NCBI RefSeq assembly: GCF_021869535.1 | Contig: NW_026262593.1 | Span: forward strand, 54,002,001-54,066,000 | DNA length: 64,000 bases | DNA from: Mytilus californianus | Taxonomy: Eukaryota | Reading direction: 5' to 3' | Part shown: positions 1 through 64,000 of the stretch, piece after piece | Layout of the letters: every line of letters starts with the position of its first letter | How positions within the stretch are numbered: position 1 is the stretch's first letter | Notes under the pieces: generated by a model | Seen by the model: the letters and a program-made list of their open reading frames with translations, nothing else | Database searches by the model: none | Told to the model about the DNA's origin: nothing | Translations under genes and position numbers: made by a program

Positions 1-1043
1 ACATTCACAAGATATATCTCTATGAGACGCAACAAAGAGATCGTATCCTGGAAGAGGGGCGAAGGATACCAGAGGGAAAGTCAAACTCATAGAACCCGTA
101 CGTAAACAAAACAAAATATCTATGAAAAAACAGCTGCATTTACAAAGCGAACCTATAAAAACAATAAGGTCGTTCCCACGTTGGGATAGACTTTTTTAAA
201 AATAGATAAAATTTTGCCCGATAACCCCAACTTTTGTTTTCACAATTATATCTGACATAGTTTTTTAGCTATTTTTTAAACTTTTATAAAATCCAATGTT
301 TTTAAAAGAAACAAAGTGCCAATATTTGATATAGGAAAAAACCTAAAAAGAAGAATTTCCCGCCGCCAAATGCACTATTGCTTTTACTTCTACAGTTTAT
401 AATGTACATTTTTTTATGTATTGGCCTTTTGTACACGTTTGAATATGCTTGTATGGTTGATTTGAATATGTTAACATGAACTTTTCTTTATCGATTGGAA
501 GCTGCTGTGATCATTATATGAATAAACATTTACGAATATATTACTCTTTCAAAAAAACCTTCTATACTCACTTTATTTAACTATGTTAATGACTGTTTCA
601 ATATCATATTTACATTTATTTCATATCGGTTAAGAATTAGCTTCTCTTATTGGATAAAAAGGGGCCACATGACATTCTTTATTCTTCAGTAATAAATTTC
701 ATCGGTCATTAACAGAATAAAACGGACCAGAAAACCTGTCATTAACGGACTTGTTCATGTTAATGACCGGTGGGGCGTGGTTTCTCTGTTTAGAGAGATG
801 TCCCGTGAATAAAACATTTTCCTGTTTTCAATTTTATATTTAAGTTGTTGAATTGTTTACCATATGTTTTCGTAAATTATAAAATTAAAGAAAACTTAAA
901 TGACTGGCAGTGACTTATAGCTACATGTATTACTACTACTGGTCTTCACTCTTTGCTATATAAATCGTACAATAAATCGAGTTTGCTTTAAACCTTTTAA
1001 ATTGATGAGAATTTTTAAAAACATGGTTCCTCAATGAAATACA

Positions 1044-1230
1044 CATAATAGTTATTGAAGAACTGGTCAGTATCGTGATACATGGACTGCCCGTAGGACA
1101 GATGTAATGACTGCAACAGCGATAATGACCTCGCCTACGACTCAGTCATTATCACTGTCTTAGTCAATACAACTGTCCTGTGGGCAGTCCATATATCGCG
1201 ATATTGACAAGTTTTTCTATAACTATTATG
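1044..1230. mobile_element. Foldback/MITE-like palindromic element
   Basis: Arms of ~85 bp: CATAATAGTTAT...CATGGACTGCCCGTAGGACAG...GATAATGAC versus GTCATTATC...CTGTCCTGTGGGCAGTCCATA...ATAACTATTATG, around a short loop. Confidence 0.7.
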
Positions 1231-1849
1231 TAAGTAAGTATCTGTGATGAGGGTTTACCAATTTTCTTTGCTGGAGAAATATGTCCTGTGTTCTAAAGTC
1301 GATAATCAAATATTGGTGCTATCATAACAAATGTAAATTTATATTGTTACTTTTAATCAAAATATGCAACATATATTTGATCTTTTTGGAAATACTAAAC
1401 GCTAATATAACGTATTTTTACTGTATCAACTGTTTGTCTAGTAGATCAAACCATGTCATCGAATAGACCTGATGCCGAGAATCATACAGAACAACAGTGC
1501 TTTTATTTCATTAATTTTGTCAAAAATGATTTGGCAAGGTGTTTCTTTATAAAAAAAATACTTGTTTAATATAAAAAAAAAAGTCTACTTCAAAGTATGT
1601 ACATCATAAGCCTCTCATGTCGAATAGCTAGTCAAATAAAGGTGAGGTGAGAGTTATTTTTTTTTATTCGTGTTGAAGGCCTAAATGTGATTTTGAGATG
1701 AAAAACAGTAATACATTTGCCATTTTGTTTTGCCATTTGTGTATGGTTTGCTGTGCATGTACTGATTTTGTGTCATGGATTGATACCCAAAATACTTTGC
1801 TTATTCTATTATGGTTATCACTTAACCCTCTTCCGTCTGGTAAATTAAA

Positions 1850-2110
1850 CATAATTGTTTGCACCTGTCCTAAATCAGGAATCTGATGTTCAGTAGTTAT
1901 TGTTTGTTGATGTGGTTCATAAGGGTTTCTCGTTTTTTTATATAGATTAGACCGTTTGTTTTCCCGTTTGAATGGTTTTACACTAGTATTTTTTGGGGGC
2001 CCTTTATAGCTTGCTTGTTGAAGACCGTACTTTGACCTATAATGGTTTACTTTTATAAATTGTGGCTTGGATGGAGAGTTGTCTTATTGGCATTCATACC
2101 ACATCTTCCT
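1850..2110 (+). repeat. Dispersed repeat with a remnant of the twister P4/L4 hairpin
   Basis: GCACCTGTCCTAAATCAGGA at 1861-1880 resembles CCTG-T-NCC-AA-GT-CAGG of the intact copies; the 5' half of the ribozyme is missing. Confidence 0.45.
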
Positions 2111-2624
2111 ATGTCTATGTAAAGCGGACAATACAAAATAACACTCGCTATATTTTGTTGTGCAATCCGGTCGGAATCACACTCTCCTGCAACTTTTGTT
2201 TTAAGGGCTCATGGATGGCATTATGGAAGCATCATGTCTCACCTTATTTGACACGCATTCATTTTTTTCTATTATAATCCACATTTCTACTGCTATTCAA
2301 TATGTACTAAATTTCCAGTGGCTAACCCAAATTTTCAGGCGTTTACCTACGTTGCAGGATATACCTTTTACATTTATTGTGAATTTGTTCTCGTCCTAAA
2401 TATTACTTAACATTTGCGACCGGACGCTATATAATGTACAATCAATCAAACTGTTTGTGATGTTCTGTGCTGTCTGTCGTTGTTGGGAGTTGTTCGTCGT
2501 TATTCTGCATGTTGTGTGGACTATTAAATTATTTGTTTGTGCATTTCTCTCTGATGAGTGTTCTTGTGTGTGTTTGTGCTGTATTTCTGTCACACATAGA
2601 TGTTATTTTAGCGATATTTTTTAC

Positions 2625-2722
2625 CATAGTTATATAAGCGGAAGATTTGGCTAGCCATAAAACCAGGTTCAACCGACCTATTTTTTCTCAAAATGTTCTG
2701 TACCAAGTCAGGAATATGACAG
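2625..2722 (+). ncRNA. Degenerate type-P5 twister ribozyme (subfamily A2), predicted inactive
   Basis: Same layout as 63869-63962, but the catalytic G is replaced by A (2642) and the T1 strand is GAT instead of GGT. Confidence 0.55.
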
Positions 2723-5700
2723 TAGTTATCAAATAGTTCGGGCTTTTTTTTTATGATGGCGTTTGTTTTTGTTGCACTTCATACAAATACAATGAAACAG
2801 TGATATCAAAATTTGAAAAGTTTATATTTTTTGCAAGGCTGCATGAATTTCTAACGAACATTCTTGAATCAAAAGTAAGTTAATGAATTTAACTTTATGA
2901 CTACTCCATACGCTATTAAGGGATGCCAAAAATCAGTTTGCATTTAGTTGAAGACAAATTATGAAACGAAATGGCCAATTTGCCAAAAAAAAGCTAAATC
3001 CAATCAATGTGTCGCAGTATTTAAAACACGACTAAGCAACCCTATATTTGTTCGCATTAATTACACATTTACTTTGAGAATCATTTGTAACCAATAGCAC
3101 GTTGCAAAAGGTCATTCGACTGGAAATTGTTATATTTAAAGATCTTTATACATTGTTATAAGGATAGCGAAATTACGAATAGTAGTTTTATCAAAATGAA
3201 AAATAGATACTATTATTAAGATAAATATATATGGAAATTGAATAAATATTTGTCTAAATGAGTATATATGGGAAGATGCGTAGATATAAATACTATTTGT
3301 AATTATTAATAATAGGAATTTACTCATTCTCAAATGCAATTGCGTGATCCATGTTTTGCTTTTCTTGTCAATTTAGAGTTTTATATAAAAGATGTTAGCT
3401 AATCAAGTTTGTTTAAATGGATGACAATAAATTGAAAAAAATAAAGTGTTAGCATGAAAATAAGCTTTGATAAGCATATTAAATGTTAAAACACAATATT
3501 CGTAAGATATAAACATACAAAAACTACTTGTGTGACACATATTGTATATCTGCGTCACAGAAATTGCAGGAAGTTTCCACTTGTCTTTAACCATATCTCT
3601 TAGTCTTTTGCTTGAATGTGAGATTTATGAATACAACTTATCCCTTTATTCTAATTGCATGTGCAGGAGCTGGTTACTGTTCGGAAACTTCTCGGTTCAA
3701 CCTGTACTGTTGACTTGGGTCGTGTCGCTTTAAAGCACGCCAACATGTGACAGTGAACACATGCTGATATCGTGGACAAACCTTTAATTTGTCTTCTCCT
3801 GCAATCCTTTTATTCCATTTGTTAGATTTTAAATACTAGTACGAGAAAACATCTTTTGCTCACAGTTAACTTTCAACACAAATACTGAACAGTTCTGTTT
3901 ATTGATTGCTACAATATAGGGACATTTGGTGTAACAAAAATAATAATACAAAACTTTTCGTAACATAAAATTTATAGCATTTGCATGTAGGATAATTGAA
4001 AAAAAAATTGTTTTTATTCACACTAATAAAAATAGTACACTGACGTATGGATGTCCATTTATTTCGTAATACATGTATATAGCGAACCGATTGGTTTAGG
4101 GCGCTTAATTCAGGAAAGACGGTGTTGTCTCAACGTCACAAAAGCAGGTGTTCTAATCTCGCTGAAAAAAGTACAATATTTTTTAGGTCTCACATTTTTT
4201 GTTTTACTTTCATTTTTGATCATAACTGTATTTTGTACTGTAGCATCATTGTTCCGGGTTAACTCAGCAATTGTTGACGTCATCGTCGCTGCAGTAGTTA
4301 CCGGAAAAGCAATCCGTTTGTCTCACAGGCTAAACTAAAATTTCAAGTTTTGCTGCCGCGGTCGATCATAAACCTTATTCGGCCTCCCAGAATAAAAACA
4401 AAATAGCCGTGAAGAATAGCAATGTGTGCTAAGTATAACGTTAAAGAACAATTAAAATAACCAATCAATCAATCATTTGATCGATCAAGGTATCTAACTT
4501 GTGCCTCAATGCTCCTGAAGAGCATGATATTGTACTAACCATGGAAGGAACATTGACGTCCTAACCTTAATCAACCAAATATGACCAGTTTACTTACTCT
4601 TATAATTGAAAGACTCAAAACAAGATGCCACGGTGTTAACAGATGTAAAAAAAAATCATTCTTTTCGGTAAGGTATTACAAAACGAACTGTAGATACCAT
4701 GCACCCTTTACACTCTGGAAGGGACATGCTATGTTCTCTTGTCTGCTTATTTAACAATGACAGTGTGATTTGCAATGTTAAAGACGACAAGATCAAGGTC
4801 CGACTTGTTAATCTGAGAATATGAAAAATGCATCATCTGCAATGTGAACTAAATGCAAAAAAACTTTATATCCATTAAGTGAAGAAAGATCCAGTTCTAA
4901 TATTTGGTTGAACTTATAACAAATCAGAAAAGATGTGCATTACTACAATACGCATGATAGGCTAACACTCTTTTATAAAATAAAATGTATGTATATATAT
5001 ATATATTAATAAACTCAATATTCTTATACAATAAACCATAAAAAAATAACTGTGTCTCAAGTTAATACTATATTTATTGTCTAAATTTTCATTATCACCG
5101 ACTTCAATTTTGTCTTGTCGATTATGTCAATGCCTTTTAATTGAGAACACATTTTAGATTATGTTTCCAGATATTATAAATATCTTGAGGAGCTTTAAGC
5201 GTTTTGTTATATTTTATTGAAATCCCAATTTTCCAAAGAGTCCATTTAGAATTTATGCTAATTGTGTTTAGAAAATTATCACATTTGAGTATTTCTGTGT
5301 TCTTACCTAACAGCATGTCCTTTTCAACAAAAATATTATCTATGTTTCATTTGAAAAGTGTTTCTGGGAGCTTGTTTAAAATTAACTGTGATATAGTACA
5401 ACTGAAAAATAAGTGTTGCAGGGTTTCTATGTTGTTGAAAATCTATTTTGTCACTTACATGCAAAACGTTCTCTTAGTAGACAGCCAATAATGACTCAAC
5501 AAATCATAACCCTGTTTAAACAACTTTCAACTGATAATCTCATGAAGGAAATCGAGTGTGCCTCTAATCGTTTTATTTGTATTTATAATGACAGTAATTA
5601 TTAAAAATGTTCAAACAATCATTAATACATATGATATCAAAACAGCTGGTACATACAACTTCAAAATACAAAATAACAATTTAATTGAAGACCAATTCAT

Positions 5701-6019
5701 AAGAAATAAATGTACAAAAAGATTTTTCTTTCAGATTCCATACTTCAAGAATCAAGAATTACAAGATCACATATCTTGATTGACTACAACAATTTCATGC
5801 GCATTTAACGTGGCATTCTTTTGAAATTCATGTCAGCAAAATTTGACTGTTTACACCTTACAATCTGCAAAAATATACTAAAAAGTATTAAATGTAGCAT
5901 TGTAGCAAAAAATATACGTAACAGTTTACGTTTTCAGGAAAATATTAATACTTTTTATAAAGTTGTCATTATATGTCTCAGACGTAAAAATAAAACTGAG
6001 AAGCGAATAATACAGATCA

Positions 6020-6690
6020 TAAAATTGAGAATGGAAATGGGGAATGGGTCAAAGAGACAACAACCCGAACATAGAGCAGACAACAGCCAAAGTCCACTAA
6101 TGGGACTTCAATGCATCGAGAAACTCCCGCACCCGGAGGAGTCCTTCAGCTGGTCCCTGAACAAATATGTATACTAGTTTAGTGATAACAAACGTCATTC
6201 TACACAAGAAACTCGAATTAAAAATCATACAAGACTAACAAAGGCCAGAGGCTTCTGACTTGGGACAGGCGCAAAAATGCGGCGGGGTTAAACATGTTTT
6301 TGAGATCTCAACCCTCCCCCTATACCTCTAGCCAATGTAGAAAAAACAAACACACAACAATACGCACAGTAAAACTCAGTTTAAGAGAAGTCCAAGTCCG
6401 ATGTTAGAATAGGTAACAAAAGAAACTAAACAAAATGACAATAGTACATAATTTAACAAAGGACTACTAGCAGTAACTGACATGCCAGCTCCAGACTTCA
6501 ATTAAACTGATTGAAAGATTATGTCTTCATCATATGAATATCAAGCACAATCCCTCCCGTAAGGGGTTTAGTATTATGCAATCATAAAATATATGAGCAG
6601 AACATAACCCGTGTCATGCCAACAACTAGTTTTAGAATAAATGTGTTTAATTCCGATGCAAAGACCCTATAAGCTAATCAATATGAATGG
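6020..6690 (-). mobile_element. Dispersed repeat family C (twister-bearing)
   Basis: Homologous to 51420-51775 (opposite orientation) and to partial copies at ~38930-39160 and ~54315-54520. Confidence 0.8.
6243..6333 (-). ncRNA. Type-P5 twister ribozyme, family C
   Basis: Minus strand: P5 GGCTAGAGG/CCTCTGGCC; P2 CCC/GGG; catalytic G6316-A6315; T1 CCC/GGG; T2 GC/GT; P3 CGCA/TGCG; P4 CCTG/CAGA (one terminal mismatch); L4 T-CCC-AA-GT. Predicted cleavage T6290/A6289. Confidence 0.72.
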
Positions 6691-8058
6691 TACACAAAAT
6701 TACCACTTGAATTAAATTGTCAAGCGGACACCAAGAGCCACACTGGATGTCGGACGTAGCAACAGCTGTGTTATTAGTAAGTCATATGACTGCCTTTGTA
6801 CATTTCGAAGGACTAATTATAAAATTATTAGGCTACTTGATAAGAACTGAACATAAATTATCGTTTGTAAGATAGTATGAAAAAATGACCCACAAATTGC
6901 ATACAGACAATAACAGTGCAATAAAGCCTTTGTTTAGAAAAGGTGAAAAATGATAGTGTGTCTAGATGAATTCATCCGCCCTTCAAAATATCAAACGGTC
7001 CTATTAGCTTTGCATGCAAGGATTTACACTGGAACAGTCACGAAGAACAGGCAAACATACATGTAGTTGTGTTAATTCAACAACATATATTTAATACAAT
7101 ACAGGTAAAAATTTGAAATACACTGAACTAAATAAAACAAAAATATCTAAATATTTACATTTTATCAAATAGATATTTACACATTGGCCATTGTATAATT
7201 TGAGACACCGTTTTCTTTATATGTAAACATTGTTTACACTACGGTAAGGTTTATAATAACTGAGAAAGATAAGTACTGTAATATTTGATTAAAAGATAAC
7301 CACATATTCATGGACTTATAAGAACCTTTTTATTCAGAAAAATAACACATTCGAATAAGCCACAGATGTATATACATAGGGTTATCTACGACCTATATGT
7401 CAAAATATATAACTAAAGTTAACCGTTCTATGTTCTACAAAAATAGAGTATCGACAATAATGGACGAGTTGCACATATATTTTCTAAACGACGGAGAAAA
7501 GACTATCATAAGTATTCAAGTATATTGAAATATCAAAATTAAGAAAATCATGAGAAAAATCATAAAAAAAATCAATAATTGGAGGTGCATAACTTAATTT
7601 AAATATACGAACATTCTAAGAAGTTTCAATGTTCTTAGATACAAGCTTAGTAGCAGTGAATAGACAAATTTGGAAAATTTATCGGTAAAAAATCAAGATC
7701 TAAGAGTGGTTACAAATTGGTGTTGGGCGTAAAAGTTTCGAGCACGACTATCGTAATTAGACTCAGAAATCAATAAATACATAACTGGATTTGGTGTTTC
7801 AAGCAAACATTTTGTACTTCGCGTACTGGGTAAAGTTTTATAACCCTAGTTTTAGGTATTTGTATGGAAATTTTGACCAAAAAGAGACTGACGGAATGAT
7901 GGGTCGAAAACTATATACTTGTTCCCTGTTGTATTCATAGTTTTTATAACTTTAAAGTCGCATTTATTTTACATTTTATGCGAGAGCAATCATCCATTCA
8001 TTATGTATTGACTGGTCTATGGGAGCTAAACTATTCTTAACGGAAGAGAAATCTTCAA

Positions 8059-8945
8059 TCACTCTTCAATAAATGGTTTGGAATGTTCACGCATCAAAGA
8101 AACGATACCATTGTATCCTAGTTTTCTGGTAATTTATTTTGGTGGTAAAAGAGATTCACCAACACTGGCACGTATATAGTAATCTGCTCCTTCCGACAGT
8201 AACATTATGACTGTATCTATATTATCTTAAAAACAATCTATAAAAAAAACTCCAGAATTTCCTCTCTTATTAATGTATGCCTTATTGTCTAGATTCAGCT
8301 TTACTATATCTACATGATTCTTCTCACTAGCAATAAACAGGGGAGACGTTTCCTTATCTGTACACTGGTTAACGTCTGCCTTGTTGTCAAGCAACAATTT
8401 TTCTACACCTGCATGATTCTCCAGACGAGCAATAAAGGGTAGATTTTCCAGTATCTATACACTTGTTTATGTCTACATTGTTATCAAGTAACAGCTTTGC
8501 TATATCTACACAATTCTCCTGAAAAGCCATGAACAGAAGTAATATTTTACTATTTCCACACTTACTAATGGCTGCCGTGTTTGCAAGTAATATCTGTACT
8601 ATAACTTTTTGATTCTCCTTACAAGCATTAAACAAGGAAGATATTCCATCATTGTTACACTTAATACTTTCAGTCTGATTGTAAAGTCACAACCCTACAA
8701 GATACACATAATTCATATCACAAGCCGTGAAAAAGGGAGACGTTTTTTAGTCTGTACATTAATCAATGTCTACCGTCTACCTTATGGTCAAGTAACAGTT
8801 TTACCACATCGACATGATTCTGCTGACGAGCAACACACAGGGGAAATTCTCAAACATCTGTACAGTGGTTAACGTCTGCCTTGTTGTAAAGCAACAGTTT
8901 TACTACATCTGCATGATTCTGCAGACAAGCAATAAACAGTAGTAT
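8059..8945 (-). pseudogene. Exon 4, part d: decayed ankyrin tail (~8 units) and probable ancestral C-terminus
   Basis: Repeat-like peptides switch frames with several stops; the terminal segment reads ...DNIDTVIMLLSEGADYYIRASVGESLLPPK*ITRKLGYNGIVSLMREHSKPFIEE* (TGA 8059-8061). Confidence 0.65.
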
Positions 8946-10524
8946 CTGTACACTTATCAATGTCTACATTGTTATCTAGTAACAGCTTTACTATATCTAT
9001 ATAATTCTCTTGACAAGCAATAAACAGGGGAGATGTTCCTTCATCGTTACACTTGTTAACGTCTGCCTTGTTGTCAAGTAACAGTTTTACTATATCTAAA
9101 TTATCCTGTTGACAAGCAATAAACAGGGGAGATAATCCGTCATCTGTACACTTATCAATGTCTACATTGTTATCTAGTAACAGCCTTACTATATCTACAT
9201 AGTTCTCTTGACAAGCCATAAACAGGGGAGATGTTCCTTCATCGTTACACTTGTTAATGTCTGCTTTGTTGTCAAGTAACAACTTTACTTTATCTACATA
9301 ATCATGTTGACATGCAATATACAGGGGAGATGATCCAGTATATCTACACTTATTAATGTCTGCTTTGTTGTCAAGTAACAGCTTTACTGTATTTACATGA
9401 TTCTCCAGACAAGCGATAAACATGGGAGATTCTCCATCCTCTCTGCACACATTAATGTCTGCTTTATTGGTAAGTAACAACTTTACTATATCAACATCAC
9501 CCTTCTGACAAGCAATATACAGGGGAGATGTTCCATTATTTTTACACGTATTAATGTCTGCTTTCTTGTCGAGCAACAGTTTTATGACATCTGCATGATT
9601 CTGTTGACAAGCAATAAACAGGGGAGATACTCCGTCATCTGTACACTTATCAATGTCTACATTGTTATCTAGTAACATCCTTACTATATCTACATAATTC
9701 TCCTGACAAGCAATACACAGGGGAGATGTTCCTTCATTGTTACACTTGTTAATGTCTGCTTTGTTGTCAAGTAACAACTTTACTATGTCTACATCACCCT
9801 TCAAACAAGCAATATACAGGAGAGATGTTCCATTATTTTTAAACGTATTAATGTCTGCCTTCTTGTCAAGTAACAGCTTTACTATATCAAAATGTTCCAT
9901 CTGACAAGCAACATACAGGAGAGATGTGCCATCAATCCTACACTTATTTATATCTGCTTTGTTGTCAAGTAACAACTTTACTATATTTATATCACCCTTC
10001 TGACAAGCGATATACAGTGGAGATGTTCCATTAATTTTACACGTATTAATTTCTACACTGTTGTCCAGTAACATCTTCACTACATTAAGATGTTCCATCT
10101 GACAGGCTATTAACAGGGGAGATGTTCCATCGATCATACTCTTATTAGTGTCTGCCTTGTAATCAAGTAGCAGCTTTACTATACCTATATGATTATTCTG
10201 ACAAGCAACATACAAGGGAAACATTGCATAACCATTATAATTATTAATGTCTGCCTTATTTTCAAGTAACAGCTGGACTATAGCTTCATGATTCTCTTGA
10301 CAAGCAATATCTAGAGGAAGGCTGTTCCATTTTGTACACTTGTTAGTGTCTGCATTGTTTATAAGTAACAGTTTTACAATATCTACATGTTTGTTCTTAC
10401 AAGCAATATATAGGGAAGATATACCCATGTTTATGTCTGCCTTGTTTTTAAGTAACAGTTTTACTATATCTATATGATTCTTCTGACAAGCAATAAACAG
10501 AGGAGAAATGCCCATCTTGTACAC
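8869..10524 (-). CDS. Exon 4, part c: ankyrin repeat array (~16 units) after a 1-nt frameshift
   Basis: ACA-AGATGGGC-ATT has 8 nt where the repeat consensus has 9; the repeats continue in the new frame until a further deletion frameshift at ~8940. Confidence 0.9.
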   Translation of the reverse strand: MYKMGISPLFIACQKNHIDIVKLLLKNKADINMGISSLYIACKNKHVDIVKLLLINNADTNKCTKWNSLPLDIACQENHEAIVQLLLENKADINNYNGYAMFPLYVACQNNHIGIVKLLLDYKADTNKSMIDGTSPLLIACQMEHLNVVKMLLDNSVEINTCKINGTSPLYIACQKGDINIVKLLLDNKADINKCRIDGTSLLYVACQMEHFDIVKLLLDKKADINTFKNNGTSLLYIACLKGDVDIVKLLLDNKADINKCNNEGTSPLCIACQENYVDIVRMLLDNNVDIDKCTDDGVSPLFIACQQNHADVIKLLLDKKADINTCKNNGTSPLYIACQKGDVDIVKLLLTNKADINVCREDGESPMFIACLENHVNTVKLLLDNKADINKCRYTGSSPLYIACQHDYVDKVKLLLDNKADINKCNDEGTSPLFMACQENYVDIVRLLLDNNVDIDKCTDDGLSPLFIACQQDNLDIVKLLLDNKADVNKCNDEGTSPLFIACQENYIDIVKLLLDNNVDIDKCTDTTVYCLSAESCRCSKTVALQQGRR

Positions 10525-13500
10525 TTATCAATGTCTGCTTTGTTTTCAAGTAACAGTTTCACTATATACACATGGTTATTCTGACAAGCAGTTAACAAGG
10601 GAGAGTTTTCAAAATAATTACTATTATTAATGTCTGCCTTGTAGTCAAGTAACAGTTTTACTATATCTACATGATTCTTCTGACAAGCAATGAATAATGG
10701 AGATATACCATTATATATACACTTATCAATGTCTACCATATTGTCAAGTAAAATCTGTACAATAGCTTTATGATTCTCCTGAGAGGCAATATAAAGGGGA
10801 GATTTTCCATCATATGTCAAGTTATTAATGTCTGCCGTGTTGTTCAGTAACATTTTAACAATCGCTCCATGATTTTTCTTACACGCAATAAACAGGGCAG
10901 ATTTGCCACCAAAATGACGAATATTAATGTTTGCCTTATTGTTTAGTAACAGTTGTACTACCTCTACATGATTCATCTGACAAGCAATAAATAAAGGAGA
11001 TATTCTATAATATTTACACTTATTAATGTCTGCATTGTTGTGAAGTAACAGCTGTACAATAGCTTCATGATTATTTTCACACGCAATAAACAGGGGAGAT
11101 ACTCCATCATATTTACACTTATTAATGTCTGCTTTGTTATCAAGTAAAAGTTTAACTATATTTACATGATTCTCCTTGCAAGCAATAAATAATGGAGATA
11201 TTCCATTATATTTACACTTATTAATGTCTGCATTGTTATCCAGTAACAGTTTTACTATATCTAAAAGATTTTTCTTACAAGCCATTAACAGGGGAGATAT
11301 TCCATCATATTTACACTGATCAATGTCTGCCTTGTTGTCAAGTAATAACTGTACCATTGTTCTATGATTCTCTTGACAAGCAACATATAGGGGAGATATT
11401 CCATCATATTTACACTTATTTATGTCTTCCTTGTTGTCCAGTAACAGCTTTACTTTATCGATTTGATTCTCCCGACAAGCACCAAACAATGGATATGGTT
11501 CATCGTCTGTCCTCTTATCGATTTTTGCCTTGTGGTCGAGTAACAATTTCACTATAGGTACATGATTATTCTTACTAGCAATACACATGGGAGATGTGCC
11601 ATCATCTGTACATTTATTAATGTCTGCCTCATTGTCTAATAACAGCTTTACTATATCTACATGATTCGTCTGACAAGCAATAAACAAGGGAGATTTTCCA
11701 TCATCTAAACACTTATTCATATCTGCCTTGTTGTCAAGTAACAACTTTACTACATGTTCCCAATTTTCAAGACATGCAATAAATAGGGGAGATATTTCAT
11801 CATATTTACACTTATTAATGTTCGCCTTGTTGTCAAGTAATAGCGTTAATATATTTATATGATTATTCTGACAGACGATAAACAGGGGTGATGTTCCATC
11901 ATCTGTACATTTATTAACGTCGGCCTTGTTGTCAAGTAACATCTTCACTATATCTATATTGTTCATCAGACAAGCAATATACAGAGGAGATATTCCGTCT
12001 GCATTACACTGATTGATGACTGCACTGTTGTGAAGTAACAGCCTAACTATATCTACATAATTATTCTGACAAGCAATATATAGGGGAGAGCTGCAGTCAT
12101 ATCTACACTTTTTAATGTCTACTTTGTTGTCAAGTAACAGCTTTACTATATCTACATGATTATACTGACAAGCAACATATAGGGGAGAGCTGTAGTCATA
12201 TCTACACTTGTTAATGTCTACTTTGTTGTCAAGTAACAGCTTCACTATATCTACATGATTATTCTGACAAGCAACATACAAGGGAGAGGTGTTATCAAGT
12301 GAACACTGATTTACGTCTGCCTTGTTATCAAGTAACAGCTGTACTATATCTGAAAGATTATTCTGACAAGCAATAAACAGGGCAAATTTTTTATCATCTG
12401 TGCACTGATTAACGCATGCCTTGCTGTCAAGTAACATATTTACTACGATTACATGATTATTCTGACAAGCAGTATATAGGGGATATGTGCAGTCATATCT
12501 ACACTTGTTAATGTCTACTTTGTTGTCAAGTAACAGCTTTACTATATCTACATGATTATTCTGACAAGCAACATACAGGGGAGAGGTGTTATCAAGTGTA
12601 CACCGGTTTACGTCTGCCTTGTGGTCAAGTAACATTTTTACTATTCCTATATGATCCTTCTGACAAGCTACATACAGAGGAGATGCGCCTCTATCTGTAC
12701 ACTTATTAATGTCTGCCTTGCTGTTTAGTAACAACATTATTATATCTTGATACCCTTCCTCACAAGCAATAAACAGAGGAGAGGTGCCGTCATATCTACA
12801 CTTGTTAATATCTACATTGTTGTCAAGTAACAGCTTAACTATATCTAAGTGATTTTTCTGACAAGCAAAAAACAGAGGAGATGTTTTATCATTTGTACAC
12901 TTATTAATGTCTGCATTTTTATCAAGCAAAACATTTATTATATCTTGATACCCTTCCTGACAAGCAATAAACAGAGGAGATGTGCCATCATATCGACACT
13001 TGTTAATGTCTGCATTGTTATCAAGTAACAGCTTTACCATATCTACATGATTATACTGACAACTATTAAAAAGGGGGGATGTACCATCGATTGTACTTTT
13101 ATTAATGGCTGCCTTTTTGTTAAGCAACAGCTTTACTATATCTACATGATTCCTGTGACAAGCAATAAAGAGGGGAAATATTCCATTATATTTACACCTA
13201 TTAATGGCTGCCTTTTTTTCAAGCAACATCTTTACTATATCTACATGATTCCTGTCACACGCAATAAATAGAGGAGATATCCCATCATAATTACACATAT
13301 TAATGTCTGCCTTTTTGTCTAGTAACAGCTTTACTATTTCTACATGATTCCTCTGACAAGAAATAAGCATGGGAGATATTCCGTCATCTTTACACTTATT
13401 GATGTCTGCCTTATTGTCAAGTAACAGCTTCACTATATCTACATGATTCTCCTGACAAGCAATGAACAAGGACGATGTTCCATCGTTCGCACACTTATTA

Positions 13501-23374: not shown

Positions 23375-24899
23375 TACTGAGTGCCAATGAAAACGCAACA
23401 CTTGTAAATTTCAAATATTTAAAAAAAATATAAATATTTTTTTTAAATGATTACCTATATCGGTTTGCAAATGAACTTTCAGACTTCTTTCGACAACTTT
23501 ACGCTTGAATGATTTTAGAAAAAAAGTTACGTGCTTGGTTACAGAATAGGGAGGAGAGTCGAGTGTACCGCTATTTTACGCACGAGTGATTTTCTCATGT
23601 TTGTTTTTGAAAGCCTTGCTTAAGAATTGAAATTTCCCATCCTTTTTTGTAAGCCACTGCAATAAATTAAGACGCAGATGCCAAGACTTTCAGACTAACA
23701 GAGATATGAAGTTTGGAGCATGGTGCAAGGAGGCATTTCAAGTCGTGAAATTGCACGTTGAATGCAGTGTTCGGCCTCAACAATTACCAGACTCATCCAA
23801 AGATTCAAACAATTTGGGTCTTTGAATGATAGGCCACGTCCCGGAAGACAGGGAGCAACTACTGCCCAACAGGGCCGATACATTCGTCTTCAGCACCTGC
23901 GAGATCGTTTCCGTACGGCTGTCCAATCAACACGAGAGACTGTCGGCGTCCATAGGAGACAAATTTGAGCAAACACGGTAAGACGCCGTTTGCGCAGCAG
24001 TGGATTAAGGACACGGCGGCCTTTCCGTGGCAACATGCTGACAGCAGTACGACGCCAAAATCGCCTTAGATGGACACAACAGCGTCAGAGATGGTCACAC
24101 AGGCAATGGACAACTGTCTTATGGACGGACGAATCAAGATTCCATCTTCGCCGTAGTGATGGACGAACTCGTGTGTGGAGAAGAAGAGGAGAACGCTATG
24201 CAGATTCATGTATCCAAGAGACAGATCGTTGGGGTGGTGGTAGTGTCATGGTATGAGGAGGATTATCGTTCAACCATAAAACTCCACTTATCATTATCAA
24301 TGGCAATTTAAACGCCAAACGCTACATTGTTGAAGTTTTACGGCCGACCGTTATACCGTTTATGACTTGGCATCAAGATGTTAATCATTTTCAACAAGAT
24401 AACGCTCGTGCACACTCCGCACGACTCACAACTGCGTTCATCAATAACAACCATGTTCAGAAATTACCATGGCCAGCCTTTTCGCCGGATTTGAGTCCAA
24501 TTGAACACTTATGGGATCAAATTGGACAAACCGTAAGACGACGACAGCCACCACAATTTACGCTGCGCCAACTTGAAATTGCATTGCGGGAAGAATGGAC
24601 AAACATTCCACAGCACCGTATCCGACGTCTGCTCAGGTCAATGCCACGTCGTTGTAGAGATTGCGTTGCAGCACGCGGTGGACACATTCGTTATTGAGAC
24701 TGTGAGTAGTGAATTGTAGCGTTGTGTTGCATGAACGCATTGCATTCGAATCGTGGTAATTTGAAAATTTTTGTTTGACTTTTATCTTTAGATAAACCCA
24801 TTATCTGTCAGTAACAATTACTGTAAAGAAAATATTATTTTGTATAAAAATGATATTTTTAAAAAAAACAAAGTGTTGCATTTTTATTGGCAATCAGTA
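23375..24899 (+). mobile_element. Tc1-family DNA transposon (DD34E), full length but inactivated, in intron 1
   Basis: 29-bp TIRs with 26/29 match (TACTGAGTGCCAATGAAAACGCAACACTT) flanked by TA. Transposase frame 23678-24697 (339 codons) with WTDESRF, QQDNARAH, SPDLSPIEHLW and D-34-E spacing; four in-frame stops. Confidence 0.95.
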
Positions 24900-24974
24900 T
24901 ATTACAGACACAAGAAGCGCTATATTGTGTCTGTTTGTTTTGCTCACATATTGTTGTTAATATAATGGAATTTT

Positions 24975-25200
24975 AGGGCGACTGGCACACAAGTGAGAAA
25001 TTTAGCTATCTATAAAATCAGGTTTAATTCGCCATTTCGTCATAAGAAAATGTCTGTACCAATTCAGGAAAGAACAGTTGTTTTTCATTCGTTTGGTGTG
25101 TTTGAGTTGTTGATTTTACCATTTTATAACGGCCATTCCGTTTTGGATTTCCCTTGCAATTCGGTATTTTTGTTATGCTACTTTTGTTCTACTGTAGGTT
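24975..25200 (+). repeat. Family A repeat with degenerate twister
   Basis: Homologous to 41151-41350; T1 strand is AAT and T2 is GC/TT, so both pseudoknots are broken. Confidence 0.65.
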
Positions 25201-26769
25201 CTTCTAGGGTTAAAATTGAGCTAGAAAGAGCTATGACGTTTGATGATTCTAATATTAAACATATGGCCTGTTTACCAATCGACAAGATAAAAACAAATGT
25301 AGACCTTATGTTTGTTTAAGTGCAAAACGTTGTTTCAATTCCAATTTCTGCAGAAAATACTGAAAACATAGTCCATATTCTTGCCAGCTTTTACAAAAAG
25401 GTATCCTAATTCGAAGAAAATTTGATAGCTTATGCTGTAGTCATACCCACAAAACGTAGCAACATGGCAACAATTATAGTATATTCATGTACTTCTATGA
25501 AAAAATGTTTGGAGTTGACTTTCATGATAATTTTTTGGTCTTATCGAAAAGCAATAAAGATTTATTTACTGTTTTAAAGACCATACATGTATTTGAAAAT
25601 TTTAGAACGCATACCGGTTTATTTCAAGGGACCTATTGTCATCAGAGATCCTTCAAGATCTTACATAAAGAGATTAAACTAAAAACTGTGTATTCAATAC
25701 ACAGTATTTGTCTTGTACACGTATTTTATCGTGTGAAGGGTATGCGAGATGTAGGAATCATCTTAGTCACTAAGCAATTTCTGAAGGAAGACGGCGATGA
25801 AAATGATGTCTGAACAATAATACAAATGTATTACATGGCGTGTGGATATCACTCAGACTGATGCGGAATGTTTACACAAAGGGATAAACAATGTGAAGCA
25901 CGGTGTTCTTAAAATGTTGTGTCCTTTACATGTTAATTTTAAATTGCAGCAACTCTTTCTGAAGGGGTCCATACATGTAATAGACTGCTCGTGTCAAAAT
26001 TCATACCCTTACAATCTCAATGTTCATAACAAACAAATATACACTAACCAAAAGTACTTGATTTATACCATTGTATTCAGTTTCCTTGAGAAACATTTGA
26101 CGCCGGTATATAATTTTAAAAACAGAAACAAAATTATCTTCTTTTCTTTTGATTAAACGGTAAAGTTCAGAAATGTACACGTAATGTAAAGAATATCAAT
26201 TGAAACCAATTTTCTGTTTCGTCTCTGCCTTATTCTTGTTGGGCATTTGGTGATTACATTTTTTTTTATTCAAAACGACTTGAAAAAAAATTTCTATTGT
26301 TTACTCTTTCATTCAAGAGCAGCTATTTCTTGTTCTTTTTTTCCAATTCAGGCATTATTTTCTGACTTTTAATATACCCTCGTGAATTTGTTAAACATTA
26401 ATGACAATCTCAACTACTTCAAATTTAAAAAAAAAAATGCACATTTTGTCGATTCTTCGACCAGGCAAAAAATAAGTTAAAACATTTCTTAAACCGAAAG
26501 ATCCTAGCTTAATCTGCAGGTAGGGTGTTTCATTAAAGTGGAACATGTGTTAGCTATGTCACTTCACTTATTGACAAAAAAGGTCAGTTGAAAACAAGAT
26601 TTTAAAACACAAAGAGAATTAAATTTATCATTTTTTATTTCTTACTACATTAAGCTCAAAAGCATCAGATACAAGTTATAACAACATAGATAGCCCTGTC
26701 TTCTATCAAAGGGACAAAAAGAAACGATTTAGCTTCCAAATTATGAGTTTCCGGTTCATTGTATTAACA

Positions 26770-27270
26770 TTCAAGCGGCGCCCTGCTAATAGATTATATA
26801 TCTCCAAGTCAATACAATACTCAAAGGCTTGCGTTTACTGTAACAATTTCCATGACAATGGTTTGATGCTTGTAAATGAACTATTAAACCAAGAGCTCCG
26901 AGTGATTGAAATCATCCCATAGACAATTTTAGGAACGCCTTCACGAGAGGTTTGCCCGTTATGGAATATATGTTTCTAACGGTTATGTTCCAATTGTCGA
27001 ATCGTTTATCCTCTTTTCTTTACCTAGAATGTGACCTACCAAATCTGACTAATCACCGAGTTTATACTAACCTGATCAACACGACGAGTGACATATGCGG
27101 AGCAGGATGTGCTTTCCCTTTGTTAGCACCTGGTTTGATGTACGGTTTTTGGTAGGGTTCGTGTTGCACAGTGCTTAGTTTTTTATGTTGTGTTTCGGTT
27201 TTACTCATGGCATAGTCAGTTTGTATTCGACATATGATTTTGAATATCCTATTGGTATATTTCTCCTCTC
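26770..27270 (+). mobile_element. 5'-truncated PLE-type retroelement, family D
   Basis: Decayed RT C-terminus (GAPANRLYISKSIQYSKAC...ELLNQ) followed by a 3' region that is the reverse complement of the repeat at 44400-44620. Confidence 0.6.
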
Positions 27271-27464
27271 TTAATTATATTAACTGAATTATGTTGTGTG
27301 TACTTTATGCTTACATACACTTTCTTTTCATATATTTAGCATGTTCAGTTAGACTACTTTCTCATTGACAGACAATTATTACAAGTTTTTCAACTTATCA
27401 AAGAACATTACAAAAGGTGCAAACAAGATGTTTAATTAACCAGATTTATAGAACTAATACGTAC

Positions 27465-27693
27465 CACTACGGGGACACAGTAGGTTCCATTGAGCTGCAT
27501 TAATGACACGCTTCTTTTTCAAGTCAAGAAGTTTTCCCATGTCCTGTTTAATTGAGGCTTCTAAGCAAGAAGGGTGGAACTCATTATCAAATAATACACG
27601 CACAGCCCTTGGAGAAATGCCAGTTAGTAACAAATTCATTCTCAAATAGTTCTCTTCTTCTTCAGAAACATGTGATATATCAGCAGTTGCCAT
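27465..27693 (-). CDS. Coding exon 1: N-terminal part of DZIP3-like HEPN domain
   Basis: MATADISHVSEEEENYLRMNLLLTGISPRAVRVLFDNEFHPSCL...AAQWNLLCPRS; donor G|GTACGT at 27465/27464, phase 1. Possible upstream acceptor CTTGTAG at 27711-27717. Confidence 0.85.
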
Positions 27694-28418
27694 TTTTTCT
27701 TAATCTTAATCTACAAGATGTTCCTTAAATCTAATGTTCAGGTTTGTAACGATGCTGCTGCCTAAAAGTTACATAATTACCATTGGTTTTTTTCTATAAT
27801 GCTGTTTGTAAATTCAATATACTTTGGTGATTTCATTTGTCTCGCTTAATACCAGTAGACAGGACTGTTAACTGGTACTCAATGACTGTTTTCCTTATTG
27901 CCTAATAATTCGAATATTCTTGGGAGTTCTAGTTCTTTTTACCATTAATCAATATAACCTCCTTTACCAGCATGAACTGAAAATGCAGAAAAAAAGGTAA
28001 TGATAAAAAATAAATAATAAGAAGTCTCCTTACACATCATGCCCTCCCTCACCATCCTTTTGTCCATGTTCAGGTAACCATGAACACTATTTTTCATATA
28101 ACTTGAAATGTTCAACTCACAATGAAGATAAGTGCTTAGACTCAAGTTTATATGACCAATCAAACTTCATAGTATAAACTACATTAACCTTAGCATTAAT
28201 CACTAGTTTTCAGTCATCACATTTCTCAGTAAACCGTGTAATCGGGTTAAAAACCATTATTTAGCATATAATTTAACTAGGTCACATCATAATAAACATA
28301 TTTTCAAAGTTTCAAGTTGATGTGATCTTAATGGTAAATACCTATGCCAAAACATTACCTGATATAGGACTGACCAGAGAAAAGACGGACGGATCACTAG
28401 TAAATGAATTTTAATTTA

Positions 28419-28707
28419 AAACGGTCATTTTAATTTCCACTGCGATTGATTAAGTACTGCTGAGACCATACGCTTGAGTCAATTCAGTAATGTTCAGTAC
28501 TGATTAGTAGCCTTTCAGACAATTCAGTATAATGTTGATGTATACAGGTAAATATTAGCTAATGAACAGTCTGAAAATAGACTGTACATATCTTAATTGA
28601 CTGCTAAAGAAATGTCTGAACAGTAATGAATTGACTGTTAAACTTAAAATGACAGAACAATATATTGTTCAGTCTATTAAGCGCTGTTCCTATCAAAATG
28701 ACCGTTT
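28419..28707. mobile_element. MITE ~0.7 kb upstream of the gene start codon
   Basis: 13-bp perfect TIR AAACGGTCATTTT/AAAATGACCGTTT; a related end fragment lies at ~38495-38540. Confidence 0.6.
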
Positions 28708-29389
28708 AGGTTCAAAATAACTAATGAATGCCCAGACTCAATACAAATTGCTTTTTATATACTTCCTGAATTATTTTTTCATTGCCTACACATGAAATTG
28801 TGATATATTCAGCAGAAAAGTTAAGCTGAAAAGTTTAATGCCTGAACTTCTTTATACATGTGATACTTTAATTGCAAATTTGTTTTACTCAGAAGAGGTA
28901 AAATTGGATTGGAAATCTTTAGTTATGAAGCTGTTCAACAGCATTGATGGAAAAACAGTAATACCTTTGTGTATGTTTACTTTTTAGTGTACTTTCGTCG
29001 TTTTCTGGCCTTCTACCCAAATTGTTTTATAGATAAGTAGGTTTTTTTTTTATAAAAACACAGATTGTCACGGCAGTCTCTTTCTTTTATCATGTAAATA
29101 AAATCCCTGAATGGCGTTTCTGCAAATTTCCCCATATTTTAATAACAAGCTTTATTTTCAGATTGGTGGAATAGCAGCCATTGTTTTCAACAGAAGCGTT
29201 GCCTAGGTATTTCACATTAAACAAATTTATTAAGCAAATTTTCAATAAAAGAAAACAATTACATACACGTAGCAGTGTATATTATTTATATGACAATCCT
29301 TAAAGCATTTTCTGTCGAAGTACATTTTAGAAATAAAGTAAACTTTTTATACCTTAAACAAAAAGGCGAGTACGAGGAAACCGAGTTGG

Positions 29390-30993
29390 GCTTTTTTTAT
29401 ACACACGTCCCTATTATTCAATTGAAATTTAAATGTTTATGTTAACCAGATAGCAAAAGATTGATATACCTACGGTAGATATACGTCACAGTTTATTGTG
29501 CACAAGGAAACAAATCGCACAGTATTTGTAATATGAGCCTATAGAAAATTTTCATTACATAAGGAAGAAACTTGTGTATAATCAGGAATATTGGCTAACA
29601 TTTCGATTACTCATCAACTTTGGTACATATTATCTTTCATTTTCAATACATTTATACTTGTATAATATTGAATTGGTATATTTGAATCAAGCAGGTTTTG
29701 ACATTTGCAGTAACATCTATATGCCTAACACTCGTTGTAAGTTCAGATAATATCATTAATATTCAACAAAGACTAAAGACTGATGGGTGATATTAGAAAT
29801 GTTATAGTTTTGTTTTAAATTTCTGTAAAAACAAAGCTTTGTCTTTACATATATAAATAGAACAAAATTATACTTATGAATCTGGGATGAACGACAAAGC
29901 GAAAACCAGTATACAGTTTTGAACGTATAACTCAAACTGTCAGATTACAAATGTTATGTAAAACTTGAATGCAAAGTAAATTCTCTGATTTAATTTAGAT
30001 TTCATATGCCTTATTCTTTTTCAGAGCTTAAATTTCATGACCAGAATATCCCTAAATCGAATAAGTGAACATGTCCACTGTTGTGTAGACTATATGGCCA
30101 TATTGTATGCATTAACAATGGACAGATTTGTGTAAAATTTACAGAACATTAGTACTTGTTGTTTCTTGTTTGAATGGTAATTGTTTCCTACTTCTATTTT
30201 TTGTAATTTTTGTTATCAAAATGAATAGCCAGTGCTTGCGATTCAGTGGTGATTGCTTTCTTATCAAAATATTTTGGATTGCTCTCCTATTCCTCCTTCC
30301 ATCATAAGTTTATTTAGTTTAGAACAATTGTGTTGCTGGTTCATGTGCCAATTTTCTTGCATTTTCCGTAACTATTGAATTATAAAGAAATTGTTACTGC
30401 CCTGATATTATTTCAAGAGTTTTAAACTCCCAGTACATTTGAAAAACAATTCTCTTCTGCAGTACATATACAAAATGGCGTCTATTAGGAAATAATGTCG
30501 AACTATTCTTATACACACGCTACATTTTTTCTATTGAAATATTAATGTTTCTATTACCCAGATACAGAATACTAATATACCTAAGGTAAATATATACGTC
30601 ACAGTTCATTGTGCACAAGGAAACAAATCTCACAGTATGTATTTGAAATATGAACTTATAGAAAATTTTGCTTATCAATGGAAGAAACTTGTGTATAATC
30701 AAGATTGACTAACATTTCGATTACTCATTAACTCTGGTCTATAATATCTTTCATATTCAGTATATTTCTACTTATATGATATTGAATTGGTATATTTGAA
30801 TCAAGCATGTTTTGTATTTCCAGTTACATCTATATGCGTTAATGATTACAGTTTAAGCAAATTGCCTTACACCCGTTGTAATTCAGATGATATCATTTGT
30901 ATAACATAAAGACTAAAGACTGGTGAATGGTATAATAAATATTAAAGTTTTGTTTTGTATTTCTGTTAAAAAAAAGCTTTGTCCTTTCATATG

Positions 30994-31053
<60 letters not shown>

Positions 31054-33000
31054 TCTAATGAATCTGGGATAAACGACAAAACGAAAACAATTATACAGGT
31101 TTCAACGGACATCTTAAACTGTCAGATTACAAATTTGATATTAGACGTTGCATGTAAAGTACCTTCTCTGTTTAAAATTCCACATGCCTTTTTTTATTCA
31201 GAGCTTAAATGTACTGACCAGAATATCTATAAAAGAAATAAGTGAACATGTCCACTGTTTGGTAGACTATACATGTATGACCGTATTATATGCATTTACA
31301 ATGGACATATTTTGTGAATGATTAACAGTACATAAGTACTTGTTGTTTCTTGATTGAAAGATATCTGCTTTTTTGTAATTTTTGTTATAAAAAAAAACAG
31401 CCAGTGATTGAATTTCTGTTATCAGTGGTGATTGCTTTTCTTATCAAAATATCTTAGATTGCTCTCCTATTCCTCTTTCTATCATTTATTTTGTTTAGAA
31501 AAATTGTGTTGCTTGTTCATGTGCCCATTTTCTTGCATTTTCCGTGACTATTGAATTTTTAAGAAATTGTTACTGCTACTTGAGTTTTAAACTCCCAGTA
31601 TGTTTAAAAAATAAATCACATCTACAGTACTTATACAAAATGGCGACTATGAGGAAACAGTGTCGAACAATTTGTATACACACGCTACTTTTATACTATT
31701 GAAGTTTAAATGAGAATTGTCTGGTAGTTTGATATATTGCTGTCAAATTTAAGGATTTACATAATAGGTAAAAAAAAAGCTAGAATTTTCAGTTCGGACT
31801 AAATTCAGACAGTCACTTTTAATTTTTTTTATAACTTTTCCAAATAAACTTAGATTTTCATAAAAATCTATAGCTGTCTCAATTATACATTGATCTTACA
31901 GAATGCCAGGTTGTTTGGTTGTTCTATTGACATTTAAATGTTAACATTTAAATGTAAAACTGTGCCAATTATAAACCGTCTGCCATACACTCGGTAAATG
32001 TTAAGATATTTTCAATAGTATGGCATTCTAAAGGCTAATGTACTGTTTGAGAAATGATAATGTTTCGTTTTATATTTCTGTTAACAAAACTTTGGGTATA
32101 TTCATACCAATTCAAGTTTCTATTCATTCTAGATAGCTTTTATATCATATTAATATAAAAATTGTAGACCAATGCATAAGTTTCCAACCGATATCATAAA
32201 CTCTTAATCAACAAATATTATATTCGATGTTGCATATTACATATTAATTTGATCAGCAATTTCACTGATCCTTAATTTAAATTTGAAAGCTTGGTTTTAA
32301 AGATTCAATTTCATGGCCAGAATATTTATCAATGAAATAATTGAACAGGTCAAATGATATGTAGAAGAAAGGGCAATATAAGATCCATTCATAGTACACA
32401 CTATTTGTGAAAAATCAACCAGTCAAATGAACATTGGTACATGTTGATTCTTGCTTCAAAGAAAATGGCTTACTACTTATTATTTCTGTGCATTACTTAA
32501 ATGAATAGCCAGTGATAAAAATTACTTACCAGTGGTATTTTGTTTTCTTTTCAAAATTGTTTCTCTTGCTCTCATGTTCTACGTTCTATCATATATTTGT
32601 CATGTTAAAACAATTTTGTTTCTGGTTTATTTGCCTATTGTCTTACAATTTTCCGTGTTTATTGGATTATAATGTAATTGTAATTATAACCTGATACTAT
32701 TTCCTGATTGTTTAACTCTTTGAACGTTTTATAAATAAATCACAATACACAAAATGGCGACTATAAGGAAACAGTGTCGAACTACTTTTATACACCCACT
32801 ACTATTATTCTATTGAAATGTAAATGTTTCGTTTAGCTTGACAACAAAAGAATTCGAGATCTACGGTAGAAACACGTTATAGTTCAATGAGCACACGATA
32901 AAAAATCACAGTATTTGAAATATCGACTCACAGAAAACTATCCTTCAGTATAAATAGAAGAAACTTGAAAACTTATTTTACTTTTTATATATCATTAAGA
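29390..33000. repeat. Diverged tandem duplication, ~1.1-1.17 kb period, about 3-4 units
   Basis: Marker ATACAC(A/C)C... at ~29399, ~30511, ~31676 and ~32790, with shared downstream blocks such as GTGCACAAGGAAACAAATC, ACTAAAGACTG and GATTGCTCTCCTATTCC. Confidence 0.8.
30994..31047. repeat. Compound (TA)n(AG)n microsatellite
   Basis: Direct reading; expanded only in the second unit of the tandem duplication. Confidence 0.95.
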
Positions 33001-34603
33001 TTAAAGGCAACATTTATTATTAATCTGACATGCATTTAAATTGTTCTTCAACTCTGAAACATATTATTGCTCATTGTCAAAATATTTGTGCTTATATAAT
33101 ATTGTACATGTTGTAATAGTTTTAAAAAAATTACAACACAACAAAAAAACCTCAAGATTTAATTACCGTCAAAGTCCAGTGAAAAAGCTACAATTTTCTT
33201 TTATAAAAGCGGAGGATTACGTGATTACAGAGGCATTAGCTGTGATGTGTTGTTGGAATCCAATACTATTGGATACTCTTAACTGCTCGTTGATTACGCT
33301 TCGATCACTTTTCTGTTGATATAATTGTTTGCTTGATAAACATCAGGTTTATCAAGATATGGCGAGGTGCTCGCACTGGTATATAGAGTCAGCCTCTTCA
33401 AAACCGAACAGATATGATTCATGGAAAACATATGTGCATTGTCTTCTTTAACAAACAATGCCTGGTATCGTCTAAATGACGCTTTATGTATTAATTCGAT
33501 GTCTTTCTTTTAATTATCAATGTTTTCATCAATCATATTATAATTTTATATAACTTTTACTAATAATGAATAAGAGTTTATGATCCAAAACTAAAAGAGT
33601 ATCAAATGATGTTTCTTGTACTTTGTGATATATCAAGGTATGTTAATTTTTTATTTCTACGAATACGGCATTCTATTTTTCATGTGCAGTCGGTTGATAG
33701 ATACAAACTAATATAATCAAAGCTTCAGTTGCATGCAGTATGATGAAAATAATAAAAGGAACAAAGATGTTACTAACAAAGTTCATAACCAGGATACAAA
33801 TTGTGTACGTGTAGAAAACTTTAGATTAAAAAACAGCTATCAATATTACAGATTGTTGCATAATTGTAAGGTCATCCAGCAAAGAAATTCGTTAAACTTC
33901 TGCTATGTTTCTTCTTAAACTAATGAGAGAGTGTACAATTTTGTATCATGAAGAAGACTTTACTAGTGAGATGAAGACCAACATTAACATAACAAGCGGA
34001 TTAAGAATATCTTGATGTATTTAGTAATCTGCAAATGTTACCATTAAAAGGAATAGACCTTGCTACTATTTACATGTTACGATCAGTTTTTTTTATGTTT
34101 TTTTCTAGTCGACTTTTATTGTCTTTGTTTGTTTAGTATTCAATTTGAGTTCAGTAGACATAATATAACACTTAATCTGGACATGGTATATGATTGAGAT
34201 TATTTGGAATTATGCATTTTAAATATATGCACTTAGATTGTATTGGCTATATTCAGATATATGTGGACATGTACTTTCCGTTAAATGAATTTGAGTTATA
34301 TCCCTTTGTACACCATATTGTCTATGTATTTATGTTTGGTTATTTGTGTACTTTCAGGGTTATCTATTTATGTCATTTTTAATAAATATCTGTGAACTAG
34401 ACGACTTACTTTTTTCCAAAACGAACGCAGTTACAAATAAGAAATAAATTTTTACAAAACTAAGATTTTTTCGAAAAAAAGAGAATTTTCTACCCCAAGA
34501 TTATCTCATTTATATATGTCTAAACCATTCGGAATTTTTGGTCCCCTATGCGCCTCAAATTCGTACTTTATTTGGCCTTTTAATGTTTTTGTCTTTTGAA
34601 TCG

Positions 34604-34643
34604 AGCGTAACTGACGAGTCTTCTGAAGACGAAACTCTGACGT
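34604..34643 (+). ncRNA. Degenerate hammerhead ribozyme (family B)
   Basis: CTGACGA-GTCTT/CTG/AAGAC-GAAA is present, but the stem III palindrome CGCGCG is deleted. Confidence 0.55.
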
Positions 34644-36589
34644 ACACAATTTTTATCCTGGTATCTTGGATGAGTTTCTATACATTCGTTTTGTAAAGCA
34701 TGTATTGATTATAAAAATCTTCTCGAAGTCTTCAACTAGTTCATATCAGGCCATAAAGTAATAAATAACTTCCCCTTTATTTTGTCAGAAAACAGATTAA
34801 CAAGTTACACACATCATATCAATTTGTTCCTAGCTATATTATCTAGTTGTTACCGGATACGTAATAATATACTGCCATTTTGTTTGCTTTAAGAATGTTA
34901 AGAAAGATCAAATGTCATTTTTTGGGAGTTTGTCATTTATTTTATGGGATATAAGTAGACTGACAAAGTCTGACAAATGCGAACAATGTCAACAAATATT
35001 TGTCTATTTACAGACATAAATTGATTGCTTGCTGTACAAATGCTGTATATAAAACAAATCGCTTGAAATATTTACACATATGCATCATCTATGTTTAACT
35101 ATTAATAATACACTAAAGTAAATTTTCAAAGACTTACTATTCATAAATGTTCAAATATTTACATAAGATTTGAAACGTAAGGGAGGATATTTCCATTAAA
35201 TGAAATCATTGTTCTAACGTATCACTTTTCATCAAATTATATTCGTTTTTGGACACTGCACAATGGATTTGAATAGTTTACGGGAATTATGCACTCGATA
35301 GTATTAAACACACGACCCCCTGTTAATTTCCGCTTTTAAAGTCCTACAAACTGACCTTACTGCACAAGAACTTTTATGGTTATACTTTTATCAAGGACAT
35401 TAACAGTTTTTGAAAAAGCTTTCGTAGGTAAAAAAAAATGTGGACTTTTAGGATAAAAATTCTATGAATAAAAGTTAAAATCATGAAGCAATTACATGAT
35501 GCATACAAAAATGTCAGCATATCAAATGGACATTCTAATTTATCTAAAATACAAAAAAGTACGTTATTTTATTAATGCGTTGTAACATACTACATGTACA
35601 TGATCATGATGTATATCTGCGCTGTGATCCTGAGGTGATTTAAAATTGAATCCCTCTTTTTATTTTCCAATCTACCTATGTCTAATCTTAAAACTTTGTT
35701 TTTCATTTGACATGTTTGACAACTAAATCTTATCTATATAACAAAATCCAAACTGAAATTTAAAAACATAAGTTAATCTTTATCCGTCATTTTTTTAGTT
35801 TTTTAATTTGACAGTAGCAAATCTAAATTAGGTAAGAATTTCAAATTCTGATGAACTCTTATCACTATAACCTCTATGATTTTGTTAAATTTCACATGAC
35901 ACTCTAGTAGTAAAATATGTCGAGTTATTTTTATGACCGTGACAGCGGGGTAAATAGAAACCGTCAACCAAACCATATCAAAATTAACCTGTTAAATCGC
36001 AATCTAAGTTATGTATTGATGCCTGGATATATATGGATAGCTGTGAAACTCCCAGTAGCACATATTAGAGGCAAAAGCAGTAAAACGCTATTGATGAAGG
36101 AAACAATGTTAAAGAATACGATTACCCGCATTTTTTTACAGTATATCTGATTACCAAAAAGGTATCACGGAAAATGATACGGATATTCATCCTCTTTTAC
36201 GGGGAACACCTTCCTTTTATTAAATGCTGATCAAACGAGAATATGTTCATGTAATATGAGTGTGGATACTGCATTGTCTTAGATCGACAGGACCGGTCGT
36301 ACTTTAAACGTTTTAGTTCAATGGAAGACATGTCACACTAGCCTTACGCAGGCACATTTTTATGACATCAAGCCGATAAGCATGTCCTATGTTTCTGTGT
36401 ATTATTGATATGTGGTAAGCGGAGAAGATGAAAATACTACATAACAAGTTTTTTTGGTTGATCCGGTCAGGTATCGAACTCACGACCTCAACTCACTAGA
36501 CGCAAACATTATACAACGAGACCTTCCAGGCGGTGGTGAGCTAACCTTTAGGACCAGTGTTGGGTTGATGAACATTTTCTTGTGTATCA

Positions 36590-37270
36590 TAAAACGTAAA
36601 GTAATAAAAATACCGAACTCGAAAGGAAATTTCAAACGAAAAGTTCCTTATCAAATGACAACCTCCAAAGCTTAAACACACCAAACGAATGGAAAACAAC
36701 TGCCATATTCCTTACTTTGTACAGGCATTTCCTATAGAAAATGGTTGATTAAGCCTGGTTTTATAGCTAGCTAAACCTGTCACTTGTATGACAGTGATAA
36801 TTCCTTTATATTGACAACAATGTATGAGCAAAAAATCAAAGACATAATAAGTAATAATTTGTCTCATTTGTGTGACATCGTAACAATTGTAAAAAAAAAA
36901 AAACAGTGGTTGGTAAATTCTGTAAATGTTTTGTACATATCCCGGAGTTTTGCAACGCAAACAATACATTATGCGTTTTCTCGTTGTTGAAGGGAGTAAC
37001 TTTTTCAAGAAAAAAAGTAAAATCGCAAAAATACTGAACTCCGAGGACAATTCAAAAAGGAAAGTATCTAATCAAATGGCAAAATCAAAAGCTCAAACAC
37101 ATCAAATGTATGGATAACAACTGTCATATTCCTGACTTGGTACAGGCATTTTCTTATGTAGAAAATGGTGGTTTGAACCTGGTTTTATAGCTAGCTAAAT
37201 CTCTCAGGTGTATGACAGTCGCATCAAATTCCATTATATTGACAACGATGAGTGAACAAAACAAACAGAC
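36590..37270 (-). repeat. Two tandem family A copies, each with a degenerate twister
   Basis: Copy at ~36698-36795 has catalytic G>C (36779) plus L4/P4 changes; copy at 37117-37222 has T1 GAT and a P2 mismatch. Equivalent sites are 424 nt apart. Confidence 0.75.
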
Positions 37271-40200
37271 TGTGCCACTGTATCAAAGCATTTAATGATA
37301 TTTCTGGCTTTGTTAAGATTAATTTTTTTCATTAAAATGTCAAACGTATTTAAAAGAATTTTCTCTTCCTTCATCCCTGTGTGATTTATAAGTATAGGCC
37401 AGATTTTGATCTTCTAAAAATAACAACTGTTTTTGCGAATTGAAAACTGTTGTATTCTCTTGATAGAATAATGACGGTTGAATATCATATTCACTCTGTT
37501 ATTTAATCGTGATCTCCGTTGGAAATTTTATGTAGTAGTTTGTAGTCCTATTTGTAGCATGTATTAAACAAAACCAGTAAGAATTAACTTTTTGGAATAT
37601 GTTAATTAATTTCAATCAACAACAAGGTTATAAAACCAAGGTTCCCTCTCTCCCGTAAAGGGTCTTTTGGTATATTTGAAATAACAACCTGGCATTTACA
37701 TGTTTGTGTTTATTTCAATATCACCAAGAGTCTTTATAATATAGTGACGATATCTTTTCACTTCCGTCTATTTCTATAACCATGTTTTGTTTGTTGGGCT
37801 ACAGCTTTGTAACCGGAGATTATAAACTTCTATCCTTAATGAATTACTTTACCAACCTGAGTTCGATCCCGACACCCCTGGAACAGTAAGCAACCACTAT
37901 AACAACTGATTTAAAGAAGTTACTTACTAACGCATCTTAGTGAGGCCGGTTGTATATCTATTACGTAAGGAGAAGCATCGCTACACGTAAGTTGTTACAA
38001 TGAAATCTAGTTAAACGTGCTCGTTCTTGCCTTCAATAGTTAAATACTTTCACATGTTGAAAAAGTGTCTGTATTTTCATATACTTCTAATATGATCATT
38101 TAATGAAAGATTTTATTTTATTTAATTTCCTTTATTAAGTTTGATCAACTTTAAAGAGTAAAACGAGACTATACCATAATCTGTAGAAATCACACAAGAT
38201 AACGTGCAAAGCTTTTTTTCTATATGTATTTGTCTTGAAAATGTTTAATATTTGAAGTCAATTAATTCTCATTTTTTAATAATGTTAACTACGAACATTC
38301 GAATATCCAGCCACTAGAAAATCTTATAAAGAATAAGCACACTTCATTGAAAGCCGAAATCTATGCCAAGCACACAACAAATCTAACAGTTGAAAATGAA
38401 GGCAATTTAATGATAATTTTAAAGAATAATTGACTGTACTTAAAAACATAGCAAACAAAAATTATTACACTGCTAAACCAGTTTTATCTGAAACAGTTAT
38501 TTTGATTTGAACAGCTCTTAATAGACTGAACAATAAAGTGTTCAGTTGTGTTCCGTCTTTCAGTTAAATTTCCGATTTATTCACTGAGGTATCGTCAGTA
38601 CTATTCAAACATATTTTGCTTGCAGATATTATAATATTTGTGATTTTTTTTTAAATCACAATTTCTAAAAAGGCAGGAGAATTATGAAAATGCTTTTGCT
38701 AATGTAGGAGGAAATTAAATAGGCTTAACACTGGCGTATTGAAAAATAAAATGAAATAATTTATTAATGAGACAAACAGACAAATACTGATTATATTCTT
38801 AAGAAAGAATACTTAATTATTGACATTGACCCTCATCTTGCTGTCAAAGAGATTACCATAATTATAGTTTGTTTTTCTTTTTTTTTATTTACCAAGACAC
38901 AGTAACTTGACCGTTACAGCATAAACATTTGAATAGAAATGGGTAATCTGTCAAAGAGACAACAACCCGACCAAAGAGCAGAAAACATCCCAAGGCCACC
39001 AATGGATCTCCAACACAGGGAAAAAAATCCACACCCAGAGGCGGGCTTCACCGGACACCTAAGCAAAAATGTGCACTAGTTCACTGAAAATGGACGTCGC
39101 ACTAAACTCCGAAACATATAAATGAACTACAATTTTTAAAAAAAAAACATACAAGATTAACACTATTCAATATACATGTATTTACATGTGACAAAAATAG
39201 TGAAAACGACAGTGACAACAACAACATATAACAAATTAAGAAAATAAATAAATAACCAGAAAAGCAAAAAAAAATCTGCTAGCCGAACATGATTTACCAG
39301 CCTTTTTACATATCTTTTTTTTTCTTTTAGAAAATATCCTCAATTCCGTACCAATTAGTTCTGCTTGTGGTGTTGTTTGGTTCTATTTGCTTCATTATGG
39401 ATTATAAAGTAGACATTATACATCTGATATATATTTTCTCGTGATATTTGAAAATTTGCTTTAGAATCACGTTTTCTGAAAAGAAATGAAAAGACCATTC
39501 TTTTGATAATGTAGGAGGAAATTGAATAGGCTTAACACTGGTGTACTGAAAACTAAAAAGAAATAATTCATTAATGAAATCCAAGGAGACAAAGACTGAT
39601 AAAAATCTAAAGAAAATAAATTCGATTATTGACATTGACCCTCATCTTGCTCTCAACGAGATTACCATTATAAAAGTGTTTTGTTATCTAACCTAGACAC
39701 AGTATACTGACAGCTACAACATGTAAACATTCAACATACATGTATTTACATGTGACAAAAATAGCGACAAATACAGTGACAACAACAGAAAAACAAATTA
39801 AGAAAATGAATAAATAAACAGAAAAGCTAAAAAGTACCCCTATTAGCCGAACATCTTATACCAGCCTTATTGTTTTACATGTCTTTTTTAACATTTAATT
39901 CCCTACCATTTAGTTTTGTTTGTGGTGTATGGTTCTAATCATTCCACTAAGGATTATATAGTAGTCATCATAAATTAGAAATTTATTGTAATGAAAAATT
40001 TGTAAAAAAAATATCATGTGCATTTTCTATAAAGAAATAAGAAGAATATTTTTTAATTAATAACGGACGCAATTGAAAAGGCTTAACACTGGTATACTGA
40101 AACATCATAGAAAATGATTTTTTAATGAGATTTAAACAAAGACTGATTAAATTCTAAAGAAAAAAGAACTCGATTAATGACTCGTATCGTTCTCTCAAAG

Positions 40201-40533
40201 AGATTAGCATAATGATTGTATTATCTTAATTTACCACGACACAGTATCTTGGTAGATATAAATTCCATAACAAAAATAACGACAACTACATTTGCAGCAA
40301 CAGAAAAACAAATTACGAAAATAAATAAACAAATAAACAGAAAAACAAAAAGTTCCCCTGCTAGCGGAACAAGTTTTATCAGCCTCTGTCCTTTTACGTG
40401 TCTTTTTGTCAAAAGGAAAAACCTTAAATTCCCTACTAATTTGTTTTATTTGTGATTTCATTTGATCCTATTTGTCACATTATAGATAAGAAAGTAGACA
40501 TTATAAATCTGAATTATATTATCATGTGATATT

Positions 40534-41360
40534 GTTCATCTCAGTACCAGAATCTATGACAAACGAGACGATTTTAGTTTTGAAAGTATCAATTTCCCCC
40601 ACCTCAGTAGCAATATACCAACTTCACCTGTATATACATTTCCCAACTTATTCGGTATTCAAGCGCTAACAGCTGCTACTCACACTTTGTTAAACGTCAA
40701 CAGTGTCTTAGCAGAAAATTGATGAACCAATGATATGTCAAGGAACATCTCGTCTTTTTTCTAAAAAATGTTCAATAGTGTTCTTTTATTTGTCTTTGTA
40801 AATTATTACTTTTACTGTTAAGTCTATTTTTGGTAATATTGATTTGACGTGGCTTGGTACTTATACATTCCGTCATTGTGTTATTGTGCTATTGTAAATT
40901 CTTGTATTCTTGTCTTTCGTTTTTGCTTGTGTGCTTTGTTTAAATGCCTTTTTATTTTTCTTTGGCGCATTTGTTTGTTTTATAGTGATTAACACAATTT
41001 TGAATGCTGTACCTTTATTTTTTACATTTTTACCTGTTATGGCTGTTTGTTTTATTCAATGTTGAATGCTGTACCTTTATTTTTGACATTTTTACCTATT
41101 ATGGCTGTTTGTTTTATTTACACATCGTTGTCAATATAATGGAATTTTATGCGACTGTCATACAAGTGAGAGGTTTAGCTAGCTATAAAACCAGGTTTAA
41201 TCCACCATTTTCTACATAAGAAAATGTCTGTACCAAGTCAGGAATACGACAGTTGTCATCCATTCGTTTGATGTGTTTGAGCTTTTGATTTTGCCATTTG
41301 ATCAGGGACTCTCCGTTTTGCATTTTCCTTGGAGTTCAGTATTTTTTTTTATTTAACTTT
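40534..41360 (+). mobile_element. 5'-truncated PLE-type retroelement (family A): RT C-terminus plus 3' region with twister
   Basis: VHLSTRIYDKRDDFSFESINFPHLSSNIPTSP...KRQQCLSRKLMNQ followed by the same 3' sequence as 17430-17990 (minus); the array unit is continuous across the insertion. Confidence 0.85.
41151..41256 (+). ncRNA. Type-P5 twister ribozyme, family A
   Basis: P5 GCGACTGTCATA/TACGACAGTTGT (1 mismatch); P2 TC/GA; G41170-A41171; T1 ACC/GGT; T2 AC/GT; P3 CATTTTCT/AGAAAATG; P4 TCTG/CAGG. Predicted cleavage T41198/A41199. Confidence 0.72.
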
Positions 41361-42148
41361 TTGTAAATTTTTCTTTGAAATCACGTTTTCTAAAAAGAAA
41401 TAAGAAGAAAATTCTTTTGATACTACAGGAGGAAATTAAATAGGCTTTAATCTGGGGCGTTGAAAAATAAAAGGAAATCAGATCAAAAAAGACAAAGACT
41501 GATTAAATTCTAAACATTTTAAACTCGATTATTGACATTGACCCTCATCTTGCTCTCAAAGAGATTACCATGATTGTTACTTTTAGTTCCCTACCAATTA
41601 GTTTTGTTTGTGGTGTTGTTTGGTTCTATTCGTTCCATTTAGGATTATTAAGTAGTCAATATAAATTGGAAATATATTGTAATGTGAAATTTGTAAAACA
41701 AAAGTTGAATTACATTTTCTGTAAAGAAATAAGAAGAAAATGCTTTAGCTAATGCCAGGGGGAAATTGAAAAGGCTCAACACTATCGTACTGAAAACTAA
41801 AATGAAATAATTCATTAATGAGATCAAAACAGACAAAGACTGACAAAATTCTAAAGAAAAAAACCTCGATAATTGACATTGACCCTAATCTTGCTCTCAA
41901 AGAGATTACCATAATAATAGTGTTATCTCAATTTACCTCGACACAGTATATTGGCAGCTTTAAATTTAATATACATGTATTTACTCATGACAAAATAACG
42001 ACAAAGACAGTAACAACAACAACAGAAAAACAAATTAAGAAAATAAACAAATAAACAGAAAAGCAAAAAAGGACCCCTGCTAGCGGAACAAGTTTTATCG
42101 ACCGGATTGTTTTACATGTCTTTTTTTTACTTAGAAATAACCTTCAAT

Positions 42149-42276
42149 TAAGAATTGAATGCTTCTTTTTGTAAATTCATTGGGGTGTAAAAGCGTTGAC
42201 CGAAGTACAAAAAATGTACGCACGATCAACGCTTTTACAACGCTATGAAATTACTAAAAGAAGCATTCAATACTTA
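42149..42276. repeat. 128-nt imperfect palindrome at the end of an inserted element
   Basis: ATTGAATGCTTCTTTT/AAAAGAAGCATTCAAT, TGTAAAAGCGTTGA/TCAACGCTTTTACA and GTAC/GTAC around a 7-nt loop. Confidence 0.85.
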
Positions 42277-43348
42277 TAATTACATTTTTTCGTTATGATC
42301 ATGAAAACACGATTACTACCAAGGTTTTCTTTTATTTACCTGTGCACTTTATTGTGGAAACGTGTGTCATCATGTATGATTCAATTCATGCAATTCATTT
42401 TGAAATGAAGAATGACGCGAGATAGCTGTTAGCCAATCAAAATAATGTATAATAATGAAACATACATCTAATGTAACTATAAACCTACCAGCTAGTTTTG
42501 TTTGTGGTGTTGTTTGGTTCTATTCGTTCCATTTAGGATTATAAAGTAGTCATGATAAATTGGAAATAAATTGTAATGTGAAATTTGTAATTTTTTCTTT
42601 CGAATCACGTTATTTGAGAAATAAGTAGACAATGCTTTAGCTAATGCAGTAGGAAATTGAAAAGACTTATCACTGCCATACTGAAACAACAAAGAAAATG
42701 TTTCATTAATGAGATTCAAACAGACCAAGACTGATTAAATTCTAAAGAAAGGAGAAACTCATTTATTGACATTGCCCTTTTTCCTGCTCTCAAAGAAAAT
42801 AGCATAATAATAGTGTTTTGTTAATCTAACTCGATTAAATCATCTTGGCAGCTTTAAATTTAATATACATGTATTAGGAATAAAGTTTACTTGAGTGATT
42901 ACCTTTCGAAAGTATTTCATTTTCATGTTAATAAGCATTATAAGCGTTGATGAAAAACTATGTCTATAAAAAATGAAGAATTGAAATATGTTTATAAATT
43001 TTTATAAAAACCTGGCTAGAGTGCGTTTTGTTGTATTAGTTTTAAATCGGGTTTTTTGTTGTGTTATTGTAGGATTTCCGTTATAAGAAGTCTAAGAAAT
43101 CTAAGAAAAGCACACACAATAAATATCAAACCCCAAACGGTATGAAAGAATTCAGTCATATAAAATGACAAAACCTAAATTCCAAATGAAGACAAATTCA
43201 TAACGAAAATCACATTCCCGCTTTTAAGAGTATACCTCTTGTTGACAAATGTACCAATGAACCAATTTAAACATTCAGATTTTAATTGTTCCATCCAACA
43301 GGCTTTTGATTTAGATACGTTGTTTCCTTTCCATCCTCTATTCATTTT

Positions 43349-44086
43349 GATTTAATCAGTTTCTAATTTGATCAATAGAAAATGCTACAAGATGTTAGCT
43401 ACTTTGTTTCATTAATAAGGCACTGCAATATTCATTTGCATGACATGTATTTGCGGCTAATATATTCAATCCGGATGTTTTTTTCTTTTCGCTTGATTTT
43501 TTCTTTCAATTTATCATATTCAACCAATTTCTTTTCCTGTTTGTTGAAATGTTCACGTGTGAAAGAATAATCAAATATCTTACTTAAAATGTTAATCAAC
43601 TTAAAATGTGTGTTTCTTAATAAAATGTTCAATACAACATGTTGTATTGTGAATTGTAATCAGTACGGAAAGATCACTGTCATACGATTCCTTGTGACGT
43701 AGGGGACAGCCATTTGATATCCTGCAAAGAGAATGTATGGTGCAGGAGGATTTTGAAAGTGAATATTCTTGCCTGGTAAATCCATAAAAGAATATTCCGT
43801 CAGAAAAAGTTCCACCTCGCCCCTAGAGTAAAAAACGGTCGTCCCGTTTAAAGGAACTAGACACTTTTTTATTTTTTTTTCGATTTAATCAGTTTCCAAT
43901 TTGATCAATAGAAAATGCTACAAGATGTTAGCTACTTTGTTTCATTAATAAGGAACTGCAATATTCATTTGCATGATATGTATTTGCGGCTTATATATTC
44001 AATCCGGATGTTTTTTTCCTTTTGCTTGATTTTTTCTTTCAATTTGTCATATTCAACCAATTTCTTTTCCTGTTTGTCGAAATGTT
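43349..44086. repeat. 205-bp near-identical direct repeats (43349-43553, 43882-44086)
   Basis: Offset 533 bp at both ends; explains the twin ORFs at 43382 and 43915. Confidence 0.9.
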
Positions 44087-44399
44087 TGCTTTGGATAAAG
44101 AATCAGTTTAAGCCTCGTATCAAATCGTAGCATTATACTGAAATAATGATTTGTATTTTTGTGGCCATATAAGTTGAGTGATCGAGTTAAGAAACAATTG
44201 TTAAGAAAAAATGTATGAAACATAAAAAAAAACATGTGAATATATACATTATGCATAGATATATATGTCAAGCAAAATATGCTTGTCAATAAACTGAGGT
44301 ATCGGAATACATTGAAGATTCCTATAAAGCAGCAGCTGCACTCTGCATTCTTTTATTGATATTTCAAAAATCATTCATTAACATGCCCAATTTGTTAAA

Positions 44400-44620
44400 A
44401 AGAGGCGAAAGATGCCAAAGGAACATTCAAACTTATAAGTCGAAAATAAACTGACAACGCCATGGCAAAAAAAAAAGAGTAAGGCAAAAAGACAAACAAC
44501 AGTTTACAACACACAACATAGAAAACTAAATACTGAGCAACACGAACCCCACCAAAAACCGGGGATCTGATCTCAGGTGCTCCGGAATGGTTAGCACATC
44601 CTACTCCACATGTGACACCT
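44400..44620 (-). repeat. Family D repeat (3' end of PLE-type element)
   Basis: GCAACACGAACCCCACCAAAAA...CAGGTGCTCCGG is the reverse complement of the 27077-27270 region; further fragments at ~50-90 and ~56175-56280. Confidence 0.65.
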
Positions 44621-44737
44621 GTGTCATATTGTTAATAGCATTACTAAAACAAAAGTTGTATGATTACCTATGAGACAACTATTCGACATGTAGGGATCAA
44701 AGGACAAAGATGTAAACAACTTATGTTATCAACTTAA

Positions 44738-45127
44738 GGGTGTTCGCTCCTCTCGTTTTTGAATTTTTGCCAGATATTCGGAATCCTCTGGTTTTATCCA
44801 TGTAGTGCCATTAAAAAAAATTCCCCACTAACCCCTACTTTTCTTTTCATAAATTTATTACATATAGTTTAAAATGCCATATTTGAAAATGCTATAAAAT
44901 CCTTGTTATTTTTTCATATATTTTTTAAGAAAAAGTGTACCAATGTTAAATATATGAAAAGTCAAGAGAGAATTATTTCCCGCCAAATTTTCAATGGCTT
45001 ATATCTCGAAAACAGGCACACGGACCCTTAATTTTTTTCTGCTTTTTCAGTTCCTTTATTTATATACTAACAATTTATAACAGTCTTTTAAAAAGCTTGT
45101 TATTTTGAAACAGAGTAGCGAACATCC
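44738..45127. mobile_element. MITE with TTAA target duplication (Kolobok-like GG...CC termini)
   Basis: TTAA|GG(G/A)TGTTCGCT(C/A)CTCT at both ends, with TTAA at 44734-44737 and 45128-45131; a truncated copy lies at 54561-54830. Confidence 0.75.
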
Positions 45128-47249
45128 TTAATCCTTAAGGACACTGCACAGTCGTTAACAATGAGTAATATGTAGTATTGTGTCTTTTGTCTATTCCAAT
45201 TCTTTTCTGTTTATTGCAACATTTTGAATTTTCCTTTTCTGTCTTTTCAAACATTTTAAATATTCTTTTTCTGTCTATTCCAACATGGAAAGTACAATAG
45301 ATATTATTGAAAGTTATGTTCATTGAGTCATAAGTGTCTAATTGAATAACTGTTAAACTTACCTGTTAAAAGTAAAGAATAACAAAATCATACTTAAAGT
45401 AAAAGTAATGGTTAATAAATGAATACATTTTATTCCTTGAATTCTGAATATATAATGATTGAATAATGAATAGAATTTGATTTGTTTACGAAATTCAGAT
45501 TTATCAAGTTGTTACAATTTCAGTGTTCAAATAGACAAATAATAATCTAGTATTAACTAATCTTCTAGCTTCAGCATCAAACAAAAATGATTCTTCACTA
45601 TGGACAAGTTATAATTTATTTCAAAAGGGATTTCATCATTAAAGATGATAAACTATTTATAACAAAATCATTAATAACTTAATTATGAATAGTGCTGTAA
45701 TATGACTATTAAGTTAAACCAAGCAAAATAATTTTGAGCATATTGACTAAGACTTTGTGAATCATCTGTGACAACTTAGTATTTTCTAAAGACAATTTAG
45801 TGCTTCAAGGTTCATTTAAACATTAATCGGTCAAATATCTTTATCGAATTTCTCCAATATGATCGACTTAAAATAATTAATCTCGAAAAATTTGACAACG
45901 ACAACCGGAAGACAACTAACACAATATGTATATATTTATAGCTATTTGAAGCCGTAAATAGATACTATATTAACTGTTATTTCGAGCAATTCAATTCAAA
46001 GGAATGGATACGAAAAAAAGAAAAATCCATATTAAATAGCAACGTAAACAATTATCATTTGACTTGACAAAACAGTATTTATTTGAGCAAGAGAGAAGAA
46101 CTTAGAGAAATATATAACCCAGCGGAAGTTCTACACTTAAAGCATCAATCAATATAAAGTGTAGCGCATTCATGCGCATAGATTTATTAACTCTTGTCGG
46201 TGTTCGTATTAACCTTACGCCATGTTACTATATTTGAATTAATCAGCATACCTCCGAATTTATTTGTTATAAATCTAATTGTAAATAATACGATTAGTGG
46301 TTCAATCTATGAAACTTAATTGGAGATTCGTGCAATTCTGCTTCCGTGTTTGTTGATGAAAGGACATGTGGGGATATGTGGGCGATGCAACTACAAAAAT
46401 AACAAATACAGAAAAGTCATTAACATAGTTTTGACGAAAATTCATTGTCGTTAAGAGCAATTTTTTAATTAATCAAACTTTATGAAATTCGGTGAAAAAG
46501 AATTATAACAACAACTTTAGTATTTTTCGATCTCTTAACCCAAACATTGTAACGTTCACAATAAAAAAAAACTTTGTTCAGTAACTTCATTTTTAGCAGC
46601 AACCTTCTGTTAAGGAAAATCTATTCCGATACTAAAAACTATAGTTAATTGAACAAAAGAGATGTAATTGAACAAAAGAGATGACTATAAATGAAATACT
46701 TGAATGTCAAGCAAGACCAATACAATTTTATAATACTACGAAATGAGTTATACAAATCCATCTTATTGATATCCTACATTATTGTTTTTGTTTTTCAATT
46801 TTTGGTTTTTACAATACACTCTACAAGAAAGCAATACGCTAGATTCTAATCTTCTTTTTTTCTGTCAAAGTATTGTTTTAATACGACGCTATATTACGTC
46901 ATTTGTTAGCTTATTTGGGTTAAAATCTAAATCAGAAATCTGAAAAAAGGGATGAATTTTTTTGTTAGGATAATTTCCGTCTCCGGACTTTGATAAATGT
47001 GATAAATTATTTAATTTCTATAGAGGTTCTTCATTAAATGTCAAGCAAAAATACTAATCTTTTAAGTTGATAGAAATTAGGACCTAGTTTACTTAACACA
47101 TTTCAATTATTGACGTCTATAAAAAAAGAGTAAAAGAGTTGTTCTGGTAATGGAAATGATATGATTTAAACGTCTTAGAAATGCTAAGTAGAAACTTTAT
47201 GATGATTGATAGAAATATCAACAGGCAATGTAAAAAGTAATTCTTTTTT

Positions 47250-49990
47250 AGATGTGTATGGTGTTGTGTGGACAATACTCCCTGTATTTAAACATTATAT
47301 GCAATATAAATACGTTTATCGTCCAGTTTTATTTTAATATAACAAAATTATGTTTGTTGATATTTTTTTCATACAGTTAAGTATTCGCAGGAAAGAGATG
47401 TCAATTTGGGCAGGAAGCAAATGTTATCAAGCTTTAATTTACAGTAAAACACATTAAAAACTATTGATTTGATATCATCATTATATTTTGTTTTATTATG
47501 TTAAAAAGAATAGGCTGAAAAATGAATTGCATATTGACAGGAAAATATTTTGAAAGATTATCGAGTAACAAGTATCAAACACTTTTAAAGTAAATTATAA
47601 TCAATAAACCATCAATTTTAAAATTAATATTTATTGATAGAAACGCCTAACCATTACGTTTACTAGGTTAAATAGCTAAGAAAAAAAGTTTCTTTGATTT
47701 CAAGTGTCATGTGTTATTAATAAATACATAAAAAATATATCTATTTAAACTTGAATTTGTCCTTACCAAATATCTAAGGAATAAACTTAAAAAATTTTGC
47801 ATAATTAATTACGCAACACTTAAAATCCAGCGAGGTTGAAATTTTGTAATTTATTTTACTGACAGGGGGTTCGATATCCGTGCTGATTTACTATAGGTCA
47901 TTACAATATATGATAAAAAAAAAAACCAAAGCACCGACTATCATCAGTAAGATGCATGTTTTGTTCTGAAACTTCAAATATACATTTGTAGTGTATTTAA
48001 ACCTCTTACGTTTCTTCTAGAATAGCTATCATATCGGTGAGCCTATGACCGTTATCATACTTTTTATAACGTTAACTTCAATAGATTTGTCTGCTTTCTT
48101 GCTATGTTTCTCTCATGGTATAAAATCGAAAGTCATAATTTTGACAATTATTCACAAAAGTGGAGAGAATAAAGTATGATTGTGTTTCATTATTTACCAT
48201 GATAAATCGACGATCACGATAACACGAAATCGCTCAATAGCTCTGCTTACGCATTATCATAAAATATGGGACTGAAGCCACATAATAAACTCATTAATCA
48301 CTTGTATTTACTTTTTTATATTATCGAAGATTTAATAGTAAAAATGGTAAAAAGGGTTTTAGGCTTTTAATTTTTTATATTTTATATAAATATTGAGCCT
48401 AAGAAAAAACGCTTTAATTGAATGTACCTTTAATTTATATAATAGTGGTAGGAAAAAAGAATTATACAACTCAATATCGTCATACTTCACTTTAAGGTTT
48501 AAAAATATGCTATATATGTTATCATTTTACAACATATCAAAATTCAAAGAGTATCACAAAAAATATTTTCATGTGTCAGGTTTTATGTGAGCTTGTTTAA
48601 TTATAAAAATATGAACTGGTGTAGCGGGAACAATAGAAAGCTTCTTTTTACAAAAGATAACAAACTCAAATGTTGTTTACGTCGGTTTGCATACTGTTTA
48701 AAACAAGTTTAGGAACCACTATCATACATTTTAAAAATATTATCTGTGAAAAAAAAATGTTATTCAAAATCTACGTGCAAATCATAGTGCCTAGTTTTCA
48801 TTATGTATCGAGGGGTCCTCTTAGAAATATAAAATAATGAAAATGTTATGATTTTCAATGCGACAACTATCTAATAGAGTTTAAATGGTGAAGATAAAAG
48901 CAATTACCGGACATCAGAGATGGCATTCTAAATAAGCCTGATGTTCTTTGGACAAAACTCCTGCATATAAACATTATATGAAATATAAATACGCCTGATG
49001 GAACAGTTTCATATTAATAGCAAATTATATTTAAATAAATCAAGTCGCTTAGTTTTGTCTGTAAATATATACCAATTTGCACAGGAAGCAGAGGTTATTA
49101 AGATTTAGTTTACACTACAACACAGTAAAGATTTTGTATCATCTTTATATTATATTTTATTATGTTAATAAAATAGGCTGAAAATGAATTGTACATTGAT
49201 AGGAAAATAATTTAAAAGATTATCGAGTAACAAGTTTCAAACACTTTAAAAGATAGTTATGACCAATAAACCATCAAATTTCAATTTTAATTTTTTTATT
49301 GATAGAAAAGGCTAAACATTAAGTATTCTAGGTTAAATATCTAAACAAAAATTTATTTAATTTCAAGTATCATGTGTATTTAATACAAACATAACAGAAT
49401 TATTTGGACTTGAATTCGTCCTAACCAAATATTTTCGGGATAAACTAAGAAAATTCTGCATAATTTAATAGATCATCAAGAAACCTTTACTAAACACGTT
49501 TAAAGATAATTATAATCCATAATTCATCAATTTTGAATTCATTTATATTGAAAGTAAAGGCTTATCATTACCTATTGTAGGTTAAATATCTCAGCAAAAG
49601 ATTGTCAAAGTAATTTAATTTCGAGTGCCATGTGTAACTAATAACAACATACAAACAGTATCTGTTTGAAATTGAATTTAAAATGTTTAAAAAGAAGATA
49701 TATGTGTTATAATTTAACTAGATATTAAAATTAAAAGAGTATCACAAAAATTAAAAAGATGTTTCAGGGTTTATCTGAGCTTGTTTAAGTTATATATTTA
49801 TAAACTATGTAGCGGAAACAACAGAAAAGTAACTCTAATTACTAAGATAACAAAATCTAATGATGTTTACGTCGGTTTCCATACTTCGAAACCACAGTCC
49901 TACATTTTTGAAAGATTATCTGTGGAAAATGTCATTTAAATCATACATGAAAATGCATTGTGCCTTTGTTTTCAACAATAAACGGAGAAC
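47250..49990. repeat. Diverged local duplications
   Basis: ~47290-47805 matches ~48970-49465 (e.g. AAGATTATCGAGTAACAAGT in both), and ~48540-48860 matches ~49730-49990. Confidence 0.7.
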
Positions 49991-50619
49991 TCCATTAGAA
50001 GATTGTAACACCAATAATTCCAAGCAAATTAGCTTTGCTTCATATTGATAAAAAAAAATGAAAAAATATTGTACCTATAAACTATAAAGCTCTTCAGAAA
50101 CACTATTATTCAGAGAGTACAGCATAGTCGAAATAATGGAACAATCCTCCGAAATCTTGTCTTTTTTTTCGCAAATGAGTCTGTTCATTGTTAAGAGAAC
50201 TTTCAAAATAAAAAAATCTCTTTGTGTGAATACAAAACTTTATAAATCATGTCCGTTCCGGTGCAAAAATGAAAGAAACAAGATTTTACAATCTTTCATC
50301 TGTTTCAAGAATAAGTAATTTCGATTTTTTTTTTTACATAAATTTGCGGTGTATTTGCATTACAGATTTGCATTGAATAAGGTCCGTTTGATTAAGGAGA
50401 AACAAATCAAAGTAACAAACAAAAAGGGAGAAACTCGATTGAACTCCAAAAGAAGGTGGACCGGTGCGTCGACAGGAAACGCGTTTCCTGCTTTACAGGA
50501 TCCCCTGCCCTGCGAATCCACACTGTGTAAAAATATCATTATCGGGAATAGGACACAATCGAGAAAGTTACAGATCAGATGACTTTACTCGACCGCAAAA
50601 ACAAGTTGTTGGTGAGATG

Positions 50620-50975
50620 AGACACTGACACGTACGTACTGGTGACCATTAAACTTATTTAGGGTAGATTTCAATTTTTCTTCCACATAACTCTGTTGCT
50701 GTAGTTTAATGTAAGAAGCACTTCTCCGTTAACGAAGTTCGTATAGTGTAAACATGCACGCGCGTAACGTATTAACTGAGATTGTATGTAAATGCCATAA
50801 GACTGATCATAGTGTATGTAACTCCCGCGTAATGTGAAGTTGACAATGGTAAAGTAGAGATCATTACGTTTGTCATAGATTCTAGTTTGCAGACGTCCAT
50901 TTGTGTCAATATCGAGAAAATGATCAAGATATGAAGCAGGCATACTACTTTCGGTAGTATCCTGATCTTAACAGT
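50620..50975 (-). mobile_element. PLE-type RT C-terminal fragment
   Basis: DTTESSMPASYLDHFLDIDTNGRLQTRIYDKRNDLYFTIVNF...YGIYIQSQLIRYARAC. Confidence 0.75.
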
Positions 50976-51270
50976 GATGTTTCTATAATTAAAATAGTTA
51001 CAAAAATTAGATTTGAAATAAGGGAGGAAAAAATGTGTATTTTTTTCTTTCACTTTTTATTATGATTAACAAAACTGCATAAGATCTTCAACAATATTTT
51101 CATTTGATTCTTAAATTCAGTGCTTCTTTATAACAGTGCCTCTCGTTAAACTGCCAAACTTTTATATCGGCACTTTATACGCCCAGTCCCACTTTACGTA
51201 TATTACAACTCTCTCGCATATCGCCTTCTGTAAAATAAACTCATCATAGATACCAAGATTATAATTTGGT

Positions 51271-51314
51271 ACGCAAGACTCGAGTTTTGTCTACAAAAGA
51301 CTAATCAGTGACGC
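51271..51314 (-). ncRNA. Degenerate hammerhead ribozyme (family B), predicted inactive
   Basis: The core reads CTGATTA and AAAA instead of CTGANGA and GAAA; stems I and II are retained. Confidence 0.55.
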
Positions 51315-51434
51315 TCGAATCAAAATATTTAAAAGGCCAAATAAAGTATGAAGTTGAAGACCATTGAGGACTTGATATTCCAAAAAGGATTTGCCCAATG
51401 CAGCTGAGGTAAAATATTGTATTAATTCTACTTT

Positions 51435-51526
51435 GGCTAGAGGTATAGGGGAAGGGTTGAGATCTCACAAAACATGTTTAACCCCGCCGAATTTTTGCGC
51501 CTGTCCCAAGTCAGGAGCCTCTGGCC
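51435..51526 (+). ncRNA. Type-P5 twister ribozyme, family C, catalytic G apparently mutated
   Basis: All helices match 6243-6333 with a perfect P4 (CCTG/CAGG), but GGGGGAGGG reads GGGGAAGGG (A51452). Confidence 0.62.
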
Positions 51527-52537
51527 TTTGTAAGTCTTGTATGTTTTTTTAAATTTTAGTTCCTTTATATGTTTTGGAGTTTAGTGTGACGTCCATTTTC
51601 ACTGAACTAGTACACAATTTTATTTAGGGGCCAGCTGAGAACCACCTCCGGGTGCGGGATTTTCTCGCTGCGTTGAAGACCCATTGGTGGCCTTCCGCTA
51701 TTATCTGCTATTTGGTCGGGTTGTTATCTCTTTGACATATTTCCCATTTCCATTCTCAATTTTATATATGAAATAATGTGACAAAATCAATAAAATGTTC
51801 CCTCTAGTTAATGCCAAATAACTTGATTGCTTTTTCAAATAAATGAACGATTGGAAAATCAATAGTTAACGAGAAACGTCATGGTTTGTATCTCTGATGT
51901 GTTTTGTCATCTTTTATTTTGACTTAATCCGATCTTGACAGTTTACTTCCACTGTCTTTAATTAAATAAATCTACCAAAGAATATTGATGAATCCATAAT
52001 ATTTGACCGAATTTTTCTGTCGTTATATAGCATATATTTCCTTATCTTCAATTTTTTGCTTCTTTTTTTATGCTTTTTTCTATTTTATTTGTTTCTTTGC
52101 CCAGGATGATAAACTTATTAAGAAATTTCAGGTAATTGTTGGAAAGGTACCCTGTCCGTCATAGAGAGTCTTATATATTCTTTATCGTTACAACATCATA
52201 TCCTTGATAAAATGAGTGGAGTATAAATTTTCTTCCTATATTCACCAAATTTGAATGATGCTGAATTTCTGAATCTCCAGCATATGGATAATATATCTCT
52301 CAGTTGATACAACATTCCAGAGCTTGCGTTTCCTATCATGATTTCTTTGCTAGAGGGGTGCTGCTTACAAGGAAGATATTGGACCAGGGTTTCAAATGCT
52401 GACGTTAAAGTGATTCTGTCATATTTAGCAGGAAAAAGTAAAATCACAAAGATACTATCTCCGAGGAAAATTCAATCGGAAAGTCACTAATCACATGGCA
52501 AAATCAAAAGTCAAAACACATCAAACGAATGGACAAC

Positions 52538-52637
52538 AACTGTCATATTCCTGACTTGGTACAGGCATTTTCAAATGTAGAAAATGGTTGATTGAACCTG
52601 GTTTTATAGCGCTAAACCTCTCACTTGTACGACAGTC
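52538..52637 (-). ncRNA. Type-P5 twister ribozyme, family A, intact
   Basis: Same as 53509-53608 except at the unpaired nucleotide between P2 and T2 and in the P3 loop. Predicted cleavage C52594/A52593. Confidence 0.75.
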
Positions 52638-53508
52638 TCATCAAATTCCGTTATATTTACAACGATGCGTGAACAAAACAGACATAATAAATAAAATAGT
52701 CAAAATATGGGTACAGCAGTCAGCAGTCATGATAAACTTGAAACTTAGTCAAAATATTTAAAGAAAAATTGTTTTGTCATATTCATATAAACGTAGGCCG
52801 AATTTTTTTTTTATTGTCAAGAAGCAATATAAATTTTTTATGATATTTTATATAATGACAAGAAATTATCTTTATATTAATTATCAGTTAACCGATTCAC
52901 AATACTTTTATAAATTGATAGTAAAATTTTGTTTCGAATAGTTTTTTCATCATTGCTTATGCCAATTTTGATCAATTTTTTTAAAGGTTTAATATCACAA
53001 TATTATAACCTTTGAAATTAACTTCTATTGTTCCATAAAAGCTATAAAAACGTACGTCTGTTTTCGTTTCATTAGGGAACAATAAAAAAAACTGCAAATA
53101 GATACTTCTACTTTTGATCGACTTGTCCTTACAGATTGTCGAAAAATCTATTAAATATCGCTTCGAATTTCCAAACTTATCATTGTTTCACTTTGATATA
53201 CTGATACTGGTTGATTATTCCATGTACCTGTTTCTAGTAAGGAGCCTCGACAGTTGTTGTATCTACTAACATTGAAAACTTTTAGGGAGTTAAAGGCAGC
53301 TCTTTGATTTTTGCTGTTGAATGTATAGTGATTTAGGATGACTTGGTGCTTTGTTTTTAATTTGATAGATGCTTTTGTGCTTTTTTGTAAATGATTGTTT
53401 GTTTTAAGATTGTAACACAGTGAAGACTGCTGTACCCATATTTTGACTATTTTATTTATTATGCCTGTTTTGTTCACGCATCGTTGTAAACATAACGGAA
53501 TTTGATGA

Positions 53509-53608
53509 GACTGTCGTACAAGTGAGAGGTTTAGCGCTATAAAACCAGGTTCAATCCACCATTTTCTATATTTGAAAATGCCTGTACCAAGTCAGGAATA
53601 TGACAGTT
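53509..53608 (+). ncRNA. Type-P5 twister ribozyme, family A, intact (best copy)
   Basis: P5 GACTGTCGTA/TATGACAGTT; P2 TC/GA; G53526-A53527; T1 ACC/GGT; T2 AC/GT; P3 CATTTTC/GAAAATG; P4 CCTG/CAGG; L4 T-ACC-AA-GT. Predicted cleavage C53552/A53553. Confidence 0.78.
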
Positions 53609-55725
53609 GTCCATTCGATTGATGTGTTTTGTCATTTGATTTTGCCATGTGATTAGGGACTTTTCGATTGAATTTTCCTCGGATTTTACTTTTTAAAAGA
53701 TTTTTTTTTATTGAAAACCATTAAACTACCTCTTTGTGTCGTTTGGTGACTTCGTGTTGTTGGGAGGTGTATTAGCTTCTTTTATTTAGATATTAAGGTC
53801 AACAATGACTTTTTGGAAAGGTAAATTTGTTTGACACGTTCGTTGTAGAAATTATCTTCTTCAGGCTTGCATTTTCCGAAATACTGTCATGAACAAGATT
53901 TATCTGTTTTTAATTAAAATTTCAATATATATTTGAGATCCAAATGCAATGGTCTATCTCCCAATCCAACTATAACACGAGATTTCTATCAAACAAAATT
54001 TTTTACTTAACCTTTCAAAGTTAAATTTCTTCGTTATCTGGCTGAACATAAATTACCATCAAGACGTTGACAATCAGCCGCAGGTGATAAAGCGCAAAAA
54101 CGTTTTGAAAAATACTACCAGATAGAGAGTAAAATAGATGTCATTTTGCAAATACCCCGCAAGTGGTTAATAAAAATCAACCAACATCGGAAAAATACAT
54201 CAAACATATATTAGTTGTTAACTAATCAAACTTCATCAAACGTATAAGATGTACTTAAATATTATATACCATATGCCAAACTCTTAATCGGTCAAGTTTA
54301 TACCTATTTTAAATAATAGAATAGGAAGTGGAAACGGGGAATGTGTGAAAGAGACAATAACCAAACCAAAGAACATAAAACGAGATGAACGCCAGACTAA
54401 ACTCCGAAACATAAACATGAACCCAAATTAAAAGAAAAAAACACATAAGACTTACGAAGTCTAGATGTTCATGGCTTGAGACAGGTACAAAAATGCGGCG
54501 GGGTTTAACTAGAGATTACCAAAGATCTGCCGTGAGGAAACATTCTTCAACTTACACAAAGGATGTTCGCTCTTCTTGTTTTTGAATTTTTTGCCAGATA
54601 TTCGGAATCCTCTGGTTTTATCCATGTAATGCCATTAAAAATTATTTGCCCACAAACCCCTACTTTTCTCTCCATAATATGATTACATATAGTTTAAAAT
54701 GTCATCTTTGAAAATCTTATGAAATCCTTGTTATTTTTTATTGTTTTTGAAAAAAACTGGTTCTAATGTTAAATTATTGAAAAATCTAGAGAGAATTATT
54801 TCCCGGCAAATTTTCAATGACTTATATCTATGAGGAACTTTTTTATTCCTTATGCCTCCATTTTTTATCTATTATGTTTTCCCTTTTGAGATGTTTATTC
54901 AACATTTGATACGATATTCATAAATGTATCATTCAATTTACTAGGATACGGGATAATGTAAAGATATACCCATGAAACTTTTATCGTCTTCCATTGATTT
55001 CTGGTTTATTCATAGTCTTTACAGTCTTGCATACTTGATCAAATTAGTTGTTTGATTATCTCTTTTTTGTATTTAGTGTCATGGCAGTTGGTATAGGAAT
55101 GCTTGATTAAACGTTTAGTCCATTACATTAATGAACCTCCTTGATAAAAGATGTTATGTCGTTTGATGTTTTATTCTCCGTTGTTAGTTGAAACGTTGAA
55201 ATGTTTTGTAATACAATACGATCTTGTGATTTTTTGCGTAACAAAAAGTTCAAAGGACATTATGATCAATCATTAGATCTGGTAATGACTTTTACTCAAG
55301 CGATGTAATTTCAACTATTACAAAAAAATCTTTGATTAATACAAGTGATGTTTTATGGTTATTAATCGTTGCGTATGAGAATTAAAAAAAAATATAAACA
55401 CTTACATGTATGACATGTATGACAAAGGAAAATAAAAGATAATTTAAATCAATACTTGTTAAGTAAGATGATCTTTTCTCAAACTTGCATGTGTTGACAT
55501 GAATTATCATAGATTTGGCCATAATTATAAATCGACTGTTTACAAAACTTTGAAGTTTTCGAAATACTAACGATTCCCCCCCCCTCCCCCTCCCCCCCCC
55601 CCCCCCTTTGCAATATACATGAAATATAACCTTAGATGTATTTGACAAAATCTGTCGGGATTTTGGTTCATCACTGATCTTTTACCTCGTACTTTATTTG
55701 GCGTTTAAAACTTTTGTTTATTCCA

Positions 55726-55769
55726 GCGTCACTGAAGAGTCTTTTGTATACGAAACGTGCGTCTTGCGT
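55726..55769 (+). ncRNA. Minimal type-I hammerhead ribozyme (family B), partly degenerate
   Basis: GCGTCA-CTGAAGA-GTC...TAC-GAA-ACGTGCGT-C^TTGCGT. The core is complete; there are mismatches in stems I, II and III. Confidence 0.62.
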
Positions 55770-56037
55770 ACAAAATTTTAATCAATTTATCTATGATGAG
55801 TTCTTTTTTTTTTGGACCACAACTAAACAGTCAAATAAGCAAATCAAATGGCTACCTATCTTAACTTCAAAGCAAGTAATATTTAAAACTGTCTATTGAT
55901 GAATTAATAGTTACAGTTTAAGTTTGAATCATTGTAGAAATACTCTATTGTTGATCTAAAGAATAGTACAAATAAGGCATGTTTAAAAAAAGCTTTAACA
56001 TTGTAATCGTTCTTCTTCGAATGACTTAATTCCTATC

Positions 56038-56165
56038 GAAGGTCGGTGGTTTTCTCCGGGCACTCTGGCTTCCTCCACCAATAAAAACCTGGCCGCCACG
56101 AAATAGCTCAAAAGCGGTGCTTAAAAGTGGCGTTAAAACACCAAAAATCAAAATCAAATCAAATC
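56038..56165 (+). mobile_element. SINE 3' portion (V-domain-like) with CAAAT-type tail
   Basis: GGTTTTCTCCGGGCACTCTGGCTTCCTCC resembles the conserved V-SINE domain as recalled; ends in (CAAAAT/CAAAT)n. Confidence 0.55.
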
Positions 56166-56999
56166 GAATGACTTAAAGGAGATGCCAAAGATACGAAAGT
56201 CGAAAACGAACTGACAATGCCAAGGCATAAAACGCAAAACGATCATAAACCAAACAACTGTATACAAAATACAACATGTTTTGATTTAAATTTCTTCACG
56301 GTAAGCAAAAAAGCTTAAGAGGAAGTTCAATCCAATGATTATTGTGTCAACTTGGATATTATATACTTCAAATGCAGGCACATAAAACGTTGCTAGACAG
56401 AAATGGGTTACACACAAATAAAATCATCTATTGCCATAAAAAGTAGTTATCAAATACCCTTCTTGTTTAATTCCAAATTAACAAGCATCTGTAATATCTT
56501 TTATTCCAAGATTTATGAAATAGAACTGATAAATGTAGTCAAAATACTTTGAATTATACTGTTAAAGGACATCATCCTCTAGTATATAGCGAACAGTGAT
56601 GTCAAGGGATAATGCTAGTTTTTTGTTCTATTTTCTTCTTTTTGAGAAGCTCCTGTATGATGTCTGCTAAAACTGAAAAGTCAAATCGGTGAGTAGAGGA
56701 ACACAGTGTGATTCTATTTGAATGCTAACTGCCCGTTGTAAAACACATTCAATGATGCAAACTTAAAATTTTTTTATTGAAAATGGACATAGGTATATGA
56801 TTAATTACTACAGCTCTAGTCTCTCAAAATGGCCAGGGAATTTGTCACAATATCCGCAGAGGGTTAAGAGAGTAGGAAAAGTCAGGAAAAAACATCATGC
56901 ACATAAAATAGAAAATCGACATAAATCCATTGTTTGCTTTGATAAAATACAAAACCATAGAGACCCTGACAATAAGAACGATAGATTGTGTTTTAGATA

Positions 57000-58401
57000 T
57001 GTAGGACTCGGAGGTGTGATGGGGACGCTGAAGTGCGATGGTCTACGCCGAAGTGCAATGCTCCTTTCGCTGAAGTGTGATGCTCCTTTCGCTGAAGTGC
57101 GATGGTTTTGCATGACTTTTGGATATTGTGACGTTTTTATATACAACGTTATTAAACTAAATGGATTCACAGCCAGGAGGATAAGATTTGTAGATGAAGG
57201 ATTCATGCGTACAAAGGAAACAGAATGAACCGAACGATTCAAGTCCCGAACAGTTTTGAGCATTAGAGGTGGAGGTTACAAAAATATGTAAAACTAAGTC
57301 AGACAGCAAACCATGGGGAACAAGGCGGCTAAAAGATAATCTTGGTCTGCAGATGGACTAACCAGTGTTCGGAAACATGTATAATGTATGCCGCAAACGT
57401 TTTGTACGACAAATACAATGTCTTGATCCTAATATTAATTTGTCTTCTCTTCAAGTATACATCACATGATTTTGTGTGGACAACTTAATAATAAATTTAA
57501 ATTAATTATTAGCAATGTTTTCGTAATATCAAGTAGCGGTAATTTTGTTTTATTCTTGAGATGAATCCTGCTTTGTAAAAAAAAAAGCAATCTTAGTAAT
57601 TTCATTGTGTTTACAGTATTAATCTTCTGTAATGGGTTAGGCCAAAATAAACCCGAATGGTCCCAACTTGGTGTACTTTTCAATTGCTGCTGCTCAACGG
57701 AGAAGCAGCTAATTCTCAAGCTTTTGACAGAACATGCATCACGTCTCATATGAGTCAAGCATAAATGTACTTGGTTGCTTTTATTTCTTAAAAACTGTTG
57801 ATATCATATAAATGGATGAATGAGTGTTTTGAGCAATTTCTTAGCTATGACATGACAAGAACAAGTTACTAGTATAATTGATAAAATTAGATGGATCCTA
57901 CTTAGTTTGTACTATAGACCGCCGCGCTGAACCCGTTTTTTTATCGCACTTGAACACTCAATATAAAGACATGTCCTCCCAACTCGAATCTATTATTCTT
58001 AATCTGAGCCATCCAGTCTATTTGTCAGTCCAGTATCGGACTCCATACTGTTGTGTGTAAAGCGAATAATTAGGAAATTAAAATTTAAAGTTCTTGGTTT
58101 GACCCGACCAGAAATAAAACCCGATCTTCCAAATGCGAGGCTAGCACGCTAACCACTACACCGCCACATTAAACGGGGTTTTAACTTCAGACCATCACAT
58201 TTAGCTAGTATACACAACGTCACAGTTAGACCATCGCACTTCAGCGAACCCACCAACGCACTTCGGCGTATCTAACAACAAGTTAGCGTCACAATGTCAC
58301 CATCGCACTTCAGCGTGGTAACCAACGCACTTCAGCGTGGACTAGCACACTTCAGCGTGACTATCGCGGTTCTGAGTACCATCGCGGTTCAGAGTCCTAC
58401 A
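57000..58401. mobile_element. Non-autonomous DNA transposon with TGT...ACA ends (Ginger-like) and subterminal repeat arrays
   Basis: Perfect 10-bp TIR TGTAGGACTC/GAGTCCTACA; GATA on both flanks (56996-56999, 58402-58405); inverted arrays of CGCTGAAGTGCGATGG at 57026-57103 and 58231-58390; no transposase ORF. Confidence 0.75.
58089..58168 (-). mobile_element. tRNA-derived SINE head fragment nested in the Ginger-like element
   Basis: Minus strand GGCGGTGTAGTGGTTAGCGTGCTAGCCTCG...GGTCGGGTCAAACC: A-box-like start with a degenerate B-box region. Confidence 0.5.
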
Positions 58402-61400
58402 GATATAAACGATCTACAAAGTGTACTAAGACGCTTAGTCTTAAACATTTCTTTAAGTTCTGTTTAGAATATAATATGTGTACATGTCAAAGGCGTCATG
58501 CACAACTTAGTAAAGGGCAACTAAAGTTAAAAATCATTTTTAATTAATATATGATTGGCTTTCAAGGGAAACTCGTATACCTGACAATGCATTAAATGAA
58601 ATAAGAGTTAGTGCATTTCACTATATAATCAAGGTGATAAAAACATAATTAGTTTTATGAAAAGTTTTCTTTAAGAAACAACGACAGAACAATTTTCTGT
58701 AGGCTAATAAGCTTGAAACTATATACAATGGTGGAAAATGTATTAAATGCCAAACTTCCTTTTTTATTCAGAGAAGTTTCATTATATTATATTTTGAATA
58801 GAGTTTTTCTTTCTCCTTCCTTATGATCTAAAATGATATTCATGTTGCACCATTGATGTCGTACCGACAATAGTAAGTCAATGTCACATTTAAGTAATAA
58901 CAATTACTTGCTGGCAAATAAAGATTAAACGCTCGAAATTGATGTTGGGCGAGTCGGATCTTGATTAAATATTGAAATGTACGTTAAAACAAATTAGGGA
59001 TTTGAGGGTCGCAAAGCAGTTTTGCATCGATCCTCAACAATTAGCAATACTAAAACCGTTTAGGTAAGTCAGAGCCCGGCATGAAAAATGGTCAACATAT
59101 GCACAATAGAAAACCAACATTATAATGTACGATTAAAACGATTAAAACAATAAACGAAAAAAACATTGATGGCAGACAGAAACCATCGACATCCAATTGA
59201 TAACGAGCGCCTGAATTAGGACAGGCACATATATAATGGAATACAGGAACAGGCCAGACTTTTAATCTAAATATTTGTATCTATAACACAATTTTGTAAG
59301 GATTTAAATAAGTTGTTAAAATGAATTTTTTGACTAAATAAATCAACAGTTATACCTCAATTACATTCATTGAAATCTAAAACGTCACTACAGACACTAA
59401 CAAAGCGAACAAGTTTAGAAATATACTAATCGTTCGAAGAATGAAAATGGACCTCATGGAAGATTTCAGGGTAAGCACTTATGAATTAGAATTTAATCCC
59501 ATCCCTTCAGAAAGTTGACAATATTTATATTAAGAGATACAAGGTTTCATAAAAAGTAGTATTGGTTAATAGTAGAATCAAGATCATCTTCTAAATTTTA
59601 GGTCCGGAAACCATTATATTTTTACTCTACATCACGGTCCGAAGTTATTAGTTTCTTACGATATTCACGCCATATTGGAATTATTACGTAACAAATATCG
59701 GTTCACATTGGTTGCATTATTTTTTTTTTAAAAGAATCTAATGGCTAGATTGGGATATAACATTGGGAATATGTCCCGGACAAGAGAAGATATCAAATAC
59801 GGACAAATTTCAGTATGGGTATTGAAGATCCGTTATGAATAATTTTGTCTTTACTTGTTTATCTTTCTATATAATGTCGCGTCAAATGCATATCAATAAT
59901 AAGCCCACCAGTAAATTTAGATTAATTGGTAATGTTGAAGTGATACGGATAAATGAATGCTCAATTTGTATTTGCTTCGCACCACTGTGCCAAGCTTTAA
60001 GTTTCAATCAATATTCACGCTATCTTGAAATTATTACTTAACAGATATCGGTTCTGATTGGCTGGATCATGATTTGGCTACGGTGCTTTTTGATACATTG
60101 AAATATAGAATTGGGAACATGTACCAGACAGGCGGAAATATCAACTGCGACAGATAAGGAATATAATTACAGTACGTTTATAAAGTCCCGATCAACAATT
60201 TTTTCTAATTTATGAAAGTGGGAAGCACTCCATACCTTTTTAGAAAGATTACACTTGACACATTAAGTTACTTGAAGCACGGCCGATTCTTTGAGGCCAA
60301 TGACCAAAATATATTTTGGGACTTGGACCCGGAAACAAATAATTTTGAAGAGAAACTAGATTCGGACAAACTTAGATGTTGTATTTTGTGATGTTATCAG
60401 TTACTCAGTTTTGTTTGCATTTTTTTTACCGTTTATAAAACTGCCCCTTGGTATTTTATGATTTTCTACAAGGTCCAACAAATTACTCGTTTAACACCTC
60501 CGGAGATATCAGGGTAAATCTCAGTTATCATGTTTAACTGTGTTGATAACTGGCAGGAGAAAATATAAACCAAGTACAGACAGTTTACTTTATCATGAAG
60601 TACATTTCAACAAAGACTATTGATAATATAAATTTAATATATACATGATTGTATTAAATTTCGTAAAAATGAAGTCCAACATGTTAATACTTATTACGCT
60701 ATGCACATAGTTGTAATTTCCACCCTCTTTAATAAGTATAAGATAACTTCATTCAGAATCACTTAAGAAAAAAAATTATCAGTCATATATATTAAAACAC
60801 ATATACAAGTATGATTCTTTAAAAAAACGTTGACTTGATGACATCCAATAATAATAATAATTAGAAGAAAACTCCCTATCGTAATCCGAATTCCATTCAT
60901 AATTTATATTCAACTGGAAACTTCCGGTTTATATTTCTTTTTGTCATAATAATTTTCTGTTGAACTAAGATTTTAAATCATTACGGTTTTTAACTGTTGC
61001 ATTCTACAAATGATTCTTAACTATTCTATTAAAAAAGGTACGAACTGTCCTGTGTCCATACATCAATAATAAAAAGAGTTCACGTGGAAAAACTTACGGA
61101 CTTTCATTGACGGTAATTCTCATAAAATTTAATTCGTCGACATCAATATTATATTTTATTTTTAAATTGATTAATAATTTTATGGAAATTTCCTCTGTTA
61201 TAAAATATCCATAATCAGCCTAGGAACGCAGACTAAGGAAGTCCTGTTTTATTACATTTTGCATTTTGTCCATGGGAACAAATGGCATATTTCAATTATA
61301 ACAAATTTCAAAAAATTACAATTCAAATTATACTCCAATATTTCACACTTTTCAAACACACTTGACATAGACAGATTATTCATTTATCCAATTTAAATAC

Positions 61401-63327
61401 CCCAATTTAAAATATAACAAACCACACCGTTCAATGGATTACCATTACATGCACGTGTATTATAGTAAAAGGTGATTTTTTATTAATCTTATTAATTTTA
61501 AGACATCAACATTATTTGTATTGTCTGTTCTACCTAGGCCTTTTTTTATTTTTGATTGTCCTCTTGGTATATTTCGCCTATTTTTCTACAATACCCTATT
61601 TCTTGCTGCGGTGTTATCCAAGACCTGACATTTGTTTATCCCTCTTATTTGGGCTTGAAAGCTGATACTCATTATCATGTCTTTATTTTTCGGGTTATGA
61701 GAAACGTTTTTGTTACAATACCTAAAACATTGTCAATGAAATAACACTTGATATATTTCGCGAACCTGGAATTTTTTTTTTACCTATACAGATACGCTCA
61801 AATAAAAAAAAATGAAAACCAAACATGTATAAATATATGATATTTAAAGAGATCTATGACCAAAACGAAACTTAAAATACAAGGTTAACTTTGAGGGAGT
61901 AGGAATCATAGTTTCTTTAAAATTTCGTAATTATACATCGGTGAATTTAAGAAAATATACTATAAATCATGTAAATGCTAAATCCCTGACTACTTTGTTT
62001 ACGATATCCTCAGTTTCCCAGCAGGTGTATCGATCCAGAGTTAGTATAATGTAAATAAAAATAACACTTGATAAATTTCGTGCGTCCGAAGCGCTCGTTC
62101 AGTACTCGTATAATAATTTTATTTTTTACTATGGTATATGTCCTGTTCAAAATATGGTTGTGCCGATAAAATATATTGATGGATACATATCTGTTGTAAT
62201 CTCATCATGAGATAGATATTTATGTTAAAATAAGACATTTCTTTCTTAGAAATGTACAAAATACATGCTATACATAATGATTCTCTGAAATCAATGTCTT
62301 ATTTGATTTGAATCATTTTCTTGATATTGACAGACATTGATGATCTCAACCTATGATCTATGACACACATGATAATTGTATCTTTCCTTTCTTTAATTTC
62401 CAATTTCTTTGTAGCAACAGACACCCTGTCACATCGTTTGACGTTTATATATATCTGAATTAACCCGCTACTCGCGTGTATGTTCAGTTAATTAAAAGGA
62501 TTGTAGTCCTGATACATAACACAAACACTTATCTGGCAAAGATTTTGATTTAAAAAGATTAAAACCGACACCACTTATTTTTTTTCAATCACCAATTGGT
62601 TGGCCGATACGATGACTAAGTATCTCAACTCACAAGCAACATGTTTCTTCGGTCCTTTAGATACCAGAAAAGTCGTCTGATCTGTTTTAACTATTTTATC
62701 ATATTACTTTTTTGTGTCATGCAGACTGAATGAGGATTGGCATGACTAGTGGTGCTTGCATAGCAGAAGACGAAACCCTGTCGATGCACTAAGTATTACT
62801 TTCTTTGGAGTTTATTCTATTCCATGCGGTTTTTTTTTATTTGAATTTGTATATTCAAAATTTCTTAACGGGTTTTTCAACATCGGTTTATTAGTCTTGC
62901 ATTTTACTTGGTAATTTGTATTCAATTGGGTTTTTTGTAGCAAAAGTGAAATAAATCTAAAACTAATTTCCTCGGAATTTCTAGACGTTGGCACAATACT
63001 TAATCTACTAAAGAATTCGCCTTAATATATTGATTAAACATTCCATTATCTAATATTTGAACCTTGCTAAAACTCAAATTGAAAGTAGCGATATTCTTTT
63101 CAGTTTACAAATTAGCTTATTATCACAGTTAATAAATTTTTGAAACGCATTGATTCTGTTTTAGCATTAACTGTAATACTATAATATACCTATAAAGTTG
63201 ACAACATAAGACAAATTGTAGCTTCATCAATTGAACTGTCTGCCTTTTAACAAGCTAATCTATTGATTTCGAATTTTACTTTCGGAGAAAGAGGACGTAT
63301 TTTGTGATGTTGGAGTATAAAATCGTC

Positions 63328-63352
63328 ATGCTTCTGATTAGGGTTATTTTTG
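63328..63352 (+). other. Possible short first coding exon of a gene continuing beyond the window
   Basis: ATG CTT CTG ATT AGG GTT ATT TTT G|GTAAGT (MLLIRVIF, hydrophobic, consensus donor); no downstream exon found. Confidence 0.25.
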
Positions 63353-63868
63353 GTAAGTACTTGGTTTTGTTTTTGTCTATTTCTATGATAATTTAATTTC
63401 AGCTAGTTCATATATATGATTTGAAGTTTAAAGCAACTATATGCACAGGATTTATTTGTTTTTACACATTTTTGATTTAGAAGAAAAACCGACATGGTTA
63501 CAAAATACAAATAATTACACCATTACTAATACAATTCTATATTAATATTCTTGTAATGGTTAGAAAATACATAAACTAACACCATTACAAACTTAATCCC
63601 AATTTTATATTCTATTTTTAGAATTTATCTGTGACGTACTTTTTGTGGCGTTGATACATTTGTGTGACGCACAGTTCATTATTTAATTGTGGTGTACTGG
63701 TGTACTGTCGTAAATTAATGGGAGGTGTACGTTGTTATTCTGTGGTTAACATGTTGTAATGTTCTATTATATTATTTATTTATGTATTTCACTGTCTTGA
63801 GTGTTTTTGTGTTTATTTGTATTGTATTCCTGTCACATAATGTTGCCATTTAAGTGGTATTGTTAACA

Positions 63869-63962
63869 TTGCTAGATAAGCGGGAGGTTTGGCTAGCCAT
63901 AAAACCAGGTTCAACCCACTATTTTTTCTTAAAATGTCCTGTACCAAGTCAGGAATATGGCA
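63869..63962 (+). ncRNA. Type-P5 twister ribozyme, subfamily A2
   Basis: P2 CC/GG; G63884-A63885; T1 ACC/GGT; T2 AC/GT; P4 TCCTG/CAGGA; palindrome TGGCTAGCCA; P5 weakened. Predicted cleavage C63912/A63913. Confidence 0.65.
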
Positions 63963-64000
63963 GTTGTTATCAAATAGTCCGTTTCTATGTATGCTGGCGT

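Follow-up and report, generated by a model that had tools for sequence, protein, structure and literature searches.

Proteins that join a HEPN domain, an NTPase and a repeat array have already been published from bivalves (Anantharaman 2013, PMC3710099; Takeuchi 2022, PMC9646362), and for the bivalve DZIP3-HEPN/NTPase proteins a role as RNase effectors in RNA-directed innate defence has been hypothesised (PMC3710099; PMC9646362). [quoted passage not shown] The locus described here, a four-exon minus-strand gene of Mytilus californianus running from 27693 to ~8059 within the 64-kb stretch of DNA that was analysed (the window, whose coordinates are used throughout), shares these features. It differs from the Pinctada genes in that its NTPase is of the nSTAND3 type (89 bits) and not NACHT (20 bits, below cut-off), its repeats form a 66-unit ankyrin array and not LRR, TPR or WD40, and this copy appears to be inactivated. 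The architecture is already known in bivalves, and the locus is a further copy of a very large described family.

The gene consists of three small exons that encode the DZIP3-type HEPN domain and a giant exon 4, beginning at 15943 on the minus strand, that encodes an nSTAND3 STAND NTPase followed by 66 ankyrin repeats (Table 1). Profile and sequence searches were run exon by exon, with the joined translation of exons 1-3 used only for locating the stop. By tblastn, exon 1 aligned with residues 1-70 of Mytilus HEPN-nSTAND3 proteins at 61-70% identity, exon 3 aligned with residues 66-103 of the Mytilus proteins P0003 and P0015 at 66-72% identity, and the exon model was collinear with single-chain Mytilus proteins combining HEPN and nSTAND3. 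All introns are GT-AG with phases compatible across the model. The 3' limit is approximate: the ankyrin-like units run out near 8250, and the TAA at 8136-8134 closes the final open piece. It is exceedingly unlikely that exons 1-3 and exon 4 are different, adjacent transcription units, a HEPN gene and a STAND-ankyrin gene. Introns 1 and 2 are long (7 and 3 kb), both contain transposon debris, and the HEPN part is missing from many database models of the family; however, P0003, P0008, P0015, P0025 and other annotated Mytilus proteins have both domains in one chain, their sequence spans the exon 3/exon 4 junction exactly (…VPWNIR|VQ…), and the phases of the exon junctions fit. HEPN exon matches also lie upstream on the same strand at ~20 of the 30 best STAND loci, with 150 of 637 HEPN candidates scored. 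The four-exon model holds.

Table 1. Features of the HEPN-STAND-ankyrin locus and its lesions, in window coordinates.
Feature	Coordinates	Strand	Description
Exon 1, 229 nt	27465-27693	minus	ATG 27693-27691; N-terminal helix region of HEPN_DZIP3; donor GTACGT
Exon 2, 230 nt	20172-20401	minus	HEPN_DZIP3 core with catalytic-type motif; acceptor ...TTTTCAG, donor GTGAAT
R-x4-H motif RNQLAH	20232-20249	minus	intact; context ARIKYFRNQLAH
Exon 3, 97 nt	17086-17182	minus	HEPN end and short linker (…STVPWNIR); donor GTAAGG
Lesion 1, in-frame TAA	17123-17125	minus	exon 3, after codon 172; sense codon in homologues
Exon 4, first part, STAND NTPase module (NBD, helical domain, winged helix)	14766-15943	minus	open frame
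Walker A ASSGVGKT	15827-15804	minus	motif read
Walker B LFVIDD	15695-15678	minus	motif read
Sensor-1-like ACR	15575-15564	minus	motif read
WHD 'HD' motif TVHDK	15056-15042	minus	motif read
Lesion 2, in-frame TAA	14763-14765	minus	linker between STAND module and ankyrin array
Ankyrin array, 66 units x 99 nt (33 aa)	8250-14650	minus	TRF, nhmmer unit map, Pfam Ank; consensus IVKLLLDNKADINKCTDDGTSPLFIACQENHVD
Lesion 3, 1-nt loss in unit 43	10505-10540	minus	spacing 98 vs 99; frame shifts
Old decayed 3' tail, units 59-66	8134-8994	minus	frameshifts and stops

The tripartite layout of HEPN, STAND NTPase and ankyrin repeats proposed in a preliminary description of this DNA was borne out by Pfam scores far above cut-off for HEPN_DZIP3, nSTAND3 and Ank, and the motifs it had named, RNQLAH (which it called intact), ASSGVGKT and FVIDD, were located at 20249-20232, at 15827-15804 and, as LFVIDD, at 15695-15678. 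The HEPN_DZIP3 profile (PF18738) matched exon 2 at 85.4 bits over profile positions 36-114 (Pfam cut-off 27) and exon 1 at 19 bits over positions 2-37, and in P0008 and P0025 the HEPN domain ends in a stretch collinear with exon 3. Of 31 homologues with a HEPN domain, 28 retain RNxxxH, and the effector motif appears to be under constraint across the family. The open frame holds an incomplete HEPN domain, as the TAA at 17125-17123 removes approximately the last 10 profile positions. A predicted HEPN homodimer (residues 1-165 of P0025, two copies) scored 0.25 against a mark of 0.32, which speaks neither for nor against dimerisation, a search of solved structures by sequence with the same homologue returned nothing relevant, and PADLOC gave no HEPN match at the locus.

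The nSTAND3 profile (PF20720) matched at 89.4 bits (Pfam cut-off 27.2) over profile positions 1-153 of 155 within 14766-15977. Residues G54, G56, K57 and D99 are nearly invariant across the family, and the STAND piece keeps 60 of the 61 positions at which at least 90% of the family agree, the single deviation being within the range of intact family members. The AlphaFold model of the module (pLDDT 91.5) has a predicted P-loop alpha/beta core, helical bundle and beta-hairpin winged helix, the architecture of NBD, HD and WHD. Top Foldseek matches of this model were NOD2, NLRPs, Apaf-1, Dark, CED-4, plant resistosomes and EfAvs5, with a probability of 1.00 to NOD2, Apaf-1, NLRP3 and Avs5, and VIA aligned STAND residues 5-357 to Dark, CED-4 and RPP1 with Z 13-14 over 260-293 residues. 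The NACHT profile reached 20.4 bits against a Pfam cut-off of 26.7 and covered the P-loop region only, and Pfam found ankyrin families but no C-terminal leucine-rich repeats. The term 'NLR-like' is used here for the logic of the layout and does not signify membership among NLRs sensu stricto. Separately, PADLOC reported a weak match of the P-loop region to the candidate system PDC-S73 (E = 7.6e-12) and to mad8.

Over the array, TRF reported a period of 99 with 56.5 copies, and Pfam placed ankyrin families in 8230-14762 with E-values down to 1e-300 (Ank_2, E = 9.5e-300). Units 1-43 are in one frame, units 44-59 in a second, and units 60-66 are decayed. Variation between repeats is concentrated at unit positions 16, 17, 20, 29, 32 and 33, of which we take 16, 17, 20 and 29 to be the canonical target-binding positions of ankyrin repeats, as known from designed ankyrin proteins.

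Despite the intact motifs, the frame over the spliced exons is interrupted by two in-frame TAA codons, one in exon 3 and one before the array, by four frameshifts within the array and by further stops in the tail. With a stop in exon 3 ahead of the NTPase, another before the array and four frameshifts within it, the copy as assembled is unable to yield the tripartite protein, and the earlier view of the locus as a working gene is not supported. Mapping of the HEPN envelope on P0008 and P0025 puts the first TAA ~10 positions short of the Pfam profile's end, and this stop precedes the last exon junction by 37-39 nt; at the column of the second TAA, nine paralogues have a sense codon and read straight through. 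Skipping of exon 3, or an internal acceptor bypassing its stop, was rejected, because the loss of 97 nt puts exon 4 out of frame, where it reads TGC AAA TGA. Stop-codon readthrough or recoding was likewise rejected: both stops are TAA and the paralogues have ordinary sense codons there.

The lesions differ in density along the gene. Upstream of unit 59 there are only two stops and one frameshift in ~7.5 kb, leaving open frames of 404, 1,430 and 551 aa between lesions, and two stops in 7,548 coding nt with 345 stop-creating substitution opportunities correspond to ~0.6% neutral divergence. Further 3', frameshifts of -11 nt in unit 59, +7 nt in unit 61 and -2 nt in unit 64 (spacings 88, 106 and 97 vs 99) are accompanied by stops at 8852-8850, 8761-8759, 8749-8747, 8689-8687 and 8229-8227, with another at 8871-8869 in the shifted frame; the stops fall in units 60-62 and after unit 66. 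By nhmmer, units 59 and 61-63 scored 45-59 bits vs ~70-98 upstream. We infer from these differences an order of lesions in which the upstream lesions look young, given the few stops (~0.6% neutral divergence) and a STAND conservation in the intact range, and the 3' tail looks to have decayed much earlier.

The family to which the locus belongs is large, as the preliminary description had supposed. In the Mytilus californianus genome, nSTAND3 loci number at least 105 and HEPN exon matches at least 150 (150 of 637 candidates scored), many of the latter lying 4-25 kb upstream of a STAND match on the same strand. Among the STAND loci, ~20 carry stops within the NTPase module and roughly a dozen are truncated, and the family appears, on these counts, to evolve by birth-and-death. 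The remark that such genes are annotated in mussel genomes also proved correct: relatives have been automatically annotated in five Mytilus species. These proteins, named 'Novel STAND NTPase 3 domain-containing protein' or 'DZIP3-like HEPN domain-containing protein' (for example M. trossulus LOC134692528 and M. galloprovincialis LOC143066864), belong to the same family, have the same exon junctions and are 55-76% identical to the locus over the STAND module. The closest relative in the databases searched is 76% identical (P0002) and the best paralogue in the same genome 68-69%; the locus therefore represents a distinct family lineage without a recent duplicate. No intact haplotig was found in the same assembly, in which the closest other locus is 68% identical.

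Taken together, these results make it very probable that this copy of an NLR-like mussel receptor gene was inactivated recently and is now either a pseudogene or a null allele. In its ancestral, unbroken form the gene would have coded for a protein of ~2,700 aa with an N-terminal DZIP3-type HEPN domain, an nSTAND3 STAND NTPase and ~59-66 ankyrin repeats. An old frameshift in unit 59 would have shortened the array and left the repeats beyond it to decay, and the two TAA codons and the deletion of 1 nt from unit 43 would be much later additions. Some of the lesions may be assembly errors or heterozygous in the sequenced animal. That all of them are consensus errors, and the gene intact and functional in this animal, is nevertheless very unlikely. 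An intact gene would be in keeping with the very long frames between lesions, with the retention of 60 of 61 conserved STAND positions and with the difficulty of assembling tandem 99-nt repeats. Of the three upstream lesions, however, two are substitutions to TAA and not indels, and these two lie outside the repeat array. The tail, moreover, combines lower repeat scores with numerous separate lesions, as real decay predicts, and stops or truncations occur in ~30% of the other family loci of this assembly and are lacking in most, which disfavours a systematic error.

Long open frames and intact motifs would also fit a gene still working in other haplotypes, and the ~0.6% neutral divergence of the upstream lesions is within the range of allelic divergence in mussels. 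Tentatively, and as the less favoured reading, other individuals may have the receptor intact and the reference animal a null allele of recent origin, with the HEPN-only frame of 172 codons perhaps expressed as a free or dominant-negative RNase module. If so, the locus would be a natural knock-out, or functional polymorphism, of a HEPN-STAND-ankyrin receptor. It is improbable that the pieces act separately as a free RNase, decoy or regulator of intact paralogues, whether as a 172-aa HEPN-only product of exons 1-3, a 391-aa NTPase-only product from the ATG at 15938, or both. The frame from the ATG to the exon 3 stop does hold the whole catalytic motif and all but approximately the last 10 profile positions of HEPN, and a gene caller predicted the 391-aa product (P0001). 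In vertebrates, nonsense-mediated decay follows a 50-nt rule, and a stop 37-39 nt before the last junction could spare the mRNA. [quoted passage not shown] Against this, the C-terminal helix of HEPN is clipped, the internal ATG has neither an upstream exon nor promoter support, a 3' UTR of ~9 kb normally would destabilise the mRNA, and the pattern matches random recent nonsense mutations. Recent inactivation of a once intact receptor gene stays the favoured explanation.

For intact members of the family, a mechanism can be proposed from the domain layout. The ankyrin solenoid would hold the NTPase closed and ADP-bound, and binding of a pathogen-derived or danger ligand would release it. Nucleotide exchange would then drive oligomerisation, and in the oligomer the HEPN domains would meet and pair their R-x4-H sites into an active RNase, which would degrade viral and/or host RNA. 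Ligand sensing, oligomerisation and RNase activity are plausible at the level of the family. In the assembled copy the mechanism is impossible, because translation stops after 172 codons and a downstream stop and four frameshifts follow, and it is moot for this copy unless other individuals have intact alleles. Of the earlier suggestion of an RNA-degrading immune receptor, the RNase-effector logic agrees with the published bivalve hypothesis (PMC3710099; PMC9646362), but the suggestion fails for the assembled copy, whose frame is broken.

The family matters more than this copy: in a sessile filter feeder it has grown to hundreds of loci, and it would be an animal equivalent of the Avs-type STAND defence proteins of bacteria, with a predicted RNase as its head. 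The locus itself adds an exact exon and lesion map and a clean example of birth-and-death, with decay in two steps while catalytic and switch motifs are still intact; alone it opens no new question. The NTPase of Avs5 belongs to Pfam nSTAND3, the same family as that of the locus (bioRxiv 10.1101/2025.07.08.663546). Bacterial Avs5 (SIR2-STAND-TPR) follows the same logic of effector, NTPase and helical repeats, and the EfAvs5 structure 9jap was among the best Foldseek matches of the STAND model (TMq 0.47) at ~14% sequence identity. Unlike the locus, Avs5 is prokaryotic, is encoded by a single ORF and has a SIR2 effector (NAD+ depletion) and a TPR/Sel1/PPR sensor. Apaf-1, Dark, CED-4 and the plant NLR resistosomes are the best structural matches of the predicted NBD-HD-WHD (Z 13-14, 10-14% identity). 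Walker A and Walker B are common to the locus and NB-ARC proteins, and the Arg after strand 4 and the 'HD' in the winged helix of the locus are presumably NB-ARC motifs as well, whereas the effectors of Apaf-1, Dark, CED-4 and plant NLRs are CARD, CC or TIR domains and their sensors WD40 or LRR. RNase L is an animal antiviral protein in which an ankyrin sensor is coupled to an RNase of the HEPN superfamily and ligand-induced dimerisation is activating. In contrast to the locus, it has a reversed domain order, a pseudokinase switch, nine ankyrin repeats and a HEPN domain of the KEN family, which is listed among the HEPN families (Table 1, PMC3710099).

The layout of HEPN effector, STAND NTPase and ankyrin sensor proposed in the preliminary description was confirmed by Pfam in all three parts (HEPN_DZIP3, nSTAND3 and Ank families) when stop-to-stop frames of the locus were scanned piece by piece. 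The scores of the HEPN_DZIP3 core and of nSTAND3 lie far above their cut-offs, while NACHT scored below its own at the locus (20 bits). The quoted motifs RNQLAH, ASSGVGKT and FVIDD were all found, the last within LFVIDD. Exon blocks were placed by tblastn with P0003, P0008, P0015, P0025 and other annotated Mytilus proteins with HEPN and nSTAND3 on a single chain, giving four blocks collinear with these proteins. Each of the three introns has GT-AG ends and a pyrimidine-rich acceptor, the phases are compatible (1, 0, 1), and homologues span the exon 3/4 junction (…STVPWNIR/VQ…, junction at the slash); the model joining exons 1–3 to exon 4 is therefore right.

Coordinates of the domains, motifs and exons of the locus
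Feature	Position	Strand	Details
HEPN_DZIP3 (PF18738), N-terminal part	27457-27699	-	Pfam 19 bits, profile positions 2-37
HEPN_DZIP3 (PF18738), core	20148-20429	-	Pfam 85.4 bits, cut-off 27, profile positions 36-114
nSTAND3 (PF20720)	14766-15977	-	Pfam 89.4 bits, cut-off 27.2
Ankyrin families	8230-14762	-	Pfam, E-values as low as 1e-300
RNQLAH motif	20249-20232	-	present in sequence
ASSGVGKT motif	15827-15804	-	present in sequence
LFVIDD motif	15695-15678	-	present in sequence
Exon 1	27693-27465	-	229 nt, ATG at 27693
Exon 2	20401-20172	-	230 nt
Exon 3	17182-17086	-	97 nt
Exon 4	from 15943	-	STAND module and ankyrin array

An intact gene was not borne out. Exon 3 contains an in-frame TAA at 17125-17123, directly after codon 172 and about 10 positions short of the HEPN profile end as mapped on P0008 and P0025, at a column where homologues have a sense codon by tblastn. 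Skipping of exon 3 was ruled out as a rescue, because leaving out its 97 nt does not restore the frame. A second in-frame TAA, at 14765-14763 in exon 4, sits in the linker that joins the STAND module to the ankyrin array, at a column where nine same-genome paralogues have a sense codon and a single open frame on into the repeats. Mapping with a repeat-unit HMM made from the array itself gave 66 units of 99 nt, the period also reported by TRF. Units 1–43 share one frame, unit 43 is short by 1 nt (spacing 98), and units 44–59 share a second frame up to unit 59, which is 11 nt short; 7 nt are added in unit 61 and 2 nt are missing from unit 64. Further stops lie at 8852-8850, 8761-8759, 8749-8747, 8689-8687 and 8229-8227. 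Unit 2 (units 2–3, 14575-14428, minus strand) is a half unit, spaced 51 nt from unit 3 rather than 99, in frame, with 16 residues missing relative to paralogues at units 2–3, and unit 44 likewise lacks 12 nt in frame; the in-frame repeat-length changes are therefore older than the frameshifting ones.

Up to unit 59, only two stops were found in 7,548 coding nt with about 345 stop-creating substitution opportunities, which corresponds to roughly 0.6% neutral divergence if substitution rates are equal. Of the 61 positions that 90% or more of 49 relatives conserve, the STAND piece deviates at one, a Gly to Glu change right behind Walker B, and intact relatives deviate at a similar number. The last eight ankyrin units carry three frameshifts, at least five stops and reduced unit scores. 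We infer a two-step history, in which an old frameshift in unit 59 would have shortened the array and placed the end of translation at 8871-8869. The gene would meanwhile have stayed working with about 59 repeats as the tail beyond decayed, and both TAA codons, together with the loss of 1 nt in unit 43, would be the recent, last step. As assembled, the locus is a young pseudogene or null allele, its domains and motifs notwithstanding.

The preliminary description had placed the gene in an expanded bivalve family, and this held. A six-frame search of the 1.65-Gb genome gave 593 STAND candidates, with at least 105 loci among those scored. Most of these run on into open frames of 700–2,500 aa. 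The NTPase module is interrupted by stops in about 20, and about a dozen loci are truncated. Because the best scored paralogue is only 68–69% identical, the locus has neither a recent duplicate nor a haplotig among the scored loci. For PF18738, at least 150 of 637 candidates exceeded the cut-off, most spanning profile positions 37–114 and therefore having the same exon 2 structure; at about 20 of the 30 best STAND loci a PF18738 exon lies 4–25 kb upstream on the same strand. A protein word search gave 112 relatives, nearly all from Mytilus galloprovincialis, M. edulis, M. trossulus, M. californianus and M. coruscus, named by domains alone or as 'uncharacterized', and a 391-aa predicted product of the window itself is on record. 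Outside the window, 120–250 kb away on the same chromosome (C13), are nSTAND3 paralogues at 53754082-53755269 (plus strand, 66% identity) and, broken by two TAA stops, at 53882970-53884109 (minus strand, 62%). A tighter cluster of at least six copies at 70.76–70.92 Mb of C13 holds the closest paralogues (65–69%).

The motif ARIKxxRNxxxH is retained in 28 of 31 HEPN-bearing relatives, which argues for selection on it in the family. Within the ankyrin unit the framework (LL, SPL, AC) hardly varies, and entropy is highest at positions 16, 17, 20, 29, 32 and 33, of which we take the first four to be those that bind the target and are randomised in designed ankyrin repeat proteins. This variation is consistent with a putative binding surface diversified repeat by repeat.

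The STAND module was modelled by AlphaFold2 on a 50-sequence family alignment (pLDDT 91.5, pTM 0.86). The best PDB matches by Foldseek, all with probability 1.00, were NOD2, NLRP2/3/14, Apaf-1, Dark, CED-4 and SAMD9, the plant resistosomes NRC2, ZAR1, Roq1 and WRR4A, and also MalT and EfAvs5 SIR2-STAND. VIA ranked Dark, CED-4 and RPP1 highest (Z 13–14, 260–293 aligned residues, model residues 5–357). Residues that are invariant or nearly so in the alignment include P-loop G54, G56 and K57, Walker B D99, R138 after strand 4, presumably sensor 1, and winged-helix H310, which with D311 we take to be an MHD-like motif.

Elsewhere in the window, a short plus-strand ORF in intron 1 (24362-24697) matches DDE_3 transposase (PF13358; 32 bits, profile positions 86–138) and is a Tc1/mariner-type DNA transposon fragment. 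It sits in a slightly GC-richer stretch (22–26 kb), and plus-strand ORFs near it (23990-26156) had no Pfam match. In intron 2, a run of short minus-strand open frames (18674-19534; e.g. …VIVPVDKASNNIVFVCK…) resembles the decayed ORF of a mobile element, with no Pfam match at E <= 0.01. Only two more ORFs in the 64-kb window reach 120 aa; they overlap on opposite strands at 56797-57263 (143 aa, plus, no Pfam match; 122 aa, minus) and are probably chance or repeat-derived.

In animals, the DZIP3/hRUL138 HEPN family has been listed with fusions to ankyrin, NACHT, CARD, Death and LRR modules and as expanded in oyster and Nematostella (Anantharaman et al. 2013, PMC3710099), and HEPN, STAND and ankyrin modules have been discussed for bivalve lineage-specific expansions (Kaur et al. 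2021, PMC8195603). More than 50 pearl-oyster genes have a DZIP3-like HEPN at the N-terminus, NACHT in the centre and repeats at the C-terminus; the Rx4H motif is present in 194 of 202 genes, haplotypes differ in copy number and presence/absence, and the proposed role is RNA degradation directed at viruses or transposons (Takeuchi et al. 2022, PMC9646362). No bench test of any family member was found in the literature. The reading as an immune receptor triggering RNA degradation is reasonable as family-level effector-NTPase-repeat logic and already in print as a hypothesis of predicted function, but it does not extend to this copy, broken by stops and frameshifts: the locus is one more decayed copy of a family already described. 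Whereas the pearl-oyster genes have a central NACHT, the mussel locus has nSTAND3, the Pfam family to which the NTPase of bacterial Avs5 is also assigned (bioRxiv 10.1101/2025.07.08.663546).

Follow-up and report, generated by a model that had tools for sequence, protein, structure and literature searches.

A candidate circularly permuted (type-P5) twister module in the 3' tails of Naiad-type Penelope-like retroelements of Mytilus californianus

Penelope-like elements make up a major class of retrotransposons that is still poorly understood and in which the role of the hammerhead ribozyme is unsettled, and among them it is the Naiad clade that is dominant in bivalve genomes. The locus considered here, positions 53509-53608 of a 64,000 nucleotide stretch of the Mytilus californianus genome (RefSeq assembly GCF_021869535.1, contig NW_026262593.1, positions 54,002,001 to 54,066,000 of the forward strand, the whole of which is referred to below as the window), lies in the most abundant dispersed repeat of that stretch. 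It raises the question of whether the repeat carries a self-cleaving RNA, to which ribozyme class such an RNA would belong and what kind of element has spread it. A sequence-only reading had proposed a twister opened at stem P5; the original description of the twister class already included members of types P3 and P5 (Roth et al. 2014, as cited in PMC10085705 and PMC6765202).

Direct inspection of the sequence bears out the element order that had been claimed for this locus, P5-P2'-GA-T1'-P1 region-N^AA-P2-T2-P3-P4(U-NCC-AA-GU)-P5, with the positions of the individual features collected in Table 1. The chain ends in P5, with P2'-GA-T1' placed before the P1 region and AA-P2-T2-(P3)-P4 after it, as is the case for the type-P5 permutation. 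The core letters of twisters are all present, namely the GA, the AA at the predicted cut and the P4 loop U-NCC-AA-GY, and the core is flanked by a P4 of 4 bp and by P2, whose length is 2 bp in family A as against 4 bp in family C. Both pseudoknots can form, T1 with 3 bp and T2 with 2 bp. A P1 stem by the cleavage site is absent, as the strand that follows T1' and the strand that precedes the cut have no complementarity. Among intact modules the GA is nearly invariant, and in the family-C copies it falls on the GA within the GAGgG block of Rfam Twister-P5; the AA next to the predicted cut is kept as well. The segment is best read as a complete motif of a circularly permuted twister self-cleaving ribozyme, with a predicted site of cleavage.

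Table 1. Positions, within the window, of the parts of the predicted twister module and of the retroelement copies that carry such modules
Feature	Position	Strand	Remarks
P5, 5' strand GACTGTC	53509-53515	+	7 bp core with GACAGTT 53602-53608
P5, extended	53509-53518 with 53599-53608	+	up to 10 bp in the MFE fold
P2', 3' strand of P2, GA	53524-53525	+	partner TC 53555-53556; linker between P5 and P2'
Conserved GA	53526-53527	+	G53526 is the counterpart of the twister catalytic guanine
T1', pseudoknot strand GGT	53528-53530	+	partner ACC 53586-53588
P1 region	53531-53552	+	22 nt
Palindrome 1, TAGCGCTA	53532-53539	+	occupies the place of the P1 3' strand
Palindrome 2, AACC-A-GGTT	53543-53551	+	ends one base 5' of the predicted cut
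N^AA	53552-53554	+	predicted scissile bond C53552/A53553, then A53554; counterpart of UAA in the Rfam Twister-P5 consensus
P2, 5' strand TC	53555-53556	+	followed by one unpaired C
T2, AC	53558-53559	+	partner GT 53591-53592
P3 hairpin	53560-53580	+	7 bp, closing pair C-G; MFE fold; aligned as P3 by Rfam twister-P1
P4	CCTG 53581-53584 with CAGG 53593-53596	+	loop T-ACC(T1)-AA-GT(T2'), 53585-53592; matches Rfam consensus cCGG-UCCCAAGC-CCGg
5'-truncated family-A retroelement tail	53381-53735	+	holds the 53509-53608 module; blastn extent versus other copies
Inverted, near-identical tail copy	52407-52767	-	twister module 52539-52637(-); 98% over 186 nt
827-nt 5'-truncated element	40534-41362	+	end of RT ORF 40534-40719, 3' UTR, twister 41153-41253, tail
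Longer decayed element	17434-19531	-	RT ORF pieces with DKA motif and RYIDD, then twister 17521-17621(-)
Family-A2 module, core intact	63867-63964	+	P2 CC/GG
Family-C module	6243-6333	-	P2 CCCC/GGGG, T1 CCC/GGG; outer P4 pair mismatched
Family-C module, GA to AA	51435-51526	+	motif scan and covariance model R1
Decayed family-A module	37120-37220	-	T1' GAT, P2 broken
Decayed family-A module	36699-36796	-	GA to CA, T1 ACA
Decayed family-A module	24980-25079	+	covariance model R1
Decayed family-A2 module	2625-2723	+	GA to AA, T1' GAT

The frequency with which such an arrangement arises by chance depends on how it is described. With a loose descriptor that allows any loop letters and a P2 of at least 2 bp, 0.36 matches are expected per window and an evidently spurious site at 31880(-) is returned as well, so that the bare arrangement is not rare. 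With the published loop U-NCC-AA-GY included in the descriptor there are 4 matches in the real window as against none in 1500 random windows of matched dinucleotide composition.

Searches with Rfam at the gathering cut-off give no match in the window, nor in 20 related loci. At permissive thresholds the twister-P1 model aligns P2-T2-P3-P4 at 53555-53603 with 18.3 bits (gathering cut-off 67.2), and Twister-P5 aligns over its full length (1-58/58) with the two family-C copies, at 18.4 bits for 51435-51526(+) and 15.8 bits for 6243-6333(-), relative to a cut-off of 37.6. By themselves these scores are not significant. When 14 contigs with classic-looking type-P1 twisters were searched as a control, again at the gathering cut-off, only a tRNA was obtained; since these loci fail the cut-off too, the blank result from Rfam is an insensitive one and carries little weight against the motif. 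The match to the twister consensus that the sequence-only reading had claimed holds, in that the core letters are present, align with the Rfam consensus and are kept in intact modules of all lineages.

Two other assignments can be considered at this point. In family A the block GGTTCAATCC is similar to the consensus of a polymerase III B box, as would be expected were the repeat a tRNA-derived SINE. ARAGORN finds no tRNA-like gene in the whole window, however, and Rfam at E<=10 no tRNA match in 53300-53800; moreover, GGTTCAATCC is not retained in family C or in the other lineages, and the repeat runs on continuously from an RT ORF, as described below. We regard a SINE as extremely improbable. 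A hammerhead at TGATGAG (53503-53509) was rejected, as there is no Rfam hammerhead match at E<=10 in 53300-53800 and no GAAA after the would-be helix II.

Nine copies of families A and A2 were located in the window by blastn and two of family C by a motif scan. A covariance model, R1, constructed from 17 modules, recovers all 11 of these with scores of 59-90 bits over the 64-kb window, along with one decayed copy at 54459-54546(-), in good agreement with the roughly ten copies that had been claimed. Four are fully intact and have 41199(+), 53553(+), 63913(+) and 52593(-) as the first nucleotide 3' of their predicted cuts, and each of the remaining 7 strong copies has at least one decay mutation. 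The pairings that had been attributed to the different subfamilies are seen as well, TC/GA, CC/GG and CCC(C)/(G)GGG for P2, ACC/GGT and CCC/GGG for T1, and AC/GT and GC/GT for T2.

Related modules were sought elsewhere by scanning metagenome contigs with an 18-mer of the P4 loop, producing more than 120 loci, many of which resemble classic type-P1 twisters. Approximately 30 share the permuted architecture of the window with P5, P3 and P1-region sequences that differ. R1 finds further modules in the fetched loci, some of them without the search 18-mer, and in addition 4 modules in two loci (L126 and L127) of a second genome, assembly GCA_033119305.1, that were fetched after the model had been built. 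In these last modules P4 is GCCG/CGGC, T1 is CCU/GGG, P2 is CCAU/GUGG and both palindromes are different.

When the full structure including both pseudoknots is scored, standard pairs are found in 89.2% of cells for an alignment of 41 sequences and in 90.7% for one of 30 sequences, as compared with 81-82% in shuffles (none of 500 reaching the observed value) and 26-40% when the partners are slid by 1-3 columns, where it should be kept in mind that the alignment was fitted to the model and that sequences within a family are related, so that the shuffle control overstates independence. The P2 pair adjoining the core covaries (GC 20 / AU 11 and GC 17 / AU 9 in two alignment counts), as do pairs of P3 (for example UA 13 / CG 10) and the pair between the third position of T1' and the first of T1 (UA 19 / GC 8 / GU 3), with T1 occurring in the versions ACC/GGT, CCC/GGG, UCC/GGG and CCU/GGG. 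Most of the fetched loci were selected by the search 18-mer, so that in them P4, T2' and two letters of T1 could not vary, a bias from which the copies of the window and the second genome alone are free; with that limit, P4 is paired in 97.5% of cells, with both-sided changes once the second genome is added, and T2 is paired in 89-90% of cells with changes that are one-sided, its first position being A or G opposite U (AU 17 / GU 18) and its second C-G. Both-sided changes are thus seen in P2, T1, P3 and palindrome 1, plus P4 with the second genome. P5 occurs in at least 7 unrelated sequences among the related modules, each pairing over 7-12 bp directly outside the core. Because the columns of P5, of the P2 register and of palindrome 2 shift between families, these were scored with our own scripts and not in fixed columns. 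The proposal that every pairing covaries therefore stands for P2, T1, P3 and P4, where changes occur on both sides, and for P5, where unrelated sequences still pair, and not for T2, where changes are one-sided only.

P5, P3 and P4 are recovered in minimum free energy (MFE) folds for five lineages, with z-scores between -1.4 and -3.7. Both RNAalifold and the MFE calculations also prefer a helix between GGKUU (T1' followed by UU) and AAMCC (the AA and the start of P2) that would tie up T1' together with the AA and some of P2, and RNAalifold predicts it with apparent covariation at one pair (UA 8 / GC 7). Such a helix would enclose the palindromes, beside the P3 and P4 hairpins, if the repeat were a simple hairpin domain and the likeness to twisters a coincidence. 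The apparent covariation is a one-column register shift between families, however, with family A pairing the T of GGT with an A of the invariant AA and family C pairing the G of GGG with a P2 cytosine, so that the positions are not homologous. A hairpin domain would also leave unexplained the U-NCC-AA-GU loop, the covariation between T1' and the loop given above, the T2 pairing and the conserved GA. The full consensus descriptor, moreover, has no chance match in the 1500 random windows, and a coincidence of this kind is in our view very unlikely. As modeled, the GGKUU/AAMCC helix is possibly an inactive conformer rather than the fold that defines function. All of the computational tests that were run favor a twister-class fold in the P5 permutation, which is supported to the extent that comparison of sequences allows.

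The place where P1 would be expected is occupied in every lineage by two self-complementary segments at fixed locations, the first starting one base past T1' and the U that follows it, and the second ending at the cut or one base before it. Their letters vary from lineage to lineage, with palindrome 1 occurring as TAGC(TA)GCTA, TGGCTAGCCA, TGGCGCGCCG, TGAGATCTCA, TGGGATCCCA and TGTGCACA, and palindrome 2 as AACC-A-GGTT, AATC-T-GATT, AAACATGTTT, AACTAGTT and ATCC-A-GGAT. Two of the palindrome variants are self-complementary only by way of G-U pairs, which points to RNA of the module's strand. Calculated folding energies of the P1 region lie between 0 and -1.7 kcal/mol for the monomer and between -9 and -20 kcal/mol for the homodimer. 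The P1 stem is replaced, then, by two covarying palindromes that are predicted to pair strongly as dimers. P1 has been reported to be dispensable for activity (PMC11662667; PMC8501958).

We now turn to the element in which the module resides. Family-A copies have a common 3' end (at about 41362 in the copy on the + strand) and varying 5' ends. A host repeat, present in unbroken form as an empty site at 39448, is split by the copy at 40534-41362. The translation of this copy opens in frame with ...YDKRDDF..., the 3' strand of its P5 ends approximately 110 nt before the 3' end of the element and the predicted cut lies approximately 160 nt before that end. In the longer element at 17434-19531(-) the decayed ORF pieces include VPVDKASNN, GIRMGTNCA and RYIDDV, with the DKA motif within 19189-19341(-). 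Pfam gives no matches for the short ORF pieces of this decayed copy, and a phmmer search of a representative library with a 50-residue ORF piece returns 2297 proteins, the longer relatives showing weak RVT_1 matches. By tblastn the end of an RT ORF is located on the module's strand, 85-600 nt upstream, twice in the window and also in the related loci L031, L050 and L070. The element copies of the window itself are 5'-truncated and retain RT parts only. In L050 a GIY-YIG domain (PF01541, 27.3 bits, cut-off 22.6) precedes RVT_1-like RT pieces on the N-terminal side, the distance from the end of the ORF to the twister being 85 nt. DKA, seen as VPVDKASNN in the window copy and as VPADKAANN in L070, is the form that the DKG motif takes in Naiads (Craig et al. 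2021, PMC8557442). Since an N-terminal GIY-YIG domain together with an RT and the DKA motif is the Naiad architecture (PMC8557442), the repeat is read as a Naiad-type 3' tail; as judged by these translated matches, the host repeat forms the 3' tail of a Penelope-like retroelement of this type that undergoes 5' truncation.

Both L070 and L050 have the module while their RTs share only 46% identity, so that the association of module and element spans diverged lineages. It is not universal, as in GCA_033119305.1 the modules form a tandem array of approximately 1.8 kb whose strand is opposite to that of the closest RT fragments, and L001, a Naiad-derived fragment of the same assembly, has no module within 4 kb downstream. 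The five loci that were obtained from protein matches (L001-L005) are either too short or without a same-strand module, the sole match in L003 being one of 33 bits on the other strand. Some of the related loci contain two or three same-strand modules spaced by 240-610 nt, and on the short contigs available no same-strand tail copy, such as the pseudo-LTR that partial tandem copies of Naiads produce, was seen upstream beside a full ORF.

The explanation that we favor, and consider probable, is that the locus is a twister-class self-cleaving module of type P5 located in the 3' untranslated tail of Naiad-type Penelope-like elements with GIY-YIG and RT domains, and in the many 5'-truncated copies of these elements. 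An alternative is that the module descends from a twister or mimics one, that cleavage has been lost, and that what persists is a structured 3' UTR element, serving for example in recognition by the RT for target-primed reverse transcription or as a stabilizing, cap-like fold. The location in the 3' UTR near the 3' end, a common site of template binding by retroelement RTs, would fit such a function, as would the lack of P1, the short P2, the alternative helix that competes with the active fold and the fact that genomic copies span both sides of the predicted cut, from which it follows that the RNA that was copied was either uncut or rejoined. The letters that matter for catalysis only, the GA plus the AA by the cut, nevertheless persist in every intact lineage, and their loss is confined to visibly decayed copies; P1 is reported to be dispensable and imperfections in P1, P2 and P4 are tolerated in large-scale assays (PMC11662667); and canonical Penelope-like elements have an active ribozyme at the equivalent place (PMC6765202). 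Loss of cleavage thus strikes us as unlikely.

From the conservation of these letters and pairings we infer that the twister module cleaves itself, and its catalysis, its dependence on dimers and its role in the life cycle of the element are offered here as proposals. According to established twister chemistry G53526 would be the catalytic guanine and A53553 the catalytic adenine, and the chain would be broken between C53552 and A53553 to give a 2',3'-cyclic phosphate and a 5'-OH. An analogy with the hammerheads at the equivalent place in canonical Penelope-like elements suggests that the ribozyme may process read-through or tandem transcripts of the element, and that the palindromes may pair two modules such that cleavage could depend on dimers.

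It is of interest to compare the module with systems that are already known. It shares with the type-P5 twisters of Rfam (RF02684, clan CL00120) the order of elements opened at P5, the letters GA, AA and U-NCC-AA-GY, the two pseudoknots and an end-to-end alignment with the model, but scores are well below the gathering cut-off, two palindromes take the place of the P1 hairpin, a P3 hairpin is found where the Rfam model has a short linker, T2' is GU rather than GC and, in family A, T1 is ACC/GGU and P2 has only 2 bp. In a large survey type-P1 twisters were predicted in bivalves among many other groups, and P1, P2 and P4 were found to tolerate imperfections, with the pseudoknots being sensitive (PMC11662667).

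Twister and T-variant ribozymes have been described, and tested functionally, at the 5' end of the Perere-3 LINEs (RTE clade) of Schistosoma mansoni (Liu et al. 2021, PMC8501958; for RTE see also PMC7761336). There, as here, a twister is part of a retrotransposon transcript and P1 is weak or absent. The Perere-3 ribozymes are of type P1 and lie at the extreme 5' end, with the element RNA starting at the AA and the target-site duplication providing a strand of P1, whereas the present module is of type P5, is located past the RT ORF in the 3' UTR, would be cut inside the repeated unit and is hosted by a Penelope-like element and not a LINE. A similar setting is that of the hammerheads of canonical Penelope-like elements, in which a palindromic loop replaces stem III and cleavage proceeds as dimers (PMC6765202). 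The kind of host, the site near the 3' end and the replacement of the closing stem by a palindromic segment are common to both; the ribozyme class is different, and for the module described here dimer dependence is a prediction from folding energies.

With the Naiad clade as defined by Craig et al. (2021, PMC8557442) the host elements share the N-terminal GIY-YIG and C-terminal RT domains, the DKA motif, 5'-truncated and inverted copies and a very high copy number in bivalves. The Naiads were described in that work as being without canonical hammerhead motifs, and the word twister does not occur in it. Animal non-LTR retrozymes (Cervera and de la Pena 2020, PMC7229834; 2026 preprint 10.64898/2026.07.22.740005) are similar to the present repeats in that they are short, non-autonomous relatives of Penelope-like tails with a self-cleaving ribozyme, but they contain hammerheads and are arranged in tandem, while the copies of the window contain twister modules and are dispersed or inverted. 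A search of the literature outside most subscription journals yielded no paper with both twister and Naiad, and among papers with twister and Penelope none that describes a twister in a Penelope-like element.

The module bears directly on what ribozymes do for Penelope-like elements. Naiads have been used to argue that the ribozyme is dispensable for these elements, or merely parasitic on them (PMC8557442), and this argument would be weakened if Naiads have a twister at the equivalent position. A ribozyme of either class kept at an equivalent place would, if the assignment is correct, point to a real function. The module would then be the first twister linked to a Penelope-like element, possibly one that depends on dimers, and its relatives would make up a large natural set of animal type-P5 twisters that are missed by the current Rfam cut-offs. 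More tentatively, and with the balance of probability somewhat against it, we consider that Naiads may have exchanged the hammerhead for a permuted twister with a P1 formed only by modules paired through their palindromes. Tandem or inverted tails would be cleaved to free a unit-length RNA whose ends are the two halves of the ribozyme, joined by P5, P2 and T1 and poised for religation to a circle. Were this the case, a self-cleaving ribozyme would be a general need of retrotransposition by endonuclease-bearing Penelope-like elements and not a passenger.

In several related loci, two or three twister modules share a strand (see table), with start-to-start spacings of ∼100-850 nt, the layout expected of retrozyme-like tandem units; the difference is that retrozymes contain a hammerhead, whereas these four loci (L032, L073, L053 and L059) contain a twister. 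Tandem units that are ∼1.8 kb in length and 95-100% identical are found in a second assembly, and the twister module in each of them belongs to a distinct subtype with P4 = GCCG/CGGC. The units are enclosed by annotated genes, probably chimeric gene models, whose last exons, fragments of Naiad reverse transcriptase (RT), are fused with dermatopontin or EGF domains.

Twisters that look like type P1 form a large family, which comprises L015, L016, L019, L022, L030 and ∼40 other loci from Ga0056108, Ga0056133 and Ga0126xxx contigs and has the P4-loop 18-mer in common (pattern ...AAGCCAGC...GCCTGTCCCAAGTCAGGA TAAATTGGGAGGGTTG...). Of these, L016, L019 and L030 were part of the Rfam control, and none of the three reaches the 67.2 bits set as gathering cut-off for twister-P1.

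Features in related loci and in the window
Feature	Locus and positions	Strand	Remark
Two or three same-strand twister modules	L032:251-1173	+	
Two or three same-strand twister modules	L073:3676-4311	+	
Two or three same-strand twister modules	L053:3287-3444	+	
Two or three same-strand twister modules	L059:365-815	-	
Tandem units with twister modules	L126:9918-13699	-	Assembly GCA_033119305.1
Tandem units with twister modules	L127:10381-10483	-	Assembly GCA_033119305.1
RT-family fragment	Window 22346-22580	+	tblastn similarity
RT-family fragment	Window 50701-50964	-	tblastn similarity
RT-family fragment	Window 52265-52396	+	tblastn similarity
RT-family fragment	Window 56337-56747	-	tblastn similarity
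Decayed, weak twister-model match (22.7 bits)	Window 54459-54546	-	Within family-C-like stretch

Within the window, the RT fragment at 52265-52396 lies immediately to the left of the inverted tail copy and on the strand of the 53509-53608 module, and the stretch around the decayed match resembles family C (51476-51596). A filled/empty site comparison could be made for the 827-nt family-A element because it is inserted into a block of direct repeats (38600-42900) with units of several hundred bp and mutual identities of 70-82%. At least 55 copies of a 99-bp (33-codon) tandem repeat, 60-87% identical to one another, form a long array at 8350-14000 that is contained in very long minus-strand ORFs (8869-10524 and 10470-14573), with several retroelement copies within or close to this region.

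In the predicted ribozyme itself, the T1' pseudoknot strand and the UU that follows are complementary to the AA 3' of the predicted cut and the start of P2 (GGKUU/AAMCC, 53528-53557), and an equivalent is present in all lineages. The helix so formed would therefore be mutually exclusive with the ribozyme fold and could serve as an off-state of the ribozyme.

Follow-up and report, generated by a model that had tools for sequence, protein, structure and literature searches.

Palindromic segments at the P1 position of a candidate twister-like motif in a repeat of Mytilus californianus

Stem P1 of twister ribozymes has been treated as a conserved yet passive stem and, to our knowledge, natural twisters have been described as monomeric. 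A repeat in a 64,000-nucleotide stretch of Mytilus californianus DNA (NW_026262593.1:54002001-54066000, hereafter the window) raises the question of what occupies the P1 position when the two P1 strands are unable to pair with each other. A sequence-only reading of the window had placed two palindromes at this position, and had proposed that copies of the repeat pair palindrome to palindrome and that cleavage depends on the resulting dimer.

Layout of the twister-like motif

The segment at 53532-53551(+) and 10 further copies in the window carried a twister-like motif of the type-P5 permutation without a P1 stem. Two palindromes (pal1 and pal2) stood at the place of P1, after the T1' strand and before the predicted cut site, and the spacing from T1' to the predicted N^AA was 21-25 bases. 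In the copy at 53.5 kb (53521-53560, AGTGAGAGGT TTAGCGCTAT AAAACCAGGT TCAATCCACC), the order was TAGCGCTA (53532-53539), then TAAA, then AACCAGGTT (53543-53551). All motifs quoted in the sequence-only reading were located at their places, among them the TTGAGATCTCAA..AACATGTT pair found by motif search at 6290-6311(-), and the search added a further TAGCTAGCTA at 36764(-) and a C copy at 51458-51479(+). The pal1 and pal2 patterns had 0 occurrences in 100 shuffles of the window, and the most conserved block of the repeat, CTGTACCAAGTCAGGAA in the P4 hairpin, occurred in 12 window copies versus 0.15 expected. The palindromes had been described as intact in the listed copies, which held for most of them but not for the listed copy at 17.6 kb, where a single mutation breaks pal2. 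Single mutations breaking pal1 or pal2 were present in the 17.6, 25.0, and 36.7 kb copies, as expected of dead copies.

Alignment of the copies separated subfamilies A (17.5, 25.0, 36.7, 37.1, 41.2, 52.5, and 53.5 kb), B (2.6 and 63.9 kb), and C (6.2 and 51.5 kb). The 52.5 and 53.5 kb copies form a head-to-head inverted duplication with arms 98% identical, and were counted once because they derive from one recent event. Between 25 and 45% of RNA reads carried TA after 53535 and 52610, so we took TAGCTAGCTA as the main (commoner) form of pal1 and TAGCGCTA as the same form with the central TA deleted. Coordinates of all features are collected in Table 1.

Table 1. Palindromes and helical elements of the twister-like motif in the window
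Feature	Positions	Strand	Basis
pal1, TAGCGCTA (central-TA deletion form of TAGCTAGCTA)	53532..53539	+	motif search; covariation; predicted self-duplex
pal2, AACCAGGTT, odd palindrome with central A	53543..53551	+	motif search; predicted self-duplex
pal1 and pal2, inverted duplicate copy, TAGCGCTA..AACCAGGTT, identical 20-mer	52595..52614	-	motif search
pal1 TAGCTAGCTA and pal2 AACCAGGTT, long A copy, element about 40535-41365	41176..41197	+	
pal1 TAGCTAGCTA (at 37188) and pal2 AACCAGGTT, A copy	37176..37197	-	
pal1 intact (TAGCTAGCTA at 36764), pal2 mutated (AACCAGGCT), A copy	36751..36773	-	
pal1 intact (TAGCTAGCTA at 17589), pal2 mutated (ATATCAGGTT), long A copy 17473-18286	17577..17598	-	
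pal1 broken (TAGCTATCTA), pal2 AATCAGGTT, decayed A copy	25003..25024	+	
pal1 TGGCTAGCCA and pal2 AACCAGGTT, B copy	2648..2669	+	
pal1 TGGCTAGCCA and pal2 AACCAGGTT, B copy	63890..63911	+	
pal1 TTGAGATCTCAA and pal2 AAACATGTTT, C copy, near-canonical twister core	6290..6311	-	
pal1 TGAGATCTCA and pal2 AAACATGTTT, C copy	51458..51479	+	
P5 5' strand GACTGTCGTA, pairs with 53599-53608	53509..53518	+	MFE folds
P2 3' strand, GA, T1' (GGT)	53523..53530	+	RF02684 cGCA-GAGgG in C copy; GGU matches P4-loop ACC
Predicted scissile step C^A	53552..53553	+	homology only: N^AA position just before P2
P2 5' strand (TCC), T2' (AC), P3 hairpin (CATTTTC...GAAAATG)	53555..53580	+	RF03160 partial alignment; MFE (P3)
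P4 hairpin CCTG-TACCAAGT-CAGG, loop with T1 and T2 strands	53581..53596	+	aligns with GUCCCAAGCC of Rfam twister models
P5 3' strand TATGACAGTT	53599..53608	+	MFE folds

The Rfam scan at the gathering threshold gave no match in the window, so the family is invisible to standard annotation. Weaker matches were obtained on short stretches with laxer filters. The alignment of the Twister-P5 model (RF02684) with the C copy at 6254-6320(-) covered all positions of the model (1-58 of 58) and scored 15.8 bits versus a threshold of 37.6. The score was lost in the P1 region only, where the 20-position P1 hairpin of the model faced 21 unpairable bases. The C copy read GGGG-GAGGG, UAA, CCCC, GC, and CCUG-UCCCAAGU-CAGA versus cGCA-GAGgG, UAA, UGCg, GC, and cCG-GUCcCAAGCC-CGg in RF02684, with the canonical U^AA of the C copies aligned to the UAA of the model. 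The twister-P1 model (RF03160) showed a partial match over P2-P3-P4 of the 53.5 kb copy, with 18.3 bits versus a threshold of 67.2.

At the conserved L1/L4 nucleotides (GA-GGG, N^AA, GC, and CCAAG), the C copies had GAGGG, UAA, GC, and GUCCCAAG, and the A/B copies had GAGGU, C/UAA, AC, and GUACCAAG, with changes that were complementary across T1 and T2. T1 covaried as ACC/GGU versus CCC/GGG: the A/B copies combined the P4 loop UACCAAGU with T1' GGU and T2' AC, and the C copies combined UCCCAAGU with GGG and GC. The MFE folds of the A, A', B2, and C families showed the P3 and P4 hairpins inside a multiloop that P5 closes. P5 and P3 were wholly different in sequence among these families, yet the helices were recovered, with P5 strands that differed but remained complementary (GGCUAGAGG/CCUCUGGCC in C and AUGGCCAUA/UAUGGYCAU in B2). 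The phylogenetically conserved stem P1 was absent, and its two strands were unpairable in every copy by MFE and by the RF02684 alignment. The claim that the two strands are unable to pair mutually was borne out by the MFE folds of five copies, which never joined the halves. P2 of the A/B copies was weak and its register ambiguous (UCC/UGA with T2' AC, or CAC/GUG without T2).

Given the complementary T1 and T2 changes, the P5-open order, and the MFE helices, we accept a type-P5 twister layout for the putative ribozyme, in the order P5, P2', T1', P1 region, cut site, P2, T2', P3, P4 loop, and P5'. The type-P5 twister (Roth et al., 2014, reviewed in PMC5408937) shares with it the order of elements, the length of the P1 region, and the conserved nucleotides of the C copies. 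However, the motif has two self-complementary segments and no P1 helix, T1 has A-U and T2 has U-A in the A/B copies, where P2 is weak, and the setting is an animal retroelement rather than bacteria. With Rfam scores far below gathering, the motif is best called twister-like, a candidate ribozyme known here from its sequence.

Covariation and predicted pairing of the palindromes

The window alone held too few independent lineages, and more copies were therefore collected by two routes. A spurious ORF across the repeat led to nine proteins in one ENA assembly and from these to contigs, and a metagenome scan with a degenerate 21-mer gave 29 contigs. An nhmmer search then gave 63 matches, of which the 50 with at least 25 bits were taken as real copies. 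Another 90 loci from a pattern scan of viral contigs were rejected as chance occurrences, as nhmmer matched only a P4-like 16-mer in them.

The pal1 analysis set comprised 36 copies (17 distinct), drawn from the window and a small number of metagenome assemblies. The pair count was run on the 36 centre-aligned 10-mers. In a MAFFT alignment of the copies, the C/D families are displaced against A. Paired cells made up 87.1% versus 58.6 ± 4.0% in shuffles (0 of 500 reached the observed value). The covariation score was 0.796 versus 0.301 in shuffles (0 of 500), and did not exceed 0.156 when the partner column was slid. All five pairs varied on both sides, in agreement with the claim that palindromy is kept while the sequence changes.

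Eight founder forms of pal1 were distinguished, seven of them fully palindromic. The forms were TAGCTAGCTA (11 copies), TAGCGCTA (the 52.5/53.5 kb pair and L114), TGGCTAGCCA (2 copies), TGGCATGCCA (L123 and L126), TGAGATCTCA or TTGAGATCTCAA (8 copies), and, each intact in one copy only, AAGCTAGCTT (L108), TGAGCGCTCA (L125), and TGGGATCCCG (L110, singly mutated in L098 and L116). The D form is written (U)GGGAUCCC(G) and requires a U·G as its outer pair. A minimal network of the founder forms contained seven mirrored, complementary double changes versus one uncompensated change, with a per-step chance of 0.005-0.11 and a joint chance of about 1e-9. Palindrome-preserving substitutions were thus in excess across the 36 copies, as the sequence-only reading would predict.

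The centre pair of pal1 was UA, AU, or CG, or had its TA deleted in one lineage, and the next pair flipped between CG and GC. Compensatory change at the centre and next-to-centre pairs occurred in three independent steps. Decayed copies carried uncompensated pal1 changes (TAGCTATCTA, TAGCTAGCAA, TAGATAGCTA, TAGTTAGATA, TAAGATCTCA, and TGAGATTTCC). Since the dead copies have such single changes, compensation belongs to the lineages that propagated.

The predicted self-duplex energies of pal1 were -10.9 (TAGCGCTA), -14.0, -16.0, and -18.0 kcal/mol, and those of pal2 were -6.8 (AACCAGGTT) to -8.2 kcal/mol. The monomer hairpins of both palindromes were predicted at 0 to -1.5 kcal/mol, with 0 kcal/mol for TAGCGCTA, consistent with the earlier statement that the palindromes are too loopless for intramolecular hairpins. 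From these predicted energies, pal1 would be expected to drive dimerisation by itself at low RNA concentrations in vitro, and pal2 would be marginal. The centre pairs covary but cannot form in a hairpin, where the loop would be 0 or 2 nt, so the sequences are best read as pairing between copies, whether these lie on separate transcripts or on a single one. The outer pair of D, complementary as U·G only, fits RNA pairing over DNA symmetry. The pattern of change points to selection, in propagated lineages, for pairing of the segment with a second RNA copy of itself, and the repeat RNA probably pairs copy to copy. Covariation and energetics together give good support to this pairing.

For pal2, A, B, and B2 shared AACCAGGTT, C and F had AAACATGTTT or TAAACATGTTTA, D had AACATGTT, and a single E copy had TAAAACCAGGTTTTA. 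All forms were palindromic, but the forms were few and the covariation thin. The proposed palindrome-to-palindrome pairing of copies is supported for pal1, through its covariation and duplex energies, and less so for pal2, which is weak and covaries little. In the E copy at L091:4010-4111(-), pal1 was not palindromic (GTAAAGGCAT) and pal2 was extended to TAAAACCAGGTTTTA (7+1+7). A change of AACC to AATC in pal2 was common to three decayed A copies (window 25016-25024, L091:9679-9782(-), and L108); it retains RNA pairing via a U·G wobble and is possibly a mere common C-to-T transition.

In the MFE fold of the A/B monomer, GGUUU (T1' and UU) paired with AAACC (the first half of pal2) and closed an 11-nt loop containing pal1. 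In the C monomer, a GGGUUGAG/UUUAACCC helix covered T1', the cut site, P2, and one half of each palindrome. The best full-length dimers from RNAcofold were domain-swapped, and in A copies pal1 was extended by GGUU/AACC in trans. This extension buries T1', so such a dimer would inhibit and not activate. A dimer with both pal1:pal1 and pal2:pal2 has a crossing topology, which lies outside what RNAcofold represents.

Host repeat and its transcripts

The host repeat resembles the tail of a Penelope-like element of the Naiad type. The copies in the window and contigs fit the 3' part of a 5'-truncated, RT-encoding element with the motif in its 3' untranslated tail. The 41.2 and 17.5 kb copies had about 830 nt in common and the same T-rich 3' end, about 200 nt from the twister, and the remaining window copies were 5'-truncated. 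In contig L092, an RT C-terminal ORF (...FRYIDDV...YDKRDDYNFEIINPPHLSSNIP...) ended about 600 nt upstream of the twister, and its nearest Atlas clusters had RVT_1 and HTH_animal and came from molluscs, rotifers, and nematodes. A SECIS_1-like match at 6531-6595(-), with 29.1 bits versus a threshold of 35, shared the strand of the C copy and preceded it by about 190 nt. By analogy, it would fit the selenoprotein-coding Naiad elements of clams, in which the SECIS directly follows the stop codon (PMC8557442). Naiads are described as having a C-terminal RT and no canonical hammerheads, and as inserting in partial tandems with adjacent inverted truncated copies; a twister goes unmentioned in that paper (PMC8557442). 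Among the papers searched, none tied a twister to bivalves or Naiads. Among the copies examined, no GIY-YIG domain and no full-length copy was seen.

Pfam gave no match on ORFs upstream of copies in the ENA contigs. Two of these ORFs, at L095:422-1452(+) upstream of an A copy (..YRYFKPFANESLFERPVYIS..), appear to belong to an unrelated repeat that served as insertion site for the twister element. In the window, three long ORFs (551, 1367, and 393 aa) at 8059-15944(-) contained about 55 tandem 99-nt (33-aa) repeats, which dominate the repeat-finder output; they seem to correspond to the giant ankyrin-repeat gene that the sequence-only reading had reported.

Closely spaced and inverted copies occur in the repeat. 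Tandem copies were considered as support for pairing between neighbours and rejected, because the 3-4 same-orientation neighbours at 340-421 nt were about as many as copy density predicts. The 36.7/37.1 kb pair had about 170 nt of unrelated DNA between its members, and the inverted pair at 52.5/53.5 kb had no junction at a palindrome. No second pal1 was found inside one element; TAGCTAGCTA was confined to twister copies, so a single unit offers no partner.

A minimal type-I hammerhead motif was also present in the window at 16444-16487(+) (CUGAUGAG...GACGAAAC), with the loopless palindrome ACGCGCGU as stem III. It scored 29.5 bits, just under the Rfam threshold of 34, and occurred as a single window copy about 1 kb from the long twister copy at 17.5 kb. 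Judged by its sequence, this motif is of the Penelope/retrozyme dimer type.

The repeat was enormously abundant in the DNA contigs of four organisms, and one raw RNA-seq run (X21) covered the repeats on both strands. Read ends in X21 did not pile up at the predicted site or elsewhere in the repeats, which is a weak test as most reads came from decayed copies inside other transcripts. This pattern is weak evidence against efficient constitutive cleavage, and is equally expected if the transcribed copies are mostly dead or if single embedded copies are silent. We also considered 5' truncation points of genomic copies as a footprint of cleavage and rejected them, since none of the 5'-truncated copies began at the predicted cut site (+1 A). 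Two independent 5'-truncated C/D copies, L104:674-825(-) and L112:1500-1608(+), began at pal2 (..AACATGTTTAACCCC), 9-10 nt upstream of the predicted cut.

Proposed self-association at the P1 position and its bearing on cleavage

The sequence-only reading drew on two precedents that proved correct, namely that the hammerheads of Penelope-like elements cut as dimers (PMC6765202) and that twisters without P1 are active (PMC5408937, PMC11662667). A twister without P1 keeps near wild-type activity (PMC5408937), as in the P1-less mini-twister (Kosutic et al., 2015, via PMC5408937), and in the CHiTA survey of natural twisters P1 imperfections were without effect (PMC11662667). The literature view is of a stem that is conserved and dispensable for cleavage (PMC5408937, PMC11662667), so loss of P1 creates no need for a partner, and the claim that cleavage depends on the dimer was not supported. 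In the mini-twisters and the CHiTA cases the P1 strands are missing, whereas the repeat has about 22 extra bases that appear to be under selection for self-pairing.

The explanation we favour, at about even odds of being right, is a self-association element at the P1 position of a type-P5 twister-like motif, probably modulating its folding. The place of the P1 hairpin would hold two self-complementary modules, a strong pal1 (8-12 nt) and a weak pal2 (8-10 nt), and selection in propagating master copies would keep them self-complementary through the centre. Such self-complementarity implies that the partner is the same segment of a second RNA, on another transcript or in a neighbouring copy. 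From covariation and thermodynamics we infer that an RNA-RNA self-association element is built into the ribozyme at the place of P1. Its effect on cleavage would likely be modulatory and not obligatory, because twister chemistry does not need P1. In the monomer, bases beside the palindromes may be drawn into a competing helix that masks T1' and/or the cut site. The MFE folds predict this helix as GGUUU/AAACC in A/B and as GGGUUGAG/UUUAACCC in C. A partner that pairs with pal1 and pal2 might withdraw bases from it and so favour the active fold, a step that is the weakest link of the proposal.

A stricter version, in which pal1:pal1 and pal2:pal2 pairing makes each RNA the partner of the other's P1 strands and the monomer is silent, would explain why both segments are self-complementary in all subfamilies and why their 21-25 nt equal the P1 hairpin of the Rfam type-P5 model (20 positions). 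The dimeric hammerheads of Penelope-like elements give it a precedent, and the missing cleavage ends in bulk RNA would fit it. We nevertheless consider such an obligate dimer improbable: besides the dispensability of P1, whose imperfections were without consequence in about a thousand natural twisters, there are the weakness of pal2 and the crossing topology of the double pairing, and RNAcofold favours another dimer with T1' sequestered. The dispensability of P1 counts in favour of a linkage of two RNAs, or of two pseudo-LTR copies, that is independent of catalysis and serves packaging, template choice, or tandem or inverted insertion, with the twister cutting as a monomer regardless. Retroviral genomic RNA has palindromic dimer initiation sites, and pal1 resembles them as a short GC-containing palindrome in a retroelement RNA with a stable predicted homoduplex, displayed in the A/B monomer MFE in an 11-nt loop in the manner of a kissing loop. 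Unlike those sites, pal1 lies inside a candidate ribozyme and is known here from sequence and predicted energies. The strong pal1 duplex and the complex tandem and inverted insertions of Naiads would suit this linkage. However, the exact placement at P1, from T1' to the cut site, in all subfamilies would then be a coincidence, C copies have no closing stem presenting pal1 as a loop, and the inverted pair at 52.5/53.5 kb has no junction at a palindrome, and we regard the linkage as rather unlikely.

Two further readings dispense with pairing between copies. The palindromes, or GGUU/AACC with the outer pal1 pairs, might fold back as small intramolecular hairpins that substitute for P1 as a bulged stem with the central four bases in a loop. 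B and B2 can form UGG-CNNG-CCA within GGUU...AACC and the compensatory changes of the outer pairs would fit, but the predicted energies are only 0 to -1.5 kcal/mol, TAGCGCTA is left with two pairs only, and the centre and next pairs, which would be loop positions, were compensated in three independent steps, which makes this reading very unlikely. The least probable of the readings considered involves no RNA pairing: the palindromes would be sites of dimeric proteins co-evolving in each subfamily, or products of templated quasi-palindrome correction. Mirrored changes also keep two-fold symmetric protein sites, and the palindromes are identical on both strands. In contrast, nearly every pal1 position varies between close subfamilies, which is a better fit to any complementary pair, the D outer pair is complementary solely as U·G, and dead copies retain single changes that a correction mechanism would have removed.

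The proposed self-association at the P1 position can be set beside other retroelement ribozymes. The minimal hammerheads of Penelope-like elements have a short palindromic stem III and cut as dimers (PMC6765202; the minimal type-I forms of Cervera and de la Pena, 2014, and Lunse et al., 2017, as summarised there). The repeat likewise appears to have a candidate self-cleaving motif in what may be a repeated tail, with the closing helix replaced by loopless palindromes: hairpins of about 0 and duplexes of -6.8 to -18 kcal/mol were predicted, and the centre pair covaried. However, the ribozyme class is different and an A-rich linker joins two palindromes in place of a single one. The hammerhead needs helix III, whereas P1 is dispensable in the twister, so dependence on the dimer does not follow automatically from the parallel, attractive as it is as an analogy between Naiad-like twister palindromes and dimeric Penelope hammerheads. 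In Schistosoma, Perere-3 retrotransposons have functional twister variants at their 5' end (PMC8501958). There too a twister-class motif is carried by, and co-transcribed with, an animal retrotransposon. However, the Perere-3 twisters take P1 partly from the target-site duplication, whereas the motif described here lies inside the 3' tail, is of type P5, and is without P1.

A bolder possibility, which we hold to be doubtful, is that firing of the twister is gated by pairing of two copies and that Naiads have converged with other Penelope-like elements via a different ribozyme class. If this is true, the Penelope life cycle selects a two-copy requirement and not a ribozyme fold, and the RNA would be cut only when two copies meet, as tandem pseudo-LTRs or as two transcripts. 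With P1 replaced by segments that covary as self-pairing contacts, the motif would be the first natural twister built for inter-copy association. It would also give a second, independent case, after the Penelope hammerheads, of copy-number-sensing ribozymes in retroelement tails, and would supply a ribozyme to the Naiads, a clade reported to have none. With two ribozyme classes under the same constraint, the long-standing question of why Penelope-like elements carry ribozymes, and dimeric ones, would become directly testable.
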